Made by a program: the position numbers and the translations under genes
The notes under the pieces: generated by a model
What the model was told of the DNA's origin: nothing
Database searches by the model: none
The model's input: only the letters and a program-made list of their open reading frames with translations
Shown: in pieces, positions 1 to 64,000 of the stretch
Position numbering within the stretch: the first letter of the stretch is position 1
Layout of the letters: the number at the start of each line of letters is the position of its first letter
From: a virus
Length of the DNA stretch: 64,000 nucleotides
Direction: 5' to 3' (one strand)
Virus genome (UHGV): UHGV-1430452

Positions 1-46
1 ATAATGATTATCACTGCTATTAAAATATCAATCATACTTACTCCTT

Positions 47-499
47 TCATCTATGCTGATCGCAGCACCCATTATCGTAATCGAATTCTTCTCGATCTAA
101 TGCGCAGTAATAGCCAGATATGTTATCGCAAGTCTCTTCATCATAATAGTCTTCAAAATCACAATGAACACACTCCCCGCAGCAATGTTTTTCTCTAATA
201 TCTTCAACATTCGCATACTCATCATCTCCGGTTAAACGTAATAATTCTTTAATCTCATCGTCTGTTAAATCGAGTTCACCAGAGTTAAGTCTACTTCTCA
301 AATATTCTGAAAATACAACATCCGAATTACTTGTATAATCAGAAATGATATCACCTAACTTGTCATAAGCATCCGGTCCTTCTCCATATTCCTCAGCACA
401 TTTCTTACTATTCGGAATATAGTACATACACTGATCTCCGGAAACATCACAATAGTATCTTCCTTCATCCGGATCAAATTTTGCAGCTTTACAAGACAT
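47..499 (-). CDS. Cys-rich hypothetical protein; start moved to internal Met preceded by RBS AAGGAG
   Basis: ORF 47..550 overlaps the upstream gene; the internal ATG (MSCKAAK...) has a good RBS; many CxxC pairs. Confidence 0.4.
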   Translation of the reverse strand: MSCKAAKFDPDEGRYYCDVSGDQCMYYIPNSKKCAEEYGEGPDAYDKLGDIISDYTSNSDVVFSEYLRSRLNSGELDLTDDEIKELLRLTGDDEYANVEDIREKHCCGECVHCDFEDYYDEETCDNISGYYCALDREEFDYDNGCCDQHR

Positions 500-518
500 A
501 GTTTTCTCCTTTCTACAA

Positions 519-803
519 TTAACAAAATTCAAGTCCATACCAAGTATCATTGATTTTAGTTACTTTTAATTTGTCTTCATAATACTCGTTTTTATAATTA
601 TCAATCAGCTTCTTTTTAGCTTTTGATAAATTTGTAAACCATTCCTTATCATACATATCGTAATCCCATTCCCAACTGTCTGGTTCAGTCGCTGTACCGA
701 AGCTATCAATAATAAAGCTATCCTTGCCTAAGAACCCGACAGTATCGACTAAGATACCATCGTCGTAAATACAATATACTTTTCTACCAAGCTTTGGTTT
801 CAT
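519..803 (-). CDS. hypothetical protein
   Basis: 94-aa ORF in compact minus-strand array. Confidence 0.4.
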   Translation of the reverse strand: MKPKLGRKVYCIYDDGILVDTVGFLGKDSFIIDSFGTATEPDSWEWDYDMYDKEWFTNLSKAKKKLIDNYKNEYYEDKLKVTKINDTWYGLEFC

Positions 804-1046
804 AGTTTCCCCTTTCCTATTTATTGCTCTTTAATTCGTTAGATAACGATAACACGATAAGTCCAGCAAATATCAACCAAGCATCCGGTGAAATATTTGA
901 AGTCTGTGCGTTAGTTCCAAAGACAAAACATAAAATTAATAGTATTAATATAGTAATCATATATTTATTCGAATCCTTTCCGTAAAAATAAAACAAAAGA
1001 GTCTCAACTAAATATCAATCTAGTTAAGACTCCTTTGTGTGATAAA

Positions 1047-1262
1047 TCATCTTTTTTTAGTAATCGGAATATTCAAATTCATACCACTCTCTTTCAAATC
1101 CTTACGGACATTATCGAATTCCTCTTTCCACTTATCAGTCCAGTCTCCGGCCTTTGTCTTTTCAGGTCTTGTGAACCTGATTTTAGACAGATCGCATCCC
1201 TTTTCTTTAAGTCCGTTTGCTACTTCGATAATTTCCTTAATAATTTTTCCATCAGTATTCAT
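1047..1262 (-). CDS. hypothetical protein
   Basis: 71-aa ORF; conserved upstream motif at 1298..1322 and RBS AAAGGAGG. Confidence 0.4.
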   Translation of the reverse strand: MNTDGKIIKEIIEVANGLKEKGCDLSKIRFTRPEKTKAGDWTDKWKEEFDNVRKDLKESGMNLNIPITKKR

Positions 1263-1322
1263 TTCAATTCCTCCTTTAATAAAAAAATGTTTTATTTCAT
1301 TAAAGTAGATGTTTTTTACGCG

Positions 1323-1580
1323 TTATTTCCTAATAAACTGTCCACATGATCCGCAATAATGATCATACTCAGCTGTAGGTATTGGTGCCTCGCATGTCGG
1401 ACATAATTTAAGAGATCCCTGGTCTGGATCGTCCGCCACTCGATATTTTAATTCACTAACTACTTCTGTAAAAAGATCGGCGTTAGGTCCACCGTTTTTA
1501 ATTTCCAAATCTCTAAGTTCTCTCATTCTATTTACAATATTGATTACTCTCTGATTTCTTTCTTCTAAATATTTTTTCAT
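1323..1580 (-). CDS. hypothetical protein with C-terminal zinc-ribbon (CxxC...CxxC)
   Basis: 85-aa ORF; C-terminus LCPTCE...YCGSCG. Confidence 0.45.
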   Translation of the reverse strand: MKKYLEERNQRVINIVNRMRELRDLEIKNGGPNADLFTEVVSELKYRVADDPDQGSLKLCPTCEAPIPTAEYDHYCGSCGQFIRK

Positions 1581-1581
1581 C

Positions 1582-2196
1582 TTATTTCTCCTTTCTTACT
1601 ACCCTAGCTCTCTCAAAAATATAATTGTTAATATTATCAGGACCGTTACCATAGCGTTGTACATATGGCACTCCTAAAACATTTCTACCATTTACAAATC
1701 TATGTTCTCCGATCCCGATAACTTCGTGTTTCTCATATCGTCCACTACTATTCATAATGAACACAATATCACCGACTTTAATCTCATTTACTGGAGTTTC
1801 TACAGCATCTAGGAATTCTCCGAGCTGTTCTTTTAATGGTTGACGAATATCAATCTCTTTAAGGAATTCGTCTAGATCATAACCTTCATGATAGTCTTCA
1901 CCACCAACATGTCTAACAATATCCCAGTCTTTTACGACATAAATACCATTATCCAACCAGTAATCCTCGACTTCACTTTCCCTTACATCAGTCTCAATTC
2001 CGATAGATAAGTTTCCACCAAAGAAATTACCTACGACCTGACAGAATCTAGCCATACCGTAGGAATCATCAAATCCTCTATGCTCTTTTAACTCACAGTA
2101 TTTAAGAAATGCAGTAACGCTATCAATACCTCCATTCCAATGCAAATATACTCCGATGTCTTTTCCTTCTGGTTTTACGATAGCTCTGTTACCCAT
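1582..2196 (-). CDS. hypothetical protein
   Basis: 204-aa ORF immediately upstream of, and probably coupled to, 1323..1580. Confidence 0.5.
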   Translation of the reverse strand: MGNRAIVKPEGKDIGVYLHWNGGIDSVTAFLKYCELKEHRGFDDSYGMARFCQVVGNFFGGNLSIGIETDVRESEVEDYWLDNGIYVVKDWDIVRHVGGEDYHEGYDLDEFLKEIDIRQPLKEQLGEFLDAVETPVNEIKVGDIVFIMNSSGRYEKHEVIGIGEHRFVNGRNVLGVPYVQRYGNGPDNINNYIFERARVVRKEK

Positions 2197-2219
2197 GTTA
2201 AGTCAGCTCCTAAGTTGAT

Positions 2220-2420
2220 TTATTTTAAAATGCCTTTATGTCTACATAACTCTAGCAACATTTCATTCTCTTCTTGTAAAGCCTCTAATTTATCGGCAGC
2301 ATTCTTACAGTAAATATGAATCGCATTAGACATTTTATCCGTTTCATCCAACGGAACTTTCGTTAATGGAAACATATTTACAAGCCAACGTAGAGACTTA
2401 GCTTCTGGTACTTCTTTCAT
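2220..2420 (-). CDS. hypothetical protein
   Basis: 66-aa ORF. Confidence 0.35.
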   Translation of the reverse strand: MKEVPEAKSLRWLVNMFPLTKVPLDETDKMSNAIHIYCKNAADKLEALQEENEMLLELCRHKGILK

Positions 2421-2451
2421 TCGTTTCTCCTTTCAAATATCAGCTCCTAAT

Positions 2452-2601
2452 TTAGTCTATCTTTACTATTTGTTCTATGCCGCCATCCCTAAGCTCACGA
2501 TTTACAACTTGTGCTCCGTAAATTTCAAAATAGTCTGATTCTACAATTTGCAAATCCTTTGGCAATTGTTCTAAAATATCGATAAGTTCACCTACTGTCA
2601 T
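2452..2601 (-). CDS. small hypothetical protein (49 aa), found by eye
   Basis: ATG preceded by GAAAGGAGAAACTAA; fills the gap between neighbouring genes; below the ORF-track size cutoff. Confidence 0.3.
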   Translation of the reverse strand: MTVGELIDILEQLPKDLQIVESDYFEIYGAQVVNRELRDGGIEQIVKID

Positions 2602-2626
2602 TTAGTTTCTCCTTTCAAATATCAAC

Positions 2627-2977
2627 TCACAAATCCTCATAGCTATGAGCAATCAATGCGTAAATACTTTTATCTAAAACAAACGCATTATCGCCATCAT
2701 TTCCGAAACCGATTACTCTATGATTCTTCAAGTTGTCACCGTGGAATTTCGCATCAATACAACTTTCATCTTTGCTAGTCTGCATAACACAAAAAGTGAC
2801 ATAATTATCGTTAGGAAGTTTTATAGATATAGTGTTCATCCAGTCTTTAGATTTATGGTCCAAATGAGACATATCAACTGTATAGTGATTACATTTGTTG
2901 AATGTCGGATAACCTAATTTCTCAGCTTCCTCGATTGAACATTTAGTAAATATCAATTCTTTTTGTGTTGCTTCCAT
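2627..2977 (-). CDS. hypothetical protein
   Basis: 116-aa ORF. Confidence 0.45.
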   Translation of the reverse strand: MEATQKELIFTKCSIEEAEKLGYPTFNKCNHYTVDMSHLDHKSKDWMNTISIKLPNDNYVTFCVMQTSKDESCIDAKFHGDNLKNHRVIGFGNDGDNAFVLDKSIYALIAHSYEDL

Positions 2978-3066
2978 TGTTGGTCAGCTCCCTAAGTTAG
3001 TTTTAATGCTTAACATTAAATATAAAAAGAAGAAGCCCCAGCTAAATATAGCCAGAGCTTCATACT

Positions 3067-3321
3067 TTACTTGCAATGAAATCCCATTACTACTTTTTCT
3101 TCAGATTCATTTTCCTTATTTTCTTCCGGTTCAACTTTGATTTTCGCTTTCTCGCATACCTCCTGTGCGATTTCGTTACCTTCTTTAGCAGCAAACTTCA
3201 ATGTACCAAGGCCGATACCTGTAATAACTGCCTGAGCCATTTCCGCTGCAAACTTACCCATAGCAACTCCAAATGACACTGCAAATGCTGCTTTGCGTAA
3301 ATCTTTAAATTGTCCATTCAT
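3067..3321 (-). CDS. hypothetical protein
   Basis: 84-aa ORF; conserved motif at 3358..3382 upstream. Confidence 0.4.
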   Translation of the reverse strand: MNGQFKDLRKAAFAVSFGVAMGKFAAEMAQAVITGIGLGTLKFAAKEGNEIAQEVCEKAKIKVEPEENKENESEEKVVMGFHCK

Positions 3322-3357
3322 TTTAAGTTCCTCCTTTAAGAAATATAGACTTCATTC

Positions 3358-3382
3358 CATTAAAGGCGATGTTTATGTCGCG
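3358..3382 (-). promoter_or_regulatory. Instance of conserved promoter-like motif
   Basis: CATTAAAGGCGATGTTTATGTCGCG upstream of 3067..3321. Confidence 0.45.
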
Positions 3383-3384
3383 TA

Positions 3385-3714
3385 TTATCTATTTTTCTTA
3401 CCGTAAGCGGAATAATCCCTACGCTTTGGAGTTACTGGTGCTTCTGGTTTTTCCGGACTTTCTTCCACCACCTCAACAGCATCGACGGGAGTGTCTGGCT
3501 TCTCTTCTTTTTTGACTTCTCCGTATGCGCTGCTAGTCTCGACTTTCTTACCGTTAACTCTTTTCTTCCATTCACAATCAAACTCTTCATCGATGCCAGA
3601 CTTGTAAGAAAACGTGCAAATATACTCCTGTCCTGTTTTTGAATCTGTGTAAATATCACCGATAGCTCCTTCTGTTCTTCTTGTTGGTGCTCCTACTCCT
3701 GTTAATTTAGCCAT
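3385..3714 (-). CDS. hypothetical protein
   Basis: 109-aa ORF, charged and Pro-rich C-terminal half. Confidence 0.4.
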   Translation of the reverse strand: MAKLTGVGAPTRRTEGAIGDIYTDSKTGQEYICTFSYKSGIDEEFDCEWKKRVNGKKVETSSAYGEVKKEEKPDTPVDAVEVVEESPEKPEAPVTPKRRDYSAYGKKNR

Positions 3715-3733
3715 TGATATTATCCTCCATAAT

Positions 3734-3952
3734 TTAAACTTTTTCTATTTTGCATTCATCACTGAGTAACCAGTTAAGACTTACTCCAGATAAACAAGGG
3801 TGTGGTGCAAAACCAGGTAATTTGATTAATGAACCCTGCTTACTATCGAAATAATAAATATCGTTACTCTTCTGATTTGTAAATCTGAAGTATTCAGACG
3901 GCCCAATACCGAGCCGCCTTCTGATTAAAAATATAATTAATCTATTTAACAT
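3734..3952 (-). CDS. hypothetical protein
   Basis: 72-aa ORF. Confidence 0.3.
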   Translation of the reverse strand: MLNRLIIFLIRRRLGIGPSEYFRFTNQKSNDIYYFDSKQGSLIKLPGFAPHPCLSGVSLNWLLSDECKIEKV

Positions 3953-3967
3953 ATCGCTCCTTTCTGA

Positions 3968-4465
3968 TTACTCTTCCGGATGTTCCTCCGCTGCAAATCT
4001 GGATGAGAATCTGTCAATATCCTGAGTTACACACATTGACTGCAAATATGCTGCACGGAATGGTTTACCGTTAATCTCAGAATCATACGGTCTGATATCA
4101 AGATCGACACTTGCAATATCAATTTCGTCGAGCATGGATACTGTTTCTTCATCAAGTTTGACTCTATTTCTACCAGACTGAAGATATACAATAGGGCCTC
4201 TGTCGTTAAATTTGACTTTAACTGGAAGATAGATAAATGGTTCATCTCCATCTTCTCTTGGCGGTTTGATCTTTACATTCCATCCTGCTCCAAACTTATT
4301 TACATCATTCTGCAAAGCTTCTGCCATTTCTTCGTTAGGGATAATCAAAGCGAAGTTACGGTCTCCTTCTTTGTTGAATTTACCGCCTTCTCCTCTGAAG
4401 TTTCTGAAAATGATTCTTGCGTCATCGATCTGTAATACTCCTCTTGGTGCGAATGTTAATTCCAT
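3968..4465 (-). CDS. hypothetical protein; possibly an ssDNA-binding or recombination-associated protein (acidic C-terminal tail)
   Basis: 165-aa ORF next to the replication gene; acidic tail ...FAAEEHPEE; functional guess is weak. Confidence 0.4.
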   Translation of the reverse strand: MELTFAPRGVLQIDDARIIFRNFRGEGGKFNKEGDRNFALIIPNEEMAEALQNDVNKFGAGWNVKIKPPREDGDEPFIYLPVKVKFNDRGPIVYLQSGRNRVKLDEETVSMLDEIDIASVDLDIRPYDSEINGKPFRAAYLQSMCVTQDIDRFSSRFAAEEHPEE

Positions 4466-4655
4466 AATGTTAATCTCCTTTTAAATAAATATAGTTTTTA
4501 ATGGATTTGATTTAATTGCTGCGTTGGACTTTTGTTTAACTTCCTCGCATATGATTGCTCCTTTCTTGTGATAGAAAAACAAAAAGAGTCTCAACCATAA
4601 TCGGTCAAGACTCCTTATCTCTTCATTAAAGCCGTTGTATTTTTCGCGATTCGTA

Positions 4656-4946
4656 CTATCGTAAAGATTTTGGGACAAGGCTTTTGATAATCTTTTTCTG
4701 ATGCTCGTCCAGATCGTGATATAGAGTGAAACCCGTTGCCCCATTATACTCATCGCCAAACTGTTTGTAGTACATAGATTGTTTCCATAACTCCGGATAC
4801 TCTTTTTTGTACTTTGCGAGTTCTTTTGCTTTCTTGTCATACTGTTTATCCGAAATTATATTATTATCTAACTCGTAATAAATATATGAATGAAGTATGA
4901 TATATCTTTGCAAGTAATCTATGTATTCGAGGGTTGTTAGTTCCAT
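4656..4946 (-). CDS. hypothetical protein
   Basis: 96-aa ORF overlapping the 3' end of the replication gene by a few nt. Confidence 0.4.
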   Translation of the reverse strand: MELTTLEYIDYLQRYIILHSYIYYELDNNIISDKQYDKKAKELAKYKKEYPELWKQSMYYKQFGDEYNGATGFTLYHDLDEHQKKIIKSLVPKSLR

Positions 4947-7900
4947 GGCAGCTCTACATCTTCATCATCGAATGGAATTTCCTCAGGAGATCCTTCCGGT
5001 ATGTTCATGAAGTCTGGTAAATGAGAATCTCTAAAAGGAGGTTCATGCCGATCTGAAGCATCCCAAGGCGGAGTACCAACATATGGATCGTCTGATATGA
5101 ACCACTCAGCGTCTCCGTATTGACCAATAGTTTCAAGAGCATCATCCACAAGCTTTCGATAATATGAACGATCAATATTTTCTTCATTTCCCGGAGACAT
5201 CATTAACTCGGATTCAAGCCAACGGAAACCAGTTGTTCCTGTAGCTGCATAATATTTACCGTTCTGTTCTCGCATCAATAGTCCTCCACCCTTTCCAGGC
5301 TTAACCGGACAAAATTGCCCAACTTTACCTACGAAATGATAGTCATGACCTTCAGCTATTAAATCGTTTAATCTTCGACACTCACTTTCGAAAGTTGTGT
5401 CCGATAACTTACCTTTCCTGTACTTATCTTCAAGTTTGGATAGTTCTTTTTCATACTCGGATACATCTGGAAGTTTTTCGTTCATATCCAAATATAAAGC
5501 AGATTTTACTGAGAATGCTTCGCACATATCTTTCAACTCAATTGGTTCTTTACTGAACAGTGTTTTAAATACATACGGAACTGCAAACTGTTTTCCAGTA
5601 GCTGTCCATTCTCCGGCATTCTTTCCATCTTTAAACCTAGCCACGTACACAGCATCATTTACTAAACAGAATTTTTCAAAGTTAGCCTCTGTTTCAAATG
5701 TATATCCGTATTCTTTACCGAATTTGGTTACGAAATCAATAATATCAGGAGTAGCATCGGGTATCTTTATGGAATCTGTCTTGATATGACAAACAGTAAA
5801 TCCTCGTTTCTGAACTTCTCTTTTCAATAATGTCATGAAGAGAGCTCCTCTTTTGGCAACAATGTTATCCTTATTTCTAGGATCTCTAAATTCATTTACG
5901 AAGCCAGCTGATGTCAAACCATAAATGGAATTGATAACAATCTTAAGTGCCTGCGCTAAATCAGCAGCCTGTTCTTCATTTAAGTATGGTTTCAACGCTC
6001 CACCTAATAATTGTCCAGCTGTTTCAAAGTCTTTATGCTTAATTGCAACACGAGCTTTTACAATATCCTCAAACCGTTTTGTATATTCTGGTCCAAATAG
6101 ACATTCGAATATAATACTGTGAGGATGCTGAGAAGCAATGTCTCCATCCCATACATTACCGTAATGCCCAGGTTCAGAGTAAACCCGACCGCCTTCTCCA
6201 ATGGCTTCGCCTAAATATGTTGATTTACCAAACTCAAAAGTATAGCCTTTAAAGAATGGAAGAATGCTATAACCTTCTGGAAGCTTTTCGCCAGGAACGT
6301 AAGATCGATATAATGGAAGACCCTCAGAATCAAATACTCTGAAATCATAATCATCTCCGAATTTAATTCTATATTCATCATAACGATCTGAGCTAACCGG
6401 TTCCGCCAAGTATCTATAGTTGAATACATTCTGCGGTTTTTTATTATTTCCAAATATAATTCTTTTAGAAAGAGTATTTGTCGTATCATTAACTGTAACG
6501 TTTGTAATATCATGTAAGAGTTTTACAAGATCAACCTGAATCTGTCTAGCAACAAAGTCTGCTTTTCTTGCATTGAATACAGCTTCCGTCGCAATGACAT
6601 CATTATCGCAATACTCAGCAACCTTTGCCCATAATTCTTCTGGAACTGGTTGATCCCAAGGAAGACCAAGCTCTTGATGATGAATACCCAGTTCAATCTC
6701 CCATTTCTTTAAACTCTGTTTCACAGTTGACATATCATATACATCAATGTAACCAAGATTATATGCCTCACCAAACATGCCATTATCACGGCTTCCCTTT
6801 GGAGCATTAATAATTCTTTGAGATAACTTATATATTTCCTCATTTGTGTATCCCATAAGTCTAGCATAAATGATATGTCTGTCGTATTTACGTCCATTAA
6901 AATCAACAAGTTTAAACTTTAGAAGATTTTCTATTTCTGCTGGTGTAGGATTAATTAATCTAACTACTGTTTTTCCTTCTCCAGCAAACTTATAGTTTAC
7001 CAAAAATAAATTTGGGAATACCTCACAATCATAGAATACAAGATCGTCAGTATCACCCTCATTACTTGTCTCTGAAGCCTCTTCACTCTTAAACGCCATC
7101 TGATTAACTAACTTCAAACACTCATCAGCCTGGTTACTACTACTCGCCGCCAAAGCAAATACAGCATTTTTCATATCAGACACATCATATCCAATACCAC
7201 TCTCATAAGCCTCATCCAAAAGTTTCTTAATCATTTGAATACTTGGAGCTGTGTTACCCATAATTTCTTTATTCAGATGTTTCTTAAGAACGGATCTCAA
7301 ATATTTCTCATTCTTAATACCATCAAAGTTAATCACATTTTTCACCTCTTTCAACGGAAGACCTGAGCTAATTGTACGAATAACAAGATTGACACACTTA
7401 GTAAGTTTTCTTCTAAGAGATGTTTTACCGGTAAATACCTTAATCTCGATATCCTCATCAAATATACGACTTAATTCACTCACATCACCGTTATAAATAT
7501 AATGAAGATGAATACCTCCACCACTTTTGCTTAACTCAGCATATGTTGGAGGCCATTTACTAGCTGCTTCAAGATTCTTCTCGAAACATTTATTACCATT
7601 CTCGTCCTTAATATCAAAGTCAATAACTACATGATTTTCAGGGACCTTGACGTAATGAAGTTTTGATGTGTCAAGTTCTGATAGGGTAGTTGAAACTTCA
7701 TCCCATGGCTTCGTCGGAGTTTCTTTTGAAGTAGCATATTGAGCTGGACAATCAGAACATTCTTTATCAAAAATAGACTCCTGTTCTTCAAATATAAGCC
7801 AGCTCTCAGTTTTCTCATCTCCAATAGGTTTCTCTGCTTTAACCTTTTTCTTCCCACCAATAGAGTCTTCGAAAATATCAGTCTTAAAACCGTCGTAATA

Positions 7901-9163
7901 ACTCAGCAGCTTACTTCCATCTTCTTTCTCCACCTTCTCATCAAATTCCAAAAAATAGTTTCTCAACTCGTCTTTGAATTTTGTCTTAGAAAATGGATAC
8001 GGCACTTTTGCTTCCTCACAGTAGTTTTTATACATCTCCCATGCTGCTTTTAGCGTAGTACCATCTTCTTTCTTGAAGACACTGAATGAATCACATACGA
8101 AGTTATAAAAGTCATTAGAAGCCATAAGCATGTCCTTCGGAGCGTAAGTATCGTAATACTCTGGATCTTCTTTAAAGACTTGTAAACAATGATATGCGAT
8201 TGCTCCCAACTCAAAATCAACCTGTTTGGTCAATCTACGATATTCTCGAATCGGTATCTTGTTTCCAGTAGGACGAACGTCAATCAAACGCCTTAGTAAA
8301 CCAGACTTAGCATCAGTGATCTTAACAGGTGTGTTTGTACCCATAAATAAAAAACATTTGAATCTTGTTTCATATTGTCCTTTAAATTTTTCATTCATGG
8401 TCATTATCTCGTGTGAAATCACCGAGTTTAAGCGCGTATTATCTTCGATTTTTGATAAATCACCATCATGTTGTATCGCTACAAGAGGGTTATTCTTAAA
8501 CGGTTCCAGAGCGAAAACATTATTCGGATTACCCAAAGCTTTTGCGTCAAAAGAACAACAATATCCTTCAAATAATTTCTCGATAATATTTATGATAGTT
8601 GATTTACCAGTACCACCAGCTCCGTAAAGCACCAGGAACTTTTGAAGTATTTTTGATTCCCCAGATACAACGGAGCCGATAGCCCATTCTATTTTACGTC
8701 GTTCTTCTTCGGAATATAGAGTACCGATGAGTTTATCCCATGCAGAAATATCGCCAGGTTCGAGAGGATACGGGAGTCTCTTGCTTGCGAAATTCTCTCT
8801 GCTTAATTCTGTGTTTGAAAATATAAGTTCATCATCGAGTACAGCAAAGTTATCACGCATCTGTTTCTGACAATATTTATGGAACTTATCGATTGAGCCA
8901 CTGTCAGCATCCCACATATACTTAATTACAGGAGTACCTTCAAGACGTCCTTCATTTTCAGCGACATATCTATCAAGTTCTCTATCTACAAGACGGGTTA
9001 CATCGTCTTCATCTGTACTCCACATCTTTCGATCTTCATCCCAGATAGCGTAAAAGTCCCTACCTCGAATCATGAGATCTTTAGATTTCAACATTTTGAA
9101 CTTAGGAGAAACATCAACACTGCTTTTATTCGTCTTCGTTGATACTGTCATGAAGTCCAACAT
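4937..9163 (-). CDS. Multidomain replication protein: SF3/D5-like helicase P-loop, primase-polymerase-like domain and family-B DNA polymerase (exonuclease + polymerase motifs)
   Basis: 1408 aa; Walker A VLYGAGGTGKST; prim-pol-like VIDFDIKD and SGGGIHLHY; Exo I YDCEVF, Exo II YCDNDVIAT; PolB motif B KIVINSIYG; motif C IKTDSI. Confidence 0.85.
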   Translation of the reverse strand: MLDFMTVSTKTNKSSVDVSPKFKMLKSKDLMIRGRDFYAIWDEDRKMWSTDEDDVTRLVDRELDRYVAENEGRLEGTPVIKYMWDADSGSIDKFHKYCQKQMRDNFAVLDDELIFSNTELSRENFASKRLPYPLEPGDISAWDKLIGTLYSEEERRKIEWAIGSVVSGESKILQKFLVLYGAGGTGKSTIINIIEKLFEGYCCSFDAKALGNPNNVFALEPFKNNPLVAIQHDGDLSKIEDNTRLNSVISHEIMTMNEKFKGQYETRFKCFLFMGTNTPVKITDAKSGLLRRLIDVRPTGNKIPIREYRRLTKQVDFELGAIAYHCLQVFKEDPEYYDTYAPKDMLMASNDFYNFVCDSFSVFKKEDGTTLKAAWEMYKNYCEEAKVPYPFSKTKFKDELRNYFLEFDEKVEKEDGSKLLSYYDGFKTDIFEDSIGGKKKVKAEKPIGDEKTESWLIFEEQESIFDKECSDCPAQYATSKETPTKPWDEVSTTLSELDTSKLHYVKVPENHVVIDFDIKDENGNKCFEKNLEAASKWPPTYAELSKSGGGIHLHYIYNGDVSELSRIFDEDIEIKVFTGKTSLRRKLTKCVNLVIRTISSGLPLKEVKNVINFDGIKNEKYLRSVLKKHLNKEIMGNTAPSIQMIKKLLDEAYESGIGYDVSDMKNAVFALAASSSNQADECLKLVNQMAFKSEEASETSNEGDTDDLVFYDCEVFPNLFLVNYKFAGEGKTVVRLINPTPAEIENLLKFKLVDFNGRKYDRHIIYARLMGYTNEEIYKLSQRIINAPKGSRDNGMFGEAYNLGYIDVYDMSTVKQSLKKWEIELGIHHQELGLPWDQPVPEELWAKVAEYCDNDVIATEAVFNARKADFVARQIQVDLVKLLHDITNVTVNDTTNTLSKRIIFGNNKKPQNVFNYRYLAEPVSSDRYDEYRIKFGDDYDFRVFDSEGLPLYRSYVPGEKLPEGYSILPFFKGYTFEFGKSTYLGEAIGEGGRVYSEPGHYGNVWDGDIASQHPHSIIFECLFGPEYTKRFEDIVKARVAIKHKDFETAGQLLGGALKPYLNEEQAADLAQALKIVINSIYGLTSAGFVNEFRDPRNKDNIVAKRGALFMTLLKREVQKRGFTVCHIKTDSIKIPDATPDIIDFVTKFGKEYGYTFETEANFEKFCLVNDAVYVARFKDGKNAGEWTATGKQFAVPYVFKTLFSKEPIELKDMCEAFSVKSALYLDMNEKLPDVSEYEKELSKLEDKYRKGKLSDTTFESECRRLNDLIAEGHDYHFVGKVGQFCPVKPGKGGGLLMREQNGKYYAATGTTGFRWLESELMMSPGNEENIDRSYYRKLVDDALETIGQYGDAEWFISDDPYVGTPPWDASDRHEPPFRDSHLPDFMNIPEGSPEEIPFDDEDVELPWN

Positions 9164-9374
9164 TCATCTTATGGCCTCCTTTCATTTTTTTAATATATGA
9201 TTCTAATGTTTCATAGCACCAGTCATAAAAATTATGGTAAGTAAAAACAAAATCCGAGCCGCTTTTTATGCGAACTCGGACACTATCTTTACCGTTGGGG
9301 AACCAGTCTTCTACATGAATTGCAATTTCCGGAAATTGTTTGCTAAATTGTTTATATACATCTTCGTGCTTCAT
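9126..9374 (-). CDS. hypothetical protein
   Basis: 82-aa ORF whose 3' end overlaps the polymerase start, suggesting translational coupling. Confidence 0.4.
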   Translation of the reverse strand: MKHEDVYKQFSKQFPEIAIHVEDWFPNGKDSVRVRIKSGSDFVFTYHNFYDWCYETLESYIKKMKGGHKMNVGLHDSINEDE

Positions 9375-9383
9375 ATCTTACCT

Positions 9384-9938
9384 CTAAACAAAAGTATCTA
9401 AATACCATAACATTTGAATCCAGATTTCAAATTTACGTAAGTCATGATCGCAATTCTTAACTCTGAATAATCCACCGCGGCCGTCGGGTTCATATTCACG
9501 TTTGAGAAATGTGTTGATCACTTCTCTAACATACTTTTTATCAAACCTGGAATCATACATACCGCCCAAACCGAGATTTACGATCATCTTCCAGAACCAT
9601 TGTCCTGTTCTATCGCCGACACTCGGATCGTCCATAATATCTTCGCAACGAATTGCAAGAGCTATTATCATTTCTAGGATACTACATGGACGAGATAACA
9701 TATCGACGATAACTTCTCGGCTTTCAGGGCTGTATATTTCATAAGCAAACCGACTTCTCAGATTTTCTCCGTCAGTTTCTCTGTTCTCATCTTTTGGGAT
9801 GCTGTATCTGAATTCAATCTCATGTAAATATTCCAAAAGCTTTTTATATGAATTTGCTTTGGCATATCTACCACTGCATACCAGATTATACATCCACTCG
9901 AAATATTCTATCTCAATTTCAGTCCTCGTCACCGCCAA
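9384..9938 (-). CDS. hypothetical protein
   Basis: 184-aa ORF. Confidence 0.45.
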   Translation of the reverse strand: MAVTRTEIEIEYFEWMYNLVCSGRYAKANSYKKLLEYLHEIEFRYSIPKDENRETDGENLRSRFAYEIYSPESREVIVDMLSRPCSILEMIIALAIRCEDIMDDPSVGDRTGQWFWKMIVNLGLGGMYDSRFDKKYVREVINTFLKREYEPDGRGGLFRVKNCDHDLRKFEIWIQMLWYLDTFV

Positions 9939-10512
9939 CTACCTCGCTGTAACTTCCGTAATCTCTAAGGATTTCGTAATATGACTTAAAATTAGGATTT
10001 TTGATATACACAGTATCGTCTTCATACTCTCCGAAATGGGAAGCGAAATCCTCTCCTACCATCTCGTCAATATTACCAATTATTCTGTCACGTTCATCCG
10101 CGAGCACTCCATCACCTTCATAATATGTCAGAGTGATCATCGGATAATCCTGCTCCCATGTCTCTTCTGGAGCAATTACTTCAGGTCCGCCCATGTCATC
10201 TGCTTCCTCCTTTTCTTTCTCTTTCATAGCCTGCTCGTTAATATAACCGAGCTCCTGTACTTTATCTCTGATTTCCTGAACAGTAAGTTTATCCGGATTT
10301 TCAATACCATCTTTTAAACCTTCCGTTAAAGCCTCTCCAACTTTTTTACAAGCTTTGCTCTCAGAATAGCGATCCCTAAGGAATTCATTCTCTTCGGTTT
10401 TGTCAGCAATGATCTGCTCGTACTTGGTTTTAACTAACTTCCATGTTACTACCGAACCGATTGCACCTCCAGCTAAGAATATCATTCCTTTAATTAATAA
10501 ATTCTTGTTCAT
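9919..10512 (-). CDS. hypothetical membrane-anchored protein
   Basis: 197 aa; N-terminal hydrophobic helix MIFLAGGAIGSVVTW; acidic C-terminus. Confidence 0.45.
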   Translation of the reverse strand: MNKNLLIKGMIFLAGGAIGSVVTWKLVKTKYEQIIADKTEENEFLRDRYSESKACKKVGEALTEGLKDGIENPDKLTVQEIRDKVQELGYINEQAMKEKEKEEADDMGGPEVIAPEETWEQDYPMITLTYYEGDGVLADERDRIIGNIDEMVGEDFASHFGEYEDDTVYIKNPNFKSYYEILRDYGSYSEVVGGDED

Positions 10513-10524
10513 TTGTTTCTCCTT

Positions 10525-10722
10525 TCACTCAGAGTATATAAGTTCGTACTCACCGCTATCATTTTGTTCCTCGTTTGGATCAGTCTTTACCGATAACACC
10601 GTCACTGCTAGTCCACCGAATAACAGTGAAATACTCATAAGAATCCCTCCTGCGATATGACGTCTTTTCTTTGTATTTAACGAATGGTCTATCATTGATA
10701 GAATTCTTCCGAGCTTCTCCAC
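10525..10722 (-). CDS. small membrane protein
   Basis: 65 aa; hydrophobic segment GILMSISLLFGGLAVTVL. Confidence 0.35.
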   Translation of the reverse strand: MEKLGRILSMIDHSLNTKKRRHIAGGILMSISLLFGGLAVTVLSVKTDPNEEQNDSGEYELIYSE

Positions 10723-10866
10723 TTATATCTCTCCCTTTGTTTTATTTAGTTGCTGTTGTAGTTTTTAAAATATGCGAATTCCCCTCAATAGGATGAGTAA
10801 GAATCATAAGTCCACTGACAAAACAAATCCCAGCAATAGTGGCAAACGTAATTGATAACTTTTCTT

Positions 10867-11118
10867 TCACGTTAAGTCAGTCCTTTCATTCTTTTCGAAC
10901 GGATTTGGTTGCAACGCTAAAACAAAGTAGTCATCGACGATTTTAGCACCTTTTACTTTGCCGATTTCAATCATTGCTTTAACTGTTGCAGTTCCACAAT
11001 TCCATCTCACAGCTGCTTTTTCTGCTGAGATAAATAACGGCGTAAGATTCTGACTGAATAACTCTTTGTCTTCCAAACCGTTCTCCAAAATATAAATGAT
11101 TAACTCTCTACCGGTCAT
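10867..11118 (-). CDS. hypothetical protein
   Basis: 83-aa ORF. Confidence 0.4.
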   Translation of the reverse strand: MTGRELIIYILENGLEDKELFSQNLTPLFISAEKAAVRWNCGTATVKAMIEIGKVKGAKIVDDYFVLALQPNPFEKNERTDLT

Positions 11119-11270
11119 AAATCTCTCTCCATTTTTGATATATACTCTTCAGGAAATATGGAATCGATAGACTTCAAGATGTCATTTAGATCATCTTCAT
11201 CCATCGGTTCACTTAGAGTACAGGCTACTGCAATTTTTAAGTTATTGAGTCTTTCTCGTAAATCGGTCAT
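11115..11270 (-). CDS. small hypothetical protein (51 aa), found by eye
   Basis: ATG with RBS GGAG; stop TGA overlaps the ATG of the next gene (ATGA junction). Confidence 0.3.
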   Translation of the reverse strand: MTDLRERLNNLKIAVACTLSEPMDEDDLNDILKSIDSIFPEEYISKMERDL

Positions 11271-11373
11271 TCAATTCTCCTTATACTTACCCTCAGCCTC
11301 ATGCACGAAGCCAAGGGTAGTCAAACATATCTCTGTAGGGATTCCCAGACCCGAGATTATCGAGTCCTGACAT

Positions 11374-12312
11374 TCAAATCATGTTGAGAATATCCCCATC
11401 CACATTGAAATCAAGAAGAATAGTTCTCTCATAACCGTTCACGAAGTTACGATTTGCCTCGTTGTAAGTGTTATAGATTCCGAAATCTACGAAATTATCA
11501 CCTACTGGATGTTTCTCGTCATAAATCCATCCAACAATCTGACCTGCCTGTGTACGCGGGATTCCGAGCATATCATATACTTCATTCAGGAACAGATGAC
11601 CTTTCGTTTTCAACATGTCATTTGCATAACGCTGCTGATCTTTAAGGAACATTAGATTGAATTCAGGATCTTTAGTCCATCCTGTACATCCATCATCGAA
11701 GAATTTAGCATAATCGCTGTAACTGTCGAGAGTTGCTACATTTGCTGTTTTCTTAACAGTAGTTTCTGTACCATCTTCATTTACAACAGTCTCTTCGATT
11801 TCTTTTGCTTTGATGTTGTACTTCAGTTCTTTATCAAGCTCTTCACCAAATCTCTCAATAACACGACCACGATATTCCTTGAAGCCTTTGTCAATAGTTG
11901 CATAAGCGGCTGCAAGTGCTAAGTTACGTTTACGAAGAATATGATGACCACTAAGAATAGCAGCGATAGAAACTGTTCCAAGGATTACTGCTGGAGCATA
12001 AAGTTTTGCTACCTTTACGGCTGTTTGAGTATACATGATAGTTAAATCTTTCTTACCATCTTCTTCTGTGTACTCTTTACCTTCTGGAACCATATCTGGA
12101 TTTTCCATAAATTCATGAATTTTCTCGATTTTTTCTTTTGGCTCAGCGAGCACCTCATCGAGTTTAGTAGTTGCTTTACATGCCATTACAGCAGAGCCAA
12201 CTACACCAACAATACCTGCGCCAACCAAGATTTCAGGGCTATGCTTTTTAAATTTAAAACCTACACGATGGAGGCTTCTAGTTACTGTGTTCATAATTTC
12301 TAATTTTGCCAT
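11374..12312 (-). CDS. Membrane protein, paralog family member 1 (two hydrophobic helices near N-terminus)
   Basis: 312 aa; shares SPEIL-hydrophobic-VKAT N-terminus and C-terminal G..GW region with 14387..15214 and 16675..17451. Confidence 0.55.
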   Translation of the reverse strand: MAKLEIMNTVTRSLHRVGFKFKKHSPEILVGAGIVGVVGSAVMACKATTKLDEVLAEPKEKIEKIHEFMENPDMVPEGKEYTEEDGKKDLTIMYTQTAVKVAKLYAPAVILGTVSIAAILSGHHILRKRNLALAAAYATIDKGFKEYRGRVIERFGEELDKELKYNIKAKEIEETVVNEDGTETTVKKTANVATLDSYSDYAKFFDDGCTGWTKDPEFNLMFLKDQQRYANDMLKTKGHLFLNEVYDMLGIPRTQAGQIVGWIYDEKHPVGDNFVDFGIYNTYNEANRNFVNGYERTILLDFNVDGDILNMI

Positions 12313-12314
12313 GA

Positions 12315-12761
12315 TTATTTACTCTCCTTTTCTAATTCTTTACAAAATTCCATTAAACTTTTACCGCGAATAAGAATATCGTTTGGTGTTAAAACAATAT
12401 CAGGTTCCTTGCTCTTATTCGGATTCTCAACATATTCAATAAGCCTATTGAGATACCACTGAGCTTTCTTTAAGTCCTCAATGCCGTTTTTCTTTTTCCA
12501 GCGACATAAATACTTCATTGCATTACCTGTACAAAATGCTTCTAATCCGTTAAGACCATCACAAAAGGCCTCGATAACGTCGATAGTTTCGAGACCTGAT
12601 TTTGACTGATAATGATCCGGATGATTCACCATATCGTTTTTGGCAACCCATTGTGTCGGAATACAAAAAGGATCATCGCTCGTTATACAGTGTTTACAAG
12701 CTTCCGATCCCATTGTACGACCACAATTGTCACAATCATATTTGCTTTTTGTTATACTCAT
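12315..12761 (-). CDS. DUF3310-like phage protein with N-terminal zinc-ribbon
   Basis: 148 aa; CDNCG...CKHC then HPDHY...IDVIEAF...GNAMKYLCRW...DLKKAQWYL pattern, recalled from memory as typical of DUF3310. Confidence 0.55.
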   Translation of the reverse strand: MSITKSKYDCDNCGRTMGSEACKHCITSDDPFCIPTQWVAKNDMVNHPDHYQSKSGLETIDVIEAFCDGLNGLEAFCTGNAMKYLCRWKKKNGIEDLKKAQWYLNRLIEYVENPNKSKEPDIVLTPNDILIRGKSLMEFCKELEKESK

Positions 12762-12771
12762 AGTTTTCCTT

Positions 12772-13080
12772 TCAAATATAATCTTTTACCTTCTTGCCAG
12801 TGTTATAAATCTCTCGTTCGATTCCTAGACCAAAAGGTAATCTAACACTCTCTAATTCAGACAGCATTACATAACCCCATTCCCATTCAAAAAGATGACA
12901 ATAACCGTATAATAACCAGTCACCGTCATCTTGTTTTTCACCTTCTGTAATTAACCAGGTACCTGTTCCAGTTGGATTAAAATACTTAACTACTACATCA
13001 GCTTCTTCCATCTTTCCTTCCTGAGAACCAATCGGATAATTTTCAAAAGTTTTCTCCAATTCATCGGTCATTAGTAGCAT
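12772..13080 (-). CDS. hypothetical protein
   Basis: 102-aa ORF. Confidence 0.4.
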   Translation of the reverse strand: MLLMTDELEKTFENYPIGSQEGKMEEADVVVKYFNPTGTGTWLITEGEKQDDGDWLLYGYCHLFEWEWGYVMLSELESVRLPFGLGIEREIYNTGKKVKDYI

Positions 13081-13112
13081 CGTAACGACACATCCTTATT
13101 GTGTATTTTTAT

Positions 13113-13721
13113 TTAGTCAATTGGCATAGCTTTTGGCAACTTAAGAACATATCCATCTTTAATTCTCACAGTCTCGGCAGTACGAATGTTTGTCCATCCG
13201 TATTTGTTACTTGTATACGGTGCTGGAAGAGCAGCCATATCATACATATCAGCTACAGTAACAAAGCCATATGTGTCTATAAGATCTACCATCTGTTCTC
13301 TTACAGCCTCACATTCACCGCGAGAATCAAACACAAGATCATCATAATCAAACCGGCCTTTTGCACGTAGACCACCATCACGTCGATCGTCTTTCTTATC
13401 GTCATAATAACTTCGGTAAGATATCTTGTTCCCAGTCTTACGCTTATTACTTCCAGAACCGCCGTAAAGAATCATGTCGGCACCATCAGTAACAATATCC
13501 AAGATTGCTTTCTTAATTGCTGGAATCAAAACATCCAAGACAATATATGATTTAACATTAGCTGCATCTTCGGAAATGAACATGCTTGCTAATTTACGTC
13601 CTTCGTTTTTCTTCGTTTTCACTTTACCATTAACAACTTTCTGCACCCTCTTTTCTTTCGTAGGCGCTTCAGTTGCTTTTTCTTCTTTGCTCTTATGAGA
13701 ATTCGGTTGATATTCTCTCAT
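13113..13721 (-). CDS. hypothetical protein, basic N-terminal region
   Basis: 202-aa ORF. Confidence 0.45.
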   Translation of the reverse strand: MREYQPNSHKSKEEKATEAPTKEKRVQKVVNGKVKTKKNEGRKLASMFISEDAANVKSYIVLDVLIPAIKKAILDIVTDGADMILYGGSGSNKRKTGNKISYRSYYDDKKDDRRDGGLRAKGRFDYDDLVFDSRGECEAVREQMVDLIDTYGFVTVADMYDMAALPAPYTSNKYGWTNIRTAETVRIKDGYVLKLPKAMPID

Positions 13722-13735
13722 TTTCTTATCACCTC

Positions 13736-13939
13736 TTAATTAACCATTTTGATTTCACCAGGCAATGTTATCCTCACACCTGGCAATAAATTTAATTGTT
13801 TCTTAGCCTGATAAGTTAAGTTACTCCTGGCTTTTTGTTTTGATGAAGCACTTGTTTCACCCTTCCAACGATCGATCATGCATTTATCAAACGACATTAC
13901 AGGACCTTCGTATGTGTATTTGTCATACTCTTCGTTCAT
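13736..13939 (-). CDS. hypothetical protein
   Basis: 67-aa ORF. Confidence 0.35.
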   Translation of the reverse strand: MNEEYDKYTYEGPVMSFDKCMIDRWKGETSASSKQKARSNLTYQAKKQLNLLPGVRITLPGEIKMVN

Positions 13940-14011
13940 TGTTACCTCCTAGAAACAAAAAGAGAAGAGTCCCATAATTGAGACCCGTCTCTTTTTCGAA
14001 TACTTTAAATG

Positions 14012-14359
14012 TTATTTCTCGGCTGCTTCCTCGTCGATTTCTTCCTCGATAACGGATTCATCTTCAGGTTCATCAACCTCTTCAACCTCGACCCATTTCA
14101 GTCTTTTCTTGGCTTTCTTCTTTTTAGGCTGCTCGTCTTTCTTTTTGGATTTGATTTTCTTGTAAGCTGCTGCTCCTAATGCAACTGCTCCAGCAATCAA
14201 TCCTACTGTCAGACCGATAGCCTTTCCAGATCCACCTTCTTCTACTGAATAGTCTTCCGGCTCCAGGTCAATAACCTCAACCTCGTTATCCATTACTTCG
14301 TCTTTGATTTCGCTCATAGCAAGATCCTCCTTTAAAATAATTTTAAGTATTTTCTTCAT
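14012..14359 (-). CDS. hypothetical membrane protein with acidic termini and basic KKKAKK stretch
   Basis: 115 aa; central hydrophobic helix GLTVGLIAGAVALGAAA. Confidence 0.4.
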   Translation of the reverse strand: MKKILKIILKEDLAMSEIKDEVMDNEVEVIDLEPEDYSVEEGGSGKAIGLTVGLIAGAVALGAAAYKKIKSKKKDEQPKKKKAKKRLKWVEVEEVDEPEDESVIEEEIDEEAAEK

Positions 14360-14386
14360 AAAGCACTGTGTATTTTTCGCGTATGA

Positions 14387-15214
14387 TTAATAGTAGCTAT
14401 CGAAACCATATTCCGGAGGCATCAGATGATCAATAACAATACACGGTTCATTATCTTCCGTAATTTGAGCACTATATCTCACATCGATTTTGCCTTTATC
14501 GATTCTCCAACCGATGCTATTACCAACTTCGGTATGCTTAAGACCAATTTCGTCATAGAAATCATTCAGAGAAATATACATCTCGTTACCGTTGATCATT
14601 CTCTCATTAAGAGTAAGAACAGCATTTTTAATCTTGTCGATATCCGATCTGAAATATCTGTCGGAATGACTGTCATAACACAACGTGTTACCTTTACCTG
14701 TCATGATAATCTGAGTGTCTGCAACCGGATGTTCTTCAACTTGCTTCTTAGCGACTTTATCTCTGATGTTATTTTCCTTCTTCTCTCCGATAGTCTCTAC
14801 CACTTTCTCTCTGTAGTCAGACAGTGCTGTTGTAGATAACTGATATGCTGTTGCCAATGCTGCGTTACGTCTTACATGTACGGAATTAGCACCGATAAGA
14901 CAAGCGACTGACGCAATGCCAGTGATAGCTGCTGGAATATAAGGTTTCCAAGCTGCTTTTACTGTTTCGACAGGTGTGAGATTTAAAGCGTTTCTTTCGT
15001 CTTCTTCTGTGAAAATACCGCCTTCATGAGCTTCTTTCTCTTTAAACTTCTTCTCTTCCTCGATTAACTCCATAGCTTTTGGTGTTGCTTTTACTGCAAG
15101 CACAACAGTAGATATCATACCTGCGATACCAATGCCAGTAAGAATTTCCGGACTGCGTTTTTTCATTACATATTTTGCAGTGTTTAAAAATTTTGTTACA
15201 TTTGGTTTGTTCAT
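14387..15214 (-). CDS. Membrane protein, paralog family member 2
   Basis: 275 aa; paralog of 11374..12312 and 16675..17451. Confidence 0.55.
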   Translation of the reverse strand: MNKPNVTKFLNTAKYVMKKRSPEILTGIGIAGMISTVVLAVKATPKAMELIEEEKKFKEKEAHEGGIFTEEDERNALNLTPVETVKAAWKPYIPAAITGIASVACLIGANSVHVRRNAALATAYQLSTTALSDYREKVVETIGEKKENNIRDKVAKKQVEEHPVADTQIIMTGKGNTLCYDSHSDRYFRSDIDKIKNAVLTLNERMINGNEMYISLNDFYDEIGLKHTEVGNSIGWRIDKGKIDVRYSAQITEDNEPCIVIDHLMPPEYGFDSYY

Positions 15215-15303
15215 TTTTTATCTCCTTTCATGAACAGTTAAATTGTTTTTACCAAAAATCCCACTCGGGAAAATTTTGATCTTGAAAAAATAGAAATCGA
15301 AAA

Positions 15304-15375
15304 GAAACAGTGTAGGACTCGAACCCACAACCTACAGATATAAGTCTGTTGCTCTACCAATTGAGCTAACTGTTT
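15304..15375 (-). tRNA. Probable tRNA; anticodon region reads CUUAUA (possibly UAU, Ile/AUA) but the loop looks one nt short in my manual fold
   Basis: Acceptor stem AAACAGT/ACTGTTT, D-arm GCTC/GAGC, T-arm GTGGG-TTCGAGT-CCTAC all pair; anticodon stem ACAGA/TCTGT. Confidence 0.55.
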
Positions 15376-15709
15376 CTTCTCATAATAGCGCTTGTAAATT
15401 TCGCGAATATAGATCTTCAGAAACAAAAAAGAAGAACCCCGAAGGATTCTCCTAGACTTTCTTCTGAAGCTCAGAAACTGCTTTCTTCAACTCTTCAAAC
15501 TCCTTTTCTTTTTTCTGATCTGATAATGCACCTGCTATAGCCATAATACCTGTTACTACAACACCTGCATATTTTCCGACAGACTTCAGAAGCGGATTAT
15601 TGATAATACCTTTGAATTTCATTTTTCTCGTCTCCTTTCTTCATTCCATTAAAGGAAATGTTTTTGTCGCGATACCGGTTTCGCTATATCAAAATATCAT
15701 CGTTTATCG

Positions 15710-16198
15710 TCACCCGTGTATGGGTAAATCCATTTTGATTTTGTCAGGATTCATAATGAGGATACTATCGCAGTCCCAGCCATACAGATCCCAATATAAC
15801 TGATGATCAGCTGATAAATTTAACTCGATGGCATCATAGCCAAGTTCAATGCATTTCTCGAAATCTATCAGTGTACTTATTGATTTCCATACCGGGTCAG
15901 CAATTGTTGGAAGTTCCTTTAATTTTTCTACGGAATCTATAACGAATATATTGGCTTCCGGAAGAGTGAATATGAAACTATTTTCTTCAATACATTCACG
16001 AAAATTTTCTCTTTCACACCAGTCTTTCCAACCTAATTTGGCATCTATCGGACTAGCCCAAAGACCTCCTCTAGGTTTAACCCAGCATTGCTCATTTTGA
16101 ATAGGTTTAAATAAGTTTGGATTAAAAGTTGCATGTCCGTAATGAATATAAATCTTGTCTTGCATATTACTATCCTTTCGTTCAAAAACATATGTCAC
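15710..16198 (-). CDS. hypothetical protein
   Basis: 162-aa ORF. Confidence 0.45.
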   Translation of the reverse strand: MTYVFERKDSNMQDKIYIHYGHATFNPNLFKPIQNEQCWVKPRGGLWASPIDAKLGWKDWCERENFRECIEENSFIFTLPEANIFVIDSVEKLKELPTIADPVWKSISTLIDFEKCIELGYDAIELNLSADHQLYWDLYGWDCDSILIMNPDKIKMDLPIHG

Positions 16199-16223
16199 TT
16201 AGTAACAAAAAGAAAAGAGGCCC

Positions 16224-16427
16224 CTATTTCAGGACCTCAAATTTCTCTTTTTTATTTTTCTTGATTTTATTCTCAACGGATTCTTTCCATTGATTCGCTT
16301 TAGTTGCCACTGCCTGTCTGACTTCTGGAATAGCAAGTGCCGAACCGACAACCGTTACTGCCGGCACAACAATCTGTCCAATCCAAAGTCTTACTTCTCT
16401 CATAGCATCAATATTTTTGCGTTTCAT
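16224..16427 (-). CDS. small hypothetical protein with hydrophobic segment
   Basis: 67 aa. Confidence 0.35.
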   Translation of the reverse strand: MKRKNIDAMREVRLWIGQIVVPAVTVVGSALAIPEVRQAVATKANQWKESVENKIKKNKKEKFEVLK

Positions 16428-16478
16428 AGTTTTATCCTCCTTTAAAAATATAATCTTTTCATTAAAGGCGTTGTTTAT

Positions 16479-16694
16479 TTAGCGAGTGTAATGGATATGC
16501 TCATTGTTTAATTCGTCGAGATGTTTAATAAAATCTAAATATCTTTTATTTCGTCTATTCTCCACAAAGTTTATAACTAACCAAGCAATCCCTACGATAG
16601 GCAAGCCAACGAATACTAATAGAAATAGTAAGCATGTAATCATAGAAACAAGCGTATTCATAAATCTTCTCCTTTCAATACTCTTCGTAATCAA
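16479..16694 (-). CDS. small membrane protein
   Basis: 71 aa; hydrophobic CLLFLLVFVGLPIVGIAWLV. Confidence 0.4.
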   Translation of the reverse strand: MITKSIERRRFMNTLVSMITCLLFLLVFVGLPIVGIAWLVINFVENRRNKRYLDFIKHLDELNNEHIHYTR

Positions 16695-17451
16695 TGAACG
16701 GCTCTGTGAAATCTACAATATAACATTCAATACCGTCGTCCATTTCTACTTTTGTATGGTGGAAATATAGCCAACCATCCCAGTACATTTCATACATCTG
16801 AGCTGCGGACCAACCCATAAATTCACCGTAATCCTGTCGATCAATCTCTAGTAAATCGTAATAATCGTTTAAAGATGCACCACCGGATTGAGATAGCATT
16901 TTATTAATCTCATACTCTGCTCTCAATTGAGTTTCTTTCGTCACACGGTAATAACGTTTGGAATATTCATCGTAGAATAGTGTTTTGCCATCCTCGTATT
17001 CGTCGTCATATTCTTCTTTGTCTTCTTCCTCGTAATGGTCTTTTGCTACAGCAGCACGAATGAGTTTGTCTCCGTCTTCACCATATAACTTTTTAACTTT
17101 GTTTTTGTACTCTTTGTGAGTTTGGTCTAGTAAGGCATAAGCAGATGCGATGGCTGCTTGGGAATGTTTGTTTAATAGATTCGCGCCAAATATGCAAGCT
17201 AGGGTTCCTGTTCCAATCAATAAGGAAGGAATATATGTTGGTCCTGCTACTCGAATAGTCTCCCATTTTGTTAATTCATCTCCTTTCTCTTCTTCAGCTA
17301 GTTCAATAAGTTCCATTGCTTTCGGAGTAGCTTTAACCGCCATTACAGCTGTACCTACCACTCCGGCAGCTCCTAATACTGTTAATATAGTAGAGCTGTT
17401 TTTCTTTACGAATCTTTTCGAAACTGTTAGTAAGTCATTCATTTCCAGCAC
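16675..17451 (-). CDS. Membrane protein, paralog family member 3
   Basis: 258 aa; paralog of 11374..12312 and 14387..15214. Confidence 0.55.
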   Translation of the reverse strand: MLEMNDLLTVSKRFVKKNSSTILTVLGAAGVVGTAVMAVKATPKAMELIELAEEEKGDELTKWETIRVAGPTYIPSLLIGTGTLACIFGANLLNKHSQAAIASAYALLDQTHKEYKNKVKKLYGEDGDKLIRAAVAKDHYEEEDKEEYDDEYEDGKTLFYDEYSKRYYRVTKETQLRAEYEINKMLSQSGGASLNDYYDLLEIDRQDYGEFMGWSAAQMYEMYWDGWLYFHHTKVEMDDGIECYIVDFTEPFIDYEEY

Positions 17452-17563
17452 GCTCCTTGGCGATAAATTTGGTAAAAATAAAAAGAGAAAGAAAAGAGTC
17501 AGCTTGTTGTGTAAACCAAGTCTAACTCAATTCTTTTTGTCATTATCCGAAATAACAATATCC

Positions 17564-17590
17564 CATAACAGGTGATGTAATTTTCGCGAA
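17564..17590 (-). promoter_or_regulatory. Instance of conserved promoter-like motif
   Basis: CATAACAGGTGATGTAATTTTCGCGAA. Confidence 0.5.
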
Positions 17591-17593
17591 TCC

Positions 17594-17824
17594 CTACTGC
17601 TCAAAAAATAAAACTACATCTACCGGATCTTTGAAGTGCTGCTCCTCCACTACTTCTTTAAATTCTTCAAATGATTCCGGTTCGTATTCTTGTAAATATA
17701 AAATCTGTTCAAGCAATCTTCCGTAAAATCCTTGAGAATTAGATAGCATTTTTACCACACCAATGACTTGTTCAACATCATAACCGTCTGCTTTCTTTTC
17801 CATAGCGTTTGCCATTTTGAACAC
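17594..17824 (-). CDS. hypothetical protein
   Basis: 76 aa; preceded by a long GC-richer leader. Confidence 0.4.
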   Translation of the reverse strand: MFKMANAMEKKADGYDVEQVIGVVKMLSNSQGFYGRLLEQILYLQEYEPESFEEFKEVVEEQHFKDPVDVVLFFEQ

Positions 17825-17993
17825 TCCTTTAATTGGTTTTTGATAAAAATAAAAAGAGAATACAATGACTTCAGGGTCGGCCCAACGAAAACCGTTGCCC
17901 GGTGGGTAGCATGTTTTATTACGTTATTACGTGCCGCTACGCCTTCGTGTCTCACCACTGGATTTCCACCAGTATCTATCCATTGCTTTCTCT

Positions 17994-18020
17994 CATAATA
18001 GGTGATGTAATTTTCGCGAA
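17994..18020 (-). promoter_or_regulatory. Instance of conserved promoter-like motif (minus-strand TTCGCGAAAATTACATCACCTATTATG)
   Basis: -10-like TATTAT and palindromic TTCGCGAA core; one of about 20 copies. Confidence 0.5.
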
Positions 18021-18047
18021 TAGAAAAAGAAAATGCCTAGTTTTTAA

Positions 18048-18311
18048 CTAGACAAATTCTTTAATAATTATTGTTCCACCAACTACATCGATTTTTATTT
18101 TATTCATCGCTTTCAACATACTAGCCACTTTTTGCACTGGTAACTTACTTGTGAAACCATAGAACACCAAGTCGCCCATGGTATATACATGCCCTACTGA
18201 ATACTTAACTTCAATATCGGCTGTATATTTGCCAAGGCAATCCATTGCTCCTAAATTTTTCACAACTTCGTTTTTATTCGCGCATAAAGTAATTTCATAT
18301 TTAGTAAACAT
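18048..18311 (-). CDS. hypothetical protein
   Basis: 87 aa; conserved motif 18347..18373 and RBS AAGGAGG upstream. Confidence 0.45.
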   Translation of the reverse strand: MFTKYEITLCANKNEVVKNLGAMDCLGKYTADIEVKYSVGHVYTMGDLVFYGFTSKLPVQKVASMLKAMNKIKIDVVGGTIIIKEFV

Positions 18312-18346
18312 ATAAATTCCTCCTTATTCGATTTCATTGTTTTTCT

Positions 18347-18373
18347 CATAATAGGTGATGTAATTTTCGCGAA
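18347..18373 (-). promoter_or_regulatory. Instance of conserved promoter-like motif
   Basis: Identical core CATAATAGGTGATGTAATTTTCGCGAA on the plus strand; 36 nt upstream of the ATG of 18048..18311. Confidence 0.5.
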
Positions 18374-18395
18374 AACAAAAGAGAAAGGGCCCATG

Positions 18396-18536
18396 TTACT
18401 GAGCCACTTTCGCTTTCTTATGATTTTTAACTGCTTTCTTAGAAACCTCTACTGCTTTATTCACTGCATCACTTGCCAAACTACCGACTACCAATCCGCC
18501 AGCAATCTCAATAATGTGTCTAACTAAAACATTCAT
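18396..18536 (-). CDS. small membrane peptide (46 aa), found by eye
   Basis: ATG with RBS GGAGGAATCT; hydrophobic IIEIAGGLVVGSLA; motif 18573..18599 upstream. Confidence 0.3.
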   Translation of the reverse strand: MNVLVRHIIEIAGGLVVGSLASDAVNKAVEVSKKAVKNHKKAKVAQ

Positions 18537-18629
18537 TTTAGATTCCTCCTGTTAAGCAATTTATTATCTTTCCATAATAGGACTTGTAATTTTCGCGAAT
18601 TAAAAGAAAAGACACCGTGTTTCAGGTGC

Positions 18630-18857
18630 CTAATCCTCTGAATCAACCATTTGTTCAATTTTCAGTAATACTTTCTGATCAATTTCTCCATCCGCATTGA
18701 TATGAAATCGTATTTTACCATCCTTCATCTCAGCTTCTATCTCACTAATACGGATGTCTGGTTTGACTCCAATATTTTTGTATATAGCTCTAGATATAAG
18801 TTTGGCTACCATACCTCTCATAAATCTAGTAGATAATTTAATTTTCATTTCGTCCAT
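18630..18857 (-). CDS. hypothetical protein
   Basis: 75 aa. Confidence 0.4.
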   Translation of the reverse strand: MDEMKIKLSTRFMRGMVAKLISRAIYKNIGVKPDIRISEIEAEMKDGKIRFHINADGEIDQKVLLKIEQMVDSED

Positions 18858-18943
18858 AATTACCTCCTCCTTCTAGGTTGTTTCCTATAATAGGGGAAGT
18901 TTAAGTCGCGAAAACAAAAGAAAGAGCAGTGGGTGACACCGCT

Positions 18944-19051
18944 CTAACTGTTTCTCAAAAATCGAATGAGAATCCATACAAGCCATAATCCTCCGGTTGC
19001 AAATACTAATACAAAGTCGATAAGCAATCCGAATAATCCACGCTTTTTCAT
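18944..19051 (-). CDS. small membrane peptide (35 aa), found by eye
   Basis: RBS GAAAGGAGAAG before ATG; hydrophobic LFGLLIDFVLVFATGGLWLVWILI; motif 19079..19103 upstream. Confidence 0.3.
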   Translation of the reverse strand: MKKRGLFGLLIDFVLVFATGGLWLVWILIRFLRNS

Positions 19052-19335
19052 GATTATCTTCTCCTTTCATTTTCTTTTCACAATAGGAGAAGTTTTTATC
19101 GCGTGCATTATCAGTTCCTTCAAATACAAAATAAAAGAGACCAATCGGCCTCTCTTACATGTTTCGTTTAGAAAGTTCTTCTGCTACCTTCTTTGCAATC
19201 TTTTCATCCAATAACTTATCTGTACTTTGTTTCCCTGCGAATGTTAATCCCGCACTAACAATAGCTGTTATAAGCTTTGCAATTCTAATTACTTTTGGTG
19301 ACATAAATATACCTCCTTTCTATAATAGAAGAGGT

Positions 19336-19695
19336 TTAAATCGCGCGTCTATCGAAGCAAGTTTCCCATCGTTCTCGCTTAACTGGCTTCATTTTCATAG
19401 TCCACATCATTTGTCGGACCGTTACGGTGGGATATAAACCGTTCTCAGGTTCTCCCGATCTATCCTCGAAGAACTCCAGGAATCTTTCATGTAAATATAA
19501 AGTGTCTGTCAGCCACGGATCAATCTCGCCCCACCAGGTATTTTTCGTCGCTGGATCATATCGCTGCTGAATAACAGCTAGTCCTTTTCGTCCCATTTTG
19601 AATAAAGTACATTTACTGTAAACTGGATGATCACATTCATAAGTTTCTCCGTACATCGATACATAAACTTTTGGCTTTTCGTAGTGATAACGCAT
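19336..19695 (-). CDS. hypothetical protein
   Basis: 119 aa. Confidence 0.4.
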   Translation of the reverse strand: MRYHYEKPKVYVSMYGETYECDHPVYSKCTLFKMGRKGLAVIQQRYDPATKNTWWGEIDPWLTDTLYLHERFLEFFEDRSGEPENGLYPTVTVRQMMWTMKMKPVKRERWETCFDRRAI

Positions 19696-19791
19696 ATTAC
19701 TATTATCCTTTCTTTAACTTTAGTTATATAACTTTTGTTTAAACTCTCGCGTTAGGAAATATAAAAGAAGAAAAAAAAAGAAAAGACTATG

Positions 19792-19868
19792 GGAATAGCG
19801 CGGGATTCGAACCCACGACGTTGAGTTTCCTCTTATTCTTCCATTAGAACTAACCGTCTTAACTATTC
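19792..19868 (-). ncRNA. tRNA-like element: acceptor stem and T-arm (GGTTCGAATCC) recognisable, anticodon arm not
   Basis: GAATAGT...GTGGG-TTCGAAT-CCCGC-GCTATTC-C; I could not fold a canonical D or anticodon arm by eye. Confidence 0.35.
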
Positions 19869-19988
19869 CAGAGACTTCTTCCGATATATTGCTATACGGG
19901 AATTGTTCTCTTCTTTTCTATAATAGGAAATGTTTATTTAGCGAAAGAAAATAGCCCAGGCGTTTAACCCGAGCTAATTCTCTTAAAC

Positions 19989-20357
19989 TTATTCGTTACC
20001 ATTGAGTTTCTCAATAGCTTCAACCTTCCTGCTGTCAAACATCGTAGAATTTACAATACTCATCACAGCTTTGTAATATGTTTTCGGCTGATCCTTCTTG
20101 AGCAACTCTATCGCCTGAACTTTACGACTATCAAACATGCTGCTGTTCATTATCGAAGCTACCGCACTGTCATAATCTGCTGTGCTAAATATATCCGCTA
20201 ATAAATCAACTTCATATGTGTCCTGTTTTCGTTTCTTTTCACGCAATACAACTGCCACAATTGGAATCGCAATACCAATCCCATTTGCTACATATTCTGT
20301 GATTTTCCATAAACTCTCTTTTGTTTTCTCGCTAGTTAAAACTTCTTTGATTTTCAT
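19989..20357 (-). CDS. hypothetical protein with internal duplication (STMFDSRKVEAIEKL twice) and N-terminal hydrophobic helix
   Basis: 122 aa. Confidence 0.4.
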   Translation of the reverse strand: MKIKEVLTSEKTKESLWKITEYVANGIGIAIPIVAVVLREKKRKQDTYEVDLLADIFSTADYDSAVASIMNSSMFDSRKVQAIELLKKDQPKTYYKAVMSIVNSTMFDSRKVEAIEKLNGNE

Positions 20358-20457
20358 ATCAATAACCTCCTATAAGTTTATTCTCATAACAGGCGTTGTA
20401 ATAATAGCGAAAAAGAAGAGCCTAAGTCATTTCGACTCAAGCCCTTCCATTTTGAAA

Positions 20458-20871
20458 TTACTTTTTTGGGAGTAACTTCTGAATGAATCCTCGACCCATT
20501 ATTGTTGTGATGGTTCCAGTCTCTTCGAATTTGATAGACTTGATTGTGCCCCAGATAGTAACCGCTGTCGGTATAACAATACCCGCTCCTGTTAAGCAAT
20601 TCTTAACAACTCGATCTTTTCGTTCATCTTTAAGCTGCTCTGCTCTTAATTCAGCATCAACATTTTGCTGATCCTTTTTAAGTTCTTGTTCAGCCTTAAT
20701 TTTCTCAAGTTCGATTGCTCGATCACATAACTTTGTCAGGCCGTCTACCGTATTTTTGTACTTATCTGTACCTACTTCAAGTTTTCCTAACTCTTCGAAT
20801 TCGTCCTGAATCTCATCTTTTAATAATGTTTCAATACTCATTTTGAACTCCTCCTTATATTCGTATTTCAT
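20458..20871 (-). CDS. hypothetical protein, coiled-coil with C-terminal hydrophobic helix
   Basis: 137 aa. Confidence 0.4.
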   Translation of the reverse strand: MKYEYKEEFKMSIETLLKDEIQDEFEELGKLEVGTDKYKNTVDGLTKLCDRAIELEKIKAEQELKKDQQNVDAELRAEQLKDERKDRVVKNCLTGAGIVIPTAVTIWGTIKSIKFEETGTITTIMGRGFIQKLLPKK

Positions 20872-20882
20872 AATAGGGAATG

Positions 20883-21092
20883 TTATTTTTGCGACAGATC
20901 TACTCTAAGCATTACGTGTTTATCTTTTCGTAGCTTATATGCCTTACCACTATCTATTTCTAAAAATAAATACGGTGCTGAGTCTGGATCTGAGCTGTCT
21001 ACTTTCAGTGTGCCGATTGGCTTTTTTACTAAGAGTGTCGTTGCCACAACTGCACCTATCAGCATACCTACTAATAAAAATAAAAGTTCCAC
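20883..21092 (-). CDS. small membrane protein; start reassigned to GTG preceded by RBS AGGAGG
   Basis: Track ORF 20883..21158 begins inside a conserved intergenic motif; the downstream GTG has a strong RBS and gives a 69-aa hydrophobic protein. Confidence 0.35.
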   Translation of the reverse strand: MELLFLLVGMLIGAVVATTLLVKKPIGTLKVDSSDPDSAPYLFLEIDSGKAYKLRKDKHVMLRVDLSQK

Positions 21093-21252
21093 TACGCTAC
21101 TTCCTCCTTTCTTCAATAGAATTGTTTTATCGAAAACTCCCTCCCGGGAAATTTTCACTTTAGAATTTTAATATTGTTTCCTGTCACCTATGTACGGAAT
21201 ATCTATTCTAGATTAGAGTTTGTTTTAATCTAGGTTAAAGAAAAAAGAGAGC

Positions 21253-21489
21253 CTAAGCCCTCTTATCTGTCATAAAACTTGGTAACTGAAGTTCTGGTTT
21301 ATAAGTCATTAACTCTGCTTCATATAGCCTCATGATAATAGCTATCTCATCTTCATGAATACTTTTTATCAACTTAAAGACTTTATCATAATCAACATCT
21401 GATTTATTCTTCATTTGACAAATATAATCCACGAGTCTGGTATACTTATCATCCGCAGTTCCTATCATTGCCGCAAATTTAACTTCCAT
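21253..21489 (-). CDS. hypothetical protein
   Basis: 78 aa. Confidence 0.4.
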   Translation of the reverse strand: MEVKFAAMIGTADDKYTRLVDYICQMKNKSDVDYDKVFKLIKSIHEDEIAIIMRLYEAELMTYKPELQLPSFMTDKRA

Positions 21490-21570
21490 AATTTATCCTC
21501 CTTAAATTTAAAGTTTTATGTTTCTATAAAGTAGTATGTATTTTTGGCGAAAAAGAAAAGAAGAGACCGA

Positions 21571-21771
21571 TTAGGCCTCCTCTTTAAATAACTCAGGGTA
21601 TTTCTCCATCAGTTCTTTTCTGTCTCGTTCAATGTCTTTTTCTATATGCTCGATTTCTGCTTCCAATTTACCTGTGCTTTTACCTAAACGGTAACCCAGA
21701 TAAGATCCTACAGCATAAACCAATCCGGCATATAAACCAAAACCTAAACCAGCTTTTAAATTAGCTTTCAT
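21571..21771 (-). CDS. small membrane protein
   Basis: 66 aa; hydrophobic LGFGLYAGLVYAVGSYLG. Confidence 0.4.
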   Translation of the reverse strand: MKANLKAGLGFGLYAGLVYAVGSYLGYRLGKSTGKLEAEIEHIEKDIERDRKELMEKYPELFKEEA

Positions 21772-21813
21772 GATAGATCACTCCTATAATTTATTCTCAT
21801 AATAGGCGTTGTT

Positions 21814-22062
21814 TTAGTCGCGATCATCAAACGGTACTTCTATGTTTTCAATCTCGTCAGAAATAATCTCCCCGTCACCGATAAGTAGTTCTCTTTTGTT
21901 TATTTGATTAACGCTAGTTCGATATATACCCTCAGCTACTGCTAGTCCGATAAATGTACTTACTCCCCAAAGAATTCCTTTGATTAATTTATTAGTATCC
22001 ATTTTGAATTTTCCTCTCATGATATATTCTCTATTGGAAATCAAAAGGAAGAGTATCTGCAT
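21814..22062 (-). CDS. small membrane protein
   Basis: 82 aa. Confidence 0.35.
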   Translation of the reverse strand: MQILFLLISNREYIMRGKFKMDTNKLIKGILWGVSTFIGLAVAEGIYRTSVNQINKRELLIGDGEIISDEIENIEVPFDDRD

Positions 22063-22082
22063 AGATACCCGCCTTTTTGTTT

Positions 22083-22298
22083 TTAATTATTGCTTGTGGT
22101 CCAACCCATGTTGTTCTGTGTGAATGAGTTGTTAATGCCGTTGATAGTTCTTACTCTATCCTCGTACAATGAATTGTCGCTAATGATGCTAACTCCGAAT
22201 TTCCATTTGAAGTCTGGAATTTCGTTAGCTGCTTTCATAGCTTCATCCCATTTCTCAAGGAAGACTTCTATCGCATATCCTCTCTCTACACTATCCAT
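22083..22298 (-). CDS. hypothetical protein
   Basis: 71 aa. Confidence 0.35.
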   Translation of the reverse strand: MDSVERGYAIEVFLEKWDEAMKAANEIPDFKWKFGVSIISDNSLYEDRVRTINGINNSFTQNNMGWTTSNN

Positions 22299-22325
22299 GT
22301 CGTTACCCTCCTTTATAATAATTTT

Positions 22326-22353
22326 CTATAAAGGAGCGTGTAATTTTCGCGAA
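22326..22353 (-). promoter_or_regulatory. Instance of conserved promoter-like motif
   Basis: CTATAAAGGAGCGTGTAATTTTCGCGAA upstream of 22083..22298. Confidence 0.45.
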
Positions 22354-22401
22354 TATCTAATCCCGTGCATTAATCAACTTCAGATTCTCACTTCGTTCTA
22401 A

Positions 22402-22821
22402 TCAATCCCTAGCATTCGATAGCAGCCAAAAGAACCTTCTGTACCTGTCGTAATACATGTCTCTACCGCACGGAATATCTAACTTTGACCGCAGGTAAGT
22501 ATACGATAAACCCTCTGTAACCGCTTTTAAAATGTAATCGTACAAATAACGGTCTGCATCCAAAGCTATCCTCTCGATTAGATCGATTTTCTCTTTATAA
22601 TAAGCTCTCAAGATTGCTCTCTTACCTGTTGGATCACCAGGCATATTGCTCGTTGGGATTTTCTCGATCATGGATAACGGTACAGAATGATCGTTAAAAG
22701 CAGCATAAGCACTCTTCCATATCGGATACTGTAAACAAAAATGTTTTAGTTCGTAATATCGATGTTTGCTAATCCAGTATTTGTTGTTCTCAGACAGCTC
22801 TGGACGTATTCTTGTTGCCAT
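22402..22821 (-). CDS. hypothetical protein, possibly an early transcriptional regulator
   Basis: 139 aa; second gene of the leftward early operon; functional guess rests on position only. Confidence 0.35.
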   Translation of the reverse strand: MATRIRPELSENNKYWISKHRYYELKHFCLQYPIWKSAYAAFNDHSVPLSMIEKIPTSNMPGDPTGKRAILRAYYKEKIDLIERIALDADRYLYDYILKAVTEGLSYTYLRSKLDIPCGRDMYYDRYRRFFWLLSNARD

Positions 22822-22962
22822 TTTGATTTTTCTCCTTCAATTTATTCTTCCTGCATTTATCTGCTTTCTTCATAAATTTAACAGTGGCTTTTTCCAACTT
22901 CTCTCTATCAACTTCTCCATAAACATTAACGATAGCATTCTTATAACGGTATGTTTCCATCA

Positions 22963-23181
22963 CTATTTACTCCGTGATAAGAATATGTCCAATGCTTCTA
23001 GGTTAGTTAATCCAAGAACCTCTTTTAACTTAGCCGCTTCATTTACCGTAAATGCATCAAATCCATTTAGCTTACGATAAAAAGAAGATCTGTTGATGTC
23101 GATCAGATCAGCGGTCTTAGCCACGTTCAATCCCTTTTCGACTATCTTGCCTTTTAATTTATTCGCATTCATGCACATCAC
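22963..23181 (-). CDS. Cro-like helix-turn-helix regulator
   Basis: 72 aa; HTH-like GLNVAKTADLIDINRSSFYRKLNG; divergent from the repressor gene across a 216-bp switch region. Confidence 0.55.
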   Translation of the reverse strand: MMCMNANKLKGKIVEKGLNVAKTADLIDINRSSFYRKLNGFDAFTVNEAAKLKEVLGLTNLEALDIFLSRSK

Positions 23182-23397
23182 CTCTCGCTGTATTTGTCGC
23201 TTATCTGCAACAACACGAGAATATCACCAGCTTACTTTTTCTGTCAATAACTTTTTCGCATAAAACGAAAACGATTTATTCTAGAATACAATTTATTTGC
23301 ATATATGCGATTTTGTGTGTATCATATGGATTGATAAGAGAAGAATAAGAAAGAGTCCTAAGACTCATCTTCGCGATAGTATAAAGGAGTTAACCGA
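23182..23397. promoter_or_regulatory. Divergent lysis-lysogeny switch region between the Cro-like and cI-like genes
   Basis: AT-rich 216-bp intergenic region flanked by divergent HTH regulator genes; contains TTCGCGATAGTATAAAGGAG just before the repressor ATG. Confidence 0.6.
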
Positions 23398-23994
23398 ATG
23401 ACAATAGGACAAAAAATAAAAGAATTACGCAATCAACTTAATATGTCGGTGGATGATCTTGCTGTGAAACTGGGTAAGAACCGTGCGACTATCTACCGCT
23501 ATGAACGAGGAGATATCGAGAACCTCCCTCTCGATGTACTAGAACCATTAGCAAATGCTCTTGAGACCACACCTGGTTATTTAATGGGATGGGAAGAAAC
23601 TACGAAAAAGAAAGAGCCTTCAATTATCGATGAAGTTACCATGGGTGACGTTTTTAAAGCGTTACGTCTAGGAAGTAATTTATCGATAGAGGAATTTTCG
23701 CATGAGATTGGATTATCTGCCCAAGACATAAGCAATTATGAAGCAGGAAAGACTCCTATACCTGTAAATATAATTAATCTTGTTGCTGATTTCTTTGGCA
23801 TATCAATAGCGGAAATAGTTAAGGCACACAAAAACAGCGAAAATAGAACGCCTTCTGGTTTCGAAATGAAAAAGGAACGATTTGAACGTTTTAAAGTTTG
23901 GAATAAAGAGTTTGGACGAATACATTTTACTGATGAAGAAATCAATAAAATAATGGAATATACAAGGTTCTTACTTAGCCAAAGAAGACAGTAA
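23398..23994 (+). CDS. XRE-family (cI-like) repressor with two HTH domains
   Basis: 198 aa; IKELRNQLNMSVDDLAVKLGKNRATIYRYERG and a second HTH EEFSHEIGLSAQDISNYEAGK; RBS AAAGGAG. Confidence 0.8.
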   Translation: MTIGQKIKELRNQLNMSVDDLAVKLGKNRATIYRYERGDIENLPLDVLEPLANALETTPGYLMGWEETTKKKEPSIIDEVTMGDVFKALRLGSNLSIEEFSHEIGLSAQDISNYEAGKTPIPVNIINLVADFFGISIAEIVKAHKNSENRTPSGFEMKKERFERFKVWNKEFGRIHFTDEEINKIMEYTRFLLSQRRQ

Positions 23995-24070
23995 GTCTAC
24001 ATAGGTTTACTCTATTTAAAGGAGGTGATGCCTGAATTCAGTTCATCGTAGAATTTACATCAAAGGAAAG

Positions 24071-25657
24071 GTGGAACCAATGACAACGTTTGATATGAAC
24101 AACGCTGTAGACAATGCGTTCGGTATGGACGTATATGCTATCTATCTTCGGAAAAGTCGAGCCGATGTAGAAGCAGAAAAACTTGGAGAAGGAGAAACAC
24201 TAGCAAGGCATAGAAAGATACTAACAGAACTTGCTGCTAGAAAAGGATTGTATATCGGTAAGATTTACGAGGAAATTGTATCTGGTGAAACAATCGAAGC
24301 TAGACCTGAAATACAAAAACTGATAGAAGATTGTTATAAAGGGAAATATAGAGGAATCCTAATAGTAGAAGTTACTCGTCTATCTCGTGGTAATCAAGGA
24401 GACGCTCAAAAAATACTCGACTGTCTCAAATATTCGAATAGAAACAATGGTGTATTAGTTATCACTCCTACTAAGACTTATGACGTTGCACACAGCCAAG
24501 AAGACGAAGAATATATGGAGTTTGAATTGTTTATGTCTCGTCGAGAATATAAGATGATTCAAAAGCGTATGGATCGTGGCCGTAAACAAGCAGTCGTAGA
24601 AGGAAACTTCATGGGTAGTTACCGTCCCTATGGATATGACATCTTAAAAACCAAGACCGGACGAACACTTATACCGAATGAAGATGAAGCTCCTATCGTG
24701 AAAATGATTTACGAATGGACAGTTAACGATAATTTATCTCCTTTCAAGATAGCTGAGCGTTTAACTAATATGGGTGTTCCTACTTATTATGGTGAGAAGG
24801 ATTGGTCTAAAGAAACAGTTAAAACCATTTTGACGAATCAGACATACATGGGTAAAGTTCGTTGGAATGATCGAATGACTGTTAAGACTATGGTCGACGG
24901 AGAACTTAAAGCTACACGACCTCGTTCAAATCATTCCGATCACTTCATGCTATATGATGGAAAACATATGAAACACGCACTCGTCGACGAAGAAACATTC
25001 AAAGCAGCCTCCTCTCGCTTTCATAACGATAGGACAAGATCAAATCTAAAACTTGTTAATCCTCTTGCAGGACTTCTATTTTGTAAGAAATGTGGTAAAT
25101 CTATGGGTTATCAATCATATAGACATAAGAAAAACGGACCAATGGATCGATACAATCATAGACAGTCTGCTAATGGATGCAAGGTTAAGTCAGCAGTTGC
25201 TGAGGATGTTATAAAAGCTGTTATACATGCTTTGAAACTTTATATAGAAGATTTCGAATTTAAGTTAGACAACACTCCAGATGTTGACGAAAATTCAATC
25301 AATACGCAGCTCGAAGCTTTACAAAAAGAAATACGAAAATCCGAACGAAAACTTGCTAAGCTATTCGATTCTTGGGAAGATGAGAAGATAACAGATAATG
25401 AATTTGTTCAAAGGAAAGCCGTCCATAATCAGAAGATAGAAAATATAAAGAGGCAAATGGAAGAACTCGAATATTCGATACCAGAAAGAGAAGAATATGA
25501 GGATAAAATAATATTGCTGTCTGAAGCACTTGTCGCTATCACAGACGAATCGCTTGACGCAGATATTAAGAACGAGTATCTTAAAAGAATCATTGATAGA
25601 ATAGAGTTTAGTAGAGAGAATAACTCAGAGTTTATACTAGATATAGACTTATGCTAA
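24071..25657 (+). CDS. Large serine recombinase (integrase)
   Basis: 528 aa; resolvase-like N-terminus with catalytic-Ser context YLRKSRADVE; C-terminal zinc-ribbon CKKCGKS and coiled-coil; true start may be the ATG at 24080. Confidence 0.88.
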   Translation: MEPMTTFDMNNAVDNAFGMDVYAIYLRKSRADVEAEKLGEGETLARHRKILTELAARKGLYIGKIYEEIVSGETIEARPEIQKLIEDCYKGKYRGILIVEVTRLSRGNQGDAQKILDCLKYSNRNNGVLVITPTKTYDVAHSQEDEEYMEFELFMSRREYKMIQKRMDRGRKQAVVEGNFMGSYRPYGYDILKTKTGRTLIPNEDEAPIVKMIYEWTVNDNLSPFKIAERLTNMGVPTYYGEKDWSKETVKTILTNQTYMGKVRWNDRMTVKTMVDGELKATRPRSNHSDHFMLYDGKHMKHALVDEETFKAASSRFHNDRTRSNLKLVNPLAGLLFCKKCGKSMGYQSYRHKKNGPMDRYNHRQSANGCKVKSAVAEDVIKAVIHALKLYIEDFEFKLDNTPDVDENSINTQLEALQKEIRKSERKLAKLFDSWEDEKITDNEFVQRKAVHNQKIENIKRQMEELEYSIPEREEYEDKIILLSEALVAITDESLDADIKNEYLKRIIDRIEFSRENNSEFILDIDLC

Positions 25658-25715
25658 ATGGTGGCTTTGCTGCCTGTAAGACCTGCACTAAAATGGTGTA
25701 GGTAACTTTTTCCCC

Positions 25716-25770
25716 GACATATATATCATGGTTGTGTTTCTTTTATATCGCCACCATGATATATATCACA
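25716..25770. repeat. Perfect 14-bp inverted repeat (ATATATATCATGGT) with 20-bp spacer downstream of the recombinase gene
   Basis: Arms at 25719..25732 and 25753..25766; candidate attP core or operator. Confidence 0.5.
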
Positions 25771-25813
25771 GGGAAACTATTCTAAACGTTGATATATCAA
25801 GGAGGAGATATAC

Positions 25814-26065
25814 ATGAGAATAGTATGGAAAGACAGTGCGCCTAAAACAAAACCTTGGTTGACGTTCAAATATAGAGAACATATCGTTAGCCAATATGGA
25901 GATGGATGGATTACCGATATACCTGGTGATAACAATATCTATTTTCCGAGAGAGTGTGCTTATAATGCAATCGATAAGTCTCTAGGTGGAAAGACACGAA
26001 AAGCTAATCCTCAAAGACATAAATTAGGAATAAAAGTTATTGGTAGAAAGGACGATGTATCATGA
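25814..26065 (+). CDS. Small hypothetical protein, tandem paralog A (MRIVWKDS...)
   Basis: 83 aa; RBS GGAGGAG; paralog of the next gene. Confidence 0.5.
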   Translation: MRIVWKDSAPKTKPWLTFKYREHIVSQYGDGWITDIPGDNNIYFPRECAYNAIDKSLGGKTRKANPQRHKLGIKVIGRKDDVS

Positions 26066-26313
26066 GAATCGTATGGAAAGATAGTCATAAGCCAAAAGAA
26101 TATGAACCTATGAAATATCGAAATATTTACATCTTCGGTACTCCTGAAGGATGGGAAGTAAATATAAAAGGAGATAATAATCTATACAAGACTCATTACT
26201 GTGCTATGAATGCGATTGATGATTACTTTGGAGATTTTGGAGAACGTGGTACAGAAAAACGTAAACGATATGGAATACAAATAATAGGTAAGAAAAATGA
26301 TGAGACTGCATGA
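26062..26313 (+). CDS. Small hypothetical protein, tandem paralog B (MRIVWKDS...)
   Basis: 83 aa; start overlaps stop of paralog A (ATGA); shared MRIVWKDS, GDNN.Y, NAID, G.RG.. K+.+ GI..IG+K.D. Confidence 0.5.
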   Translation: MRIVWKDSHKPKEYEPMKYRNIYIFGTPEGWEVNIKGDNNLYKTHYCAMNAIDDYFGDFGERGTEKRKRYGIQIIGKKNDETA

Positions 26314-26361
26314 ATCTCAAAAGCCACTTCCTTTTCTGGAGGTGGCATATTTTTATCTAGG

Positions 26362-26913
26362 TTAGACATTTCTATTTTCGTATGACGTAAATTTTACATT
26401 TGTGTACTCGTTAACCAAAAAGCTACATGCTTCATTAACTGTTTTAACGACGGATTCCCCTTCTATATAACTCTGATAATTCCTTCTTTGATTTTCAAAT
26501 TTAAGATCAGGTTCAACCATGGTATCTACACTTAACCATATTAGTTCCGTAGTATAGTCTTCGGTAAAATATCCTTTTATAAAAACCTCTTTCTTTCCAA
26601 CCGTTCCGATTAGTTTTATAAACGACATATCATGCTTCGTCAGATTAAACGCATATCTTATTCCTTTTACATATTGCCCGCCAAGTTTCCTCGACTTAAT
26701 TGTTTCATAGTAATTATCTTTATTGTTGTTCTTTTTATGCCACTCATCCGATATACAAATCCACATTAAAAGTTCGCTTAAAGTTGCAACCATGGATATG
26801 CTATTTTGTTTGTCGCTTGTGCTTAAATATTCATGAAATCTTTTATGAGATTCTCTTAATCCATGGTTTATATACATTAGCCTAAATTCTTCGACACTAT
26901 TCATTATCTGCAT
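26362..26913 (-). CDS. hypothetical protein (moron/accessory candidate)
   Basis: 183 aa; very AT-rich; convergent with the paralog pair; between the lysis and integration modules. Confidence 0.45.
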   Translation of the reverse strand: MQIMNSVEEFRLMYINHGLRESHKRFHEYLSTSDKQNSISMVATLSELLMWICISDEWHKKNNNKDNYYETIKSRKLGGQYVKGIRYAFNLTKHDMSFIKLIGTVGKKEVFIKGYFTEDYTTELIWLSVDTMVEPDLKFENQRRNYQSYIEGESVVKTVNEACSFLVNEYTNVKFTSYENRNV

Positions 26914-27009
26914 TCCTCCTTTTATCGTAATATTCGACCATATAGGAGAAATTTCCTTTTAACCATATGAAGAAAAATAAAAGGGGCTGTTTTATTCGCC
27001 CCAATTATT

Positions 27010-27318
27010 TTACATCTTGTGTGAAATCTCCTCGCAATGCTTTTCCAATGATTTGATTCGTTCTTCGTGACCCTGATTTTGAATTTTCAGCTCGTCTATT
27101 TCAGATCCATGATTCGTAACCCGAGTCTTCAAGTTATTAATCATCTCGGTCAAGAAGTTTATAGTCGCGTTGAGTTTGATTATGTTTTCGTTTAGCTTTT
27201 CGATAGGCTCATTTTTAGAATGTTCTTCCTGAGTAATATCCTTCCTCAGTTTCATATAGAAAGCGAACACTGAGCCTATGACTGTTAAGACAATGATTAT
27301 AACTTGATTCTCTGCCAT
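27010..27318 (-). CDS. Membrane-anchored coiled-coil protein (lysis-associated?)
   Basis: 102 aa; N-terminal helix IIIVLTVIGSVFAFY then coiled-coil; immediately after the holin. Confidence 0.45.
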   Translation of the reverse strand: MAENQVIIIVLTVIGSVFAFYMKLRKDITQEEHSKNEPIEKLNENIIKLNATINFLTEMINNLKTRVTNHGSEIDELKIQNQGHEERIKSLEKHCEEISHKM

Positions 27319-27320
27319 AG

Positions 27321-27614
27321 TTATTTTTCCTTCGCTGTATTATTATCGTCTTTCTTACCTTCTACAAATCTACTAAATCCCTGATGTAGACCTGTAGATG
27401 CCAGACCCATAACTGCACCATATACGATGGAATCGACAGAGATGCCGCTTACTGCCGTATTCAATGCTGCGCCGACAACAGCCAGGATGACTGGAATATC
27501 GTCGTTAGGGATACGTTTTAAAAAAGTCGCATGTTTGATGATATATCCAACCACCAGACAAGCGACCATTACTACAAGTACGAAATGTTCAGTTAAAATT
27601 TTTGCGAAATCCAT
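27321..27614 (-). CDS. Putative holin
   Basis: 97 aa; two hydrophobic helices and a charged C-terminus (KKDDNNTAKEK). Confidence 0.55.
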   Translation of the reverse strand: MDFAKILTEHFVLVVMVACLVVGYIIKHATFLKRIPNDDIPVILAVVGAALNTAVSGISVDSIVYGAVMGLASTGLHQGFSRFVEGKKDDNNTAKEK

Positions 27615-27638
27615 TTTGAATTACCTTCCTTTCTTTTA

Positions 27639-28274
27639 CTAATTAACTTTTTCCCATCCAGCAGGATATGCCTCAGGGGAGTACACGTTGTTATCGATAA
27701 GTGAAACGTACTTCTCGTTATTGAATGTTATCTTATCTCCCTTTTTATATGCCGTCTCAGCGTTGATCGGCTGTTTAAATTCTGGATACTCAACGTTAGG
27801 ATCTGAGATTTCAACATACAAGGACGGAGAAACATCCGGCTTCCATTCTTCAGTAGATGTGAACGGATCTGACGCGACAACCTTATAGAATTTATCCTGA
27901 TAGATAAAGCGATCTCCTTTGCTATATGTAACTCCCACAACATATTCCGGATACATATATCTCATAATATAAGCATCTTTGTCAGAAGCTTGTTTAAGTG
28001 TAAGATCGAACTGCAACTCTTCAAGTTTCTTAGTTCCTTCTTCGATAGCTGCTTCTTTTTCTTTTTCTTTCAGGATATTATTGTAATGCTCTTCGTCATA
28101 AACTAGATGGTATTTCTTATCCTCTTCGTTAAGTTTCAAAGCATAACAATGTAATTTGGAAAGATCCACAACAGTATCATCGAGAATCGCACAAATATAA
28201 TTATTGCGTAATTGACGAAGAGAAATGTTAGTTATCTCTCCATTGACGTTTTCCGCTTCAACATAAACATTCAT
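27639..28274 (-). CDS. hypothetical protein (tail/lysis region)
   Basis: 211 aa. Confidence 0.45.
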   Translation of the reverse strand: MNVYVEAENVNGEITNISLRQLRNNYICAILDDTVVDLSKLHCYALKLNEEDKKYHLVYDEEHYNNILKEKEKEAAIEEGTKKLEELQFDLTLKQASDKDAYIMRYMYPEYVVGVTYSKGDRFIYQDKFYKVVASDPFTSTEEWKPDVSPSLYVEISDPNVEYPEFKQPINAETAYKKGDKITFNNEKYVSLIDNNVYSPEAYPAGWEKVN

Positions 28275-28290
28275 TGCTCATCACCTCCCC

Positions 28291-28626
28291 TTAAACATCA
28301 ACAGCCCCCGTATAGGAAGGCTGAGTTTTTAACCAATCGTATGCATTTTGAATTAGATCGCCTATAAGTAGTTTCTGAGCCTCATCCCATTCAATGCTAA
28401 GATAATCCATGTTGGTGTATGGAAAAGATGGCTCTCCTATGATTCTACCAGCCATATAATCCTTATCGTATTGACGACCTTCTTTATCAATGTACGATTC
28501 TACAATAATAGTAGCTCGCTGATTAATTTCTACGTTAATGGCGGCAATATGATGATAGCTTACTACTACACCATTAGCGGTTTTAATGTTTACTTCTATA
28601 GCCAAAATATCACTCCTAAACTCCAA
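28291..28626 (-). CDS. Small protein, paralog of 31069..31350; possible fibre assembly or accessory protein
   Basis: 111 aa; shared SYID and C-terminal LKT.P...GA.D with 31069..31350; each sits just after a fibre gene. Confidence 0.45.
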   Translation of the reverse strand: MEFRSDILAIEVNIKTANGVVVSYHHIAAINVEINQRATIIVESYIDKEGRQYDKDYMAGRIIGEPSFPYTNMDYLSIEWDEAQKLLIGDLIQNAYDWLKTQPSYTGAVDV

Positions 28627-31048
28627 TTACTTGTCTAAGAACAAACCTGTTATTGGTATAAGCAACTCCATTGTTTCCCTGTCCGGTATAGTTATTTTCA
28701 ACCCCACCGGTGAGTTTGCCATCAGATATGTTCAATACTTTAACACTCGCATATCCGCAAACTTCAGACATAAGCGTGAAACACCACGGTTTTCCTGAGT
28801 ATGTAGAAACAGCGCTTTTAGGCACGAAGAAGCTATGTAATCTTGTATTAGTAGCAGACCCATTATAATAGTCAGAGAATATCAATACGATTCCATGAGG
28901 TTGATTTGATACAGGGCTACTAAAAGTTATGGTATGAGTATTACTCGGCCATAAACTTCCGGTCCATAGTGTATTATTTGTAAACCTTTCGGTAACTGAA
29001 CCTCTTACAAAGCCATTATCAGCAGTAAACGTCATAGCAGTTCTGATACTGTGAGGGGAATATGAATCTGTTGGGGTCATGAGAAAATAATTTTCGCTAC
29101 TCCCATCAACTTTTCTAGCAAACATTTTTACTGTAGGACTGACTCCTCCTCTATCCCCTTTAACGCTAACATAAGAAGCCACACCATCGTGTGACTCAAA
29201 ATTTGCTAACATATCAGCAATATCTGCTCTTAATACCACGCGATACTCTCCATCATAGCGGCTAGTGTAAATTGTTTCAGTAGTTGAGGCAGCATTAGCT
29301 TCGTATGTAATGATTGGATCATCATCATCTTCGAAATAAACGAGAACATCGTCTGTAAATGCTTCATCGTTTTCGATGACTAAAGTACCTTTTACAGTAG
29401 ATATCTTACCTCTACCGTTATTCATGGATATTACTGTATTATCTGAATTTTTCCCGAGATCTATTAACGATTCACCAAAAGTAGCCAACTCAGTAATTCC
29501 GTTTCTCATTTCGATGTCTGTACTACTAATAAGAATATTTCTGCCAAGAGTTGATGTTCTCTTATCAGCAACCATAAGTCCATTAGCATCGAAACCGAGG
29601 AAGTTTGTAGCGGTTTTAGCAGCTTCTACAGCCTGACCATAAGGATCAATCCAGCTACTCCATGTTGAAGTTGAAGTTCCAACACGCCAATATTCTTTTC
29701 CAGTACCTTCGACTTTGGCTGTCTGTCTCGGATATCCTCCGCTAGTATCTTTGTACGGCATATCAGTTCGTAAATGACAGTAAGTCCCTACTCCAGACAA
29801 TCCTATAGTAGAACAATACTTGAATTCGGCAACTGATGTACTAGGATAATTATTTATGTAATATAGCGGCGGGTAATTCGAATTTTTGGTATCTTTTACG
29901 TCAAGTCCGTCGCCTTTTGGTCCTTGTGGTCCAGTAGGTCCTTGTGGTCCTGTTGCGCCTGTACTACCAGTTTCTCCTCGTGGTCCAGTAGGTCCTTGTG
30001 GTCCAGTGGCTCCTGTGGCTCCGGTGTTACCAGTAATACATACACCATTAGATGATGGAGTATATGATGTAGTGTTGTCTGTGTACGTTACCAGTGTTCT
30101 TCTCCAAATATACTTTCCATCAGCCCACGTAGGTTGACTCGTACTCCATGATCCACCTGTTAATGTTGTCGGGGAATTGGATGAATAGAACTGTTCTTGT
30201 GTACTTTTTATGGTAGAACCCAGTGTTACGCTCAATCCATTAGCAGTCTGTTCTAGAGTAGAGACCTCGCCTTCCAAATCTGTTACTTTCGAACTTAAAC
30301 CACTGGCAGTCTGTTCTACCGTACTAACCCTGTTTCCAAGAGAAGTAGTTTCCTGTACATTTGCTTCTATTCTGTCAGCATTTTGATCGATACTGGATTT
30401 AGCGTTTGTTAGATCTGTAGTGAGCTTCGATACATCCGAAGTTAAGCCATCAGCAGTCTGTTCAAGCGTGCTTGTCCTGACACCTAATTCATTTGTGGCG
30501 TTCACATTTGCTGTAATACGTTCTCTTTCTATGTTCAGATCAGCTTCGTACTCCGTTCTGAGGTCATTCACGGCTTCCCATGAACTATCACAAACTGGGC
30601 TTGTGTATGCATTTGACGTTGGGTTCTTATACGTAATGAGATATCTCGTCCATAAATACATACCAGTAGACCAGGTAGGCATGGAAGTTACCCATGACCC
30701 GCCTGTCTGTGTTGTTTTGGAAGTGCTTAAATAATATTGCTGAGTGATGCTATCAATGCCAGTACCAGTAGGACCCTGAGATCCTGTTGCCCCGTCGGTT
30801 CCATTCTTAGGTATGTAAGATACTGAATATGTTGTAGATGTATCACCCTCTGTATATGTAATGACGGTTCTGCTCCACAAATACTGTCCAGGTGATACAG
30901 AGGGGATTGTCGTACTCCATGTACCGTTTGGAGGATTTGTGCCTGACGTACCAGCCTGATAAGTTATGACTGTGGATGTAATTCCCTTGCCGTCTATTCC
31001 GTCTATAATGTCCGAGATAGTAACCTCGGCTTTAGCTATCACAGCCAA
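28616..31048 (-). CDS. Tail fibre protein with collagen-like G-x-y repeats and repeated coiled-coil segments
   Basis: 810 aa; GATGATGPQGPTGPRGETGSTGATGPQGPTGPQGPKGDG; repeated LEQTA.GL.S.V..L motifs. Confidence 0.7.
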   Translation of the reverse strand: MAVIAKAEVTISDIIDGIDGKGITSTVITYQAGTSGTNPPNGTWSTTIPSVSPGQYLWSRTVITYTEGDTSTTYSVSYIPKNGTDGATGSQGPTGTGIDSITQQYYLSTSKTTQTGGSWVTSMPTWSTGMYLWTRYLITYKNPTSNAYTSPVCDSSWEAVNDLRTEYEADLNIERERITANVNATNELGVRTSTLEQTADGLTSDVSKLTTDLTNAKSSIDQNADRIEANVQETTSLGNRVSTVEQTASGLSSKVTDLEGEVSTLEQTANGLSVTLGSTIKSTQEQFYSSNSPTTLTGGSWSTSQPTWADGKYIWRRTLVTYTDNTTSYTPSSNGVCITGNTGATGATGPQGPTGPRGETGSTGATGPQGPTGPQGPKGDGLDVKDTKNSNYPPLYYINNYPSTSVAEFKYCSTIGLSGVGTYCHLRTDMPYKDTSGGYPRQTAKVEGTGKEYWRVGTSTSTWSSWIDPYGQAVEAAKTATNFLGFDANGLMVADKRTSTLGRNILISSTDIEMRNGITELATFGESLIDLGKNSDNTVISMNNGRGKISTVKGTLVIENDEAFTDDVLVYFEDDDDPIITYEANAASTTETIYTSRYDGEYRVVLRADIADMLANFESHDGVASYVSVKGDRGGVSPTVKMFARKVDGSSENYFLMTPTDSYSPHSIRTAMTFTADNGFVRGSVTERFTNNTLWTGSLWPSNTHTITFSSPVSNQPHGIVLIFSDYYNGSATNTRLHSFFVPKSAVSTYSGKPWCFTLMSEVCGYASVKVLNISDGKLTGGVENNYTGQGNNGVAYTNNRFVLRQVIGV

Positions 31049-31068
31049 ATAACATCACTGTCCTTTCT

Positions 31069-31350
31069 CTAAATATCTGTAGCTCCCTCGAATTCAGGAA
31101 GTGTTTTAAGATACTCATATGCAAGTTCAATTGTCATATTAGGACTATAATCTGTCTCATAAGTCTTGCTCTTTTTATAAGCAACAGAATCGAATGTGTC
31201 TTTTTCGTCATTCCTTGCATGTTCATCAATGTATGAGAGAACCGCTATGGAATTCTGCCGATTGATTGTCGACTGAATAAATAAGATTCTATGATAGTTT
31301 GTAGTAACGCCGTCCAGTTGTTTAATAGCTTTACATAATGCCATAATCAT
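31069..31350 (-). CDS. Small protein, paralog of 28291..28626
   Basis: 93 aa. Confidence 0.45.
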   Translation of the reverse strand: MIMALCKAIKQLDGVTTNYHRILFIQSTINRQNSIAVLSYIDEHARNDEKDTFDSVAYKKSKTYETDYSPNMTIELAYEYLKTLPEFEGATDI

Positions 31351-31358
31351 CAGTCTCC

Positions 31359-33143
31359 TTAACTAAAAGTAATCTTTCCGTCCCAATATATACCAATAGC
31401 ATCATTGTTTGTTACATTTGTTGTGTTAGTAAAAACTACTTTAATATAAACACCAACTCCATATGTAGCGTACGTATCATATGAATCGGGTTTCACATAA
31501 ACAGAAGCAGCCGATCCGTGTGTATACTTAGTGTTCTGCCTTAATACAAAACCGTCCAAACTGGTAGCCGTTGCAGTTGGTGATCCTATTATTGGTTTTG
31601 ACATAGGAACCCAGAATGAAATATCTCTGCCGGAATTAGTCACATAACCAGCAGTTCGTAATGTTATCGAAATGGTATCTCCACGCGAATAATATGGTTT
31701 GTATGTACCTGGACTAGCCAAGTCACTAATACCAAATGTTATGTTATGACCATAAATATTCGTGTTGCCCGTTCTAGCATCCCAGTTTCCATACCCGACA
31801 ATAGTATTACCATATTGGTTCTGAGCCTGGAATGCTTCGTGATAAGTCCCATCGGTAGCATTTTTAGCTATAATGGAATTCGGAGAATCCAGAACCACAT
31901 CTTGCCTAAAATAAGCTTTATAATTAACATCAAAAGCGTCATTTAACTCAGCTGGTTTACCAATTGATACACCTTTTCCTCCAGCTTTAAAGTCGATAGG
32001 AAATCTAGCACCACCAAGAGTTTTCTTAACCGATGTAGTACCATTCTTACTATCAGTTACTTTAATTGTGAATTCATAAGATTTATCAACGTTTAACGCA
32101 TTATCTCCTACTACTACAGAAGCGCTTCCACTATTACCAGATGCAGAGATGGTTTTCGTGTTGGTCAACCATGACACAGTTACTGATGTTACCGGGTTTG
32201 ATCCGGTTAACTGACTACAAGACCAATTAAATGTAATCTTACAATAAGTTCCGGTTTCCTGTGTCGTACCGCTTGAATTACAACGAGTAACTTTCACGCT
32301 TGATATAGTTGGAGGCTTATACGCAAGTTCCCATACAGCGTAAAGAGTAATAGCAGCATTTGAAGTATAGTTAGCTCCTGCCGCATAAGCTACAGCACCT
32401 GTCGCAGACTTAGCCCAACCTTTAAAGTTATAGTTCGTCCTGGTAGGTTTAGTAGTTGATAATTTAAGAGTTACACCGTACGTTTTCGTTTGCTGTGCAG
32501 GTGCTCCACTTCCTCCGTTAGCATTATAAGTAACTTTGTAAGTGATAGCCTGCCATACCGCATAAAGAGTAACACTCGCATTTGCTGTATAACTTGCCCC
32601 AGCAGCATAAGCCACACCCCCAGTAGAAGATGTGGCCCAACCTTTAAATGTATATCCTGTTCTCGTAGGTTTTGTAGACGATAATGTAATGTTTGTTCCA
32701 TGCCATTTTGTCTGTTGAGATGGAGCACCTGAACCTCCGTTTGCGTTATAACTAATCTTATAGGAAGTTTTAGCCGCAACCGAGATCGATCCACTGGCAG
32801 TCTTAGTTCCAGCGTAGGTTCCGCTCCATGTGAAATTCATTTCAAAGGAGAACCACAAAGCGATAGATCTTGCTGATGTTCCCTTTGTAATAGTTACGGT
32901 TCCACTTGTAATTGTCTGAGAACTTTTACCACCTATGGAGAATGTTCCAGATTTAACAACTTTACCATCTATTTTGACACTGTAATTTTTCGCAACGCTA
33001 GAGTTAACAGTATATCCATGAGTTACCCATTTGAGTGTCCAAGAAAGTGTGGCAGTGGTTGCAGTACTACTTGACTGAGTTACTACAAGTTGAACCTGCG
33101 GACAGGATGAACTACCAAATTGTGCCGTTGTTAAAGTTGCCAT
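31359..33143 (-). CDS. Tail protein with two Listeria-Bacteroides-type (Flg_new-like) repeats; probable receptor-binding protein
   Basis: 594 aa; duplicated YNANGGSGAP.QQTK...TKPTRTGY.FKGWA...AYAAGA.YT.NA..TLYAVW. Confidence 0.65.
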   Translation of the reverse strand: MATLTTAQFGSSSCPQVQLVVTQSSSTATTATLSWTLKWVTHGYTVNSSVAKNYSVKIDGKVVKSGTFSIGGKSSQTITSGTVTITKGTSARSIALWFSFEMNFTWSGTYAGTKTASGSISVAAKTSYKISYNANGGSGAPSQQTKWHGTNITLSSTKPTRTGYTFKGWATSSTGGVAYAAGASYTANASVTLYAVWQAITYKVTYNANGGSGAPAQQTKTYGVTLKLSTTKPTRTNYNFKGWAKSATGAVAYAAGANYTSNAAITLYAVWELAYKPPTISSVKVTRCNSSGTTQETGTYCKITFNWSCSQLTGSNPVTSVTVSWLTNTKTISASGNSGSASVVVGDNALNVDKSYEFTIKVTDSKNGTTSVKKTLGGARFPIDFKAGGKGVSIGKPAELNDAFDVNYKAYFRQDVVLDSPNSIIAKNATDGTYHEAFQAQNQYGNTIVGYGNWDARTGNTNIYGHNITFGISDLASPGTYKPYYSRGDTISITLRTAGYVTNSGRDISFWVPMSKPIIGSPTATATSLDGFVLRQNTKYTHGSAASVYVKPDSYDTYATYGVGVYIKVVFTNTTNVTNNDAIGIYWDGKITFS

Positions 33144-34516
33144 TATGAATCACTTCCTTTCCAAATGAGACCCATGTTACCGTTACTGCGCTCTGCAAAT
33201 GCAAATCCGCCAAATGCTAATTCATCCTCAACTTCTGCTTTTCCGATTTTTAACGATTGGTTAGTTACATATGCCGGGACGGTTGTACCATCCATGAATT
33301 TTATAGCTGTATTGGTGATTAGAACTTTAAACGAACTCTCATTTCCAAGCTCAATGCACGGTTCGTCTCCATCAGTTGTGATTCGAATATAATTCGTTAA
33401 CTCTTCCAAACCTGTCACAGCATTTTCCAATGCAGTGATATCTCCACCTTGAGCGTCAATATCATTCTCCAAAGACTTTATTCCATCAATAGCATTCTGT
33501 AATTGAGTTAAAGTCTCACCCATAGAAAATATCCATCCACTTGATGTTTGCTCCATTAACGAAGCTCCGCTACCGTCAACAACCATGGTAGATATTGAAT
33601 CAGCTATCTGTGAAATCCTAGATTCTGCTTGTTCGATACGTTCAGTCAATCTATCGGCTGCATCTTGAGCAGCATTTTCCGCTGCTTCTAAGCCATTAGA
33701 TGACGCTAAATCTTCCGGAGCCGGTGTCCAGTCGGTTGCTTTGTTTCCGAGTTCGAATTTAACATTTCGAATTTTGCAACCTACCTGTGTTGGACAATAT
33801 ATCTCTATTTTGTTACTACTAATCAAGTCAGTTCCTTCTTCTCCTTTATCAGCAACGGTAATGTCCAATTCTTGATGTACCCAAGTAGTTCCAACAGCCT
33901 GGATTGAATTGTTTATAGTCATTACATATCTGGGTGTTCCGTTCGTATTATATACATTGCAAGTTGTACTTCCGTTTGGACTAACGATATCAAAACTCAT
34001 TTTGACTTTTTCCCCAACGAAGTTACTCATAGGAACTGTCAGATTATAAAATTGTGAAAAAGAACCTGTATCTTGATATGTTGCTAAGACATATTCATTA
34101 TTTTCATCAAATGGTAAACCACTACGACCATCACCATCATAATCAACGTCTCTTGTTCCGAAATAGTTTCTTCCTCCTATTTCAAGTCCGTCAATCTTAT
34201 TATTAGTGCTATTCGCAGTGTTCTGTGCATTAACCGCTTTGTTGTATGCCTGCTTCGCCGCTTCATACGAGCTCGATTTCGAAACTGACGAATATCTAAA
34301 ATTCCCATTTGTAAATACAGTACAATCCACGAAATATAAAGTATTAGTAGATCCAGCACTGTATGAAGGTTCCGTCAATGACCAATTACCGCCTGGCGGA
34401 TTACTTGTGGGTTTGGCCGGGATGTTGGTAGTAGACGATTGTAACAGATAATATCGAGTTACAGATTCTATATCAACGATATGGGATATTGTTATCTCGG
34501 CCTTCCCCCTAATCAT
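33143..34516 (-). CDS. Tail fibre-like protein with coiled-coil
   Basis: 457 aa; position in fibre cluster. Confidence 0.55.
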   Translation of the reverse strand: MIRGKAEITISHIVDIESVTRYYLLQSSTTNIPAKPTSNPPGGNWSLTEPSYSAGSTNTLYFVDCTVFTNGNFRYSSVSKSSSYEAAKQAYNKAVNAQNTANSTNNKIDGLEIGGRNYFGTRDVDYDGDGRSGLPFDENNEYVLATYQDTGSFSQFYNLTVPMSNFVGEKVKMSFDIVSPNGSTTCNVYNTNGTPRYVMTINNSIQAVGTTWVHQELDITVADKGEEGTDLISSNKIEIYCPTQVGCKIRNVKFELGNKATDWTPAPEDLASSNGLEAAENAAQDAADRLTERIEQAESRISQIADSISTMVVDGSGASLMEQTSSGWIFSMGETLTQLQNAIDGIKSLENDIDAQGGDITALENAVTGLEELTNYIRITTDGDEPCIELGNESSFKVLITNTAIKFMDGTTVPAYVTNQSLKIGKAEVEDELAFGGFAFAERSNGNMGLIWKGSDS

Positions 34517-34526
34517 ATTAAGCTCC

Positions 34527-35651
34527 TTACTGCTCTAACTGAGCGGTATAAACTACAGAATTAGTAACCTCAGCCGCTGATACGCTCAATGTCTTACTGG
34601 TTTTAATTGCTGTAGTTGATCCCTGTTTATACCATTTAATACTTCCAAGAGATCCGCATACTCCGGCGTCCGTGATTGACTGTTCAATAGCGCCTTTAAA
34701 TACATGAGCTGTTAATACAGTAGAGCCGGAATTGTTCTTAAATATAGTTCCGTTTGAGGAAGTAATGGTAATTGTAATAGCATCAGCTCCAGCATTACCC
34801 TGAGCACCTGTTGCTCCATGAGTTCCGATGATTGCTGGAGTAGAAGAAGCTGTCTGACCATTTGTATATGTAGTCTTCTGATATGACCAAATATATTTGT
34901 TTGTTGTTGTAGTTGCTGTCGGTGTAGTTGACCATCCACTTGTAGATGTAGTCACTCCACTTGATGCGGATGTTGTAAGGTAGAAAGTTTCAACCTTCGA
35001 TATGCCATTACCTGTAGCACCTGTCTGACCTGTAGCTCCTGTTGCCCCATGAGTACCAATAATGACAGGTGTGGTTGTGGTCGGAGAACCTGTAGTATAC
35101 GAAATTTTCTGATAACTCCACAAATATTTGTTAGTTGTTGTAGTGGACTGCATTGATGTTGTCCATCCGGTAGTAGAAGTAGTAACACCAGAAGGAGATG
35201 ATGAAGCCAGGTAGTAGGTTTCAACTCCCGTAATACCTTTTCCCGGAGATCCAGTAGCTCCTGTCTGTCCAGTTGCTCCTGTCTGCCCCTTCATCGCTAC
35301 CGCAAACGAGAACTTCTTATTTACGGTGATTCCATCCACTACTACAGGTATTGTAGCCTCACAAGCTTCTGTAATTGCAGCTGTTGTTGTGAATGTTATT
35401 TTCACGGCTGATGTTCCACTGTTTGCCACAGATGCACTAATTCCTTCTGGACAAGTTATATTAGCTGCTGTAACACTAACCGATGAACACTGATTTGTTC
35501 CGCAGAATGCAACAGCTTCTGTAGTACAAGTCAGACCAGTAGCTGTACCGCTAGTACCTCCAACAAAAGTGTAAGCTTCACTAGTTAACATGACTGAATA
35601 CGCGTCTGTAACGTCTATAATCGTAATCTGATCAGCTGATCTAATTGCCAT
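34527..35651 (-). CDS. Tail fibre-like protein with tandem Thr-rich domain duplication and short G-x-y tracts
   Basis: 374 aa; two repeats of about 75 aa ending in IIGTHGATGA.G..GA. Confidence 0.55.
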   Translation of the reverse strand: MAIRSADQITIIDVTDAYSVMLTSEAYTFVGGTSGTATGLTCTTEAVAFCGTNQCSSVSVTAANITCPEGISASVANSGTSAVKITFTTTAAITEACEATIPVVVDGITVNKKFSFAVAMKGQTGATGQTGATGSPGKGITGVETYYLASSSPSGVTTSTTGWTTSMQSTTTTNKYLWSYQKISYTTGSPTTTTPVIIGTHGATGATGQTGATGNGISKVETFYLTTSASSGVTTSTSGWSTTPTATTTTNKYIWSYQKTTYTNGQTASSTPAIIGTHGATGAQGNAGADAITITITSSNGTIFKNNSGSTVLTAHVFKGAIEQSITDAGVCGSLGSIKWYKQGSTTAIKTSKTLSVSAAEVTNSVVYTAQLEQ

Positions 35652-35669
35652 TTTGATTTTCCTCCCTTA

Positions 35670-37244
35670 TTAAACAATTAATTGACATAGAAATGTGATT
35701 TTTGTATCGACGTCTTCAGGACTTAGTGTGAAGGTAAAACCATCGTTGCCAAGTCGCTCATCGTCGGCTGATATAACTCCAAATGAATCGTCATTAAGTC
35801 GTTGCCAGCTCCATTCAAGGTATGCACCAGGACCAACTGCCTCTTTAAGGGTTTTCATATCTGTAATTCTTCTGCTTCCACGATAAATAACCGCCGATAA
35901 TACGGTGGCTACTTGATCGTTCTTAAATACAGTTCCTCTCGATGATTCAATCCTCAAAAGAGTTGTTACTTCATCCTCAATCTGGGTCATATGATTTTTG
36001 ATGCTATCAATCTCTTCTTGAAGACTTGGACCGCTGCTACCACCAGCAGACATTGATATGCTGTTTGCTGATATTTCGAGCTTATAAGTACCGTCTTCTG
36101 TTTTATAATATTTCAAGAAATTGCTAGAGTCTCCGAAAGCTATTTGCCCCTCATTATCGAGATAAATACCACGAGTATTGTTATCTACAGTCTCTTTAAC
36201 TCCAGAATATATGGAATTGTTTGTTATATTAAGTCCACCAATAGTTGCGCCAAAAGCAACCAAATCGCTAACTGATATCTTCTCTGCTGTTACTGATTTC
36301 GCTCTAATGACTTGTCCATTAAGGCTGTTATAATCAGTTTGTTCGGCTTCTGTGGTAACTCCATCTGTATTAAGTTTGTAATATAGACCGTCTTCACCTT
36401 TCACCACTAACTTATCAGCAACAATAGTATTGGCTTCAATCATGTCACCACGGATAGTAACACCGACCAACTCTCCTGTGAGCGTTTGATCTCCTACAAC
36501 CAAATCTTTAATAAGACCACTTTCAGTAAATAAGTTTGTAATAGCAGCTTTTCCGATATTGGAAAAATCGATATTGGCATATTTACCGTCAAGGTTGGCA
36601 ATTGTAGCGTTGATGGCAGTTAAATCCTCTGTGGTAAGATTCTTGAAGTTACCAAAGTCAGATTCTAAATTATGAATATTAGCGTCGACAGCTTCCAGAC
36701 TTCCTATTGTCGCGTATTTAATATCAGCTATATCGGCATCGAGTTTCTTAGCGTTTAAGTTTTCTATTTCCGCAGAATTAGCGGTTAGTTTCCCTTCAAT
36801 TGTTGCATCATTGGCTTTTAATGTTTCAATATCGGCTTTGCTAGCAGTCAATGTATCTTTAATAGTCACATTATCACTGACTAAGTCATCGATACGACCC
36901 ATCTGAGCATCGAATTCTTTAGTACTTACTTTGTCAGCAATTACTATTTCGAATTCTGATATTTGATCACCAATTTCCGTAACAACTTTATTACTAGCCG
37001 ACGGGGATGACGTGCTACCAGTGACAGTCGCAGAATGGTCTTTAATTGTCACAATAACTCGGTCACCGTTTTCTACTACTGTAGTAGATTTCATAGGTGT
37101 TAATAGATCAGACCCATCAAGCTTTACAAATTTCTCACCATTGTAATCGACTATTGTTCCAAAAGAGGTGCTTTCGGAAGGTTCCTTTTTGGTATCTTTA
37201 GTCGCTTTTACGAATTGTGATATCAAATCGCTAGAGAGTCCCAT
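35670..37244 (-). CDS. Tail fibre or baseplate protein, coiled-coil rich
   Basis: 524 aa. Confidence 0.55.
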   Translation of the reverse strand: MGLSSDLISQFVKATKDTKKEPSESTSFGTIVDYNGEKFVKLDGSDLLTPMKSTTVVENGDRVIVTIKDHSATVTGSTSSPSASNKVVTEIGDQISEFEIVIADKVSTKEFDAQMGRIDDLVSDNVTIKDTLTASKADIETLKANDATIEGKLTANSAEIENLNAKKLDADIADIKYATIGSLEAVDANIHNLESDFGNFKNLTTEDLTAINATIANLDGKYANIDFSNIGKAAITNLFTESGLIKDLVVGDQTLTGELVGVTIRGDMIEANTIVADKLVVKGEDGLYYKLNTDGVTTEAEQTDYNSLNGQVIRAKSVTAEKISVSDLVAFGATIGGLNITNNSIYSGVKETVDNNTRGIYLDNEGQIAFGDSSNFLKYYKTEDGTYKLEISANSISMSAGGSSGPSLQEEIDSIKNHMTQIEDEVTTLLRIESSRGTVFKNDQVATVLSAVIYRGSRRITDMKTLKEAVGPGAYLEWSWQRLNDDSFGVISADDERLGNDGFTFTLSPEDVDTKITFLCQLIV

Positions 37245-37250
37245 TAAATA

Positions 37251-38327
37251 TCACCCCCATAATTTAGTTGTAAATACAGCTTTCTCTGTAACTGGACATC
37301 CAGGCTCACATTTGATAGATTGACTAACAACTTTGGCTTTTATGTTACTTATTCCAGCTCGTTTATAGTTAAGACGTACACAATCATTTAACCGTACAGG
37401 ACAATACGCGTGAGTATATGTCACCGTATATTCAAGGCAGGACACTTCACGGAGTAATTGCTCTGCATATTTTTGAATCTGTGATTCGGTCGGTATACCT
37501 GACAAGCTAGGATTAGTCACTCGATGTAAAATCTCTCGACCGCGATTGATAGTAGAAGTTGGACTATTTTCGTCGTCATTAACTGCCCTACCGTAATAAA
37601 TATCGTTAGCGTCAGAGTATACTACCTCAACAACATTCGGTATTCCGTACAGATCATGATTTACTGTTATCTCAGGATACAAGATAGAACTATTATTATC
37701 ATCATAGGTATGAACAGGTTGCAAAGAGGCCGTATCCTGATCGGGAGCGAAAAGAATACGACCTAATTCGTCTAAACTAAGTTTATATTTTGCATTTGAT
37801 ATCAAATCCGAAGTAAATGTTATCCAAGTATCATCCGTGTTTGCTACAAAATCGTTATATAATTCAGTCTCATTGTCTGCTTTTATAACTGGTGCTCTTA
37901 CGTTGTCACGACATATCTGATAGGCCATTTTCATGATGTTCTCGCCTTTTAATATGGAATATCCAAGAGGTGGTGGATTCTCCTTTAACTCAATCAGTGG
38001 TGTGTAAGCGTCAAGAGTGTTGTCTTGTTTCTTACCGTCGAATGATGAGGATGGGGTTTGAACTAAGTAAGTGCCTAGAGGATGTTTCTCAGTTAATCCA
38101 TTTTGAATCGTAATGAGATAAACCCTCACATAGCACTCACCGATAGTTTCCGTAATATCTAATGTAGCTGATCCAAGTGTTTCAGCCCCTGAGTCTCTGG
38201 AAATAGAACACGATTTCACGGTATCTATTCGTTTCATATCTTTCCATGTGCCTGGATCGACTATATAGTATTCAAATGTCTGTTCCATCGACTTAGTCCA
38301 ATCTGGCATATCAGATACCTCCTTCAA
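37251..38327 (-). CDS. Tail/baseplate structural protein
   Basis: 358 aa; second gene after the tape measure. Confidence 0.5.
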   Translation of the reverse strand: MKEVSDMPDWTKSMEQTFEYYIVDPGTWKDMKRIDTVKSCSISRDSGAETLGSATLDITETIGECYVRVYLITIQNGLTEKHPLGTYLVQTPSSSFDGKKQDNTLDAYTPLIELKENPPPLGYSILKGENIMKMAYQICRDNVRAPVIKADNETELYNDFVANTDDTWITFTSDLISNAKYKLSLDELGRILFAPDQDTASLQPVHTYDDNNSSILYPEITVNHDLYGIPNVVEVVYSDANDIYYGRAVNDDENSPTSTINRGREILHRVTNPSLSGIPTESQIQKYAEQLLREVSCLEYTVTYTHAYCPVRLNDCVRLNYKRAGISNIKAKVVSQSIKCEPGCPVTEKAVFTTKLWG

Positions 38328-40890
38328 CTCTTGTTATGTCTAGAGTAACCGGAATAGTGACATCGGAATGTTTCTGATTAAAAGATACAGTGATGTTTGC
38401 CCAATAGCCGCTTCCGGACGGTTCCCTAACATACACATCACCCATCCATACGGATAAACGCCGTAATGCATAAAGAGTCTCTTTGTCTTCCTTAGGAATA
38501 ACCATATTCCAAGTTGCAGAAGCGCCAACATGAGTGCCATAATAACTAACCGGATACTTTCTTCCGATATAATTTACGAGTGTACTATCCGGTTTGTTAT
38601 TGTCTGATACATCAATGTTGTAAGGGATTTTCAGCATCGAACCTACCCATGGAGGAGTTTCGAGTTCTTCGTCTTCAGTTGTGTTAAAATTGGTCCATTC
38701 ATCGTCCCACTGAATTATTACGGAATTGCCTCCTACTGGATACCCAGGTGGATCATAGTAACTAACAGAACCTGTACTTTTCGATGTGGCGACAATTCTA
38801 TATCGCGCGTAATCTAAAGCTGGGTGTGGATCAGTTACGTATGATTCATCTAAAGGAGATAGACCGGTAGCTAGCTCGGTAAATGTTCCATCAAACTCTT
38901 TCCTATAAACCGATAGCTCAACATCGGCCACAGCTTCCGACATTTCGTTCAAACAATATGGACTTATGTATGCTGTGTATGTTTCTTCGTCAATTCCTAT
39001 TTCTGCATCCGGTTCATATGTGAATTCAGTCCATGATACATCGAATTCTAATTCCGCTTCTGACGTAAGACCGGAATCCATAGAAGCAGTGCATTTAACT
39101 GTATAGCTGATGGCATTTTCGAGATCTATACTATGTGCAGAGATCTCCAATAACAACTGCTCTTTAGTGTCAAAGTACTGAGAATATAATGCTTCTCCTG
39201 CGTTTATTATTTTCTCATTGCCTATTTCATCAACTGTTGTGTAAACTTCATTCGATGTTATTTCAACATGATATCCAATTGGCATCTGAGTGTTAGGACC
39301 AGTTTCACACTTAAGATAAATAGGAAACGAATTTACTGTAGTGATAATATTATTTTGATTATCAGTCAAATTCATGGACAATGTGGCCGGAGCATAAACG
39401 TTAACTGTTCTCTGTATCGACCAATCGCCATACTGTTTAGTTACACCAGCAGTTCTAACTCGCCACTTTATAACAGTGCCTTCTTTGTATTGGGTAGTAT
39501 CCACAGAATAGAAACTGGTTCTATCTTTATCTTCTTCGACATTGGTATTTTCTATAGTGTGGGTTATTTTTTCTTCATCATAATATATCTCTAATTCAGC
39601 AAACGTCTGACTAGAGCCGTCTTCCGCATTATGAACCCAATATAGAAGTAACTCTTCCCCAGTAATCGCGGTAGTTGTTGAAGACCATGTTGTAGGAGCT
39701 GATGGACTTTTACCAATAACTATGGATTTAATCGATGTCCATGACGATTCTCCATTATCGTTTACAGCTCGTACTCTAAAGAAATATTCCTGTCCTGATT
39801 CCATCCCGGTTATCTGAGCATATTGGTAAGCAGTAGATGTCACGCTTTTAACCTCTCCAGGATTTTGATCGAAATACGATTGTTTTGTTGTATATTCGAT
39901 AGTAAAGCTTGTAGCATTCTCTACTTTTTCCCATTTAAGCTGCACAGACGTGTCCGACGTAGCCTTGATGAAAATTATTTCTTTAGGAGCTGCTGGTACT
40001 GTTCCTGCTGAATTCGAGTAATCAGACCATTCGCCATAGATTTTATCGCTTCCGTATAGGTTCACTGCTCTACAACGAACTCTGTAGTCTGAACCTGGAT
40101 TAATAGTAAAAGACGCCACAGCTCTACAGGTCTGAACCTTTACTGTCGACGTCTTAAACCGAGTTGCCCCACTATAAACTTCAAAAGCGATCTGGTCAGT
40201 TCTAGGATCATCAATGTTATCGATAGTTGCTGTTAATGTGTACTTATCGATTTTTACACTTGGTGCATTAGGCTTAGCAGGAGGATTACCTGCAAAATTC
40301 AAGTATGCACTAGCTTTAGTGGCAGTCCAATAAGCAACGTCTTTACCATTCACCTTATGCTTTTTAGCGACAGGTTTAACATATACCATGACACTTATCG
40401 CATTTGACGGGACGGTGTATGTAGATTGGTGTACTTTTTCTTGTGAATTACTTCCTACAAAAAATATTCCATCACCAGTGCTATAACGCCATTCAACTTG
40501 ATAATAATCTACATAAGAGGTAGCTCTTGGTGCTGCGAAAAAAGATACTGACCTGGTTCCATCACCGAAGTCAGTACCACTTCCATCTTTTATCAGATAT
40601 CCGACATTTATAGCGGACTGAATATTATGAGTACCACTTTTATTCCTGCCTAGAACAGCTCTTGCTCCTTTAATCTGAGTAATTTTCCATGTCTCATTAA
40701 AAACCCAGGAGGAAATGCTAACACCGTTATACCATGTAGCACCACTTTGAATTGTTACCCATTCGCCTACTCGATAGTTTCCAATTTGTTCTGCATATAT
40801 TTTTGCCGGTTCTTTAAAGTCCCATGTAGCGTAATATGTACTATCTGTACCAGACTGAAGCGCTAATTTAAGATTGGTAACTGACGCCAT
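38311..40890 (-). CDS. Distal tail (Dit-like) protein with fibronectin type III-like repeats
   Basis: 859 aa; immediately downstream of the tape measure; FN3-like segments (PSAP..W, EYTTKQ...RVRAVN). Confidence 0.6.
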   Translation of the reverse strand: MASVTNLKLALQSGTDSTYYATWDFKEPAKIYAEQIGNYRVGEWVTIQSGATWYNGVSISSWVFNETWKITQIKGARAVLGRNKSGTHNIQSAINVGYLIKDGSGTDFGDGTRSVSFFAAPRATSYVDYYQVEWRYSTGDGIFFVGSNSQEKVHQSTYTVPSNAISVMVYVKPVAKKHKVNGKDVAYWTATKASAYLNFAGNPPAKPNAPSVKIDKYTLTATIDNIDDPRTDQIAFEVYSGATRFKTSTVKVQTCRAVASFTINPGSDYRVRCRAVNLYGSDKIYGEWSDYSNSAGTVPAAPKEIIFIKATSDTSVQLKWEKVENATSFTIEYTTKQSYFDQNPGEVKSVTSTAYQYAQITGMESGQEYFFRVRAVNDNGESSWTSIKSIVIGKSPSAPTTWSSTTTAITGEELLLYWVHNAEDGSSQTFAELEIYYDEEKITHTIENTNVEEDKDRTSFYSVDTTQYKEGTVIKWRVRTAGVTKQYGDWSIQRTVNVYAPATLSMNLTDNQNNIITTVNSFPIYLKCETGPNTQMPIGYHVEITSNEVYTTVDEIGNEKIINAGEALYSQYFDTKEQLLLEISAHSIDLENAISYTVKCTASMDSGLTSEAELEFDVSWTEFTYEPDAEIGIDEETYTAYISPYCLNEMSEAVADVELSVYRKEFDGTFTELATGLSPLDESYVTDPHPALDYARYRIVATSKSTGSVSYYDPPGYPVGGNSVIIQWDDEWTNFNTTEDEELETPPWVGSMLKIPYNIDVSDNNKPDSTLVNYIGRKYPVSYYGTHVGASATWNMVIPKEDKETLYALRRLSVWMGDVYVREPSGSGYWANITVSFNQKHSDVTIPVTLDITRVEGGI

Positions 40891-40894
40891 TAGC

Positions 40895-43800
40895 TTATAT
40901 CCTCCTTTCTATCACGGCTGCTCTTACAATTTCTTTAACAGCTTCTGTAATATTGCTTCCATCATCATAAGTAAGACCGTTAATGTTATATGAAACACCA
41001 CCAACATTACCTAAGTCTTTACGAAGTCTGTTTATTGCTGAAACAACATCATCCATAGATCCATTTTGAATTCTTTCACCCATCATAGAATTTATGGTGT
41101 TTAGTCTTGACATTACTCCCAATGTAGGAGTTCCATTCAACATGCCGTTAATTGCACTAGCTCCAGATTTAATATCAGACAAATCAAGGACTGGTCTTAT
41201 TGTCGGCTGAGTGTTGATATCTCCGTCAAGAAGACTCGAAATTCTCGACATTGCTGTTTGAGTACTGTTAACAGCGTTATCGGACATTCTAGAAATAGAT
41301 TGTTTCACTAATCCTCCGAACATACCGATACCCTTAGCAAATCCAATAGGAACATATGAACCTATTTTCATGAACACCCTTGAAGGTGAATGAATAGCAA
41401 GATTAGCCCTAGCTGCTGCCGATGCTGCCGCTGCCATTGAAGCTGCTGCATTTGCCGCCGACCAAATGTTCGCTTGAATACCTGCTACAAATCCGCTAGC
41501 TACATAAGATCCAGAACTATAAAAGCTTGAATAATATCCTCTAGTAGAAGATACTGCTGAAGACAATATCGACGTTGTTGTGTTCACAACACTTGAAGCT
41601 CTACTTCGCATACCGTTTACGAATTGTGTCATTAAAGCAACGCCATTAGTTCCAAATACGGATCTTTTACTGCTAATAGCTTTAAGCATCGAGTTGATAA
41701 TATTGGTAGCTGTTGATGTTACCAATGCTTGTTTTGATTTCAAACCATTAGAGAAAGATGTAATTAAGTTCGATCCAATGTTCGACATCTTAGACGTTGA
41801 ACCACTAAATGATTTAGTAATACTATTCATAGAAGTTTGACCCAAAGTAGATACAGCAGTTTTAAACGATGCTACGCCGCTTGTGTTAAGTCCGGCCAAA
41901 CTACTAATAAAATTCTTAATCTTAGTAGCCGCTGTTATAGAGCTAGATATTGATCCGACATTTATACCTGCAACAGAATCAGAGTAACTTTTTAAAGTAC
42001 TTCCGATAGTTCCTATCTTAAAGTTTGAAACTCCACTAGAATCCAAACTTGATAGTCCCTGAATAAAAGTCTTTAATCTATTTGCCGCAGTAACAGAAGA
42101 TGTAACTTTACCAGAGTCCACATTTTCAACCGACTTAGAGTAGCTCTTCAAAGTAGTTCCAATAGATCCTATTTTGAAGTTACTAACACCACTACTATCC
42201 AATCCCGTAAGACTTGATACAAAATTTCTAAGTCTATTTGCTGATGATATGGATGATGAGACTATACCCGGGTCCATATCTTTAACGGAGTTTCCGTAGT
42301 CCTGCATAGCCTTACCTATGGAATTAATCTTGAAGTTTTCAATACCGCTTGTATCAAGACCCACCAGACTAGCTATTAAACTCTTAAGTCTTAAAGCTAC
42401 TGAGACTGCTGTGTTTACTTTAGCGATATCGATATCGGCTACAGATTCTCCGAACTTACCTATAGCCTGTCCAATATTAACCAAATGACCGTCTCCGGCT
42501 CCAACACCTGCAAAGCTACTAACACCACTTGCATCGAGATCGGCTAAAGCGGTAATCAGGTTTTTAATCCTATAAGCGGCTGTTATGGCGGTGTTTATAC
42601 CATCAGAGTTTATGTTTGCAGCGTCTGTTGAGAATGTAGTCATGGCCGAGCTGAATTTTTCGACGTATTTTGAGAATTCCTCAAGATTCATCTTACCGTC
42701 AAACCAGCCTTCTTCTGGAAGGGCTTCTTGAAGAGCTATAATAGCGCTACCTGCATTCGTTACGGATGTTACGACTGCTTCCGATATACCGTCCTCTCCC
42801 ATTCCGGTTTTAAGTTTGCCCATAGCTGTAGCAAATTGACCTATGTTTTCGCCAAAAGTTCCTAAGTCATCTTTTCCGGTAAACCAGTCGATTACTCCTC
42901 CCATATTCTCAAGAGAAGATTGTAATCCAGCAAGTTTAGTAGCCGCATTTATAATAGAAGTAATTGAATCATCATCTATTTTTGTATCTCCTAAATCGGC
43001 AAAAGCAGTTTTCATCGATCCCATAAAGCTAGCGACACTAGACCCAAAAGTCCCTAAGTCGTCCCTTCCAGTGAACCAGTCAACCACTCCTCCTATATTT
43101 TCAAGCGATGACTGCAAGCCTGATAATTTAGTAGCTGCGTCGATGATTATGCCGATTGCTTCGGTATTTATTTTGACTCCGTCTAAGCTTGAAAATGCTT
43201 TTGTCATAGATCCTATAAATAGACCTATATTTACACCAAATGTGCCGAGGTCGTCTCTACCTTTAAACCAGCTTATTACTCCACCTATTGGTTCGAGTGC
43301 TGACTGCAATCCTGCTAATTTAGTTGATCCATCGATAATGGTAGTCAAAGCTTCAGAATTAAATTCAACACCATCAAGACTCTGAAAAGCAGTTTTCATA
43401 GAGAATATAAATTGAGCTACGTTTGTTCCAAAAGTTCCAAGATCATCTCTACCTTTAAACCAACTTATTACTCCGCCTATAGGTTCCAATGACGATTGTA
43501 AATTAGCTAGAATAGTAGTAGCACTTATTATTGCGGTTAATCCTTCTGTGTTTAAAGTAATTCCTTCTAGATCAGAGAACGCAACTTTCATGGAAGATAT
43601 GAATTCTCCTACACTTTCTCCAAATGTGCCGAGGTCGTCTCTACCTTTAAACCAGCTTATTACTCCGCCTATTGGTTCAAGGCTAGATTGAAGTTTACTC
43701 AGTTCAGCAGCTCCAGTAATGATCGATGTTAAAGCTTCCGTATTGAAGGATACTCCGTCAAGACCTAGAAAAGCATTCTTCATTGAGAATATAAATTGAC

Positions 43801-46800
43801 CGACGTTAGTTCCGAAAGTCGCGAGGTCATCCCTGCCAGAGAACCAATCCATAACACCGCCTATAGGCTCCAATGACGATTGTAATTCGCTAAGTTTCGT
43901 TGCTACATTTATCACAGCGCCCATTGCCGCCTCGTCTATTGTGATTCCAGCAGAAGCTTGCGATATCGCTTTCATAGCATTGAAGAACGCAACACCATCG
44001 GTCTCAAACTTCTCCATAGAAGTACCACCGAGAGTGAATATGTCAGCGATAGAAGTACCAACTGTTGTAAATCCTATCTCTGCCATAGCACTCATTAAAT
44101 CGGACACGCCATCGAAAGATCCTGATTTAATACCACTAGCATTTTCGCTTGCTATAGCTAGTTTGTCCATGAAATCAGCAATATTTTGACCTATTTCCGG
44201 TAAACTTCCGGTAATACCTTCTCCGATTCCTCCTATGAATGCTCCGATTCCTTTGCCGATTGCGTTTCCTATTTTTCCTAATAATCCACCGCCAGCTTCA
44301 ACAAGGGACGAAAAACCTGGAATTTTAGATAACCCACCGATTGCTGCCAGAAGTACTGCTATCTCAGCTATTACAGCACCAACGGCTAATACTCCGGTCA
44401 TTGCTGGGCCGGCTAAAGCTCCAGCTCCGGCGAATACTTTCATCAATATTCCGATTACTCCGAATGCACCTATGCCTTTTAGCATAGTATCCATATCTAA
44501 ATTGCCTATCGAATCGACGATACCTTTGACAACTTGTCCGACAAAATTCATTATTGCCGATATTAATTCTGGAGTATGCTCGGCAAGACTATTAATAACT
44601 CCGATTATAAAACCGAGAAGTGAATCGACAATCTGTGGTGCATACTGTTCTAATGCGTCTAAAACGCCTAAGAGCAGTTTCAGAAAACTTTCAGCCAATT
44701 GAGGTGCATATTCTCCTATAACTTTTGCGATTTCGACGATACCTCGACCTATTACTTCAGCAATTTGTGGAATCAATCCTAAAATACCGGTGATTATAAC
44801 TGTTATTGATGCGACAAGCGCTGTGGCACCAGCAGTTCCAGCAGTAGCAAGAGCTGTGAATCCAGCTGATAGAGCAAGTATACCAACGCCAATTCCAGCT
44901 ATAGCTACAGCAAATATAGCCATCGCAGCGGATAAACCAAGTATTGCCGGAGTGAGTGGACTCAGAAGAGCTCCAGCTACTCCTATTACTACAAAGGCTC
45001 CAGCAAGAGTTACGAGACCTTTTACTATGCTCTCCCAACTCATAGATCCTAATGATTTCAATACAGGTGTTAAAATTGCTAATCCAGCAGCTGCAACAAC
45101 TAATGCGGCAGACCCCTTAAGAGATCCACTCATGGCTTTTAATCCAATAGATAGCTCGACCAAAGCTATTCCAAGTACAACGAGTCCTTTTCCTATACTC
45201 TCCCAGCTCATCGATCCTAATGATTTTAAGACTGGAGTTAATATAGCAAGTGCTGACGCCATCAAAAGCATTTGACCGCCGAACTTAGCGATAGATCCAC
45301 TACCCTTGCTCATAATTTTAGAAGCTAACACCAGCATTGTAACAATACCTAATATTCCAGCTCCACCTTTAGCTAATTCGTTCCAACTCATAGAACCCAA
45401 ACTCTTACCAACAGCAGCCAAAATGCCAACCGCAGCTGACATGATAAGCATCTGTCCAGCAAATTTGGTTATAGACTTACTTTCAGTATTCATGAGTTTG
45501 GCAGCACCAACTAATATAGCGACTATTCCTAATATTCCGGCCCCACCTTTGGCTAATTCTTCCCAACTCATTGAACTGAGAATTTTAGCGACTCCAGATA
45601 ACGCTGCTATTGCTGCTGATAATATAAGCATCTGTCCAGCAAATTTGGTTATAGACTTACTTTCGGTATTCATAAGTTTAGCAGCCGCGACGAGTATAGC
45701 TACCATTCCACCAATACCAACGAGGCCTTTTGCTACACCGTTCCAATCAAGTCCAGCTATAATTTTCATAGCGCCTGCTAATATAAGAATAGCTGCTCCG
45801 AGTCCAATCATCTGAACAGTTCTAGCTATACCTGACAAACTTGATACTATACCAGATAAAGGTTTGACACTTTTGCTGTTTATTTTTTCAAGCACTGCTA
45901 ATGCAGATATCAACTCTACAAACAAACCGCCTATTGCGCCTAAAGAACTTCCGAGTTTATCCTCGTCTATTCCAGATATGACAAAAAGAGCCGCTGCCAG
46001 TATTCCAATAGCACCCGCTATTTTTAGCAATGTTCCGGCTTTAAGATTCTGTTGCCATGATTCCAAACTTCCCTTAACGCCATCAAGTATTTTTTTAACG
46101 TTATCTAAGAAACTTATTTTTTCGAATGGATCAGATAATCCTTTAATAAAGTTTCTTATGGCTAGTAATATTCCAGCAAACAATCCGCTGTTTAATACTT
46201 CGAAAATATCGCCTTTACCAAAGGCATCGGCTATCATATTACCTATATCGGAAAAAGCTTCTCCGATGGCCGCGCCAACCGACTTTATAGTGTTCCATAG
46301 ACCGGAAAAGAAGCCAAGAAAACCTTGAAGTGTAGGAGAAATCTTAAAACTCTCAATAAGTGAGCGTCCAAACTCTGCTATTTTTGAAATCCCGTTGCTA
46401 AGAAATCCAACAATTTTATCAACTGCGTCGCCAAACAGATTTCCTTCTACTATGGAGTCTCTCACATTCGAGATAAAATCTCCAAAAGAACTCGTTGCAT
46501 CCAGTATTCCTCCACCAAGTCCGGTGAAGTTTCCAATAATATCTAGAGCGCCTTTTCCAACAGCTTTAAAAGCCTCTATAACAATATCGATAGCGGAAAA
46601 GATTCCTTTAAATGTAGATTTTATTTTAGATGCAGCGCCTTCACTTACTTTTAAAGTATCAGTGAAAGCTTTGAATCTATCAATCATACTTACTACTTGG
46701 TCGACTGTAGTAGGTGGAAATATCTCTCTAAAAGCTTCTTTTATCGGTTTTATTATATCTCCAAGGAATTTGAATATATTTTTCAAACCCTCTATAATTT

Positions 46801-48442
46801 TTTCTCTACCGCCAAGCTCGGTTATTCCATCGATAAGACCATCTATGTTGTCTTTTAATTTATTCGTAGATTCGTTTGCTTCATTTAGCGCTTTTAATGT
46901 AGCGTCATCAACGATACCTGTTATTTCTAAATCGTTAGCTTCCTGAAAAGCTTTAATAGCTGACTCTGTGGCACTTCCGAAAATTCCATCAGCACCAGAA
47001 TCGCCAATATCATAGTTAAGGCTTTGTAATGCTTTTTGTACTTTTGTTACGTCGTCTCCTGTATTACCTTTCGATAAACCGGCTTCGACTCCACTTAAAT
47101 CTACAAGTTCGCCTTTTAATCCGCTAACAGCTTCTTTTAAAATATCAGAAGATATGGCACCAGATTGAAAAGCTTTTTCTAGAGAACCATATTTTTTTAT
47201 GATCTCGTCCATATTAACGCCATGGTCCTCAGCAATCGATCTAACTTTTTCCTCAAAAGTATCGGTTTCTACACCAGCTTCATTTATTTTTTTTACAAGC
47301 TTATCCCAGTTAGAAGACATCGCGCCTTCCAATAATTCGTTACGAGATTTCGCTGATGATTCAACCATCTTTCCAATGGTATCTGAAATTCCAGTGAACA
47401 ATTCTTTGGAGTCTTCAAAATCACCGACAAGTATTCTCCAAGTTTGACCCCATCCAGATTGGAGAGATTCTTTTACCGTATCTATCAGCTGTGTGAATGT
47501 TTTTACTTTTGTAGCAGCGTCTTCAGCGTCCTTCGCTAAAGCCATAATATCGTTTGCTTGAGATTCGCTATAACCTTGGGCAATAAGATCGGCCTTACTA
47601 TATGCGCCAGACAATTGGTTAAGAGTTTCAGTTAATACCTCGGTCGTTAACCATTCACCTTTTGTTAGGCTTTCTCTAAAGCTGCCATATGTATCAATAG
47701 CTTGTTTAGCGCCTGTTCCCAAAAGTTCAGACGTTCTAACAAGTGCGTCCTGAAATACCTTACCACCCATACCGGCATTAACAACTGAGTTCCAGTCCAT
47801 AAGACTAACTTTACCTGCCGCCAATGCCTGAGAAAGCTGATACATCGCAGTAGATGCCTGTTGAGAAGTTGATCCAGAAACTGCGGCCAAGTTCGCAATA
47901 CCTTTAATAGCATTAACTGAGGTATCAAGTTTTACACCAGCTGCTGTAAACGTACCGATATTACGAGTCATTTCCGTAAAATTGTAAATCGTCTTATCGG
48001 CATATGTATTTAGCTCATCTAAAGCCTTATTTACAATATCAACATTAGTGCCTTCCTGCCTTGTATTGGATAGAATTGTCTGAATAGCACCAATCTGAGT
48101 TTCGTATTCTTGGAAACCGCTTTTAACCGGATCTATAGTTAATGCTGATATCATACGTTTACCAGTGTTAACAGCCTGGTTAGTGATGTTTGCTAAAGCA
48201 GTTACACCAGCGACCTGTAGTGCTGAAAATTTAGCCTGAACTGTCTCTATACCACTGCTCATTCCTGCAAAGCTAACACCTTTAGCAGCCTTACCGACAT
48301 TCTCCAACCCTTTGGAGGCACCAGATAGATTTAACTTTTGTTTGAGCTTATCGAGAGTTGACATACTGGTTGCGACTCCGCTCTCAAACTGCTTATTGTC
48401 GAACCGCATCTCCAAGACTCTGTTGTCAATAGTCGTACTCAT
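40895..48442 (-). CDS. Tail tape measure protein (2515 aa) with peptidoglycan-binding domain, hydrophobic segments and two internal repeat arrays
   Basis: TMP-like N-terminus; PG_binding_1-like GNTGDDVTKVQKALQSLNYDIGDSGADGIFGSATESAIKAFQ; repeated LQSSLEPIGGVISWFKGRDDLGTFG and SGVSNFKIGSIG units. Confidence 0.9.
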   Translation of the reverse strand: MSTTIDNRVLEMRFDNKQFESGVATSMSTLDKLKQKLNLSGASKGLENVGKAAKGVSFAGMSSGIETVQAKFSALQVAGVTALANITNQAVNTGKRMISALTIDPVKSGFQEYETQIGAIQTILSNTRQEGTNVDIVNKALDELNTYADKTIYNFTEMTRNIGTFTAAGVKLDTSVNAIKGIANLAAVSGSTSQQASTAMYQLSQALAAGKVSLMDWNSVVNAGMGGKVFQDALVRTSELLGTGAKQAIDTYGSFRESLTKGEWLTTEVLTETLNQLSGAYSKADLIAQGYSESQANDIMALAKDAEDAATKVKTFTQLIDTVKESLQSGWGQTWRILVGDFEDSKELFTGISDTIGKMVESSAKSRNELLEGAMSSNWDKLVKKINEAGVETDTFEEKVRSIAEDHGVNMDEIIKKYGSLEKAFQSGAISSDILKEAVSGLKGELVDLSGVEAGLSKGNTGDDVTKVQKALQSLNYDIGDSGADGIFGSATESAIKAFQEANDLEITGIVDDATLKALNEANESTNKLKDNIDGLIDGITELGGREKIIEGLKNIFKFLGDIIKPIKEAFREIFPPTTVDQVVSMIDRFKAFTDTLKVSEGAASKIKSTFKGIFSAIDIVIEAFKAVGKGALDIIGNFTGLGGGILDATSSFGDFISNVRDSIVEGNLFGDAVDKIVGFLSNGISKIAEFGRSLIESFKISPTLQGFLGFFSGLWNTIKSVGAAIGEAFSDIGNMIADAFGKGDIFEVLNSGLFAGILLAIRNFIKGLSDPFEKISFLDNVKKILDGVKGSLESWQQNLKAGTLLKIAGAIGILAAALFVISGIDEDKLGSSLGAIGGLFVELISALAVLEKINSKSVKPLSGIVSSLSGIARTVQMIGLGAAILILAGAMKIIAGLDWNGVAKGLVGIGGMVAILVAAAKLMNTESKSITKFAGQMLILSAAIAALSGVAKILSSMSWEELAKGGAGILGIVAILVGAAKLMNTESKSITKFAGQMLIMSAAVGILAAVGKSLGSMSWNELAKGGAGILGIVTMLVLASKIMSKGSGSIAKFGGQMLLMASALAILTPVLKSLGSMSWESIGKGLVVLGIALVELSIGLKAMSGSLKGSAALVVAAAGLAILTPVLKSLGSMSWESIVKGLVTLAGAFVVIGVAGALLSPLTPAILGLSAAMAIFAVAIAGIGVGILALSAGFTALATAGTAGATALVASITVIITGILGLIPQIAEVIGRGIVEIAKVIGEYAPQLAESFLKLLLGVLDALEQYAPQIVDSLLGFIIGVINSLAEHTPELISAIMNFVGQVVKGIVDSIGNLDMDTMLKGIGAFGVIGILMKVFAGAGALAGPAMTGVLAVGAVIAEIAVLLAAIGGLSKIPGFSSLVEAGGGLLGKIGNAIGKGIGAFIGGIGEGITGSLPEIGQNIADFMDKLAIASENASGIKSGSFDGVSDLMSAMAEIGFTTVGTSIADIFTLGGTSMEKFETDGVAFFNAMKAISQASAGITIDEAAMGAVINVATKLSELQSSLEPIGGVMDWFSGRDDLATFGTNVGQFIFSMKNAFLGLDGVSFNTEALTSIITGAAELSKLQSSLEPIGGVISWFKGRDDLGTFGESVGEFISSMKVAFSDLEGITLNTEGLTAIISATTILANLQSSLEPIGGVISWFKGRDDLGTFGTNVAQFIFSMKTAFQSLDGVEFNSEALTTIIDGSTKLAGLQSALEPIGGVISWFKGRDDLGTFGVNIGLFIGSMTKAFSSLDGVKINTEAIGIIIDAATKLSGLQSSLENIGGVVDWFTGRDDLGTFGSSVASFMGSMKTAFADLGDTKIDDDSITSIINAATKLAGLQSSLENMGGVIDWFTGKDDLGTFGENIGQFATAMGKLKTGMGEDGISEAVVTSVTNAGSAIIALQEALPEEGWFDGKMNLEEFSKYVEKFSSAMTTFSTDAANINSDGINTAITAAYRIKNLITALADLDASGVSSFAGVGAGDGHLVNIGQAIGKFGESVADIDIAKVNTAVSVALRLKSLIASLVGLDTSGIENFKINSIGKAMQDYGNSVKDMDPGIVSSSISSANRLRNFVSSLTGLDSSGVSNFKIGSIGTTLKSYSKSVENVDSGKVTSSVTAANRLKTFIQGLSSLDSSGVSNFKIGTIGSTLKSYSDSVAGINVGSISSSITAATKIKNFISSLAGLNTSGVASFKTAVSTLGQTSMNSITKSFSGSTSKMSNIGSNLITSFSNGLKSKQALVTSTATNIINSMLKAISSKRSVFGTNGVALMTQFVNGMRSRASSVVNTTTSILSSAVSSTRGYYSSFYSSGSYVASGFVAGIQANIWSAANAAASMAAAASAAARANLAIHSPSRVFMKIGSYVPIGFAKGIGMFGGLVKQSISRMSDNAVNSTQTAMSRISSLLDGDINTQPTIRPVLDLSDIKSGASAINGMLNGTPTLGVMSRLNTINSMMGERIQNGSMDDVVSAINRLRKDLGNVGGVSYNINGLTYDDGSNITEAVKEIVRAAVIERRI
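42800..43950. repeat. Tandem in-frame repeats of about 190 bp inside the tape measure gene
   Basis: Near-identical DNA blocks, e.g. around 43241 and 43610 (CCAAATGTGCCGAGGTCGTCTCTACCTTTAAACCAGCTTATTACTCC); boundaries approximate. Confidence 0.6.
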
Positions 48443-48816
48443 ATCTTAGTAACCTCCCTCCAGGCCTCTTCTGCCATTTTGTCAAAAATAGGCTGAATCG
48501 CAGGATTGATATAATCTCTCCCTTGAACCCAGCCTCCAGTACCAGTCCCATGACCATATTGCAAAATAATAGCGATTGGTACACCTTTATTAATGTTAGA
48601 GTTTGTAAAAGTAATCTTTGCTGATCCGGATGTATTCTCAATTTCGTATCCCCACGATTTAGCAGTCAATCCAGATTCTACAGGAGTAGCAGACATAAGA
48701 GCAGCCACCCCTTCCCGACCATATTTGTCGAGTACGCTGAGCTTTGCATTCCCTTTAAGTTTCTCAAAATATCGAGTAACTTTAGAGAAGTCTCCCTTAT
48801 GTCTGAAACTAATCAT
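48439..48816 (-). CDS. hypothetical protein, tail-module
   Basis: 125 aa immediately upstream of the tape measure gene. Confidence 0.5.
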   Translation of the reverse strand: MISFRHKGDFSKVTRYFEKLKGNAKLSVLDKYGREGVAALMSATPVESGLTAKSWGYEIENTSGSAKITFTNSNINKGVPIAIILQYGHGTGTGGWVQGRDYINPAIQPIFDKMAEEAWREVTKI

Positions 48817-48831
48817 TTTGATCTTTCTCCT

Positions 48832-50550
48832 TTACAGTAGCTCGTTAACTCGATCCTGAATTTTCTGAATCATGTTGTGATCGTATCCAGCTTTTGCGAG
48901 GGCATTAATTCGTGCATCTCCATTACCGTATTTTCCGGCAATGACATCACGGGCTACATTATCAATCACTATCTGATTTACTTTCTTCTGCACAGTGTCT
49001 GGATTATAACCAGCTTTCTTGAGAGCAGACACACGAGCATCACCATTACCCCATTTTCCAGCTAAAACCTCTTTAGCTACTTCATCGATAGATTTAGTAG
49101 GTTTTGCAGGAGCTTTAAGTAGTTCATTCACTTTCTTCTGTACAGTGTCTGGATTATAACCAGCTTTCTTGAGAGCAGACACACGAGCATCACCATTACC
49201 CCATTTTCCAGCTAAAACCTCTTTAGCTACTTCATCGATAGATTTAGTAGGTTTTGCAGGAGCTTTAAGTAGTTCATTCACTTTCTTCTGTACAGTGTCT
49301 GGATTATAACCAGCTTTCTTGAGAGCAGACACACGAGCATCACCATTACCCCATTTACCGGCGATTACTTCTTTAGCAATTTCATCGATAGATTTGGTCG
49401 GTTTTGGCGTAGATGTAGGTTTAGATGTTGGTGCTGGTGTGGAAGAACTTTTCGCATATTTTGGTCTAGCAAAACCACGAATCATACCCCAGCCAACCGG
49501 AATGGTACGTCTTGCTACTGCTTCTCCTCTGTTACCTTCAATCGCTGTGATTTGTCCGTTTGAAACAGATTCCACATACCCGATATGATCAGAATATCCG
49601 TCGTTTGGCTGAGTCTTATCATCCCAGTTATAAACAATTACATCACCAGGTTTCGGAGTAATGGTGCCGTCCTCGACCCAAATGCCTTTCTGCTTAAAAA
49701 TCTTAATATGTTCCTCACAACCAACTTCTGTACCGATGAGATCGACTGCTCCGGATTTGATAGCTGCTGCTGATACTGTACAATCACACCATTCATCATT
49801 AGGTTTAATAGCGTATCCGCGAGCCAAAGGTTTGTGAGAATTATAGATGTTAAGAATCTCAATATATTTACCGTTAGCTTCAGAATAACCGAGCCAACTT
49901 CTCATAACATTAAGAACGTCCTGTGCTGTTACACCCAATTCCGTATCCTCCTGTTTTCCGTAAAAATAGTTCATGTCGACTTTACCTTTAATACCGCCTA
50001 CAGTTCCGGAACTCGTATACTGATGAACCAAACAACCGTAATCTGCTTTTCCGTTATAATCAGCGAGCCAGAATTTGTACTGTTTAATCAGATCATGATT
50101 ATACCAATTTCGATAGTAGTCGATATTTGCGTAGATTCCAGCTTTGTATCCCTGAGATTCTACGTACTCACAAAAGATTCTTGTAAAGTTATTACATTCA
50201 TTTTTACCAAGTCTCACACCTTTTGCAGCTGCTTTCTTGACTGTGTCATATTCGAAATCTGCGAAGATGATTGTGTTTTTATCAAGACCAGCTTTTCTAA
50301 CAACATCAACACAGAATTTTGCTTCGTCAAGTGCGCCCTGTTCGTTTAAGGCATAAATAAAATGGTAAGTTCCTATAATCGGAATCTTGTTGTTTTTACA
50401 CCCATTGACATACTCATAGAATTTTGAATCTACTGTCTTCCTGTAAGAAGATCTAAGAATCGCGAACTCTATTCCGGAGGACTTGACTTTAGAAAAATCT
50501 ACATCTCCCTGCCAATAGCTGATATCAATTCCTTTCTTCACAATCATCAT
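48832..50550 (-). CDS. Endolysin: GH25 muramidase + Cys/His peptidase domain (CHAP or NlpC/P60-like) + tandem CW_7 cell-wall-binding repeats
   Basis: 572 aa; GH25-like GIDISYWQG; Cys...His block; repeated IDEVAKEVLAGKWGNGDARVSALKKAGYNPDTVQKKVNELL. Confidence 0.88.
   Translation of the reverse strand: MMIVKKGIDISYWQGDVDFSKVKSSGIEFAILRSSYRKTVDSKFYEYVNGCKNNKIPIIGTYHFIYALNEQGALDEAKFCVDVVRKAGLDKNTIIFADFEYDTVKKAAAKGVRLGKNECNNFTRIFCEYVESQGYKAGIYANIDYYRNWYNHDLIKQYKFWLADYNGKADYGCLVHQYTSSGTVGGIKGKVDMNYFYGKQEDTELGVTAQDVLNVMRSWLGYSEANGKYIEILNIYNSHKPLARGYAIKPNDEWCDCTVSAAAIKSGAVDLIGTEVGCEEHIKIFKQKGIWVEDGTITPKPGDVIVYNWDDKTQPNDGYSDHIGYVESVSNGQITAIEGNRGEAVARRTIPVGWGMIRGFARPKYAKSSSTPAPTSKPTSTPKPTKSIDEIAKEVIAGKWGNGDARVSALKKAGYNPDTVQKKVNELLKAPAKPTKSIDEVAKEVLAGKWGNGDARVSALKKAGYNPDTVQKKVNELLKAPAKPTKSIDEVAKEVLAGKWGNGDARVSALKKAGYNPDTVQKKVNQIVIDNVARDVIAGKYGNGDARINALAKAGYDHNMIQKIQDRVNELL
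48981..49430. repeat. Three near-identical 150-bp tandem repeats (plus one divergent copy upstream) encoding the CW_7 repeats
   Basis: CTTTCTTCTG(C/T)ACAGTGTCTGGATTATAACCAGCTTTCTTGAGAGCAGACACACGAGCATCACC units at about 48981, 49132 and 49282. Confidence 0.8.
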
Positions 50551-51107
50551 CCTTTCGAATTGAATTTCTTTCTTCGAGCTGCATTCATTTCAGCATAACG
50601 ACTCATTAATTCTCGCTTACTTGTCTGTTTAGGTGGCTCATTGTGAGCACTACATACCCTTATCAAAGTAATAAGTCTATTAAGATGCCATTTTTCACAC
50701 TCAAATGGAATATTGTTTGCAATCATCCAATAATATATAAGCTCTGACGTTATGATCTCTCGATTTTTCTTTCCAGATCTTCTGTCATTGATAGTAGTTG
50801 CTGTCATTGGAGCATAAATATAGTCAGTTATTTGCTTTAAGTTATCTTCACTTAACCGACCATACACACTTGGATCAACATTCTTATTGAGTGTCATACA
50901 CCTTATGTAATCTATTGTTTCTTCAATGGTTTTCTCTTTATTTGTATAAAAAGGTTTACACCATTTTGATTCCCATTTTGAAAGAGAGATGAGTGAATGT
51001 TCTAATTGTAGTGTCTGCTCTTTCTGAGCTGGCACGGGTATAAACACTTGATTTCCTTCATCCCATAATTCGTCAGCTTCTCTAGCAGGTACTATAATCT
51101 GAATCAT
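50547..51107 (-). CDS. hypothetical protein, tail-module
   Basis: 186 aa; own RBS GGAGGG. Confidence 0.5.
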   Translation of the reverse strand: MIQIIVPAREADELWDEGNQVFIPVPAQKEQTLQLEHSLISLSKWESKWCKPFYTNKEKTIEETIDYIRCMTLNKNVDPSVYGRLSEDNLKQITDYIYAPMTATTINDRRSGKKNREIITSELIYYWMIANNIPFECEKWHLNRLITLIRVCSAHNEPPKQTSKRELMSRYAEMNAARRKKFNSKG

Positions 51108-51136
51108 TACTCATCCCTCCATTGTGTTCGAATTTA

Positions 51137-51550
51137 TTAAGCTCCTGGAAGCAGATTCTTTGAATTAGCTTCCTGTGCAACATCAGCCGGAACGATGCCG
51201 TTAATAAATGCCGCTGCTGCTTCTGCGTCTGTAGCAAGTTCCATGAAGAGTGTGGAATAAGCTTCTGTCTGTGAAAACTTTCTTGACAGTGGTCTTCCGT
51301 CCTCATCAAGTTTCATGAAACCTTTACCATCCGGAGCCTTTTCTCCATATGCTTTAAGAATAAGATCTTTAAAGATAGCTACGATTGTCGGAGTATCCTG
51401 TGCTGCCACGACTTTCTCAATCATCTCAGCGAATCCACCAACTGTAGATAATTCCATCTCCATAATTTCTGCTTTAGAAAGGTTGAAGTAATATGTATCT
51501 TCTCTTTCTACTCCGTTGTAATCTGTGTATTTAATAGCTTTTTTTAACAT
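51137..51550 (-). CDS. Putative tail assembly chaperone
   Basis: 137 aa; size, acidic composition and position just after the major tail gene. Confidence 0.5.
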   Translation of the reverse strand: MLKKAIKYTDYNGVEREDTYYFNLSKAEIMEMELSTVGGFAEMIEKVVAAQDTPTIVAIFKDLILKAYGEKAPDGKGFMKLDEDGRPLSRKFSQTEAYSTLFMELATDAEAAAAFINGIVPADVAQEANSKNLLPGA

Positions 51551-51646
51551 GTTGTTCTCCTTTCAATTTTTCAACGTTTAATAATTAAAAAAAAAGACCC
51601 CACCTATTGCTAAGCGGGGCCTATCGTTATTCCATTACTTAGTTAC

Positions 51647-52312
51647 TTACGCACCTGTCGTAGTTTTCATCATAGTAGCAACCTCATCCGGGAGTGGAAG
51701 TCTTGCTTCTGTATCCTCGTCACCGTAAAGAACTGCCTCCAGTGCTGCCAGTTTAGTTGGATCAGCTGTGGTAGAGTCGATTATGAGATGAGATGTAGGT
51801 TTGAAATTAGCTACAGATACCGGAGTAGTACTACACTCCCAGGACATAGTAGCCGCTTCCGGACTATCATTTACAGTCGCACGAGATACTTCGGAAGGAG
51901 CTGCAAGAGCACCGTATACCAGATGCAGTTTGTAACCATGTGATTCGCCCTCTGTATCATTACCAATAAGGCTTCGATAAGATAAACCGAAATTTTTACG
52001 TTTCTGCTGTCCAATCTTAACGCCGGTTGCAATTTCTCCTTCACCGTTACATTCTGCGAATTCATCGGGATACATATAAGCTTCGATTGTGAAACCAAAT
52101 TCCTCAGCGGACATAAGTGTCACATACTTAATGTTATCTGCATAGAGCGGTGTCGGTTCTGCTCCAGATGGTGATTCTGTTACAGCTGTAAGACCATTCC
52201 ATGCTGCTCCTTTCGGATAGTTTCCATCAGTTCCCATTGGATAAATTACGCCATGATCGACGCCAGTTTCAAACAAACGTTCGCCTGTTGCGTCCCATAC
52301 AAGTTTAGCCAT
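51647..52312 (-). CDS. Putative major tail (tube) protein
   Basis: 221 aa; between head-tail connector genes and the chaperone. Confidence 0.55.
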   Translation of the reverse strand: MAKLVWDATGERLFETGVDHGVIYPMGTDGNYPKGAAWNGLTAVTESPSGAEPTPLYADNIKYVTLMSAEEFGFTIEAYMYPDEFAECNGEGEIATGVKIGQQKRKNFGLSYRSLIGNDTEGESHGYKLHLVYGALAAPSEVSRATVNDSPEAATMSWECSTTPVSVANFKPTSHLIIDSTTADPTKLAALEAVLYGDEDTEARLPLPDEVATMMKTTTGA

Positions 52313-52326
52313 ATTTGATTTCCTCC

Positions 52327-52647
52327 TTAATAATATAGCGTTAATACATCGTGATTGAGATTATCGGCTTTATACAGCCTATCGTAAGAGCAGTATGGAA
52401 GTTCCATAAGCTTCTGTATAACAGGATTATCCGGTAATTTACTAATCACGGTAATGTCATATTTCCTACGTGTTAAATATGTTGAGTTGTTAGCTTTCAT
52501 GGTTTCGATATCACTTAATGAATACACAATAGCTGGATAACTCATTTGAAGTGACGCTGGGGGTTGATAGAAAACCTGGTTACTACCAAGAAGTTCTTCA
52601 AGTTTCGCTTGTAGTTCTAATCTACTAGCCACGCCACACACCCCCAA
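52327..52647 (-). CDS. Putative head-tail connector/completion protein
   Basis: 106 aa; position. Confidence 0.45.
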   Translation of the reverse strand: MGVCGVASRLELQAKLEELLGSNQVFYQPPASLQMSYPAIVYSLSDIETMKANNSTYLTRRKYDITVISKLPDNPVIQKLMELPYCSYDRLYKADNLNHDVLTLYY

Positions 52648-52942
52648 TCGATAATATCAGTCTAGGATACTGAACTTCGACGTCTGTCACTTTCCATTTC
52701 TCATTTGAGAATTCAATCCAAGTCATGGCAGATACATGATCTCTGGCGTAGGGATCGGCCACTATACTAATCTGGTTTGAGATATTAATATCATCGTTAA
52801 CGTTTCCAGAATTCTGCCGTTTCCACCGATTGCTCATGATATCACCAAAATACTGACGTTCGACGATTTCATCTTCTATCCAGACACCAGGCTCAACCTC
52901 GCCAGTATAAGTAAATCCGATCTTCCCACACCATTTATTCAT
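52625..52942 (-). CDS. Putative head-tail adaptor/head closure protein
   Basis: 105 aa; first gene after the capsid gene. Confidence 0.45.
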   Translation of the reverse strand: MNKWCGKIGFTYTGEVEPGVWIEDEIVERQYFGDIMSNRWKRQNSGNVNDDINISNQISIVADPYARDHVSAMTWIEFSNEKWKVTDVEVQYPRLILSIGGVWRG

Positions 52943-52966
52943 GTTCTATCACTCCATTTTGAATTG

Positions 52967-54904
52967 TTAGGCAGTTTCTTTCACGAATTCAAGAGCTACT
53001 GCGGAATACGGTTTAACAAGTGTACCGGAGCAACGTGTCTCCATAAGATACTTCTGCTTGTTGTAATCGATATCGAAATCATCGAAGAAGTTGATTTCTC
53101 CACCCTTATCTGTACCTACGTTGTAATCTTTAAGATTTACATAGATACCAGCAAGCTCATATGTCTTATTTTCATCGTCTGTTCTTGTAAGACCTTCCAT
53201 TACCGGAACCGGAACGATTTCTCTTACGCGAAGAGATGCTGCAAGTTTCTGTACGCTATCATAGATAACACGTCCGTTTGTATCTTCAATGAGCAAGCAA
53301 TCTGTAAGCATATCCTCAGACATGAACATATCAGGGTTGCCAGATCCTTTATAATTCTTTCTGGATTTGATGCAAGCTTTGATGAATGCCTTAGCTTTCT
53401 CTTCAGCAGTAGCGGAATCGCTTACATTGATAGCTGCTTTAACTGTGAAAAGATCTTCCATCTTCCAGATAGGTCTGATGCAGTCCTCATTGATTTTATC
53501 GTTAGCCTCTTCAACCGGATCTCTTCCATCACCGATAAGGAATGCGCGAGCAAGTTCCTCATCAAGCATCATACGAACTTCTCTCTTCAGCCATGGAAGA
53601 ATATCGAAATCTGTAATATCAAGCATGTCATCGCGATCTAATGCCTGTTTCTTGTATACAGTTGTTGGATTTGTTACACGTTTGAGAAGCTTAAATACTT
53701 CTTCAATTTTAAGTTTGCCTTTCTGGTATCCCTTTGCTCTAGCCTGTGCTGCTGTGATGTCAGCAAAGATAGTTTTGATACGGGAGAACGGTGTGTGATG
53801 TACTCCGCCAAGTACTTTTGATACCCAATCGTCATTACGTTTGATAAATTCCGGTTCATTGTTAAGATTCTTTGCATCCGGGAATAAGATGTCAATGTCT
53901 GTGATACCATGAGCAAGCACTGCCTCTTTAAGAGAACCTGAGCGTTTCGCATCTTCGAAAATCGCAGTCATCTCGGAGTGTGTAAGCACATCATCTGCCA
54001 TAGGGGTTTCATTGTCGAATACGTTGTGTTTCATATTTTTGTTTCCTCCTTCATTTTCATCATCTTCTTCGGTTTCAACACCAGCATCTTCTAATGCCTG
54101 TCCGATCATAGCGTACACAACAGTTTTCTGTTTCTCAGAAAGAGTGTTGAATACATCAGCTACAGTTTCTTCTTTGTTTTCTCCCTTTGTTTCTTCCTCG
54201 GCATGTTTTACTTCTTCCTCAGAATGGGTTACTTCTTCTTTGTCTGGTTTATCATCGTTTTCTTCTTTGATACCAGCATCTTCTAATGCCTGTCCGATCA
54301 TAGCGTACACAACAGTTTTCTGTTTTTCAGAAAGAGTGTTGAATACATCAGCTACAGTTTCGTCCTTATTTTCTTCGGCATTATGTTTTTTGGTTTCTTC
54401 TGCCATTTTTTCTTCTCCTTTCTCAGAAGTATCTGCGTGGAACAATGACTCCACATTTTCGATATATTCGCCTGAGCTGATATATCCCTCTTCATAAGAA
54501 TCTTCGCCATGCATCATGACAGACTCTATTACTGCGCCTGGATTAGCACCAGCTAAAACCAAACTAAGCTCACGAATGACTCCGTGAACTACATTACTTC
54601 CCTGCTGTTTAAGTCTGTTGGCATATATGGAAAATCTATTCACATCACCATGCTGAACCAGCAATTTAGCATTCTGCCCTGATTCCGTATCGTTAAATGT
54701 GCAATATGCATACACACCTTCGTCCCTGTTTTCCAGCAAGGCATGACCGAGCACTTCATCTACGCTATTATGCTGATGATTCCAAACTAACGGTACAGTT
54801 TCACCATCGCACTCTTTGAATGCATCTTTCATGATGACTCTACCGTCCGCACACAGCATGTCAGCTTTAGTAGCCCAGCCAGAACAATCATATGACTTAG
54901 CCAT
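52967..54904 (-). CDS. Fusion of prohead protease-like domain, acidic scaffold-like duplicated linker and HK97-fold major capsid protein
   Basis: 645 aa; N-terminal S78-like block (WNHQH...VLG...GDVNRFSIY); duplicated EETVADVFNTLSEKQKTVVYAMIGQALEDAG; C-terminal 370 aa is the only capsid-sized candidate. Confidence 0.65.
   Translation of the reverse strand: MAKSYDCSGWATKADMLCADGRVIMKDAFKECDGETVPLVWNHQHNSVDEVLGHALLENRDEGVYAYCTFNDTESGQNAKLLVQHGDVNRFSIYANRLKQQGSNVVHGVIRELSLVLAGANPGAVIESVMMHGEDSYEEGYISSGEYIENVESLFHADTSEKGEEKMAEETKKHNAEENKDETVADVFNTLSEKQKTVVYAMIGQALEDAGIKEENDDKPDKEEVTHSEEEVKHAEEETKGENKEETVADVFNTLSEKQKTVVYAMIGQALEDAGVETEEDDENEGGNKNMKHNVFDNETPMADDVLTHSEMTAIFEDAKRSGSLKEAVLAHGITDIDILFPDAKNLNNEPEFIKRNDDWVSKVLGGVHHTPFSRIKTIFADITAAQARAKGYQKGKLKIEEVFKLLKRVTNPTTVYKKQALDRDDMLDITDFDILPWLKREVRMMLDEELARAFLIGDGRDPVEEANDKINEDCIRPIWKMEDLFTVKAAINVSDSATAEEKAKAFIKACIKSRKNYKGSGNPDMFMSEDMLTDCLLIEDTNGRVIYDSVQKLAASLRVREIVPVPVMEGLTRTDDENKTYELAGIYVNLKDYNVGTDKGGEINFFDDFDIDYNKQKYLMETRCSGTLVKPYSAVALEFVKETA
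54089..54365. repeat. Direct repeat of about 90 bp (two copies) inside the protease-capsid fusion gene
   Basis: CTTCTAATGCCTGTCCGATCATAGCGTACACAACAGTTTTCTGTTT(C/T)TCAGAAAGAGTGTTGAATACATCAGCTACAGTTTC at about 54089 and 54279. Confidence 0.7.
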
Positions 54905-54943
54905 TTTGATTTTCTGCCTCCTTTTTAATTAACTTAAACTGCA

Positions 54944-55279
54944 TTAAACCGAAGCAGTGAAAGTAACAGCTGTTGAACTTCCATCACTAGCGATAAGACC
55001 AGTAGACTTAAGGCATACCGGTTTGTAATATGTATCTGTCATGTAAACAGTTACTCCTTTAAGGAATAACTCCTGGAGATCTTCCTTCATGACTTTCTCC
55101 GCTTTTGCTTCCTTATCGTAGAACAGAACTTTTGAAGAATTTGCATATAAAACAACTGTTTTTACAAACTTTTCATCATATGCTGCATTAACTGTTTCTC
55201 TTTTAGCCATAATTATTTTCCTCCATTTGTTAATAATGTGTATTGTTTCACAATCATAGGTCCGAAATTGGTGTGTCAC
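54944..55279 (-). CDS. hypothetical head-module protein (true start may be the internal MAKRETV...)
   Basis: 111-aa ORF overlapping the portal 3' end. Confidence 0.4.
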   Translation of the reverse strand: MTHQFRTYDCETIHIINKWRKIIMAKRETVNAAYDEKFVKTVVLYANSSKVLFYDKEAKAEKVMKEDLQELFLKGVTVYMTDTYYKPVCLKSTGLIASDGSSTAVTFTASV

Positions 55280-56525
55280 CTAATGAGGGTTCTTCCTCTG
55301 GTGGAATATCTTCTTCACTTATATCCGGAGTTGGATTCAATCCAGTTCCTGTTTGATTGATGTTGCTATTTACTAACTGGTCAGCTTTTGGATCATCTGA
55401 TGGTTTCATACCAATAATCTGTCGAACCTCATTAGCTGTAAGTATTTCATTCTGCGTAAACACTCCAGCGATTTCAGCCAGTTTACTAAGAGGAACGAGT
55501 CTAAACGAATCTCTGAAGAATTTGATAGTCTGATTCTGAGATCGTGCTGTCTTTGTTAAAAACTTGCGTTTCATCTCATCGACGATTGCTGCGACAATTG
55601 GCTCAATAGTCCTTGAATAGTAGTTCAGCATTTCTTCTTCGCTCGCTGATCCATCGAGTATCGCCTGTGTGATTCCAAGCTGGCTGTATAGTTGAGCAGT
55701 TAGATATTCCACTTGTTTCATCAGGTTATTGTCGAGAGGTCTGTTTAACTGCACTATCTTTTCAGTTCCATCAACATAGCCAATACCGTAAGTGGAACCG
55801 CTTAGCTGTTGCTCCAGGTCCGCACGTCTTTCATTAGCTAGTTTTCGCCGAGCTTCAGATTTAATAGAATATGGTAGCTGAATAATCATGTCCAATTTTC
55901 CACTACTGATACGTTCGTCCATTCTATCGAGAAGGGCAAGTTTTCGCGTAAGACGCTGCATGGTAGAATTATGCTCATTGATAACCGCATATAAAGGATT
56001 CTCAACTATAGCTACCATTTTCTTTTCAAGCTTAATGTCTTCTCGTTCTCCTGTTCGTTCATTGTAAACTCTAACTTTCACATGGTTTGGATACCATTCA
56101 AGAATTTTACCAGTTCGCATGGAAAGTATTTTATATGATTCAGTTTGAGATGGATCTATATCTGTATCAACAGGAACTATTGCTACACAGCCCTCGTCAA
56201 GCATAGACATAACGATATCTTGTGTGAATGCTCTACCAGTCTGATCGATATTCGCTTCAAGATTCAGACATTTATTAAGAGTCGAATCAATCTTTTCTAT
56301 AAATCTACCGTTACTGTCTATACGACAGTGATTAATATTTATAGAAGAGACATCCAAAGCTATTCGATTAAAAATAGCAGTAACAACAGATCGCTCATTA
56401 CCCCTAGTGAATCTCGGCCTATCCGGTCTATTTGAATATCCTGGACCAATGTTACGAGAGTCATATGTCGGATCTCGGTTCATGAAAGCATTCCACGAAT
56501 GCCGAAGTCTATCTATAAAATCCAT
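55254..56525 (-). CDS. Portal protein
   Basis: 423 aa; between terminase and capsid/protease; acidic C-terminus. Confidence 0.7.
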   Translation of the reverse strand: MDFIDRLRHSWNAFMNRDPTYDSRNIGPGYSNRPDRPRFTRGNERSVVTAIFNRIALDVSSININHCRIDSNGRFIEKIDSTLNKCLNLEANIDQTGRAFTQDIVMSMLDEGCVAIVPVDTDIDPSQTESYKILSMRTGKILEWYPNHVKVRVYNERTGEREDIKLEKKMVAIVENPLYAVINEHNSTMQRLTRKLALLDRMDERISSGKLDMIIQLPYSIKSEARRKLANERRADLEQQLSGSTYGIGYVDGTEKIVQLNRPLDNNLMKQVEYLTAQLYSQLGITQAILDGSASEEEMLNYYSRTIEPIVAAIVDEMKRKFLTKTARSQNQTIKFFRDSFRLVPLSKLAEIAGVFTQNEILTANEVRQIIGMKPSDDPKADQLVNSNINQTGTGLNPTPDISEEDIPPEEEPSLGDTPISDL

Positions 56526-56539
56526 TTTGATTTTACCTC

Positions 56540-57136
56540 CTATGGTGTTGATGGATTAAGACTTTCAGCGATTTTAGCGTCTATGTATGAATGTATTTCA
56601 GCTATATCCGCTTCCGTCCAATAATCAGTACCTCTGACAGGTGTCTTCCCATCAGTACCAGGATCTCCTTTTGGTCCAGCATCACCAGTATCACCTTTTG
56701 GTCCCTGAACACCCTGTTCACCTTGAGGTCCGGTTAATCCTGTATCTCCCTTTGGACCCTGAATACCTTGTTCACCTTGAGGTCCAGTAGCTCCGGTATC
56801 ACCTTTTGGTCCCTGGATACCCTGTTCACCTTTCGGGCCTGTAGCTCCGGTATCACCTTTCGGACCTTTAAGACTAGCTAACCATTCAGTCTCGCTTCCT
56901 TCGAAACCAGTAGAAAGCGCTACTTGATAAGCAGAATCACCTGGATCTCCTTTTTCACCAGGAGGGCCAGGAGTGGTTGAACCAGTTCCTCCGTTAGTAA
57001 TGAGCTCGCATAATTCCCAAAGCAATTCTTCAGCTCTAGACTGAGGTCTCGGCAATCCTTCAGTACCTTTCTGTAAGATAGTATTTTTCATATATTCTTC
57101 AAATCTACTATCCGGTATGTATGTTTCATCGATCAT
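56540..57136 (-). CDS. Collagen-like repeat protein (G-x-y triple-helix repeats)
   Basis: 198 aa; GPKGDTGATGPKGEQGIQGPKGDTGATGPQGEQGIQGPKGDTG... Confidence 0.7.
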   Translation of the reverse strand: MIDETYIPDSRFEEYMKNTILQKGTEGLPRPQSRAEELLWELCELITNGGTGSTTPGPPGEKGDPGDSAYQVALSTGFEGSETEWLASLKGPKGDTGATGPKGEQGIQGPKGDTGATGPQGEQGIQGPKGDTGLTGPQGEQGVQGPKGDTGDAGPKGDPGTDGKTPVRGTDYWTEADIAEIHSYIDAKIAESLNPSTP

Positions 57137-57154
57137 TTTGTCACCTCTAAGTGC

Positions 57155-57400
57155 TTAGAGTTCAATTCCTTCAATGGCTGCTCTTACCTCAAGACATCTG
57201 AGATACTCGCCCATGTAACGTTTCTGCTCCTGAAGTTTTGCTATCGGGCAAGTTGGTTTGAAGTCGAGAACTCCTGCTTCATGTTTTACAAGCATCTGAT
57301 GTAATTTGTCATATCGAATCTTTGTCTGATAATACTCAGCTTTAAAACGATCTTTATAATCGGAACTATTCATAAGTTCAATCGTGTCTTTTAACTCCAT
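57155..57400 (-). CDS. hypothetical protein
   Basis: 81 aa; RBS AAGGAGG. Confidence 0.45.
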   Translation of the reverse strand: MELKDTIELMNSSDYKDRFKAEYYQTKIRYDKLHQMLVKHEAGVLDFKPTCPIAKLQEQKRYMGEYLRCLEVRAAIEGIEL

Positions 57401-57420
57401 TTTGAATTTACCTCCTTATC

Positions 57421-57477
57421 TTATTTACGGCCGCCTTTCTTACCGCCTTTTCCTTTACGTCCACCTTTACATGCCAT
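57421..57477 (-). CDS. Possible micro-ORF encoding an 18-aa Gly/Lys/Arg-rich peptide (MACKGGRKGKGGKKGGRK)
   Basis: ATG 7 nt after GAGGTG; in-frame stop; coding status unproven. Confidence 0.2.
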   Translation of the reverse strand: MACKGGRKGKGGKKGGRK

Positions 57478-57489
57478 AGTTTTTCACCT

Positions 57490-64000: not shown

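What the first reader, a model, noticed from the sequence alone, without database searches (positions are those of the whole stretch)
26362..26913. AT-rich orphan gene at the classic moron position between the lysis and integration modules
The 183-aa protein has no motif I recognise, the gene is noticeably more AT-rich than its flanks, and it converges on the paralog pair. Prophage loci at this position often carry abortive-infection or other defence cargo.
Basis: inference. Interest (0 to 1): 0.4.

Follow-up and report, generated by a model that had tools for sequence, protein, structure and literature searches.

The report
Solo HEPN-like accessory gene in phage
A real, strongly conserved 180-residue gene has been inserted as optional cargo at the end of a gut phage's late operon; it belongs to an unnamed protein family that looks like a HEPN-type RNA-cutting enzyme, the kind prophages use to block rival phages, but no function has been tested.

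Summary
The ORF at 26362-26913 (-) is real. Its start is probably M4, at 26904. dN/dS against its closest homologue is 0.04. It has the lowest GC of 60 genes in the window (31.7% against 38.2%). It converges on the 83-aa paralog pair across a shared hairpin.

It is accessory. Twenty-one related phages with 62-93% identical integrases keep the same repressor-integrase-paralog-holin layout but lack this gene. This rules out roles as an excision factor or a core lysis protein. A GH25/CHAP/CW_7 lysin is encoded elsewhere (48832-50550).

No Pfam, NCBIfam or PADLOC model matches. The only hit is the unannotated phrog_30856. An exhaustive profile search finds 112 clusters of about 170-aa, mostly standalone proteins, some next to integrases in unrelated bacteria.

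The family motif is G-L-R-x-A-[R/aromatic]-N-x-x-[x/K]-H. The His is invariant. A canonical HEPN R-N-x3-H occurs in 27 of 86 members. The other members, including this one, carry a Lys next to the His instead, and the two states are mutually exclusive. [quoted passage not shown]

Best reading: a solo HEPN-like RNase carried as a moron, probably a defence or toxin gene. That function is inferred, not shown.

The parts
26362..26904 (-). Coding sequence of the 180-aa HEPN-like protein. The longest ORF extends to 26913 and gives 183 aa. The probable start is the ATG at 26904-26902 (M4).
   Evidence: ORF. Homologues start at M4, and the SD spacing is 10 nt to M4 against 2 nt to M1. dN/dS is 0.043 against L007. 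It is the only hit of the family HMM in the window, E 1.6e-53.
26632..26658 (-). Codons for residues R86-H94 (R-Y-A-F-N-L-T-K-H), the family's signature motif. H94 is invariant, N90 is near-invariant, and K93 takes the place of the canonical HEPN arginine at position 89.
   Evidence: Column counts over 86 family members. The AF2 model places 86-94 at the C-terminal end of helix 77-95. Coordinates were derived here from the M1 numbering (residue n = 26913-3(n-1)..).
26905..26960 (-). Conserved 5' leader block, AAAAGGAAATTTCTCC..GTCGAAT..AAGGAGG. An anti-SD stretch (UUUCUCCU) can pair with the Shine-Dalgarno sequence.
   Evidence: RNA fold of the block: -12.5 kcal/mol, z = -3.1. The block is conserved in L007, L001 and L006. 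The hairpin z-scores there are -2.5, -2.2 and -0.07. No Rfam family matches.
26972..27002 (-). Terminator-like hairpin, GGGGC-10 nt loop-GCCCC followed by UUUUAUUUUU. It sits directly after the XhlA-like gene and separates the late/lysis operon from the target gene.
   Evidence: Read from the sequence and folded. The scan tool missed it because its loop limit is 8 nt. The same hairpin is present in L007, and an analogous one in L001.
26323..26346 (.). Stem-loop between the two convergent stop codons, which could end transcription from both directions.
   Evidence: Terminator-like site on the + strand with 9 pairs, 6 of them GC. On the - strand the same stem folds and is followed by UUUU.
27010..27614 (-). 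Upstream context: the holin (27321-27614, Phage_holin_5_2) and a 102-aa transmembrane + coiled-coil protein (27010-27318, weakly XhlA-like). This is the end of the conserved late operon in relatives that lack the target gene.
   Evidence: Pfam and PHROG hits. In relatives L013-L030 the holin is followed by a transmembrane/coiled-coil ORF of 88-109 aa and then directly by the paralog genes.
25814..26313 (+). Downstream context: the two 83-aa paralogs that the target gene converges on. They belong with the integrase, not with the target gene.
   Evidence: They are present, as one or two copies, next to the integrase in 20 of the 21 integrase-related loci, none of which has the target gene; the 21st (L032) ends about 70 bp after the integrase. 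They have no family hits.

Best explanation
The gene is an optional cargo gene (a moron) inserted after the last late-operon gene of a temperate gut-phage lineage. It encodes a standalone, cytoplasmic, roughly 180-aa member of an undescribed family that most likely belongs to the HEPN superfamily of metal-independent RNases.

Proposed mechanism, which is inferred:
- The protein forms a HEPN-type helical bundle that oligomerises. His94 acts as the general base, Asn90 and a neighbouring cation complete the active site, and Glu47 on helix 2 assists. In this subfamily the cation is Lys93; in canonical members it is Arg89.
- It cleaves RNA (tRNA, mRNA or rRNA), leaving 2',3'-cyclic phosphate ends.
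- Like other solo prophage HEPN proteins (HepS, AbiV, Tha), it would be kept inactive or scarcely translated. The leader can sequester its own ribosome-binding site.
- It would be unleashed when a competing phage infects, arresting translation and aborting that infection.

Shown here: the gene is real and under purifying selection, it is accessory, and it has a conserved His/Asn/basic motif in a HEPN-like position.

Inferred only: RNase activity, the trigger, and the defence role.
For: Real gene: 12 close homologues and dN/dS 0.043.

Accessory insertion:
- Absent from all 21 loci with 62-93% identical integrase and otherwise the same layout.
- L013 has 43 bp where the window has 696 bp.
- Lowest GC of 60 genes.
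- Hairpins on both sides.
- The leader block moves with the gene.

Family: 112 clusters, mostly 160-180 aa and standalone. Distant members sit beside tyrosine integrases or a PIN toxin in Actinomycetota and other bacteria.

HEPN features, judged against the definition in PMC3710099:
- Helical bundle with pLDDT 83.8 and pTM 0.82.
- His94 is invariant in 86/86 members and Asn90 is present in 81/86.
- R-N-x3-H occurs in 27/86 members, and R and H are invariant in that subfamily.
- Basic residues at positions 89 and 93 are mutually exclusive: 27 members have it at 89, 58 at 93, and 1 at neither.
- The motif lies at the end of helix 77-95. E47 (77/86) lies in helix 38-62. A short insert helix (65-75) lies between them.

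Precedent: prophage-encoded solo HEPN abortive-infection protein HepS (PMC13043305).
Against: - No sequence-level link to any HEPN model. Pfam scans of all 86 members gave only one DUF4145 hit, at E 0.064. PADLOC has no AbiV/AbiD/AbiJ or other HEPN Abi hit; the only HEPN-bearing model listed is one Csx1 hit at E 0.033. PDB profile searches are empty.
- Foldseek against PDB is non-significant (best E 0.86).
- The window protein itself lacks the canonical Arg. R86 to H94 is Rx7H, which is outside Rx4-6H.
- No promoter was detected, so expression in lysogens is unsupported.
- The neighbouring cargo genes are not known defence genes.
- No partner or trigger was identified.
Confidence: 0.45

Rival explanations
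1. A toxin of an addiction or stabilisation module. The HEPN-like protein is a growth-arresting toxin, and its synthesis or activity is held down in cis by its own structured leader RNA, as in type I or type III toxin-antitoxin logic or the phage AbiF/RCd22 pair of C. difficile. It would favour retention of the prophage rather than defence.
For: - The conserved leader block has an anti-SD/SD hairpin in four homologous loci.
- There is no protein partner gene: the upstream and downstream neighbours vary or belong to other modules.
- There is a precedent for RNA control of a phage-borne HEPN toxin in Clostridia (PMC12373285).
Against: - The leader has no repeats and no match to the abiF motif or any Rfam family.
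- The hairpin is weak in L006 (z = -0.07), and L004 and L005 lack the block.
- Only four sequences are available, so covariation cannot be assessed.
- Toxicity has not been tested.
Confidence: 0.15
2. A lytic-cycle helper for the phage itself. It would be an RNase or RNA-binding protein made by read-through at the end of the late operon, and would reshape host RNA (host shut-off, tRNA processing) or counter a host defence.
For: - The gene has the same orientation as the late operon and lies directly downstream of it. No independent promoter was found.
- In L004 the homologue lies only 16 nt after the upstream gene with no terminator.
- In L001-L003 an RNA ligase (PF09414, phrog_548) lies directly upstream, which hints at an RNA-break/repair theme.
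Against: - A terminator-like hairpin precedes the gene in the window, L007 and L001.
- In L006 the gene is divergent from its upstream neighbour, so there it must have its own promoter.
- Close relatives do without the gene.
- Distant members sit in bacterial chromosomes beside integrase remnants, not in phage late operons.
Confidence: 0.15
3. A non-catalytic helical-bundle protein, for example an inhibitor or decoy that binds a host or phage protein (anti-defence or superinfection exclusion). The conserved His/Asn/Trp residues would serve binding or folding, and the HEPN resemblance would be convergent.
For: - Foldseek finds nothing significant.
- No HEPN HMM matches.
Against: - An invariant His, a near-invariant Asn four residues before it, and a strictly either/or basic residue (27:58:1) form the pattern of a catalytic site.
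- One third of the family has the exact canonical R-N-x3-H.
- The positions of the motif and of the helix-2 acid match the published HEPN anatomy.
Confidence: 0.15
4. A core module component: either the recombination directionality factor of the adjacent large serine integrase, or the missing endolysin of the holin cassette.
For: - The homologue lies next to, and convergent with, a serine recombinase in every phage locus recovered with it.
- It occupies the place after holin/XhlA where PBSX-like cassettes carry the lysin. No lysin is adjacent.
Against: - Twenty-one phages with 62-93% identical integrases, and those among them that share the holin, lack the gene.
- Family members also sit next to tyrosine integrases.
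- The window encodes a GH25+CHAP+CW_7 lysin at 48832-50550.
- L001 has an Amidase_3 endolysin as well as the homologue.
- There is no muralytic fold or domain hit.
Confidence: 0.03

Closest known systems
HepS, the 'HEPN solo' abortive-infection protein of the Salmonella prophage Gifsy-1 (PMC13043305)
   Same: - It is a standalone single-domain protein of under 250 aa, encoded as accessory cargo of a temperate siphovirus.
- It has no partner gene.
- It has a HEPN-type helical fold with an essential His.
   Different: - HepS has a canonical RX4H (R100-H105), whereas the window protein has Phe at the Arg position and Lys next to the His.
- The PDB profile searches returned no HEPN protein. Whether HepS is in that PDB copy is unknown.
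[quoted passage not shown]
- For HepS the activator (tail-tip protein J), the tRNA target and the tetramer are demonstrated. Nothing has been tested here.
- The HepS sequence could not be retrieved for a direct comparison. It is absent from the LT2 Gifsy-1 record.
HepT / DUF86 toxins of HEPN-MNT toxin-antitoxin pairs (PDB 5yep_B, 7ae2_A, 8xdj_A)
   Different: - HepT always has an adjacent MNT antitoxin gene and an RX4HXY motif. Here there is no MNT neighbour.
- This protein has an extra beta-meander plus two helices after the motif.
HEPN abortive-infection proteins AbiV, AbiD/AbiF (Abi_2), AbiJ and AbiU2, and the DUF4145 / c2405 clade of Anantharaman et al. 2013 (PMC3710099)
   Same: - They are single-gene or small mobile-element-borne HEPN effectors.
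- Some families (c2405, Parep1/8) keep the His but lack the Arg, with other basic residues proposed to substitute, which is the situation seen here.
- One family member gives a borderline DUF4145 hit at E 0.064.
   Different: No Pfam or PADLOC model of these families matches any of the 86 members at a meaningful E-value. AbiV typically lacks the motif His and uses another one, whereas here the motif His is invariant.
phrog_30856 (PHROGs v4, unknown function)
   Same: It is the same protein family: 41 of 86 members match, with best E 3.2e-11. The window protein matches at E 4.7e-5 over residues 81-170.
   Different: The PHROG carries no annotation, so it adds membership but no function.
P2 Tin, a lysogenic-conversion protein that blocks T-even phages
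   Same: It is an AT-rich moron of a temperate phage. Two family members gave weak PADLOC 'Tin' hits (best E 5.9e-4).
   Different: Profile comparison with the P2 Tin sequence gives a probability of 0.07%. The two are unrelated.

Membership tests
HEPN superfamily (definition: Anantharaman et al. 2013, PMC3710099) | [quoted passage not shown] | tested here: met
HEPN superfamily | Conserved Rx4-6H motif with an essential His | tested here: inconclusive
   The His is invariant (86/86). R-N-x3-H is present in 27/86 family members, and R and H are invariant in that subfamily. The window protein has F89 in place of the Arg, so it does not itself carry Rx4-6H. It has K93 and R86 instead. Basic residues at 89 and 93 are mutually exclusive across the family. 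HEPN families lacking the Arg are on record.
HEPN superfamily | Polar residue (N, D or H) immediately after the motif Arg position | tested here: met
   N90 is present in 81/86 members, including the window protein.
HEPN superfamily | [quoted passage not shown] | tested here: met
   Residues 86-94 close helix 77-95 of the model and a loop follows. This matches the description.
HEPN superfamily | Second conserved acidic residue in helix 2, typically Ex3[KR] | tested here: inconclusive
   E47 is conserved in 77/86 members and lies in helix 38-62, but the context is E-x3-W (W51 in 84/86), not Ex3[KR]. Spatial proximity to H94 could not be measured because no coordinates were available.
HEPN superfamily | Detectable profile similarity to an established HEPN family | tested here: not met
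   Pfam scans of 86 and 29 members gave only one DUF4145 hit, at E 0.064. PADLOC has no HEPN Abi model hit. PDB profile searches gave none. HMM-to-HMM comparison against Pfam or PDB70 was not available.
HEPN superfamily | Dimer or oligomer that brings two motifs together, and metal-independent RNase activity leaving a 2',3'-cyclic phosphate | not testable with these tools
   This needs multimer modelling or experiment.
Moron (autonomous accessory transcription unit in a prophage) | Present in some and absent from other closely related phages at the same position | tested here: met
   Absent from the 21 integrase-related loci, where the locus reaches that position, and from 80 further related loci within the flanks fetched. 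Present in L007.
Moron | Base composition differs from the surrounding genome | tested here: met
   GC is 31.7% against a gene mean of 38.2%, the lowest of 60 genes, z = -2.3.
Moron | Own promoter and terminator; expressed from the repressed prophage | tested here: inconclusive
   Terminator-like hairpins lie upstream and downstream. No sigma-70-like promoter was found on the - strand. In L006 the homologue is divergent from its neighbour, so a promoter must lie in the conserved leader region. Expression is not testable here.
Known anti-phage defence systems (PADLOC-DB v2) | Match to a defence-system protein model | tested here: not met
   There were no hits for the window protein at E up to 10. 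Across the family only scattered weak hits appeared, and the Tin lead was refuted by hhalign at probability 0.07%.
Recombination directionality factor of the adjacent serine integrase | Co-inheritance with its integrase | tested here: not met
   Integrases 62-93% identical occur without the gene in 21 loci.
Endolysin / lysis cassette component | Muralytic domain, or conservation with the holin | tested here: not met
   There is no such domain or fold. Relatives with the same holin lack the gene. The lysin is at 48832-50550.

The most novel reading that the evidence does not exclude
This is the founding example of an undescribed HEPN family in which the catalytic arginine has migrated: Arg five residues before the His in one branch, and Lys immediately before the His in the other, never both. 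It would act as a one-gene, phage-sensing abortive-infection RNase of gut Bacillota prophages. Its synthesis would be gated by a portable leader RNA that masks its own ribosome-binding site, and in some phages it would be paired with an RNA ligase that could repair self-inflicted RNA damage.
Probability: 0.25. Interest if true: 0.55.

Novelty: new variant of a known kind. Interest (0 to 1): 0.35.

Why it matters
Solo HEPN proteins have only recently been shown to be complete prophage defence systems (HepS, 2026). Current defence-finder profile sets miss this family entirely. If the assignment holds, three things follow.

1. It adds a family of 112 clusters, spread from gut phages to Actinomycetota, to the catalogue of single-gene RNA-targeting immunity.
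2. It offers a natural experiment on the HEPN active site, because the Arg89 and Lys93 states are mutually exclusive across the family.
3. It marks the slot between the late operon and the integrase-side paralog genes in this phage lineage as a place to look for further cargo.

If the assignment does not hold, the gene is one more conserved hypothetical moron. Either way the immediate practical value is modest, because the host is uncultured and nothing has been tested.

Tried and rejected
- Pfam, NCBIfam and PADLOC on the protein gave nothing. PHROGs gave only an unannotated family.
- tblastn and megablast against 50,697 phage records found no match.
- Pattern scans of GTDB genomes and IMG/VR for close relatives of the protein found none. 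The GTDB scan for the integrase also found none.
- PDB sequence-profile searches with the whole family and with the canonical-motif subfamily gave no meaningful hits.
- Foldseek against PDB and BFVD was not significant. The best BFVD hit is an unnamed 177-aa viral protein at E 0.028, probably a family member. The AFDB library was unavailable.
- The PADLOC 'Tin' lead (2 of 86 members) was rejected after fetching P2 tin and running hhalign and BLASTP.
- I tried to obtain HepS from the Gifsy-1 record for a direct comparison. The LT2 record has no ORF with R100/H105.
- An Rfam scan of the leader and flanks found no abiF motif or any other family. It returned only miRNA-like hits to a palindrome next to the integrase.
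- The promoter scan found nothing upstream of the gene. My manual candidates were weak and inconsistent between loci, so I make no promoter claim.
- The RDF and endolysin hypotheses were rejected on comparative grounds.
- Neighbouring cargo genes in homologous loci were scanned for defence functions. None was found, and only an RNA ligase was identified.

Full report
**1. The observation**

- The ORF 26362..26913 on the minus strand (183 aa) is present.
- Homologues begin at the residue matching M4. The AGGAGG box lies 10 nt upstream of that ATG (26904-26902) but only 2 nt upstream of the first ATG. The likely product is therefore 180 aa.
- The gene is coding and constrained. Twelve proteins at 51-92% identity exist among 5.8 billion clusters, all from metagenome assemblies. 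dN/dS against the closest copy (L007) is 0.043 at dS 0.81.
- GC is 31.7%. This is the lowest of 60 genes in the window (mean 38.2%, sd 2.8), and only 0.85% of windows of the same size are as low.
- The gene converges on two 83-aa paralogs (25814-26313, +). The stop codons are 48 bp apart with a stem-loop at 26323-26346 between them.
- Upstream on the same strand lie a Hol44-type holin (27321-27614) and a transmembrane/coiled-coil protein that is weakly XhlA-like (27010-27318). Beyond the paralogs lie a large serine recombinase (24071-25657) and a double-HTH repressor.
- The description is therefore correct, with two amendments. The start codon is probably M4. The 'lysis module' here is holin plus XhlA-like only, and the muralytic enzyme (GH25 + CHAP + four CW_7 repeats) is at 48832-50550.

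**2. Cargo or core?**

- In the six phage contexts recovered through the protein itself (L001-L007), the homologue is always the last gene on the late strand and converges on a serine recombinase. The gene immediately upstream differs between loci: an RNA ligase, unknown 202-aa and 155-aa proteins, a divergent 219-aa gene, or the XhlA-like gene.
- That sample is biased, because it was retrieved with the protein. I therefore fetched relatives through the integrase (21 IMG/VR loci, 62-93% identity) and through the conserved 139-aa early protein (80 loci).
- A family HMM finds no member in any of these 101 loci.
- The integrase-related loci keep the order repressor, integrase, paralog gene(s), then, convergently, a transmembrane/coiled-coil ORF and the holin.
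- In L013 (integrase 93% identical) 43 bp separate the paralog stop from the transmembrane/coiled-coil stop. In the window the same interval is 696 bp and holds the target gene plus its leader.
- The gene is therefore an insertion into a variable slot. The slot is 326-1735 bp in the relatives where the holin can be located.
- This excludes an obligatory partner role for the integrase (RDF) and a core lysis function.

**3. The transcription-unit anatomy**

- On the minus strand, the XhlA-like stop codon is followed by GGGGC-N10-GCCCC and a U-run (26972-27002). The whole intergenic RNA folds at z = -3.0.
- The scan tool missed this hairpin because of its loop-size limit, and it found no sigma-70-like promoter on this strand.
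- Between the hairpin and the start codon lies a 56-nt block (26905-26960) in which UUUCUCCU can pair with the Shine-Dalgarno sequence (-12.5 kcal/mol, z = -3.1).
- The block, including an invariant GTCGAAT, is conserved in L007, L001 and L006, although the proteins are only 63-92% identical.
- In L006 the upstream gene is on the opposite strand. The block therefore travels with the gene and must include its promoter there.
- The hairpin is supported in three of the four loci (z = -3.1, -2.5, -2.2 and -0.07). Four sequences are too few for covariation statistics.
- No Rfam family matches.

**4. The protein**

- No Pfam, NCBIfam or PADLOC model matches. The only hit is phrog_30856 (unknown function, E 4.7e-5), which 41 of 86 family members also match.
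- An exhaustive HMMER search with the close-homologue profile finds 112 cluster representatives at E <= 1e-3. Almost all are 150-180 aa. One carries an N-terminal two-transmembrane-helix extension.
- Distant members are solo genes:
  - one in Geodermatophilus, beside a tyrosine-integrase fragment, an excisionase-like HTH and a PIN toxin;
  - one between two tyrosine integrases;
  - one near an AAA_13 ATPase.
- In the 86-sequence alignment H94 is invariant. W51, Y69, G84, N90, W126 and Y146 are above 90%, and E47 is present in 77/86 members.
- The signature is G-L-R-x-A-[R or aromatic]-N-x-x-[x or K]-H.
  - Twenty-seven members have Arg at position 89, which gives a canonical HEPN R-N-x3-H. In a 29-sequence alignment of that branch the R and H are invariant.
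  - Fifty-eight members, including the window protein (R-Y-A-F-N-L-T-K-H), have no basic residue at 89 but have Lys at 93.
  - Only one member has neither (Fisher p about 2e-21, not corrected for phylogeny).
- A cationic side chain is thus required next to the invariant His but can come from either position. This is the behaviour of an active site.

**5. Fold**

- AlphaFold2 on the 13-sequence alignment gives pLDDT 83.8 and pTM 0.82. The elements are helices 6-31, 38-62, 65-75 and 77-95, a small beta-meander at 102-126, then helices 137-150 and 155-171.
- Eight of the top 25 hits are HEPN-superfamily proteins: HepT toxins 5yep_B, 7ae2_A and 8xdj_A; the Csm6 HEPN domain 6tug_A; YutE 1ylm_B; HI0074 1jog_A; the integron cassette protein 3jrt_A; and the kanamycin nucleotidyltransferase C-domain 6nlt_A.
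- Generic adaptor bundles score equally well. Foldseek against PDB and BFVD gives nothing significant. Fold similarity alone is therefore not decisive.
- The published anatomy of HEPN domains (PMC3710099, read) states the following:
  - the Rx4-6H motif sits at the end of helix 3;
  - the residue after the Arg is usually N, D or H;
  - a second conserved acidic residue lies in helix 2;
  - inserts occur between helices 2 and 3;
  - helix 4 is often kinked;
  - some families keep the His but have lost the Arg, with other basic residues substituting.
- Each of these points is matched by the model and alignment: the motif at the end of helix 77-95, N90, E47 in helix 38-62, the insert helix 65-75, split C-terminal helices, and the Arg/Lys swap.
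- Against membership, no HEPN profile matches. Pfam gave one DUF4145 hit at E 0.064, PADLOC gave none, and the PDB profiles gave none.
- I put HEPN-superfamily membership at roughly 0.7.

**6. Mechanism and role**

- By analogy with characterised HEPN enzymes, the protein would be a metal-independent endoribonuclease with H94 as the catalytic base.
- Its biology is that of a solo gene on mobile elements. It is dispensable for the phage, AT-rich, sits next to integration modules, and has a leader able to hold translation down.
- The closest documented parallel is HepS of Gifsy-1. HepS is a prophage-encoded single HEPN protein that stays inactive until a rival phage's tail-tip protein triggers tRNA cleavage (PMC13043305).
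- AbiV, Tha and the C. difficile phage AbiF with its RCd22 RNA are further parallels.
- I therefore favour a defence or abortive-infection effector (0.45).
- The rivals are:
  - an RNA-controlled addiction toxin (0.15);
  - a lytic-cycle RNase serving the phage (0.15), supported by the lack of a detected promoter, the tight coupling in L004, and the adjacent RNA ligase in L001-L003;
  - a non-catalytic binding protein (0.15).
- None of the neighbouring cargo genes in homologous loci is a known defence gene. PADLOC 'Tin' hits in two members were refuted by direct comparison with P2 Tin.

**7. Context notes**

- The window is phage DNA end to end. Its terminase is closest (84.6%) to an unannotated phage from human faeces. 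No host flank is visible, so 'prophage' status is not shown.
- A 68-bp imperfect palindrome lies just after the integrase gene (25709-25776). Its arms covary among relatives around a conserved centre. It may be attP.
- If it is attP, integration would place the paralogs and the target gene at one extremity of the prophage, which is the classical place for lysogenic-conversion genes.

**8. Verdict**

- The 'moron' reading is supported by comparative evidence.
- This is a new, unannotated family and a motif variant of a known kind of system.
- Interest is moderate to low (0.35).

Noticed in passing
window 25709-25776: There is a 68-bp imperfect palindrome (24-nt arms, 88% complementary, 20-nt centre) just downstream of the serine-integrase terminator. 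In related phages the arms change together while the centre (GTGTT.CTTTTATA.CGCC) stays conserved. It is a candidate attP or operator. Rfam only gives spurious miRNA-like hits to it.
   Followed up: partly
window 25814-26313 (+): The two 83-aa paralogs (41-45% identical to each other) occur, as one or two copies, directly downstream of the integrase in 20 of the 21 integrase-related loci. They have no hit in Pfam, PHROGs, NCBIfam or PADLOC. They co-inherit with the integrase, so they are better RDF or integration-module candidates than the target gene.
   Followed up: partly
window 48832-50550 (-): The only muralytic protein found is a 572-aa GH25 + CHAP + 4x CW_7 protein. It is encoded just upstream of the 2515-aa giant ORF (40895-48442), about 21 kb away from the holin. 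Relatives likewise have no endolysin next to the holin.
   Followed up: partly
window 15303-15376 (-): ARAGORN calls a tRNA-like gene with an abnormal two-base anticodon 'ta' and no amino-acid assignment.
   Followed up: no
L001 9248-9883 (also L002, L003): A 211-aa RNA ligase (PF09414, phrog_548 at E 2.6e-22) lies directly upstream of the homologue of the target gene, after the Amidase_3 endolysin. This pairing could reflect an RNA cleavage/repair theme, or it could be two independent cargo genes.
   Followed up: partly
L007 9154-9456: In the closest relative (integrase 97% identical) an extra 100-aa gene of unknown function is inserted between the palindrome and the paralog pair. That makes a second variable slot in the same region.
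   Followed up: partly
window 1-22000 (early region): The window holds three DUF6353 paralogs and four DUF7211 proteins (Pfam counts only, not mapped to individual ORFs). DUF6353 repeats recur in all related loci.
   Followed up: no
protein P0046 (331 aa, metagenomic): One family member carries an N-terminal extension of about 170 aa with two predicted transmembrane helices fused to the HEPN-like domain. This suggests a membrane-anchored variant.
   Followed up: no

What the first reader, a model, noticed from the sequence alone, without database searches (positions are those of the whole stretch)
28291..35651. Expanded tail fibre cluster with collagen-like, Flg_new-repeat and Thr-rich repeat proteins plus paired small accessory paralogs
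Several large fibre-like genes follow the Dit-like gene, several with internal tandem duplications (Flg_new-like repeats in 31359..33143, Thr-rich 75-aa repeats in 34527..35651, collagen repeats in 28616..31048). Two paralogous small proteins (28291..28626, 31069..31350) each sit just after a fibre gene, consistent with fibre-specific chaperones. This suggests a complex, modular host-recognition apparatus.
Basis: partly seen in the sequence, partly recalled or inferred. Interest (0 to 1): 0.45.

Follow-up and report, generated by a model that had tools for sequence, protein, structure and literature searches.

The report
Phage tail-fibre cluster with tip accessory proteins
This is the host-attachment gene block of a temperate gut-Clostridia phage: it is ordinary in kind, but its two small paralogous genes belong to a large uncharacterised protein family that travels with the tips of tail fibres, and whether they act as chaperones or as structural parts is still open.

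Summary
On the minus strand, after the tape measure and a Dit-position gene, lie five fibre-like genes (524, 374, 457, 594, 810 aa), two small paralogs and a CBM_5_12 protein, then the holin. The collagen, Flg_new and ~77-aa repeats are real. The small paralogs are 33% identical; their true lengths are 91 and 104 aa.

- **Family:** the small proteins belong to a family of at least 1,451 clusters (50% identity). It has no Pfam match, no name and no solved-structure relative, despite a confident model (pLDDT 95).
- **Position:** in 108 of 110 instances across 108 related loci (window included) the gene starts 3–20 nt after, or slightly overlapping, a large fibre gene.
- **Co-inheritance:** it is inherited with the last ~120 codons of that fibre, not with the rest.
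- **Modularity:** shafts, tips and whole fibres are swapped between relatives, so the "modular host-recognition" reading is well supported.

The "chaperone" label is not shown. One relative replaces tip plus small gene with a Peptidase_S74 intramolecular chaperone, which favours it. Against an obligatory chaperone, the 810-aa fibre's tip type lacks the small gene in 71 of 80 loci. Several family members are fused to CBM_5_12 modules homologous to the window's next gene, which suggests a retained tip adaptor.

This is a new variant of a known kind, of moderate interest.

The parts
38311..40890 (-). 859-aa protein in the Dit position, directly after the tape measure gene (40895-48442). It carries an fn3 domain. 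This is context for the cluster.
   Evidence: Pfam fn3 E=3.4e-11 and no Dit/Sipho_tail match. PDB sequence hits are FN3 domains only. Orthologs of 65% identity in L004/L005 occupy the same position.
37251..38327 (-). Conserved 352-aa baseplate or Tal-position protein. The listed ORF is 358 aa, and relatives start 6 codons later.
   Evidence: 63-68% identical 352-aa orthologs occur in every related phage examined. phrog_1887 'tail protein' E=3.6e-16. A weak Phage-tail_3 hit is recorded for the L004 ortholog. No PDB sequence match.
35670..37244 (-). 524-aa fibre-like protein, the first of the variable series, with a coiled-coil-like middle.
   Evidence: PHROG tail hits. Orthologs are 52-70% identical. 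In L006 and L129 this protein is fused in one ORF with the C-terminal part of the 457-aa protein.
34527..35651 (-). 374-aa fibre protein with two ~77-80-aa Thr-rich repeats (34797-35279), each preceded by a short G-X-Y run.
   Evidence: Self-alignment z=20. phrog_2189 and phrog_6468 tail/host-specificity hits. Shares repeat modules with the 810-aa protein, 36% over 143 aa. This gene is optional in relatives: present in L005, absent in L004.
33143..34516 (-). 457-aa fibre protein with one copy of the same repeat module at its N-terminus.
   Evidence: PHROG 'tail' and 'host range and adsorption' hits. Similar to the N-terminal part of the 810-aa protein, E=1e-8. The ortholog in L212 is 82% identical.
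31359..33143 (-). 594-aa fibre. From N to C: N-terminal domain, 2 x Flg_new (32331-32768), an FN3-like domain, then the 'type A' ~115-aa beta-sandwich tip (31362-31706) ending ...ITFS.
31069..31344 (-). 91-aa small accessory protein, the partner of the type A tip. The true start is ATG at 31344.
   Evidence: RBS AAGGAG overlaps the stop codon of the 594-aa gene. Family profile hit E=1.9e-45. Orthologs of 71-82% identity follow g594 orthologs in L006, L210 and L212.
28616..31048 (-). 810-aa fibre. From N to C: conserved N-terminal anchor with repeat modules (about residues 1-165), coiled coil (160-295), 14 G-X-Y collagen triplets (29906-30037), a globular C-terminal region, then the 'type B' ~117-aa tip (28619-28969) ending ...FVLRQVIGV.
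   Evidence: Pfam Collagen. P22 gp26-needle-like coiled coil E=7e-7. N-terminus is 65-77% identical to L004, L005 and L212 fibres that have other C-termini. Type B tip alignment.
28291..28605 (-). 104-aa small accessory protein, a paralog of the 91-aa one with a ~13-aa insertion. The true start is TTG at 28605.
   Evidence: 33% identity to the 91-aa paralog, E=1e-13. The start is supported by 104-aa homologs and a GGAG RBS. AF2 pLDDT 95.2.
27639..28274 (-). 211-aa protein with an N-terminal domain of unknown kind plus 2 x CBM_5_12. It is linked to the small-protein family by natural fusions.
   Evidence: Pfam CBM_5_12 37.1 bits against a 26.2 cut-off. P0251 combines the small domain (38% identity to the 104-aa protein) with CBM repeats 52% identical to residues 114-210 of this protein. 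L212 has a 245-aa homolog with a different N-terminal domain in the same slot.

Best explanation
**What the region is.** It is the distal-tail, host-adhesion operon of a temperate siphovirus-type phage of gut Clostridia. Several trimeric fibre proteins are built from interchangeable modules: N-terminal anchors, ~70-80-aa repeat modules, coiled coil, collagen, Flg_new and FN3. Two of them end in different tip domains.

**What the small proteins are.** Each of those two fibre genes is followed, within a coupled translation unit, by a small acidic protein (91 and 104 aa) of one large uncharacterised family. My best reading is that this family is a fibre-tip partner. Each small protein binds the C-terminal end of its own fibre. 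It may help that end to assemble, and most likely it stays on the fibre as a cap or adaptor.

**The CBM link.** In some phages the same domain is the N-terminal anchor of a CBM_5_12 carbohydrate-binding protein. In this phage that function is provided by the separate 211-aa gene that follows the 104-aa gene. The phage would therefore display two different distal fibres plus accessory sugar-binding modules.

**Shown:** gene order, paralogy, family size, tight coupling, co-inheritance with the fibre end, the fusions and the module swapping.

**Inferred:** physical binding, retention in the virion and any chaperone activity.
For: - **Structural context:** TerL, portal, capsid, TAC, TMP, holin, serine integrase and HTH repressor are all present.
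- **Position:** the small gene starts 3-20 nt after, or slightly overlapping, the end of a large fibre-like ORF (most 397-1632 aa, a few cut by a contig end) in 108 of 110 instances. Its downstream neighbours are heterogeneous.
- **Overall correlation:** similarity of small proteins against similarity of the fibre C-terminus gives Mantel r=0.90, with 0 of 2000 permutations reaching it.
- **Partitioned correlation:** of 1,209 pairs with similar small proteins, 100% share the last 120 aa of the fibre. Only 26-28% share the preceding 180 aa or the first 200 aa.
- **Reciprocal test:** 15 of 17 loci found through the type A tip carry the small gene right after it.
- **Subtype pairing independent of shaft:** L129 has a Flg_new shaft with a g810-type end, followed by an insertion-type small domain.
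- **Fusions:** the small domain is N-terminal to 3-4 CBM_5_12 repeats in P0251, P0257, P0306 and L016. The P0251 CBM part is 52% identical to the window's 211-aa protein.
- **Alternative anchors:** L212 has a CBM protein with another N-terminal domain directly after its fibre. This fits variable N-terminal domains acting as fibre-specific anchors.
- **Model and conservation:** confident compact alpha/beta model (pLDDT 95). Twelve residues are invariant among 50 members that are mostly 30-40% identical to the 104-aa protein.
Against: - No direct evidence of binding or of presence in virions. No cultured phage carries a detectable homolog, so no virion proteomics can be consulted.
- The g810-type tip occurs without the small gene in 71 of 80 loci and in L110. 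For that tip the partner is dispensable, or else it pairs with something further upstream.
- Co-inheritance of the small gene with the nearest 120 codons could partly reflect plain physical linkage.
- CBM fusions are a minority of the family.
- The Peptidase_S74 replacement fits a transient chaperone at least as well as it fits a retained cap.
Confidence: 0.45

Rival explanations
1. This is the first reader's reading: a transient, fibre-specific assembly chaperone. The small protein helps the C-terminal domain of its cognate fibre to trimerise and fold, and is then released. It is absent from the virion.
For: - It is positioned immediately 3' of the fibre gene with coupled translation.
- Its subtype tracks the tip type.
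- A relative keeps 73% identity over residues 1-413 of the 594-aa fibre, but ends in a Peptidase_S74 intramolecular chaperone domain and has no small gene. This suggests functional replacement.
- The type A tip is almost always accompanied by the small gene, in 15 of 17 loci.
Against: - No sequence or fold similarity to Tfa, gp38, gp57A, XkdW or SPP1 gp23.1-type proteins.
- The type B tip mostly exists without it, in 71 of 80 loci.
- Recurrent fusion to CBM_5_12 modules makes little sense for a protein that never leaves the cytoplasm.
- Strongly conserved polar residues (Y, H, N, S, Y, R, K) across partners with unrelated tips are unusual for a client-specific chaperone.
Confidence: 0.3
2. The small proteins have nothing to do with the fibres. 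On this reading they are morons, lysis-timing factors or immunity factors that happen to sit at the boundary between the tail and lysis modules.
For: - They lie at the tail/lysis junction, where accessory genes accumulate. In most relatives the next gene is a holin or a membrane protein.
- All sources name them 'hypothetical protein'.
Against: - The upstream neighbour is conserved (a fibre in 108 of 110 instances) while the downstream neighbour is not.
- In the window and in L210/L212 the 91-aa gene lies between two fibre genes, far from the holin.
- There is tight co-variation with the fibre end.
- They have no signal peptide or transmembrane segment and are acidic soluble proteins.
Confidence: 0.07
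3. The small protein is itself the terminal adhesin, a small lectin-like receptor-binding subunit. The fibre tip would only present it, in the way gp38 of T2-type phages sits at the tip of the long tail fibre.
For: - A set of polar and aromatic residues is invariant across the family.
- Fusion to further carbohydrate-binding modules would add avidity.
- The middle segment is variable, with insertions between subtypes.
Against: - The small protein is more conserved than is usual for a receptor-binding surface under host-range selection.
- The large C-terminal regions of the fibres themselves look like receptor-binding heads.
Confidence: 0.15

Closest known systems
Tail fibre assembly proteins and tip adhesins of Gram-negative phages: lambda/Mu/P2 Tfa (Pfam Caudo_TAP) and T-even gp38 (from my own knowledge of these systems)
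   Same: A small gene lies immediately downstream of the fibre gene. Its subtype is matched to the fibre's C-terminal domain and the pair is exchanged as a cassette. In Mu Tfa and T2 gp38 the protein can remain on the tip.
   Different: - No sequence match to Caudo_TAP or any Pfam family.
- The fold has no solved relative.
- The hosts are Gram-positive Clostridia.
- The conserved parts are the N- and C-terminal segments, with a variable middle.
- The partner is dispensable for one tip type.
XkdW (Pfam PF09636, PDB 2HG7) of the Bacillus subtilis PBSX tail-fibre/lysis junction (from my own knowledge)
   Same: It is a protein of about 100 aa encoded between the last tail fibre gene and the XhlA/holin lysis genes. 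The window also has an XhlA-like gene and a holin just downstream.
BppA accessory baseplate protein of lactococcal phage Tuc2009 (PMC4742702), and the CBM-decorated 'evolved' Dit/Tal proteins of Streptococcus thermophilus phages (PMC7533335)
   Same: In siphophages of Gram-positive hosts, accessory carbohydrate-binding modules are added to the adhesion device alongside the main receptor-binding protein. The small-domain plus CBM_5_12 fusions and the window's 211-aa CBM protein would play that role.
   Different: No sequence relationship was tested or seen. Here the CBM is carried by a separate small anchor domain encoded after the distal fibre. It is not inserted in Dit or Tal, and it is not bound to BppU.
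Peptidase_S74 intramolecular chaperone domains of phage fibres and spikes (PF13884)
   Same: It occupies the same place, at the C-terminal end of a g594-type fibre, in relative L108, where the small gene is absent.
   Different: It is not present in any protein of the window. It acts in cis and is cleaved off, whereas the small protein is a separate gene product.

Membership tests
Collagen triple-helix repeat (PF01391) | An uninterrupted run of G-X-Y triplets scoring above the Pfam gathering threshold | tested here: met
   The 810-aa protein scores 28.5 bits against a 27.2 cut-off at residues 340-379, with 14 consecutive G-X-Y triplets. The 374-aa protein scores only 19.5 bits, below the cut-off, from short runs of 5-6 triplets.
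Flg_new / Listeria-Bacteroides repeat (PF09479, TIGR02543) | A repeat of about 65-70 aa matching the profile above its threshold | tested here: met
   The 594-aa protein has two copies, with 113.5 bits against 27 and TIGR02543 at 31.4 against 20.95. The two copies align with z=27.7.
CBM_5_12 (PF02839) | Profile match above the gathering threshold | tested here: met
   The 211-aa protein scores 37.1 bits against 26.2, with two stretches.
Tail fibre assembly protein Tfa (Pfam Caudo_TAP) and other named fibre chaperones | Sequence membership in the family | tested here: not met
   No Pfam family for either paralog at E<=0.01. No consistent family for 50 members at E<=1. No NCBIfam hit. The profile against PDB sequences gave 0 hits at E<=10.
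Tail fibre assembly protein Tfa (Pfam Caudo_TAP) and other named fibre chaperones | Gene immediately downstream of its cognate fibre gene and exchanged together with the fibre tip | tested here: met
   108 of 110 instances are adjacent to a fibre. The gene is co-inherited with the last 120 aa of the fibre in 100% of 1,209 pairs.
Tail fibre assembly protein Tfa (Pfam Caudo_TAP) and other named fibre chaperones | Binds the fibre C-terminal domain and is required for its trimerisation | not testable with these tools
   No multimer prediction is available, and this would need an experiment. There is indirect evidence against a strict requirement for the type B tip: 71 of 80 loci lack the small gene.
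XkdW (PF09636; PDB 2HG7) | Sequence or fold similarity to XkdW | tested here: not met
PHROG phrog_5084 (unknown function) | Profile match | tested here: inconclusive
   Weak, partial matches: E=1.8e-5 (residues 8-71) and E=1.8e-4 (residues 2-56). The family has no annotated function.
Distal tail protein Dit (Sipho_tail) | Sequence match to Dit; position directly after the tape measure gene | tested here: inconclusive
   The position criterion is met. No Dit or Sipho_tail match: only fn3 was found. The structure was not predicted.
Invertible fibre-switch systems (Mu Gin/G segment type) | Alternative fibre-tip plus accessory cassettes in opposite orientation, flanked by inverted repeats, with an invertase | tested here: not met
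   Both cassettes are on the same strand, each behind a complete fibre gene. No long inverted repeats flank them. The recombinase is a 528-aa large serine integrase type.

The most novel reading that the evidence does not exclude
The 91-aa and 104-aa proteins would define a new, very large protein family: at least 1,451 clusters at 50% identity, with a fold that has no solved relative. On this reading the family is a general plug-in tip adaptor for tail fibres of gut Clostridia phages. It would be a retained cap that recognises the last ~120 residues of a fibre and docks additional carbohydrate-binding modules or acts as an adhesin. That would make it a Gram-positive counterpart of the gp38 and Tfa chaperone-adhesins, and a handle for predicting and engineering host range in uncultured gut phages.
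Probability: 0.3. Interest if true: 0.6.

Novelty: new variant of a known kind. Interest (0 to 1): 0.4.

Why it matters
Host range of gut Lachnospiraceae and Clostridia phages is almost unstudied, and nearly all of these phages are uncultured.

- **Annotation:** a small gene that reliably marks the distal fibre and travels with its tip is a practical marker for finding receptor-binding proteins in metagenomic phages.
- **Engineering:** if the small protein is a retained adaptor that can carry carbohydrate-binding modules, it offers a natural docking point for retargeting fibres.
- **Dual distal fibres:** this phage and its close relatives carry two distal fibres in series. The second slot is hypervariable (810, 694 or 1078 aa). 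This is a clear example of host-range modules being added rather than replaced.

If the small proteins turn out to be ordinary transient chaperones, the finding is a routine annotation.

Tried and rejected
- **Homology between the two fibre tips.** A first hhalign run gave 97% probability. That was an artefact, because six sequences were in both alignments. With disjoint sets the probability is 0.1%, so the two tips are unrelated at sequence level.
- **Cultured-phage homologs of the small proteins.** I searched INPHARED by tblastn with both paralogs and with a family consensus. There were no credible hits. The fibre region also has no near-identical DNA match.
- **Invertible host-range switch.** None: there are no flanking inverted repeats and both cassettes are on the same strand.
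- **The 211-aa protein's N-terminus as a diverged small domain.** Not supported (HMM E=0.12).
- **A 20-sequence alignment of the type A tip.** It was too diverse for the locus scan, so I used a 7-sequence subset.
- **322-aa members in the cluster of a Blautia small protein.** This is a clustering artefact from a glycosyltransferase, not a fusion.
- **Literature.** Searches for Flg_new in phage tails and for fibre chaperones in Lachnospiraceae prophages gave nothing relevant.


Full report
**Context.** The window is a low-GC (about 38%) temperate phage genome with almost all genes on the minus strand.
- The structural module runs in this order: terminase large subunit, portal, protease-capsid fusion, tail assembly chaperone, a 2515-aa tape measure protein.
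- The block in question follows, and then a holin and an XhlA-like gene.
- A large serine integrase and an HTH repressor lie on the other strand.
- A near-identical phage occurs on an 81,861-bp metagenome contig (L001); the same fibre and small proteins are on record on contigs of up to about 96 kb.
- No cultured phage in INPHARED matches the fibre region at DNA level.

| Protein | Feature claimed | Result |
|---|---|---|
| 810 aa | Collagen | 14 uninterrupted G-X-Y triplets; Pfam Collagen 28.5 bits against 27.2 |
| 594 aa | Flg_new | Two repeats; 113.5 bits against 27; copies align with z=27.7 |
| 374 aa | Thr-rich repeat | Two repeats of ~77-80 aa; z=20 |
| 91 and 104 aa | Paralogs | 33% identity, E=1e-13 |

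- The true starts of the small genes are 31344 (ATG) and 28605 (TTG), giving 91 and 104 aa. Each has a GGAG site beside the upstream stop codon, so translation is probably coupled to the fibre gene.
- No convincing promoter or terminator interrupts the block.
- The cluster is larger than the stated range. It includes a 524-aa fibre-like gene, a conserved 352-aa gene upstream, and a 211-aa CBM_5_12 protein downstream.
- The 374-, 457- and 810-aa proteins share N-terminal and repeat modules. These also hit PHROG 'tail fiber; host specificity' families.

**The small proteins belong to a large unnamed family.**
- A profile of the two paralogs found 517 proteins in the 90%-clustered database, none with a Pfam domain.
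- A profile of 50 members found 1,451 clusters at 50% identity (268 at E<=1e-10). The domain is at the N-terminus in all but two of the 150 proteins listed.
- Sources call them 'hypothetical protein'. They occur in prophages of Blautia, Ruminococcus and other Clostridia.
- AlphaFold gives a compact alpha/beta model at pLDDT 95.
- The profile matched no PDB sequence, and no Pfam or NCBIfam family fits.
- The family is therefore not XkdW, Tfa or any other named fibre chaperone by any test available here.

**Genomic behaviour of the family.** I collected 100 related loci from viral contigs and genomes, plus contexts from metagenomes.
- The small gene starts 3-20 nt after, or slightly overlapping, the end of a large ORF on the same strand in 108 of 110 instances. 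Most of these ORFs are 397-1632 aa; a few are cut by a contig end. The two instances without one lie too close to a contig end to see the upstream gene.
- The gene after it is variable: holins, membrane proteins, other fibres and unrelated small ORFs.
- Similarity between small proteins predicts similarity between the C-termini of their upstream fibres (Mantel r=0.90, 0 of 2000 permutations).
- Of 1,209 pairs of loci with similar small proteins, all share the last 120 residues of the fibre. Only 26-28% share the preceding 180 or the first 200 residues.
- The small gene and the fibre tip therefore move as one cassette, grafted onto many different shafts. Physical proximity alone could contribute to this pattern.

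**Two tip types in the window.**
- The 594-aa fibre ends in a ~115-aa 'type A' domain (...ITFS). This domain is also found at the end of fibres of 397 to 1632 aa that precede 89-91-aa small proteins.
- The 810-aa fibre ends in a ~117-aa 'type B' domain (...FVLRxVxGV). It is found before 102-104-aa small proteins that carry a ~13-aa insertion.
- The two tips are unrelated in sequence. An earlier apparent match was my own artefact.
- L129 confirms that pairing follows the tip and not the shaft. It has a Flg_new shaft like g594 and a g810-type end, followed by an insertion-type small domain.

**Reciprocal tests give different answers for the two tips.**
- Of 17 viral loci found through the type A tip, 15 have the small gene right after it. 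The two exceptions are followed by a recombinase gene.
- Of 80 loci found through the type B tip, only 9 have the small gene. The other 71 go straight to holins, membrane proteins or further fibres, with no alternative conserved small partner.
- L110 is a relative of the window phage that shows the same thing.
- The type B tip can therefore evidently be made without this protein.

**Chaperone or structural part?**
- In favour of a chaperone-like role: relative L108 keeps 73% identity to the first 413 residues of the 594-aa fibre. It ends in a Peptidase_S74 intramolecular chaperone domain and has no small gene.
- In favour of a retained, structural role: the small domain forms the N-terminus of proteins with 3-4 CBM_5_12 repeats in at least four lineages (P0251, P0257, P0306, L016).
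- P0251 is 38% identical to the window's 104-aa protein over residues 1-98. It is 52% identical to the CBM half of the window's 211-aa protein over residues 107-201. It is thus a natural fusion of two adjacent window genes.
- In close relatives L212 and L213, a 245-aa CBM protein with yet another N-terminal domain directly follows the distal fibre.
- The simplest reading is that these variable N-terminal domains, the small family among them, are fibre-specific anchors for accessory sugar-binding modules. That requires them to be on the virion.
- The family also keeps twelve invariant, mostly polar or aromatic residues across partners with unrelated tips. That is more typical of a conserved binding function than of a client-specific foldase.
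- I therefore favour a tip partner that is retained (confidence 0.45) over a purely transient chaperone (0.30). Neither is demonstrated.

**Expansion and modularity.** Relatives share the Dit-position gene, the 352-aa gene and the 524-aa gene, then differ.

| Locus | Genes after the shared part |
|---|---|
| L004 | One distal fibre plus a 104-aa gene |
| L005 | As L004, plus a 374-aa gene |
| L006 | The 524- and 457-type proteins fused into one 1347-aa ORF, then a Flg_new fibre plus a 91-aa gene |
| L210, L212 (window clade) | The whole g524-g374-g457-g594-g91 series (g594 orthologs 83-87% identical), then a hypervariable second distal fibre of 1078 or 694 aa |

- In the window that second fibre is 810 aa. 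The L212 fibre shares 77% identity with it over the first ~165 residues and nothing at the tip.
- Two copies of the small gene were seen only in the window phage and its twin contig L001, among 108 loci scanned in one pass.
- There is no inversion switch.
It adds that this phage lineage gained a second distal fibre rather than exchanging one.

**Limits.**
- The 'Dit' label rests on position only.
- No multimer prediction or experiment was possible, so binding, retention and chaperone activity are inferences.
- The host of this particular phage is not identified. Clostridia of the gut is inferred from where the family occurs and from base composition.

**Verdict.** The modular host-recognition interpretation is supported. 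The chaperone assignment is plausible but unproven, and partly contradicted. The block is an ordinary kind of phage locus that contains an uncharacterised, very widespread fibre-tip accessory family: a new variant of a known kind, interest about 0.4.

Noticed in passing
window 48832-50550 (-), with 27010-27614 and 26362-26913: A 572-aa GH25 + CHAP + 4 x CW_7 lysin is encoded between the tail assembly chaperone and the 2515-aa tape measure, which itself carries PG_binding_1. No recognisable endolysin sits next to the holin/XhlA-like pair, and the next gene (183 aa) has no Pfam hit. Relative L110 has a conventional holin plus GH25/CW_7 endolysin after its fibres. Either the endolysin is displaced, or this is a tail-associated lysin and the true endolysin is unrecognised.
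   Followed up: no
window 25814-26065 and 26062-26313 (+): Two tandem, overlapping paralogous 83-aa genes (both starting MRIVWKDS...) have no Pfam match. They are kept as a pair next to the serine integrase in relatives L001, L110, L210 and L212. They may be recombination directionality or regulatory factors.
   Followed up: no
window 25709-25776: A 24-nt inverted repeat (88% complementary, 20-nt spacer) lies about 50 nt 3' of the serine integrase gene. It could be the attP core or a terminator.
   Followed up: no
loci L130-L209 (IMG/VR): The type B fibre end (~117 aa...FVLRxVxGV) is widespread in uncultured phages. In 71 of 80 loci it is followed directly by holin or membrane genes or by further fibres, without any small accessory gene.
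   Followed up: yes
L108 6001-8367; L110 6001-7869: There are natural chimeras of the Flg_new fibre. One has a Peptidase_S74 C-terminus. Another carries the type B tip of the 810-aa fibre (47% identity over the last 117 aa). These show recombination at about residue 415-445 of the 594-aa protein.
   Followed up: partly
window 52967-54904 (-): A single 645-aa ORF combines a prohead protease (Peptidase_S78, N-terminal) with a major capsid domain (Phage_capsid, C-terminal).
   Followed up: no
window 4937-9163 (-): A 1408-aa protein has a DUF5906 domain, in the early/replication region. Relatives carry several DUF6353 genes in the equivalent region.
   Followed up: no
L210 3061-4191; L212 3691-4812 (orthologs of window 34527-35651): Precomputed Pfam lists a faint BppU-like_C hit for orthologs of the 374-aa protein. 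This hints that the protein could be an upper-baseplate connector rather than a free fibre. It is only a hint.
   Followed up: no

What the first reader, a model, noticed from the sequence alone, without database searches (positions are those of the whole stretch)
40895..48442. Exceptionally long tape measure protein with a peptidoglycan-binding domain, hydrophobic segments and two internal repeat arrays
At 2515 aa the tape measure implies a very long tail if tail length scales with its length as in other siphoviruses. It contains a PG_binding_1-like domain (about 46880..47080), a series of hydrophobic segments (about 44930..45800) and two in-frame tandem repeat arrays (about 41880..42560 and 42800..43950). 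Repeat arrays in a tape measure gene are a plausible source of tail-length variation.
Basis: partly seen in the sequence, partly recalled or inferred. Interest (0 to 1): 0.55.

Follow-up and report, generated by a model that had tools for sequence, protein, structure and literature searches.

The report
Long modular phage tape measure protein
This is a genuine 2515-residue tail tape measure gene of an uncultured siphovirus-type gut phage, and although long it is typical of a large family whose length differences come almost entirely from gaining or losing whole internal repeat units.

Summary
The ORF 40895..48442 (-) is real, uninterrupted and 2515 aa. It is bracketed by tape-measure (TMP) signatures: TMP_3/TIGR02675/phrog_4372 at the N-terminus and homology to the staphylococcal phage 80alpha TMP at the C-terminus. 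The PG_binding_1 domain (46886..47062) is confirmed by sequence and by predicted fold. No lytic domain was found.

The hydrophobic region is wider than reported (44318..46039) and is itself a third repeat array of 60-aa units. The two reported arrays are confirmed, as 7 units of 64 aa and 5 units of 52-60 aa, and they adjoin.

"Exceptionally long" is not supported. The best 120 homologues are 2096-3111 aa, and published TMPs reach 3123 aa (Tsamsa) and 5002 aa (P23-45).

The repeat idea is well supported at the protein-length level. In 22 close relatives the span of the two C-terminal arrays explains TMP length (r=0.997, slope 0.98), and every large gap in those arrays is an exact multiple of the unit length.

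Two ~3x-coverage assemblies of the same phage lack exactly one 60-aa unit or two 64-aa units. The junctions are the gene's only exact DNA repeats of 20 nt or more (41 and 47 nt). Real polymorphism and assembly collapse cannot be told apart here.

Verdict: new member of a known kind, modest interest. In every relative whose neighbouring genes were examined, a cell-wall hydrolase gene sits between the tail chaperones and the TMP.

The parts
40895..48442 (-). Tape measure protein gene, 2515 aa
   Evidence: ORF. phrog_4372 'tail length tape measure protein' at 1255 bits. PF20155 and TIGR02675 both above their curated cut-offs. RBS before the ATG.
47594..48034 (-). TMP_3 domain (aa 137-283) within the conserved N-terminal region (aa ~3-379)
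   Evidence: PF20155 at 50.4 bits against a cut-off of 41. TIGR02675 at aa 182-226. Best phrog_4372 stretch at aa 3-379.
46814..47317 (-). The only confidently folded module in aa 284-800 (aa 376-543): a small helical domain followed by PG_binding_1
   Evidence: AlphaFold2 block pLDDT of 64-92 for segment residues ~91-260, and mostly below 50 elsewhere.
46886..47062 (-). PG_binding_1 domain (aa 461-519)
   Evidence: PF01471 at E=1.5e-18. Foldseek matches only PG-binding domains, for example the SleB N-terminal domain at TM 0.86 and rmsd 1.0 A. PDB sequence hits point the same way.
44318..46039 (-). Hydrophobic, Gly/Ala-rich region (aa 802-1375) with roughly 14-16 membrane-helix-like segments
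   Evidence: Kyte-Doolittle scan. All 11 long uncharged hydrophobic stretches lie in aa 808-1359, including one of 84 aa.
44969..46027 (-). Repeat array H: about 6 units of 60 aa (180 nt), each with two hydrophobic helices
   Evidence: Internal matches at offset 60 aa, up to 76% identity and E=1e-29. Units shown in register. Six HMM hits.
42686..44029 (-). Repeat array B: 7 units of 64 aa (192 nt), aa 1472-1919, with the motif LQSSLEPIGGVISWFKGRDDLGTFG
   Evidence: Tandem Repeats Finder reports period 384 at 43236-43951.
41864..42667 (-). Repeat array C: 5 units of 52-60 aa, aa 1926-2193. It adjoins array B and is weakly related to it.
   Evidence: hhalign of B against C gives E=6.6e-4 over 25 columns.
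40898..41863 (-). Conserved C-terminal TMP core (aa 2194-2515), of constant length (~322 aa) in relatives
   Evidence: PDB 6v8i, 80alpha TMP gp57, E=3.8e-13 for aa 2193-2400. phrog_1204, 1686 and 5493 also match. The tail after the arrays is 320-325 aa in 21 of the 22 close relatives.
43236..43666 (.). The 47-nt exact direct repeat pair (43236-43282 and 43620-43666, offset 384 nt). This is the junction of the 2-unit deletion in locus L012.
45444..45664 (.). The 41-nt exact direct repeat pair (45444-45484 and 45624-45664, offset 180 nt). This is the junction of the 1-unit deletion in locus L011.
48439..48816 (-). 125-aa gene matching a tail-completion/Neck1 family. Its stop overlaps the TMP start codon, which suggests translational coupling.
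   Evidence: phrog_5 at E=1e-13. ATGA overlap. A 125-aa gene sits at this position in L001, L002, L012, L013 and L014.
48832..50550 (-). Cell-wall hydrolase gene (GH25 + CHAP + 4 CW_7 repeats) lying between the tail chaperones and the TMP
   Evidence: A hydrolase with different domains holds the same slot in relatives.
50547..51550 (-). Tail assembly chaperone gene (Phage_TAC_17, 51137..51550) and an adjoining 186-aa gene (50547..51107)
   Evidence: The 186-aa gene has its own RBS and ATG.
38311..40890 (-). Downstream 859-aa minor tail protein with an fn3 domain, at the position usually held by the distal tail protein
   Evidence: Its RBS lies within the end of the TMP gene.

Best explanation
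This is the tail tape measure protein of a temperate siphovirus-type phage, probably of a low-GC Gram-positive gut host. It has five modules in order.

(1) A conserved N-terminal TMP domain. By analogy with other siphoviruses this lies at the head-proximal end of the tail.

(2) A small folded module ending in a peptidoglycan-binding domain, with no catalytic partner.

(3) A ~570-aa hydrophobic region built partly from duplicated 60-aa two-helix units.

(4) A ruler-extension zone of about 12 units of 52-64 aa.

(5) A constant 322-aa C-terminal core, which by homology to 80alpha gp57 docks in the tail tip.

Inferred mechanism. During assembly the protein sets tail length in proportion to its own length. 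Gain or loss of whole units, by recombination between diverged unit copies, lengthens or shortens it in steps of about 7-10 nm. At infection the protein is ejected, the peptidoglycan-binding module engages the wall, and the hydrophobic region inserts into the membrane to help form the DNA conduit.

Shown here: identity, architecture, the repeats, and that unit count explains length in relatives.

Inferred only: tail length (roughly 330-380 nm), wall binding and membrane insertion.
For: TMP identity. phrog_4372 at 1255 bits, and PF20155 and TIGR02675 above their curated cut-offs. The C-terminus is homologous to 80alpha TMP gp57 in PDB 6v8i. The gene lies after the major tail protein, tail terminator and tail chaperone, and before minor tail and fibre genes. 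No hit annotated as a tail sheath appeared among the neighbouring genes.

Peptidoglycan binding. Shown by sequence and by predicted fold.

Hydrophobic region..

Repeats..

Length control by unit number.
- In 22 relatives of about 58% identity or more, length runs from 2096 to 2900 aa. It tracks the B+C array span (292-1116 aa) with r=0.997 and slope 0.98.
- The non-repeat part stays at about 1800 aa.
- Every gap above 11 aa in the pairwise alignments is an exact multiple of a unit: 52, 60, 64, 104, 128, 192, 256 or 320 aa.
- B copy number ranges from 2 to 13.

The ruler principle and an empirical ratio come from the literature. Tsamsa has 3123 aa and a 440 nm tail (PMC3903500). Tandem repeats occur in 52% of 45,500 TMPs and are known contributors to TMP length (PMC13585406). 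[quoted passage not shown]
Against: No virion or tail measurement exists for this phage or for any close relative.

The AlphaFold2 model of four B units has low confidence (pLDDT 38). It suggests two helices and two loops per unit rather than one continuous helix. If so, 1.5 A per residue may overestimate the length added per unit.

Many hydrophobic stretches are only 15-16 uncharged residues long, which is short for a bilayer span.

The peptidoglycan-binding module is globular and is absent or replaced in some relatives, so it is dispensable for the ruler function.
Confidence: 0.85

Rival explanations
1. The repeat copy number in the window is an assembly artefact (expansion or collapse), so the 2515-aa length is wrong.
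For: Two other assemblies of essentially the same phage encode TMPs that are 100% identical apart from one missing block. Their DNA is 99.0-99.98% identical to the window in every aligned block. One lacks exactly 60 aa and the other exactly 128 aa. The junctions fall on the gene's only exact repeats of 20 nt or more.
Against: The units are only 45-72% identical at the DNA level, and the longest exact repeats are 41 and 47 nt.

A JGI protein is identical to the window over 2489 aa. A distinct lineage at 86% identity, on a contig named k141_43203 (MEGAHIT-style naming) of 94.7 kb, has the same 2515 aa with no gap of 5 aa or more.

The two shorter versions come from contigs with SPAdes-style names recording 3.2x and 3.7x coverage. 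One of them also carries indels that split the neighbouring tail gene. They are therefore the more likely artefacts.
Confidence: 0.1
2. The ORF is a fusion of two genes, a TMP plus another tail protein, created by a sequencing error.
For: Its unusual length. In some Arthrobacter phage records the tblastn match spans two annotated genes.
Against: TMP-specific domains sit at both extreme ends.

More than 100 homologues from independent assemblies are colinear and 2096-3111 aa long.

There is no frame change or stop in 7545 nt.
Confidence: 0.02
3. The C-terminal repeat arrays are not ruler elements. They would act after ejection, for example by spanning or binding a thick Gram-positive wall. Copy number would then track host envelope thickness rather than tail length.
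For: The predicted units are helix-loop-helix with conserved Gly/Pro/Trp/Phe loop motifs rather than an uninterrupted helix. The classical 11-residue aromatic periodicity of TMP repeats is absent. The unit is restricted to this TMP family.
Against: In every tested siphovirus, all parts of the TMP contribute to tail length when deleted or duplicated in frame. This rests on established knowledge of lambda gpH and TP901-1, as cited in PMC13585406 and PMC8616913.

The two roles do not exclude each other.
Confidence: 0.1

Closest known systems
Tape measure proteins of PHROG 4372 (Arthrobacter cluster AM, Gordonia and Streptomyces phages, Bifidobacterium phage BitterVaud1)
   Same: They share a homologous N-terminal domain, hydrophobic region and C-terminal core. 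The Arthrobacter cluster AM/AU phages also have a fused protease-capsid gene and an endolysin in a non-canonical position (PMC5513430).
   Different: The tblastn matches in the cultured phages span about 3.7-5.9 kb of DNA, or roughly 1200-2000 aa. They lack detectable 64-aa or 52-aa units: tblastn with the array region found only two uncultured faecal phages.
Bacillus phage Tsamsa TMP (3123 aa, 440 nm tail) and Thermus phage P23-45 gp96 (5002 aa)
   Same: Both are giant TMPs of siphoviruses with very long tails. P23-45 gp96 also carries membrane domains (PMC3903500 and PMC10770324).
   Different: Both are longer than this protein. P23-45 gp96 carries a virion RNA polymerase and a metallopeptidase. 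No enzymatic domain was found here.
Staphylococcus phage 80alpha TMP gp57 (PDB 6v8i)
   Same: The C-terminal ~200 residues are homologous at E=3.8e-13. That entry is recalled to be the 80alpha baseplate structure (my own knowledge), which is the basis for placing the C-terminus at the tail tip.
   Different: gp57 is 1154 aa. The match is confined to the C-terminal core.
TMPs with 11-residue aromatic-marker tandem repeats (mycobacteriophages; Staphylococcus phage SA3821)
   Same: Tandem repeats with conserved Trp/Phe positions. The number of periodic repeats has been reported to be proportional to tail length (PMC8616913; PMC13585406).
   Different: The units here are 52, 60 and 64 aa, and there is no 11-residue periodicity.
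Mycobacteriophage TM4 and coliphage T5 TMPs with embedded peptidoglycan hydrolase motifs
   Same: A cell-wall-directed module embedded in the TMP. The existence of these two cases rests on my own knowledge, not on a tool result.
   Different: Only a binding domain (PG_binding_1) is present here, with no catalytic domain by sequence or fold. In relatives the slot holds a CW_7 repeat or nothing.

Membership tests
Siphovirus tail tape measure protein | Sequence match to curated TMP families above their thresholds | tested here: met
   PF20155 at 50.4 bits (cut-off 41). TIGR02675 at 35.6 bits (cut-off 21.35). phrog_4372 at 1255 bits.
Siphovirus tail tape measure protein | Gene lies in the tail module, after the major tail protein and chaperones and before the distal tail and fibre genes | tested here: met
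   One departure: a hydrolase gene and a 125-aa gene lie between the chaperones and the TMP.
Siphovirus tail tape measure protein | C-terminal region homologous to that of a structurally characterised TMP | tested here: met
   80alpha gp57 (6v8i), E=3.8e-13, aa 2193-2400.
Siphovirus tail tape measure protein | Predominantly alpha-helical, extended protein | tested here: inconclusive
   The AlphaFold2 models are mostly helical but have low confidence outside aa 376-543.
Siphovirus tail tape measure protein | Its length sets the tail length | not testable with these tools
   This needs electron microscopy of virions or of engineered length variants.
PG_binding_1 (PF01471) | Profile match above the gathering score, and the family's fold | tested here: met
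   67.2 bits against a cut-off of 23. The predicted fold superposes on the SleB N-terminal domain at TM 0.86 and rmsd 1.0 A.
PG_binding_1 (PF01471) | Binds peptidoglycan | not testable with these tools
   This needs a pull-down assay with purified cell wall.
TMPs carrying a peptidoglycan hydrolase domain | A catalytic muralytic domain within the TMP | tested here: not met
   None was found in Pfam, NCBIfam, PHROGs, PDB sequence search or the fold search of aa 284-800. All lysis-family hits cover only the binding domain.
TMP tandem repeats with 11-residue aromatic periodicity | Trp/Phe markers spaced 11 residues apart | tested here: not met
   The aromatic autocorrelation peaks at lags of 60, 64 and 52. 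Lag 11 is not among the top lags in any repeat array.

The most novel reading that the evidence does not exclude
The whole-unit differences between near-identical genomes are real. These are one 60-aa hydrophobic unit lost in L011 and two 64-aa units lost in L012, each at a 41-47-nt exact repeat. On this reading, phage populations of the same strain in different samples carry tape-measure length variants produced by short-homology recombination. That would be natural tail-length or channel-size polymorphism on which selection can act.
Probability: 0.3. Interest if true: 0.5.

Novelty: new member of a known kind. Interest (0 to 1): 0.3.

Why it matters
Tape measure proteins are the classic example of a molecular ruler. 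This family offers a clean natural series: the same about 1800-aa scaffold carries between 2 and 13 copies of a defined 64-aa unit.

Measuring tails across that series would test how a non-classical, helix-loop-helix repeat converts residues into nanometres. It would also show whether the hydrophobic units count towards length.

The interchangeable wall-binding insert (PG_binding_1, CW_7 or none), and the hydrolase gene always placed just upstream, may help predict host envelope type for uncultured gut phages.

None of this changes the established picture of how tape measures work.

Tried and rejected
- Megablast of the gene against 50,697 phage records found no match. The phage has no close cultured relative.
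- The first protein database search failed internally. It succeeded on retry.
- A look-up of the identical JGI protein P0001 found no contig on record.
- The repeat finder reported no direct repeats in the TMP gene at seeds of 18-20. A direct k-mer scan nevertheless finds exact repeats of 47 and 41 nt, and I rely on that scan.
- The AlphaFold2 model of four 64-aa units was too uncertain (pLDDT 38) for any 3D claim. I used only the helix/loop pattern, with caution.
- A hidden lytic domain in aa 284-800 was rejected by fold search.
- Homology between the hydrophobic units and the B or C units was rejected (hhalign E 0.37-0.62). B and C are only weakly related.
- The classical 11-residue periodicity is absent.
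- A programmed frameshift joining the two chaperone-position genes was not pursued. The second gene has its own RBS and ATG.
- Host identification through genome contigs gave only distant relatives: a Lachnoclostridium MAG at 35% identity and Candidatus Colivivens at 27%. The host therefore remains inferred.
Full report
**The observation**

The ORF reported at 40895..48442 exists on the minus strand and encodes 2515 aa with no interruption. Its ATG is preceded by a strong ribosome-binding site (GGAGGGAGG) and overlaps the stop codon of the upstream gene. The window is 34-42% G+C, and the neighbouring ORFs lie on the same strand.

- PG_binding_1 matches aa 461-519, nt 46886..47062, at E=1.5e-18.
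- All strongly hydrophobic segments lie in aa 802-1375, nt 44318..46039.
- The two reported repeat arrays are real at the protein level. Array B has seven units of 64 aa (aa 1472-1919). Array C has five units of 52-60 aa (aa 1926-2193). Unit-to-unit E-values reach 5e-34.

The hydrophobic region is itself repetitive, with about six 60-aa units that each hold two hydrophobic helices (array H). Arrays B and C adjoin and are weakly related (hhalign E=6.6e-4). Array H is unrelated to either.

**What it is**

The protein matches tape-measure (TMP) families at both ends.
- At the N-terminus: TMP_3 (PF20155, above threshold), TIGR02675, and PHROG 4372 'tail length tape measure protein' at 1255 bits.
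- At the C-terminus: aa 2193-2400 match the TMP gp57 of staphylococcal phage 80alpha (PDB 6v8i) at E=3.8e-13.

The surrounding genes form a siphovirus-type late module. In order they are:
- terminase;
- portal;
- a fused protease-capsid gene;
- tail terminator;
- major tail protein;
- a Phage_TAC_17 chaperone and a 186-aa gene;
- a cell-wall hydrolase;
- a 125-aa gene matching a tail-completion/Neck1 family;
- the TMP;
- an fn3-bearing 859-aa tail protein;
- further tail and collagen-like fibre genes.

No hit annotated as a tail sheath appeared. A large serine recombinase on the other strand suggests a temperate phage.

No cultured phage is close. Megablast finds nothing. The best tblastn hit is an unannotated human-faecal phage at 42% identity, whose TMP ORF is 2314 aa. 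Distant genomic relatives are prophages in a Lachnoclostridium MAG and a Candidatus Colivivens MAG. The host is therefore inferred to be a low-GC Gram-positive gut bacterium.

**Is there a lytic domain?**

None was found. Every 'endolysin' or 'SleB' family hit covers only the binding domain.

An AlphaFold2 model of aa 284-800, built with 54 aligned sequences, is confident only for aa ~376-543. That stretch is a small helical domain followed by PG_binding_1. The rest is low-confidence helix. A Foldseek search of this model against the PDB returned only peptidoglycan-binding domains, for example the SleB N-terminal domain at TM 0.86 and rmsd 1.0 A.

In relatives the same slot carries a CW_7 repeat (P0022, aa 409-447) or nothing (P0032). 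The wall-binding module is thus an exchangeable insert.

**Is it exceptionally long?**

It is not, either within its family or against the literature.
- The protein database search hit the 8000-candidate ceiling, and the best 120 hits are all 2096-3111 aa.
- A profile of the 64-aa unit, searched against 1.84 billion representatives, found 379 proteins. Most of the 150 listed are 2000-3100 aa, and in those the unit lies in the C-terminal half.
- Published TMPs are longer: Tsamsa at 3123 aa with a 440 nm tail (PMC3903500) and P23-45 at 5002 aa (PMC10770324).

Taking Tsamsa's ratio (0.141 nm per residue) or the classical 0.15 nm per residue, this protein implies a tail of about 355-377 nm. If the globular module does not count, the figure is about 330-350 nm. 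This is an inference, not a measurement.

**Do the repeats drive length variation?**

At the protein level, yes.

Unit HMMs built from the window's own copies give H6/B7/C5 for the window. Across the 120 homologues they give B = 0-13 copies, with C-type units replacing B in more distant members.

Among the window protein and its 21 top-ranked homologues (about 58% identity or more where aligned), length runs from 2096 to 2900 aa. It correlates with the B+C span at r=0.997 and slope 0.98. The remainder of the protein stays near 1800 aa, and the C-terminal core stays at about 322 aa.

In pairwise alignments every gap above 11 aa is an exact multiple of a unit: 52, 60, 64, 104, 128, 192, 256 or 320 aa.

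Tandem repeats are a known and common contributor to TMP length. They occur in 52% of 45,500 TMPs (PMC13585406). These units, however, lack the classical 11-residue aromatic periodicity (compare PMC8616913).

**Assembly artefact or polymorphism?**

Two ENA contigs are 99.0-99.98% identical to the window in every aligned DNA block. Their TMPs are 100% identical to the window's, except for one missing block each.
- L011 lacks exactly 60 aa, one H unit.
- L012 lacks exactly 128 aa, two B units.

The TMP gene contains only two exact direct repeats of 20 nt or more. One is 41 nt at an offset of 180 nt. The other is 47 nt at an offset of 384 nt. Each deletion has collapsed exactly one of these pairs.

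Both contigs have SPAdes-style names that record about 3x coverage. L012 also lacks one CW_7 repeat in the hydrolase gene and carries indels that split the neighbouring tail gene. Collapse during assembly is therefore at least as likely as real recombination.

The window's own counts are independently supported. A JGI protein is identical over 2489 aa. A distinct lineage at 86% identity, on a 94.7-kb contig with MEGAHIT-style naming, has the same 2515 aa and no gap of 5 aa or more. The units are only 45-72% identical at the DNA level, so gross mis-assembly of the window is unlikely.

**How it most likely works**

Shown here: the modular architecture and the link between unit count and length.

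Inferred from established TMP biology:
- The C-terminal core sits in the tail tip, by homology to 80alpha gp57.
- The major tail protein polymerises around the TMP until the TMP's N-terminus is reached.
- Each added unit lengthens the tail by roughly 7-10 nm.
- On infection the TMP is ejected and the peptidoglycan-binding module engages the wall.
- The hydrophobic region then enters the membrane to help form the DNA conduit. The lambda TMP has been implicated in such a channel (bioRxiv 10.1101/2025.11.03.685801).

Two caveats apply. The low-confidence model of four B units suggests two helices and two loops per unit rather than one continuous helix, so the per-residue yield may be below 1.5 A. 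Many hydrophobic stretches are only 15-16 uncharged residues long.

**Seen in passing**

In the window and in all five relatives whose neighbouring genes were examined, a cell-wall hydrolase gene with shuffled domains lies between the tail chaperones and the 125-aa gene and TMP.
- Window: GH25 + CHAP + 4 CW_7. L012 and L013 have the same domains in a protein 50 aa shorter.
- L014: Amidase_2 + Glucosaminidase.
- L001: Amidase_2, with a sub-threshold SH3_3 match.
- L002, the Lachnoclostridium MAG: Amidase_2 + SPOR + CW_7, preceded by two small membrane-protein ORFs.

In the window, a holin-like ORF and an XhlA-like ORF lie 21 kb away, after the fibre genes, with no hydrolase beside them.

**Verdict**

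This is a real, well-formed tape measure gene and a new member of a known kind. The claim of exceptional length is not supported. The repeat-driven length hypothesis is well supported for protein length and untested for tail length.

Noticed in passing
window 48832..50550 (-); also L012 8043-9611, L013 8042-9610, L014 6163-7611, L001 7646-8611, L002 8676-9608: A cell-wall hydrolase gene sits inside the tail module, between the tail-assembly chaperone genes and the 125-aa gene and TMP. This holds in the window and in all five relatives examined, down to 35% TMP identity, and the catalytic and binding domains are shuffled between them. The domain sets are GH25+CHAP+CW_7; Amidase_2+Glucosaminidase; Amidase_2 with a sub-threshold SH3_3 match; and Amidase_2+SPOR+CW_7. 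In L002 two small membrane-protein ORFs (holin-like) precede it. I did not test whether it is the phage's endolysin in an unusual place or a virion-associated lysin.
   Followed up: partly
window 27010..27614 (-): A holin-like 97-aa ORF with two hydrophobic segments and an XhlA-like 102-aa ORF lie after the tail fibre genes with no hydrolase gene next to them. They are about 21 kb from the only hydrolase gene found among the ORFs I scanned in the window.
   Followed up: partly
window 48976..49425 (-strand gene 48832..50550): The CW_7 repeats of the hydrolase gene are near-identical at the DNA level. Two 150-nt copies are 99% identical, with a 215-nt exact run at an offset of 150 nt. Relatives L012 and L013 encode a protein 50 aa shorter, which equals one 150-nt repeat. 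The copy number here (4 rather than 3) is much more sensitive to assembly than anything in the TMP.
   Followed up: partly
window 48439..48816 (-): A 125-aa gene matches a tail-completion/Neck1 family (phrog_5) and resembles HK97 gp10-type proteins. Its stop overlaps the TMP start as ATGA. A gene of exactly 125 aa holds this position in all five relatives examined.
   Followed up: partly
window 52967..54904 (-): A single 645-aa gene combines prohead protease and major capsid regions (phrog_3270; Peptidase_S78 plus Phage_capsid in the identical relative). The same unusual fusion is described for Arthrobacter cluster AM/AU phages (PMC5513430).
   Followed up: no
window 24071..25657 (+): A 528-aa ORF on the opposite strand looks by eye like a large serine recombinase, which would make the phage temperate. 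It was not run through a domain search. Two paralogous 83-aa ORFs follow it at 25814..26313.
   Followed up: no
window 15303..15376 (-): ARAGORN reports a tRNA-like gene with an abnormal two-base anticodon call ('tRNA-???').
   Followed up: no
P0022 aa 409-447; P0032; P0114 aa 492-549 (homologues of the TMP): The wall-binding insert in the N-terminal third of the TMP is interchangeable among relatives. It can be PG_binding_1 or a CW_7 repeat, or no such domain is detected.
   Followed up: partly

What the first reader, a model, noticed from the sequence alone, without database searches (positions are those of the whole stretch)
48832..50550. Modular endolysin located inside the tail gene cluster, about 21 kb from the holin
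The only recognisable lysin (GH25 + Cys/His peptidase + 3-4 CW_7 repeats) lies between the chaperone-like genes and the tape measure gene, while the holin candidates are at 27010..27614 after the fibre genes. Lysin and holin are usually adjacent. The CW_7 repeats are encoded by three near-identical 150-bp tandem DNA repeats, suggesting recent expansion.
Basis: partly seen in the sequence, partly recalled or inferred. Interest (0 to 1): 0.5.

Follow-up and report, generated by a model that had tools for sequence, protein, structure and literature searches.

The report
Endolysin gene inside the tail operon
This temperate gut phage keeps its only cell-wall-degrading exit enzyme between tail-assembly genes, 21 kb from its holin; that is the usual place for it in a very large family of related gut phages, so the arrangement is real but ordinary for the lineage.

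Summary
Window 48832-50550 (-) encodes a 572-aa GH25 + CHAP + 4xCW_7 peptidoglycan hydrolase. It is the only recognisable lysin in the 64 kb. It lies between a chaperone-like gene (X) and a 125-aa HK97-gp10-like gene (Y) that directly precedes the 2515-aa tape measure gene. A Hol44-type holin lies 21.2 kb downstream.

It is not a misassembly. Three independent human-gut assemblies are 99.9% identical to the window and have the same gene order. The position is also not peculiar to this phage. Of 147 related phage and prophage loci that have both X and Y, 108 carry a lysin in exactly this X|Y slot. These lysins span at least 8 catalytic families, and 31 loci also carry small membrane proteins that look like holins. 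27 slots are empty. DNA homology to relatives breaks exactly at the X stop and the Y start, so the lysin behaves as an exchangeable cassette.

Three relatives with different slot lysins keep a holin 78-83% identical to the window's, about 18-20 kb away.

The 150-bp CW_7 repeats are real. The near-identical assemblies have exactly one copy fewer.

Verdict: a canonical holin-dependent endolysin in a position typical of its lineage. A virion-associated role is unlikely but not excluded. Interest is modest.

The parts
48832..50550 (-). Endolysin gene, 572 aa: GH25 muramidase + CHAP peptidase/amidase + 4 CW_7 cell-wall-binding repeats. No signal peptide or N-terminal hydrophobic segment: the GH25 domain starts at residue 8.
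49990..50529 (-). GH25 catalytic domain (aa 8-187); D9, D98-x-E100 and D192 conserved
49531..49791 (-). CHAP domain (aa 254-340); C255 and H322 conserved
48835..49386 (-). CW_7 module (aa 389-572): three near-identical repeats plus one divergent repeat
   Evidence: PDB 5i8l, Cpl-7 CW_7 module, E 6e-33
48976..49425 (.). 150-bp tandem DNA repeat, about 3 copies (99% and 85% identity to the reference copy). Three near-identical assemblies have one copy fewer.
50547..51107 (-). Gene X (186 aa, phrog_4338, no Pfam hit), the upstream flank of the slot. It has its own Shine-Dalgarno sequence. Its stop overlaps the lysin ATG (ATGA). There is a weak hint of a tail-assembly-chaperone-like fold.
48439..48816 (-). 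Gene Y (125 aa, phrog_5 'tail completion or Neck1'; its L003 homologue has a weak HK97-gp10-like hit), the downstream flank of the slot. It starts 15 nt after the lysin stop and overlaps the tape measure start by 4 nt.
51137..51550 (-). Tail assembly chaperone (Pfam Phage_TAC_17). It ends in a double stop, and no frameshift signal was seen.
51595..51622 (-). Terminator-like hairpin (12 pairs plus a T-run) between the major tail gene and the TAC-X-lysin-Y-tape-measure block
51647..52312 (-). Major tail protein (phrog_2645)
40895..48442 (-). Tape measure protein, 2515 aa (TMP_3; PG_binding_1 at aa 461-519; no catalytic hydrolase domain found)
27321..27614 (-). Holin (Phage_holin_5_2 / Hol44 family, phrog_1129), same strand, 21.2 kb downstream of the lysin
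27010..27318 (-). Protein with an N-terminal TM segment and a coiled coil, weakly XhlA-like; a possible lysis accessory

Best explanation
The gene encodes the phage's single, canonical, holin-dependent endolysin. The enzyme is cytoplasmic and bifunctional, combining a GH25 muramidase with a CHAP peptidase/amidase. A Cpl-7-type CW_7 module anchors it to the cell wall.

The gene is embedded in the late tail-assembly transcription unit, in the order TAC, X, lysin, Y, tape measure. It is translationally coupled to X and has no promoter of its own. The enzyme would therefore accumulate during virion assembly. It would reach the peptidoglycan only when the Hol44-type holin, encoded 21 kb further down the same strand, permeabilises the membrane.

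The position is not accidental. The X|Y junction is the standard lysis-gene slot of a very large lineage of temperate siphophages of gut Clostridia, which are structurally related to Lactococcus phage 1706 (Nevevirus) and to Arthrobacter Gordon-type phages. Lysin cassettes in this slot are swapped between phages by recombination in the conserved flanks. This adapts the enzyme to the host wall, while the holin locus after the tail fibres stays put.

Shown: the domain content, the uniqueness of the lysin, the gene context, the lineage-wide slot, the cassette boundaries and the holin conservation. Inferred: co-transcription, the timing of expression, holin dependence and recombination as the exchange mechanism.
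For: 1. Identity. GH25 + CHAP + 4xCW_7 with intact catalytic residues and a C-terminal binding module. All PHROG hits are endolysin families. There is no N-terminal hydrophobic segment.

2. Only lysin. Pfam scans of the other ORFs scanned in the window found no other PG-hydrolase catalytic domain. A holin is present.

3. Operon embedding. The ATG overlaps the X stop. A 15-nt gap containing AAGGAG precedes Y. Y overlaps the tape measure gene. Promoter-like sites are not above chance, and the only terminator-like hairpin lies upstream, after the major tail gene. GC content is uniform.

4. Lineage-wide slot. Scans with Y found more than 586 IMG/VR relatives and 213 genome relatives. Of 147 loci with both X and Y, 108 have a lysin in the slot, 27 are empty and 12 hold another or an unassigned insert. 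Pfam counts for the IMG/VR set and the genome set respectively: Amidase_2 40 and 18, CHAP 12 and 21, GH25 6 and 10, Amidase_3 3 and 5, Phage_lysozyme2 7 and 5, Glucosaminidase 2 and 3, Phage_lysozyme 2 (IMG/VR only), M15 2 (genomes only). The binding domains are SH3, CW_7, SPOR, LysM and PG_binding.

5. Lysis-cassette character. In 31 loci the slot also holds one or two small proteins with 1-3 predicted TM segments, several with charged C-termini as in holins, next to the lysin. One example is Clostridium leptum DSM 753.

6. Cassette boundaries. By blastn, about 105 of 160 loci align over X and about 153 over Y, but only about 8 over the lysin. Breakpoints pile up at the X stop and at the Y ribosome-binding site and start.

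7. The split arrangement is conserved. Three IMG/VR contigs carry a holin 78-83% identical to the window's, 17.6-19.7 kb downstream of Y. Their slot lysins differ: Phage_lysozyme in two and Amidase_2 in one. Holin homologues at 66% identity or more, with one exception (L177), have no lysin within 3 kb. Most of those at 60-62% have one immediately downstream.

8. Not an artefact. Contigs L243-L245 from other gut samples are 99.9% identical over up to 21.5 kb with the same order.

9. Literature. Endolysins are exchanged by homologous recombination through flanking homology, and holins are not endolysin-specific (PMC9371310). Endolysins occupy several genome locations in Cluster AZ phages while holin-like genes stay after the minor tail genes (10.1101/2025.05.26.655371).
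Against: - Nothing here demonstrates lytic activity, transcription or holin dependence.
- The gene lies among virion and assembly genes, where virion-associated hydrolases are usually found.
- The tape measure protein next door has a peptidoglycan-binding domain.
- 12 slot enzymes carry the Pfam domain named 'Phage tail lysozyme'.
- The small TM proteins in the slots of relatives match no curated holin family in Pfam or PHROGs, so 'holin-like' rests on topology alone.
- The 160 loci analysed are those closest to the window's Y, not a random sample of the lineage.
Confidence: 0.82

Rival explanations
1. Virion-associated (entry) lysin. The protein is built into or carried by the tail, perhaps with help from the neighbouring chaperone-like proteins. 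It digests peptidoglycan locally during infection, either instead of or in addition to acting as the exit endolysin.
For: The gene lies inside the tail assembly block between chaperone-like genes and the tape measure gene. The tape measure protein has PG_binding_1 but no catalytic domain. Some slot enzymes of relatives combine 'Phage tail lysozyme' with CHAP or Amidase_2. From memory, that combination is reminiscent of staphylococcal tail hydrolases.
Against: It is the only lysin in the genome, and a holin is present, so an exit enzyme is needed. It has four C-terminal wall-binding repeats, and the slot enzymes of relatives carry SH3, SPOR, LysM or CW_7 modules. From general knowledge, these are typical of endolysins and unusual for virion hydrolases. 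31 relatives have holin-like TM genes beside the lysin in the slot, including next to lysozyme2-type enzymes. Non-homologous enzymes replace each other at the slot, which is hard to reconcile with a conserved structural contact. 27 relatives have an empty slot with X and Y adjacent, so tail assembly does not need a slot product.
Confidence: 0.07
2. A second, unrecognised endolysin sits next to the holin: the 183-aa ORF at 26362-26913 or the 211-aa CBM_5_12 protein at 27639-28274. In that case the tail-module enzyme would be accessory.
For: Both ORFs flank the holin and have no assigned function. The 211-aa protein has two carbohydrate-binding CBM_5_12 stretches.
Against: Neither ORF hits any PG-hydrolase family in Pfam or PHROGs. 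Holin homologues at 66% identity or more, with one exception (L177), likewise lack a recognisable lysin within 3 kb. The lineage places its lysin in the X|Y slot in 73% of loci.
Confidence: 0.05
3. Assembly artefact or very recent one-off insertion. The lysin gene was moved into the tail cluster by misassembly, or by a recent horizontal insertion peculiar to this genome.
For: The position is non-canonical. Tandem repeats can confuse assemblers.
Against: Three independent assemblies show the same order at 99.9% identity. GC content is uniform. The gene junctions are tightly overlapping. The same architecture, at about 60% identity, occupies the same slot in Cuneatibacter caecimuris and other Lachnospiraceae prophages.
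Confidence: 0.01

Closest known systems
Cpl-7 lysozyme of pneumococcal phage Cp-7 (GH25 + CW_7 repeats; PDB 5i8l, 4cvd)
   Same: It has a GH25 muramidase domain and a C-terminal CW_7 wall-binding module made of tandem, near-identical repeats of about 48-50 aa. The PDB match of aa 385-528 to 5i8l has E 6e-33.
   Different: The window enzyme has an additional central CHAP domain and four repeats, and its gene is not next to a holin. That Cpl-7 has three identical repeats is recalled from memory and was not tested here.
Bifunctional streptococcal phage endolysins (B30/PlyGBS CHAP+GH25+SH3b; lambdaSa2 with CW_7 repeats); recalled from memory
   Same: They also combine two catalytic domains with a wall-binding module, use the CHAP/GH25 pairing, and use CW_7 for binding.
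   Different: The domain order here is GH25-CHAP-CW_7. Sequence relatives are gut Clostridia enzymes (3756 homologues), not streptococcal ones. The best phage-database hits are only 35-41% identical.
Relocated endolysins of actinobacteriophages (Arthrobacter Cluster AZ, bioRxiv 10.1101/2025.05.26.655371; Gordonia phages, PMC9671378)
   Same: [quoted passage not shown] Lysis genes can be separated by 13-29 kb.
   Different: In those groups the alternative positions are the right arm, the first gene, or upstream of the structural genes. A slot between the chaperone genes and the tape measure gene was not described in what I read.
Lactococcus phage 1706 group (Nevevirus P118, P092, P162, P078) and Arthrobacter Gordon/Qui-type phages
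   Same: They share the module major tail, TAC_17, X, Y, tape measure. X is 34-52% and Y 34-54% identical in protein sequence.
   Different: In P118, X and Y are adjacent and the amidase lysin lies at the far right end of the genome. In Qui the X-Y interval holds tail genes rather than a lysin.
Virion-associated peptidoglycan hydrolases of Gram-positive siphophages (e.g. HydH5, Tal2009); recalled from memory
   Same: They are encoded within the tail module and can combine CHAP with a lysozyme domain.
   Different: They generally lack wall-binding modules and coexist with a separate endolysin. Here there are four CW_7 repeats and no other lysin.

Membership tests
Canonical (holin-dependent) phage endolysin | Peptidoglycan-hydrolase catalytic domain(s) with catalytic residues intact | tested here: met
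   GH25 and CHAP Pfam hits above the curated cut-offs. D9, D98, E100, D192, C255 and H322 are invariant in alignments.
Canonical (holin-dependent) phage endolysin | C-terminal cell-wall-binding module (typical for Gram-positive hosts) | tested here: met
   Four CW_7 stretches, E 1e-73; match to the Cpl-7 CW_7 structure 5i8l.
Canonical (holin-dependent) phage endolysin | No secretion signal; a holin is encoded by the same phage | tested here: met
   The N-terminus runs straight into GH25 at residue 8 with no hydrophobic stretch. Holin at 27321-27614. No dedicated signal-peptide predictor was available.
Canonical (holin-dependent) phage endolysin | Gene adjacent to the holin (lysis cassette) | tested here: not met
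   The two genes are 21.2 kb apart in the window. Adjacency to holin-like TM genes is seen in 31 of 147 relatives at the same slot. Adjacency is usual but not defining.
Canonical (holin-dependent) phage endolysin | Lyses host cells from within at the end of infection | not testable with these tools
   Needs genetics or biochemistry.
Virion-associated peptidoglycan hydrolase | Protein present in the virion | not testable with these tools
   Needs virion proteomics.
Virion-associated peptidoglycan hydrolase | Coexists with a separate endolysin and usually lacks a wall-binding module | tested here: not met
   No other lysin domain in the window; four CW_7 repeats present.
Virion-associated peptidoglycan hydrolase | Encoded in the tail module | tested here: met
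   Lies between X and Y, upstream of the tape measure gene.
CW_7 (Cpl-7-type) wall-binding repeat family | Tandem repeats of about 40-50 aa matching PF08230 | tested here: met
   (4 stretches, 243 bits against a cut-off of 25).
1706-like / Gordon-like siphophage tail module | Order major tail, TAC_17, X (phrog_4338), Y (phrog_5), tape measure, with Y overlapping the tape measure start | tested here: met

The most novel reading that the evidence does not exclude
The lysin could serve both exit and entry. Encoded between chaperone-like genes and the tape measure gene, a fraction of the protein might be loaded into the tail. There it could act with the tape measure protein's PG_binding_1 domain to breach the wall at infection, while the cytoplasmic pool lyses the cell at the end.

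A milder version is already largely shown here. The X|Y junction is a defined exchange hotspot in an abundant gut-phage lineage, where lysis cassettes, and occasionally anti-defence genes such as Tad2-like and Acb2/Tad1-like ones, are swapped.
Probability: 0.07. Interest if true: 0.6.

Novelty: new member of a known kind. Interest (0 to 1): 0.27.

Why it matters
Practical points:
- Annotators looking for the lysis genes of this very abundant group of gut Clostridia phages should look between the chaperone-like gene X and the gene Y that precedes the tape measure gene, not only after the tail fibres. X has at least 8000 protein clusters in the search.
- The slot is a ready-made catalogue of more than 100 diverse endolysins, each matched to a host and each with known flanks. 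This is useful for enzybiotic mining against Lachnospiraceae and Oscillospiraceae, and for host prediction.
- Three non-homologous lysin types occur with closely related holins (78-83% identical to the window's) encoded about 18-21 kb away. This supports the view that holins are not endolysin-specific.

None of this changes the current understanding of phage lysis.

Tried and rejected
- Programmed frameshift joining TAC_17 to X. Rejected: TAC_17 ends in TAA TAA and X has its own GGAGG-ATG.
- Independent promoter or terminator around the lysin. Promoter-like sites are at chance level, and the only terminator-like hairpin lies upstream, after the major tail gene.
- Foreign composition. GC is 0.36-0.44 throughout, with no step at the gene.
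- Second lysin near the holin or elsewhere. None found.
- Holin family assignment for the small TM ORFs in the slots of relatives. No curated holin family hit in PHROGs or Pfam, so they remain 'holin-like' by topology only.
- Solved-structure relatives of X and Y by sequence. None found.
- Literature search for a described lysin slot between the chaperone and tape measure genes. Nothing found in 4 searches. The Faecalibacterium phage paper PMC5883640 does not discuss lysis genes. The original phage 1706 paper was not in the library.
- Two Faecalibacterium phage records contain Y homologues, but I did not locate or inspect them.
Full report
**1. The observation**

The ORF at 48832-50550 (minus strand, 572 aa) carries Glyco_hydro_25 (aa 8-187), CHAP (aa 254-340) and four CW_7 stretches, all above Pfam's curated cut-offs. 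Every PHROG hit is an endolysin family. PDB sequence matches are the CW_7 module of Cpl-7 (5i8l, E 6e-33) and several GH25 lysozymes. The expected catalytic residues are invariant among homologues: D9, D98-x-E100 and D192 in GH25, and C255 and H322 in CHAP. The N-terminus runs directly into the GH25 fold and has no hydrophobic segment.

Tandem Repeats Finder reports a 150-bp period with 2.9 copies and 95% matches at 48976-49406. In register, two copies are 99% identical and the third is 85% identical. A fourth, divergent CW_7 follows.

**2. Surroundings**

Nearly all genes are on the minus strand. The order is:
- large terminase, 57490-59223
- portal, 55254-56525
- protease-capsid fusion, 52967-54904
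- major tail protein, 51647-52312
- Phage_TAC_17 chaperone, 51137-51550
- X, 50547-51107 (phrog_4338)
- the lysin
- Y, 48439-48816 (phrog_5, 'tail completion or Neck1'; its L003 homologue has a weak HK97-gp10-like Pfam hit)
- tape measure protein, 40895-48442 (2515 aa)
- distal tail and fibre genes
- a Hol44-type holin, 27321-27614
- a TM/coiled-coil protein, weakly XhlA-like, 27010-27318

The lysin stop is 21,218 bp from the holin start.

The lysin ATG overlaps the X stop (ATGA). Y starts 15 nt after the lysin stop, behind an AAGGAG, and Y overlaps the tape measure start. Promoter-like sites are not enriched. The only terminator-like hairpin (51595-51622) lies between the major tail gene and the chaperone gene. 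GC content is uniform.

Pfam scans of the other ORFs scanned found no second peptidoglycan-hydrolase catalytic domain. The tape measure protein has a PG_binding_1 domain only. A serine integrase (24071-25657) and an HTH repressor (23398-23994) on the plus strand mark the phage as temperate.

**3. Not an artefact**

The closest database protein, P0001, is identical to the window lysin except for the exact absence of one 50-aa CW_7 repeat. Three human-gut contigs that encode it are 99.9% identical to the window over up to 21.5 kb. They have the same gene order and a single 150-bp indel inside the repeat array.

One caveat applies: short-read assemblers can collapse 99%-identical 150-bp copies. 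Orthologues at about 60% identity in the same slot have 3 or 2 CW_7 copies that are diverged from each other.

**4. The position is a property of the lineage**

X and Y are conserved in Lactococcus 1706-like phages (Nevevirus P118) and in Arthrobacter phages; Y alone is also widespread in Gordonia and Streptomyces phages. In P118, X and Y are adjacent and the lysin lies at the far right end of the genome. In Arthrobacter phage Qui, tail genes fill the interval.

Three unannotated human-gut contigs each have a different lysin between X and Y: Amidase_2+SH3 in two and CHAP+CW_7 in one.

Scanning with a Y alignment found more than 586 relatives in IMG/VR and 213 in bacterial genomes. The genome hits are mostly Clostridia: Blautia faecis, Lachnospiraceae, Ruminococcus, Hungatella, Clostridium leptum DSM 753 and [Ruminococcus] torques ATCC 27756. 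A few hits come from bins labelled with other phyla. The 160 best loci were analysed, and 147 of them contain both X and Y:

| Slot content | Loci |
|---|---|
| Recognisable lysin only | 77 |
| Lysin plus small proteins with 1-3 predicted TM segments (holin-like topology) | 31 |
| Empty | 27 |
| Other or unassigned insert | 12 |

Pfam counts on the 116 large slot ORFs are given below as IMG/VR set + genome set:

| Catalytic family | Count |
|---|---|
| Amidase_2 | 40 + 18 |
| CHAP | 12 + 21 |
| GH25 | 6 + 10 |
| Amidase_3 | 3 + 5 |
| Phage_lysozyme2 | 7 + 5 |
| Glucosaminidase | 2 + 3 |
| Phage_lysozyme | 2 |
| Peptidase_M15 | 2 |

The binding modules are SH3, CW_7, SPOR, LysM and PG_binding. 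The window's own architecture recurs at about 60% identity in the slots of Cuneatibacter caecimuris and other Lachnospiraceae prophages.

At the DNA level, about 105 of 160 loci align to the window over X and about 153 over Y, but only about 8 align over the lysin. The alignment ends pile up at the X stop and at the Y ribosome-binding site and start. This is the signature of a cassette exchanged between conserved flanks.

**5. The split from the holin is also conserved**

Three IMG/VR contigs appear in both the Y scan and the holin scan. They carry a holin 78-83% identical to the window's, 17.6-19.7 kb downstream of Y, while their slot lysins are Phage_lysozyme (two contigs) or Amidase_2 (one contig).

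Holin homologues at 66% identity or more, with one exception (L177), have no lysin within 3 kb. Most of the more distant ones (60-62%) have a lysin immediately downstream. Closely related holins therefore occur with at least three unrelated lysins. This fits experimental evidence that holin lesions are not endolysin-specific and that endolysins are exchanged by homologous recombination (PMC9371310).

**6. Mechanism**

The best-supported explanation (confidence about 0.8) is a canonical cytoplasmic endolysin. It is made from the late tail-assembly transcript and released by the distant holin. Its gene sits in the lineage's normal lysin slot. Co-transcription, timing and holin dependence are inferred, not shown.

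The main rival is a virion-associated entry hydrolase. The location and the neighbouring PG_binding_1-bearing tape measure protein favour it. Five observations argue against it:
- There is no other endolysin in the genome.
- The enzyme has wall-binding repeats.
- 31 relatives have holin-like genes in the slot.
- Non-homologous enzymes are freely interchangeable at the slot.
- 27 relatives have empty slots.

A cryptic second lysin beside the holin, and misassembly, are both unlikely.

**7. Comparison with what is known**

The enzyme is a member of well-known module families (GH25, CHAP, CW_7/Cpl-7). Variable endolysin placement, with holin-like genes remaining after the minor tail genes, has been described for Arthrobacter Cluster AZ phages (10.1101/2025.05.26.655371). 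Long-distance separation of lysis genes has been described for Gordonia phages (PMC9671378).

I found no paper describing a lysin slot between the chaperone-like genes and the tape measure gene in 1706-like gut phages. The library is incomplete, and the original 1706 paper was not available.

**8. Verdict**

The 'displaced gene' reading should be replaced by 'lineage-typical lysin cassette slot'. In novelty terms this is a new member of a known kind, with a modestly useful comparative-genomic generalisation. Interest is about 0.27.

Noticed in passing
window 46886-47062 (aa 461-519 of the tape measure protein, 40895-48442): The 2515-aa tape measure protein contains a PG_binding_1 domain (E 1.5e-18) but no detectable catalytic hydrolase domain. 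The same domain is recorded for the tape measure protein of the near-identical contig L243.
   Followed up: partly
window 51595-51622 (-): A strong terminator-like hairpin (12 pairs plus a T-run) lies directly after the major tail gene. It could attenuate expression of the downstream chaperone-lysin-tape-measure block.
   Followed up: no
L021 4713-4985 and L024 1144-1416 (IMG/VR relatives): In these relatives the X|Y slot holds a 90-aa Tad2-like (Thoeris anti-defence) gene (E 1e-25) after an Amidase_3 lysin. Another small slot ORF in the set hits the Acb2/Tad1 hairpin domain. The slot therefore also collects anti-defence genes.
   Followed up: partly
L002 (Arthrobacter phage Qui) 1525-8443: [quoted passage not shown]
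   Followed up: no
window 11374-12312, 14387-15214, 16675-17451 (-): Three paralogous DUF6353 proteins (E 1e-57 to 1e-88), each with an N-terminal hydrophobic segment, lie in the early/replication region.
   Followed up: no
window 59267-62630 (-): Four consecutive proteins upstream of the large terminase each start with the DUF7211 motif (…HYGVKGMKWGVRRYQ…). Their function is unknown.
   Followed up: no
window 54054-54182 and 54248-54374: The prohead protease-capsid fusion gene (52967-54904) contains an internal direct repeat of about 130 bp at about 91% identity. It encodes a duplicated acidic linker segment.
   Followed up: no
window 23398-25657 (+): An HTH repressor-like gene and a large serine recombinase lie on the opposite strand, just beyond the holin region. 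The phage is temperate. Near-relatives of its proteins are labelled 'uncultured Blautia sp.'.
   Followed up: partly
[not shown]
   Followed up: partly
window 27639-28274 (-): A 211-aa protein immediately upstream of the holin carries two CBM_5_12 carbohydrate-binding stretches and an unassigned N-terminal half. Its role is unknown; it could be a fibre accessory or a wall-binding protein.
   Followed up: no
L152 ([Ruminococcus] torques ATCC 27756), X-Y interval: The interval is 1578 bp long but has no ORF of 60 aa or more on the gene strand. It could be a decayed lysin, a gene on the opposite strand, or masked sequence.
   Followed up: no
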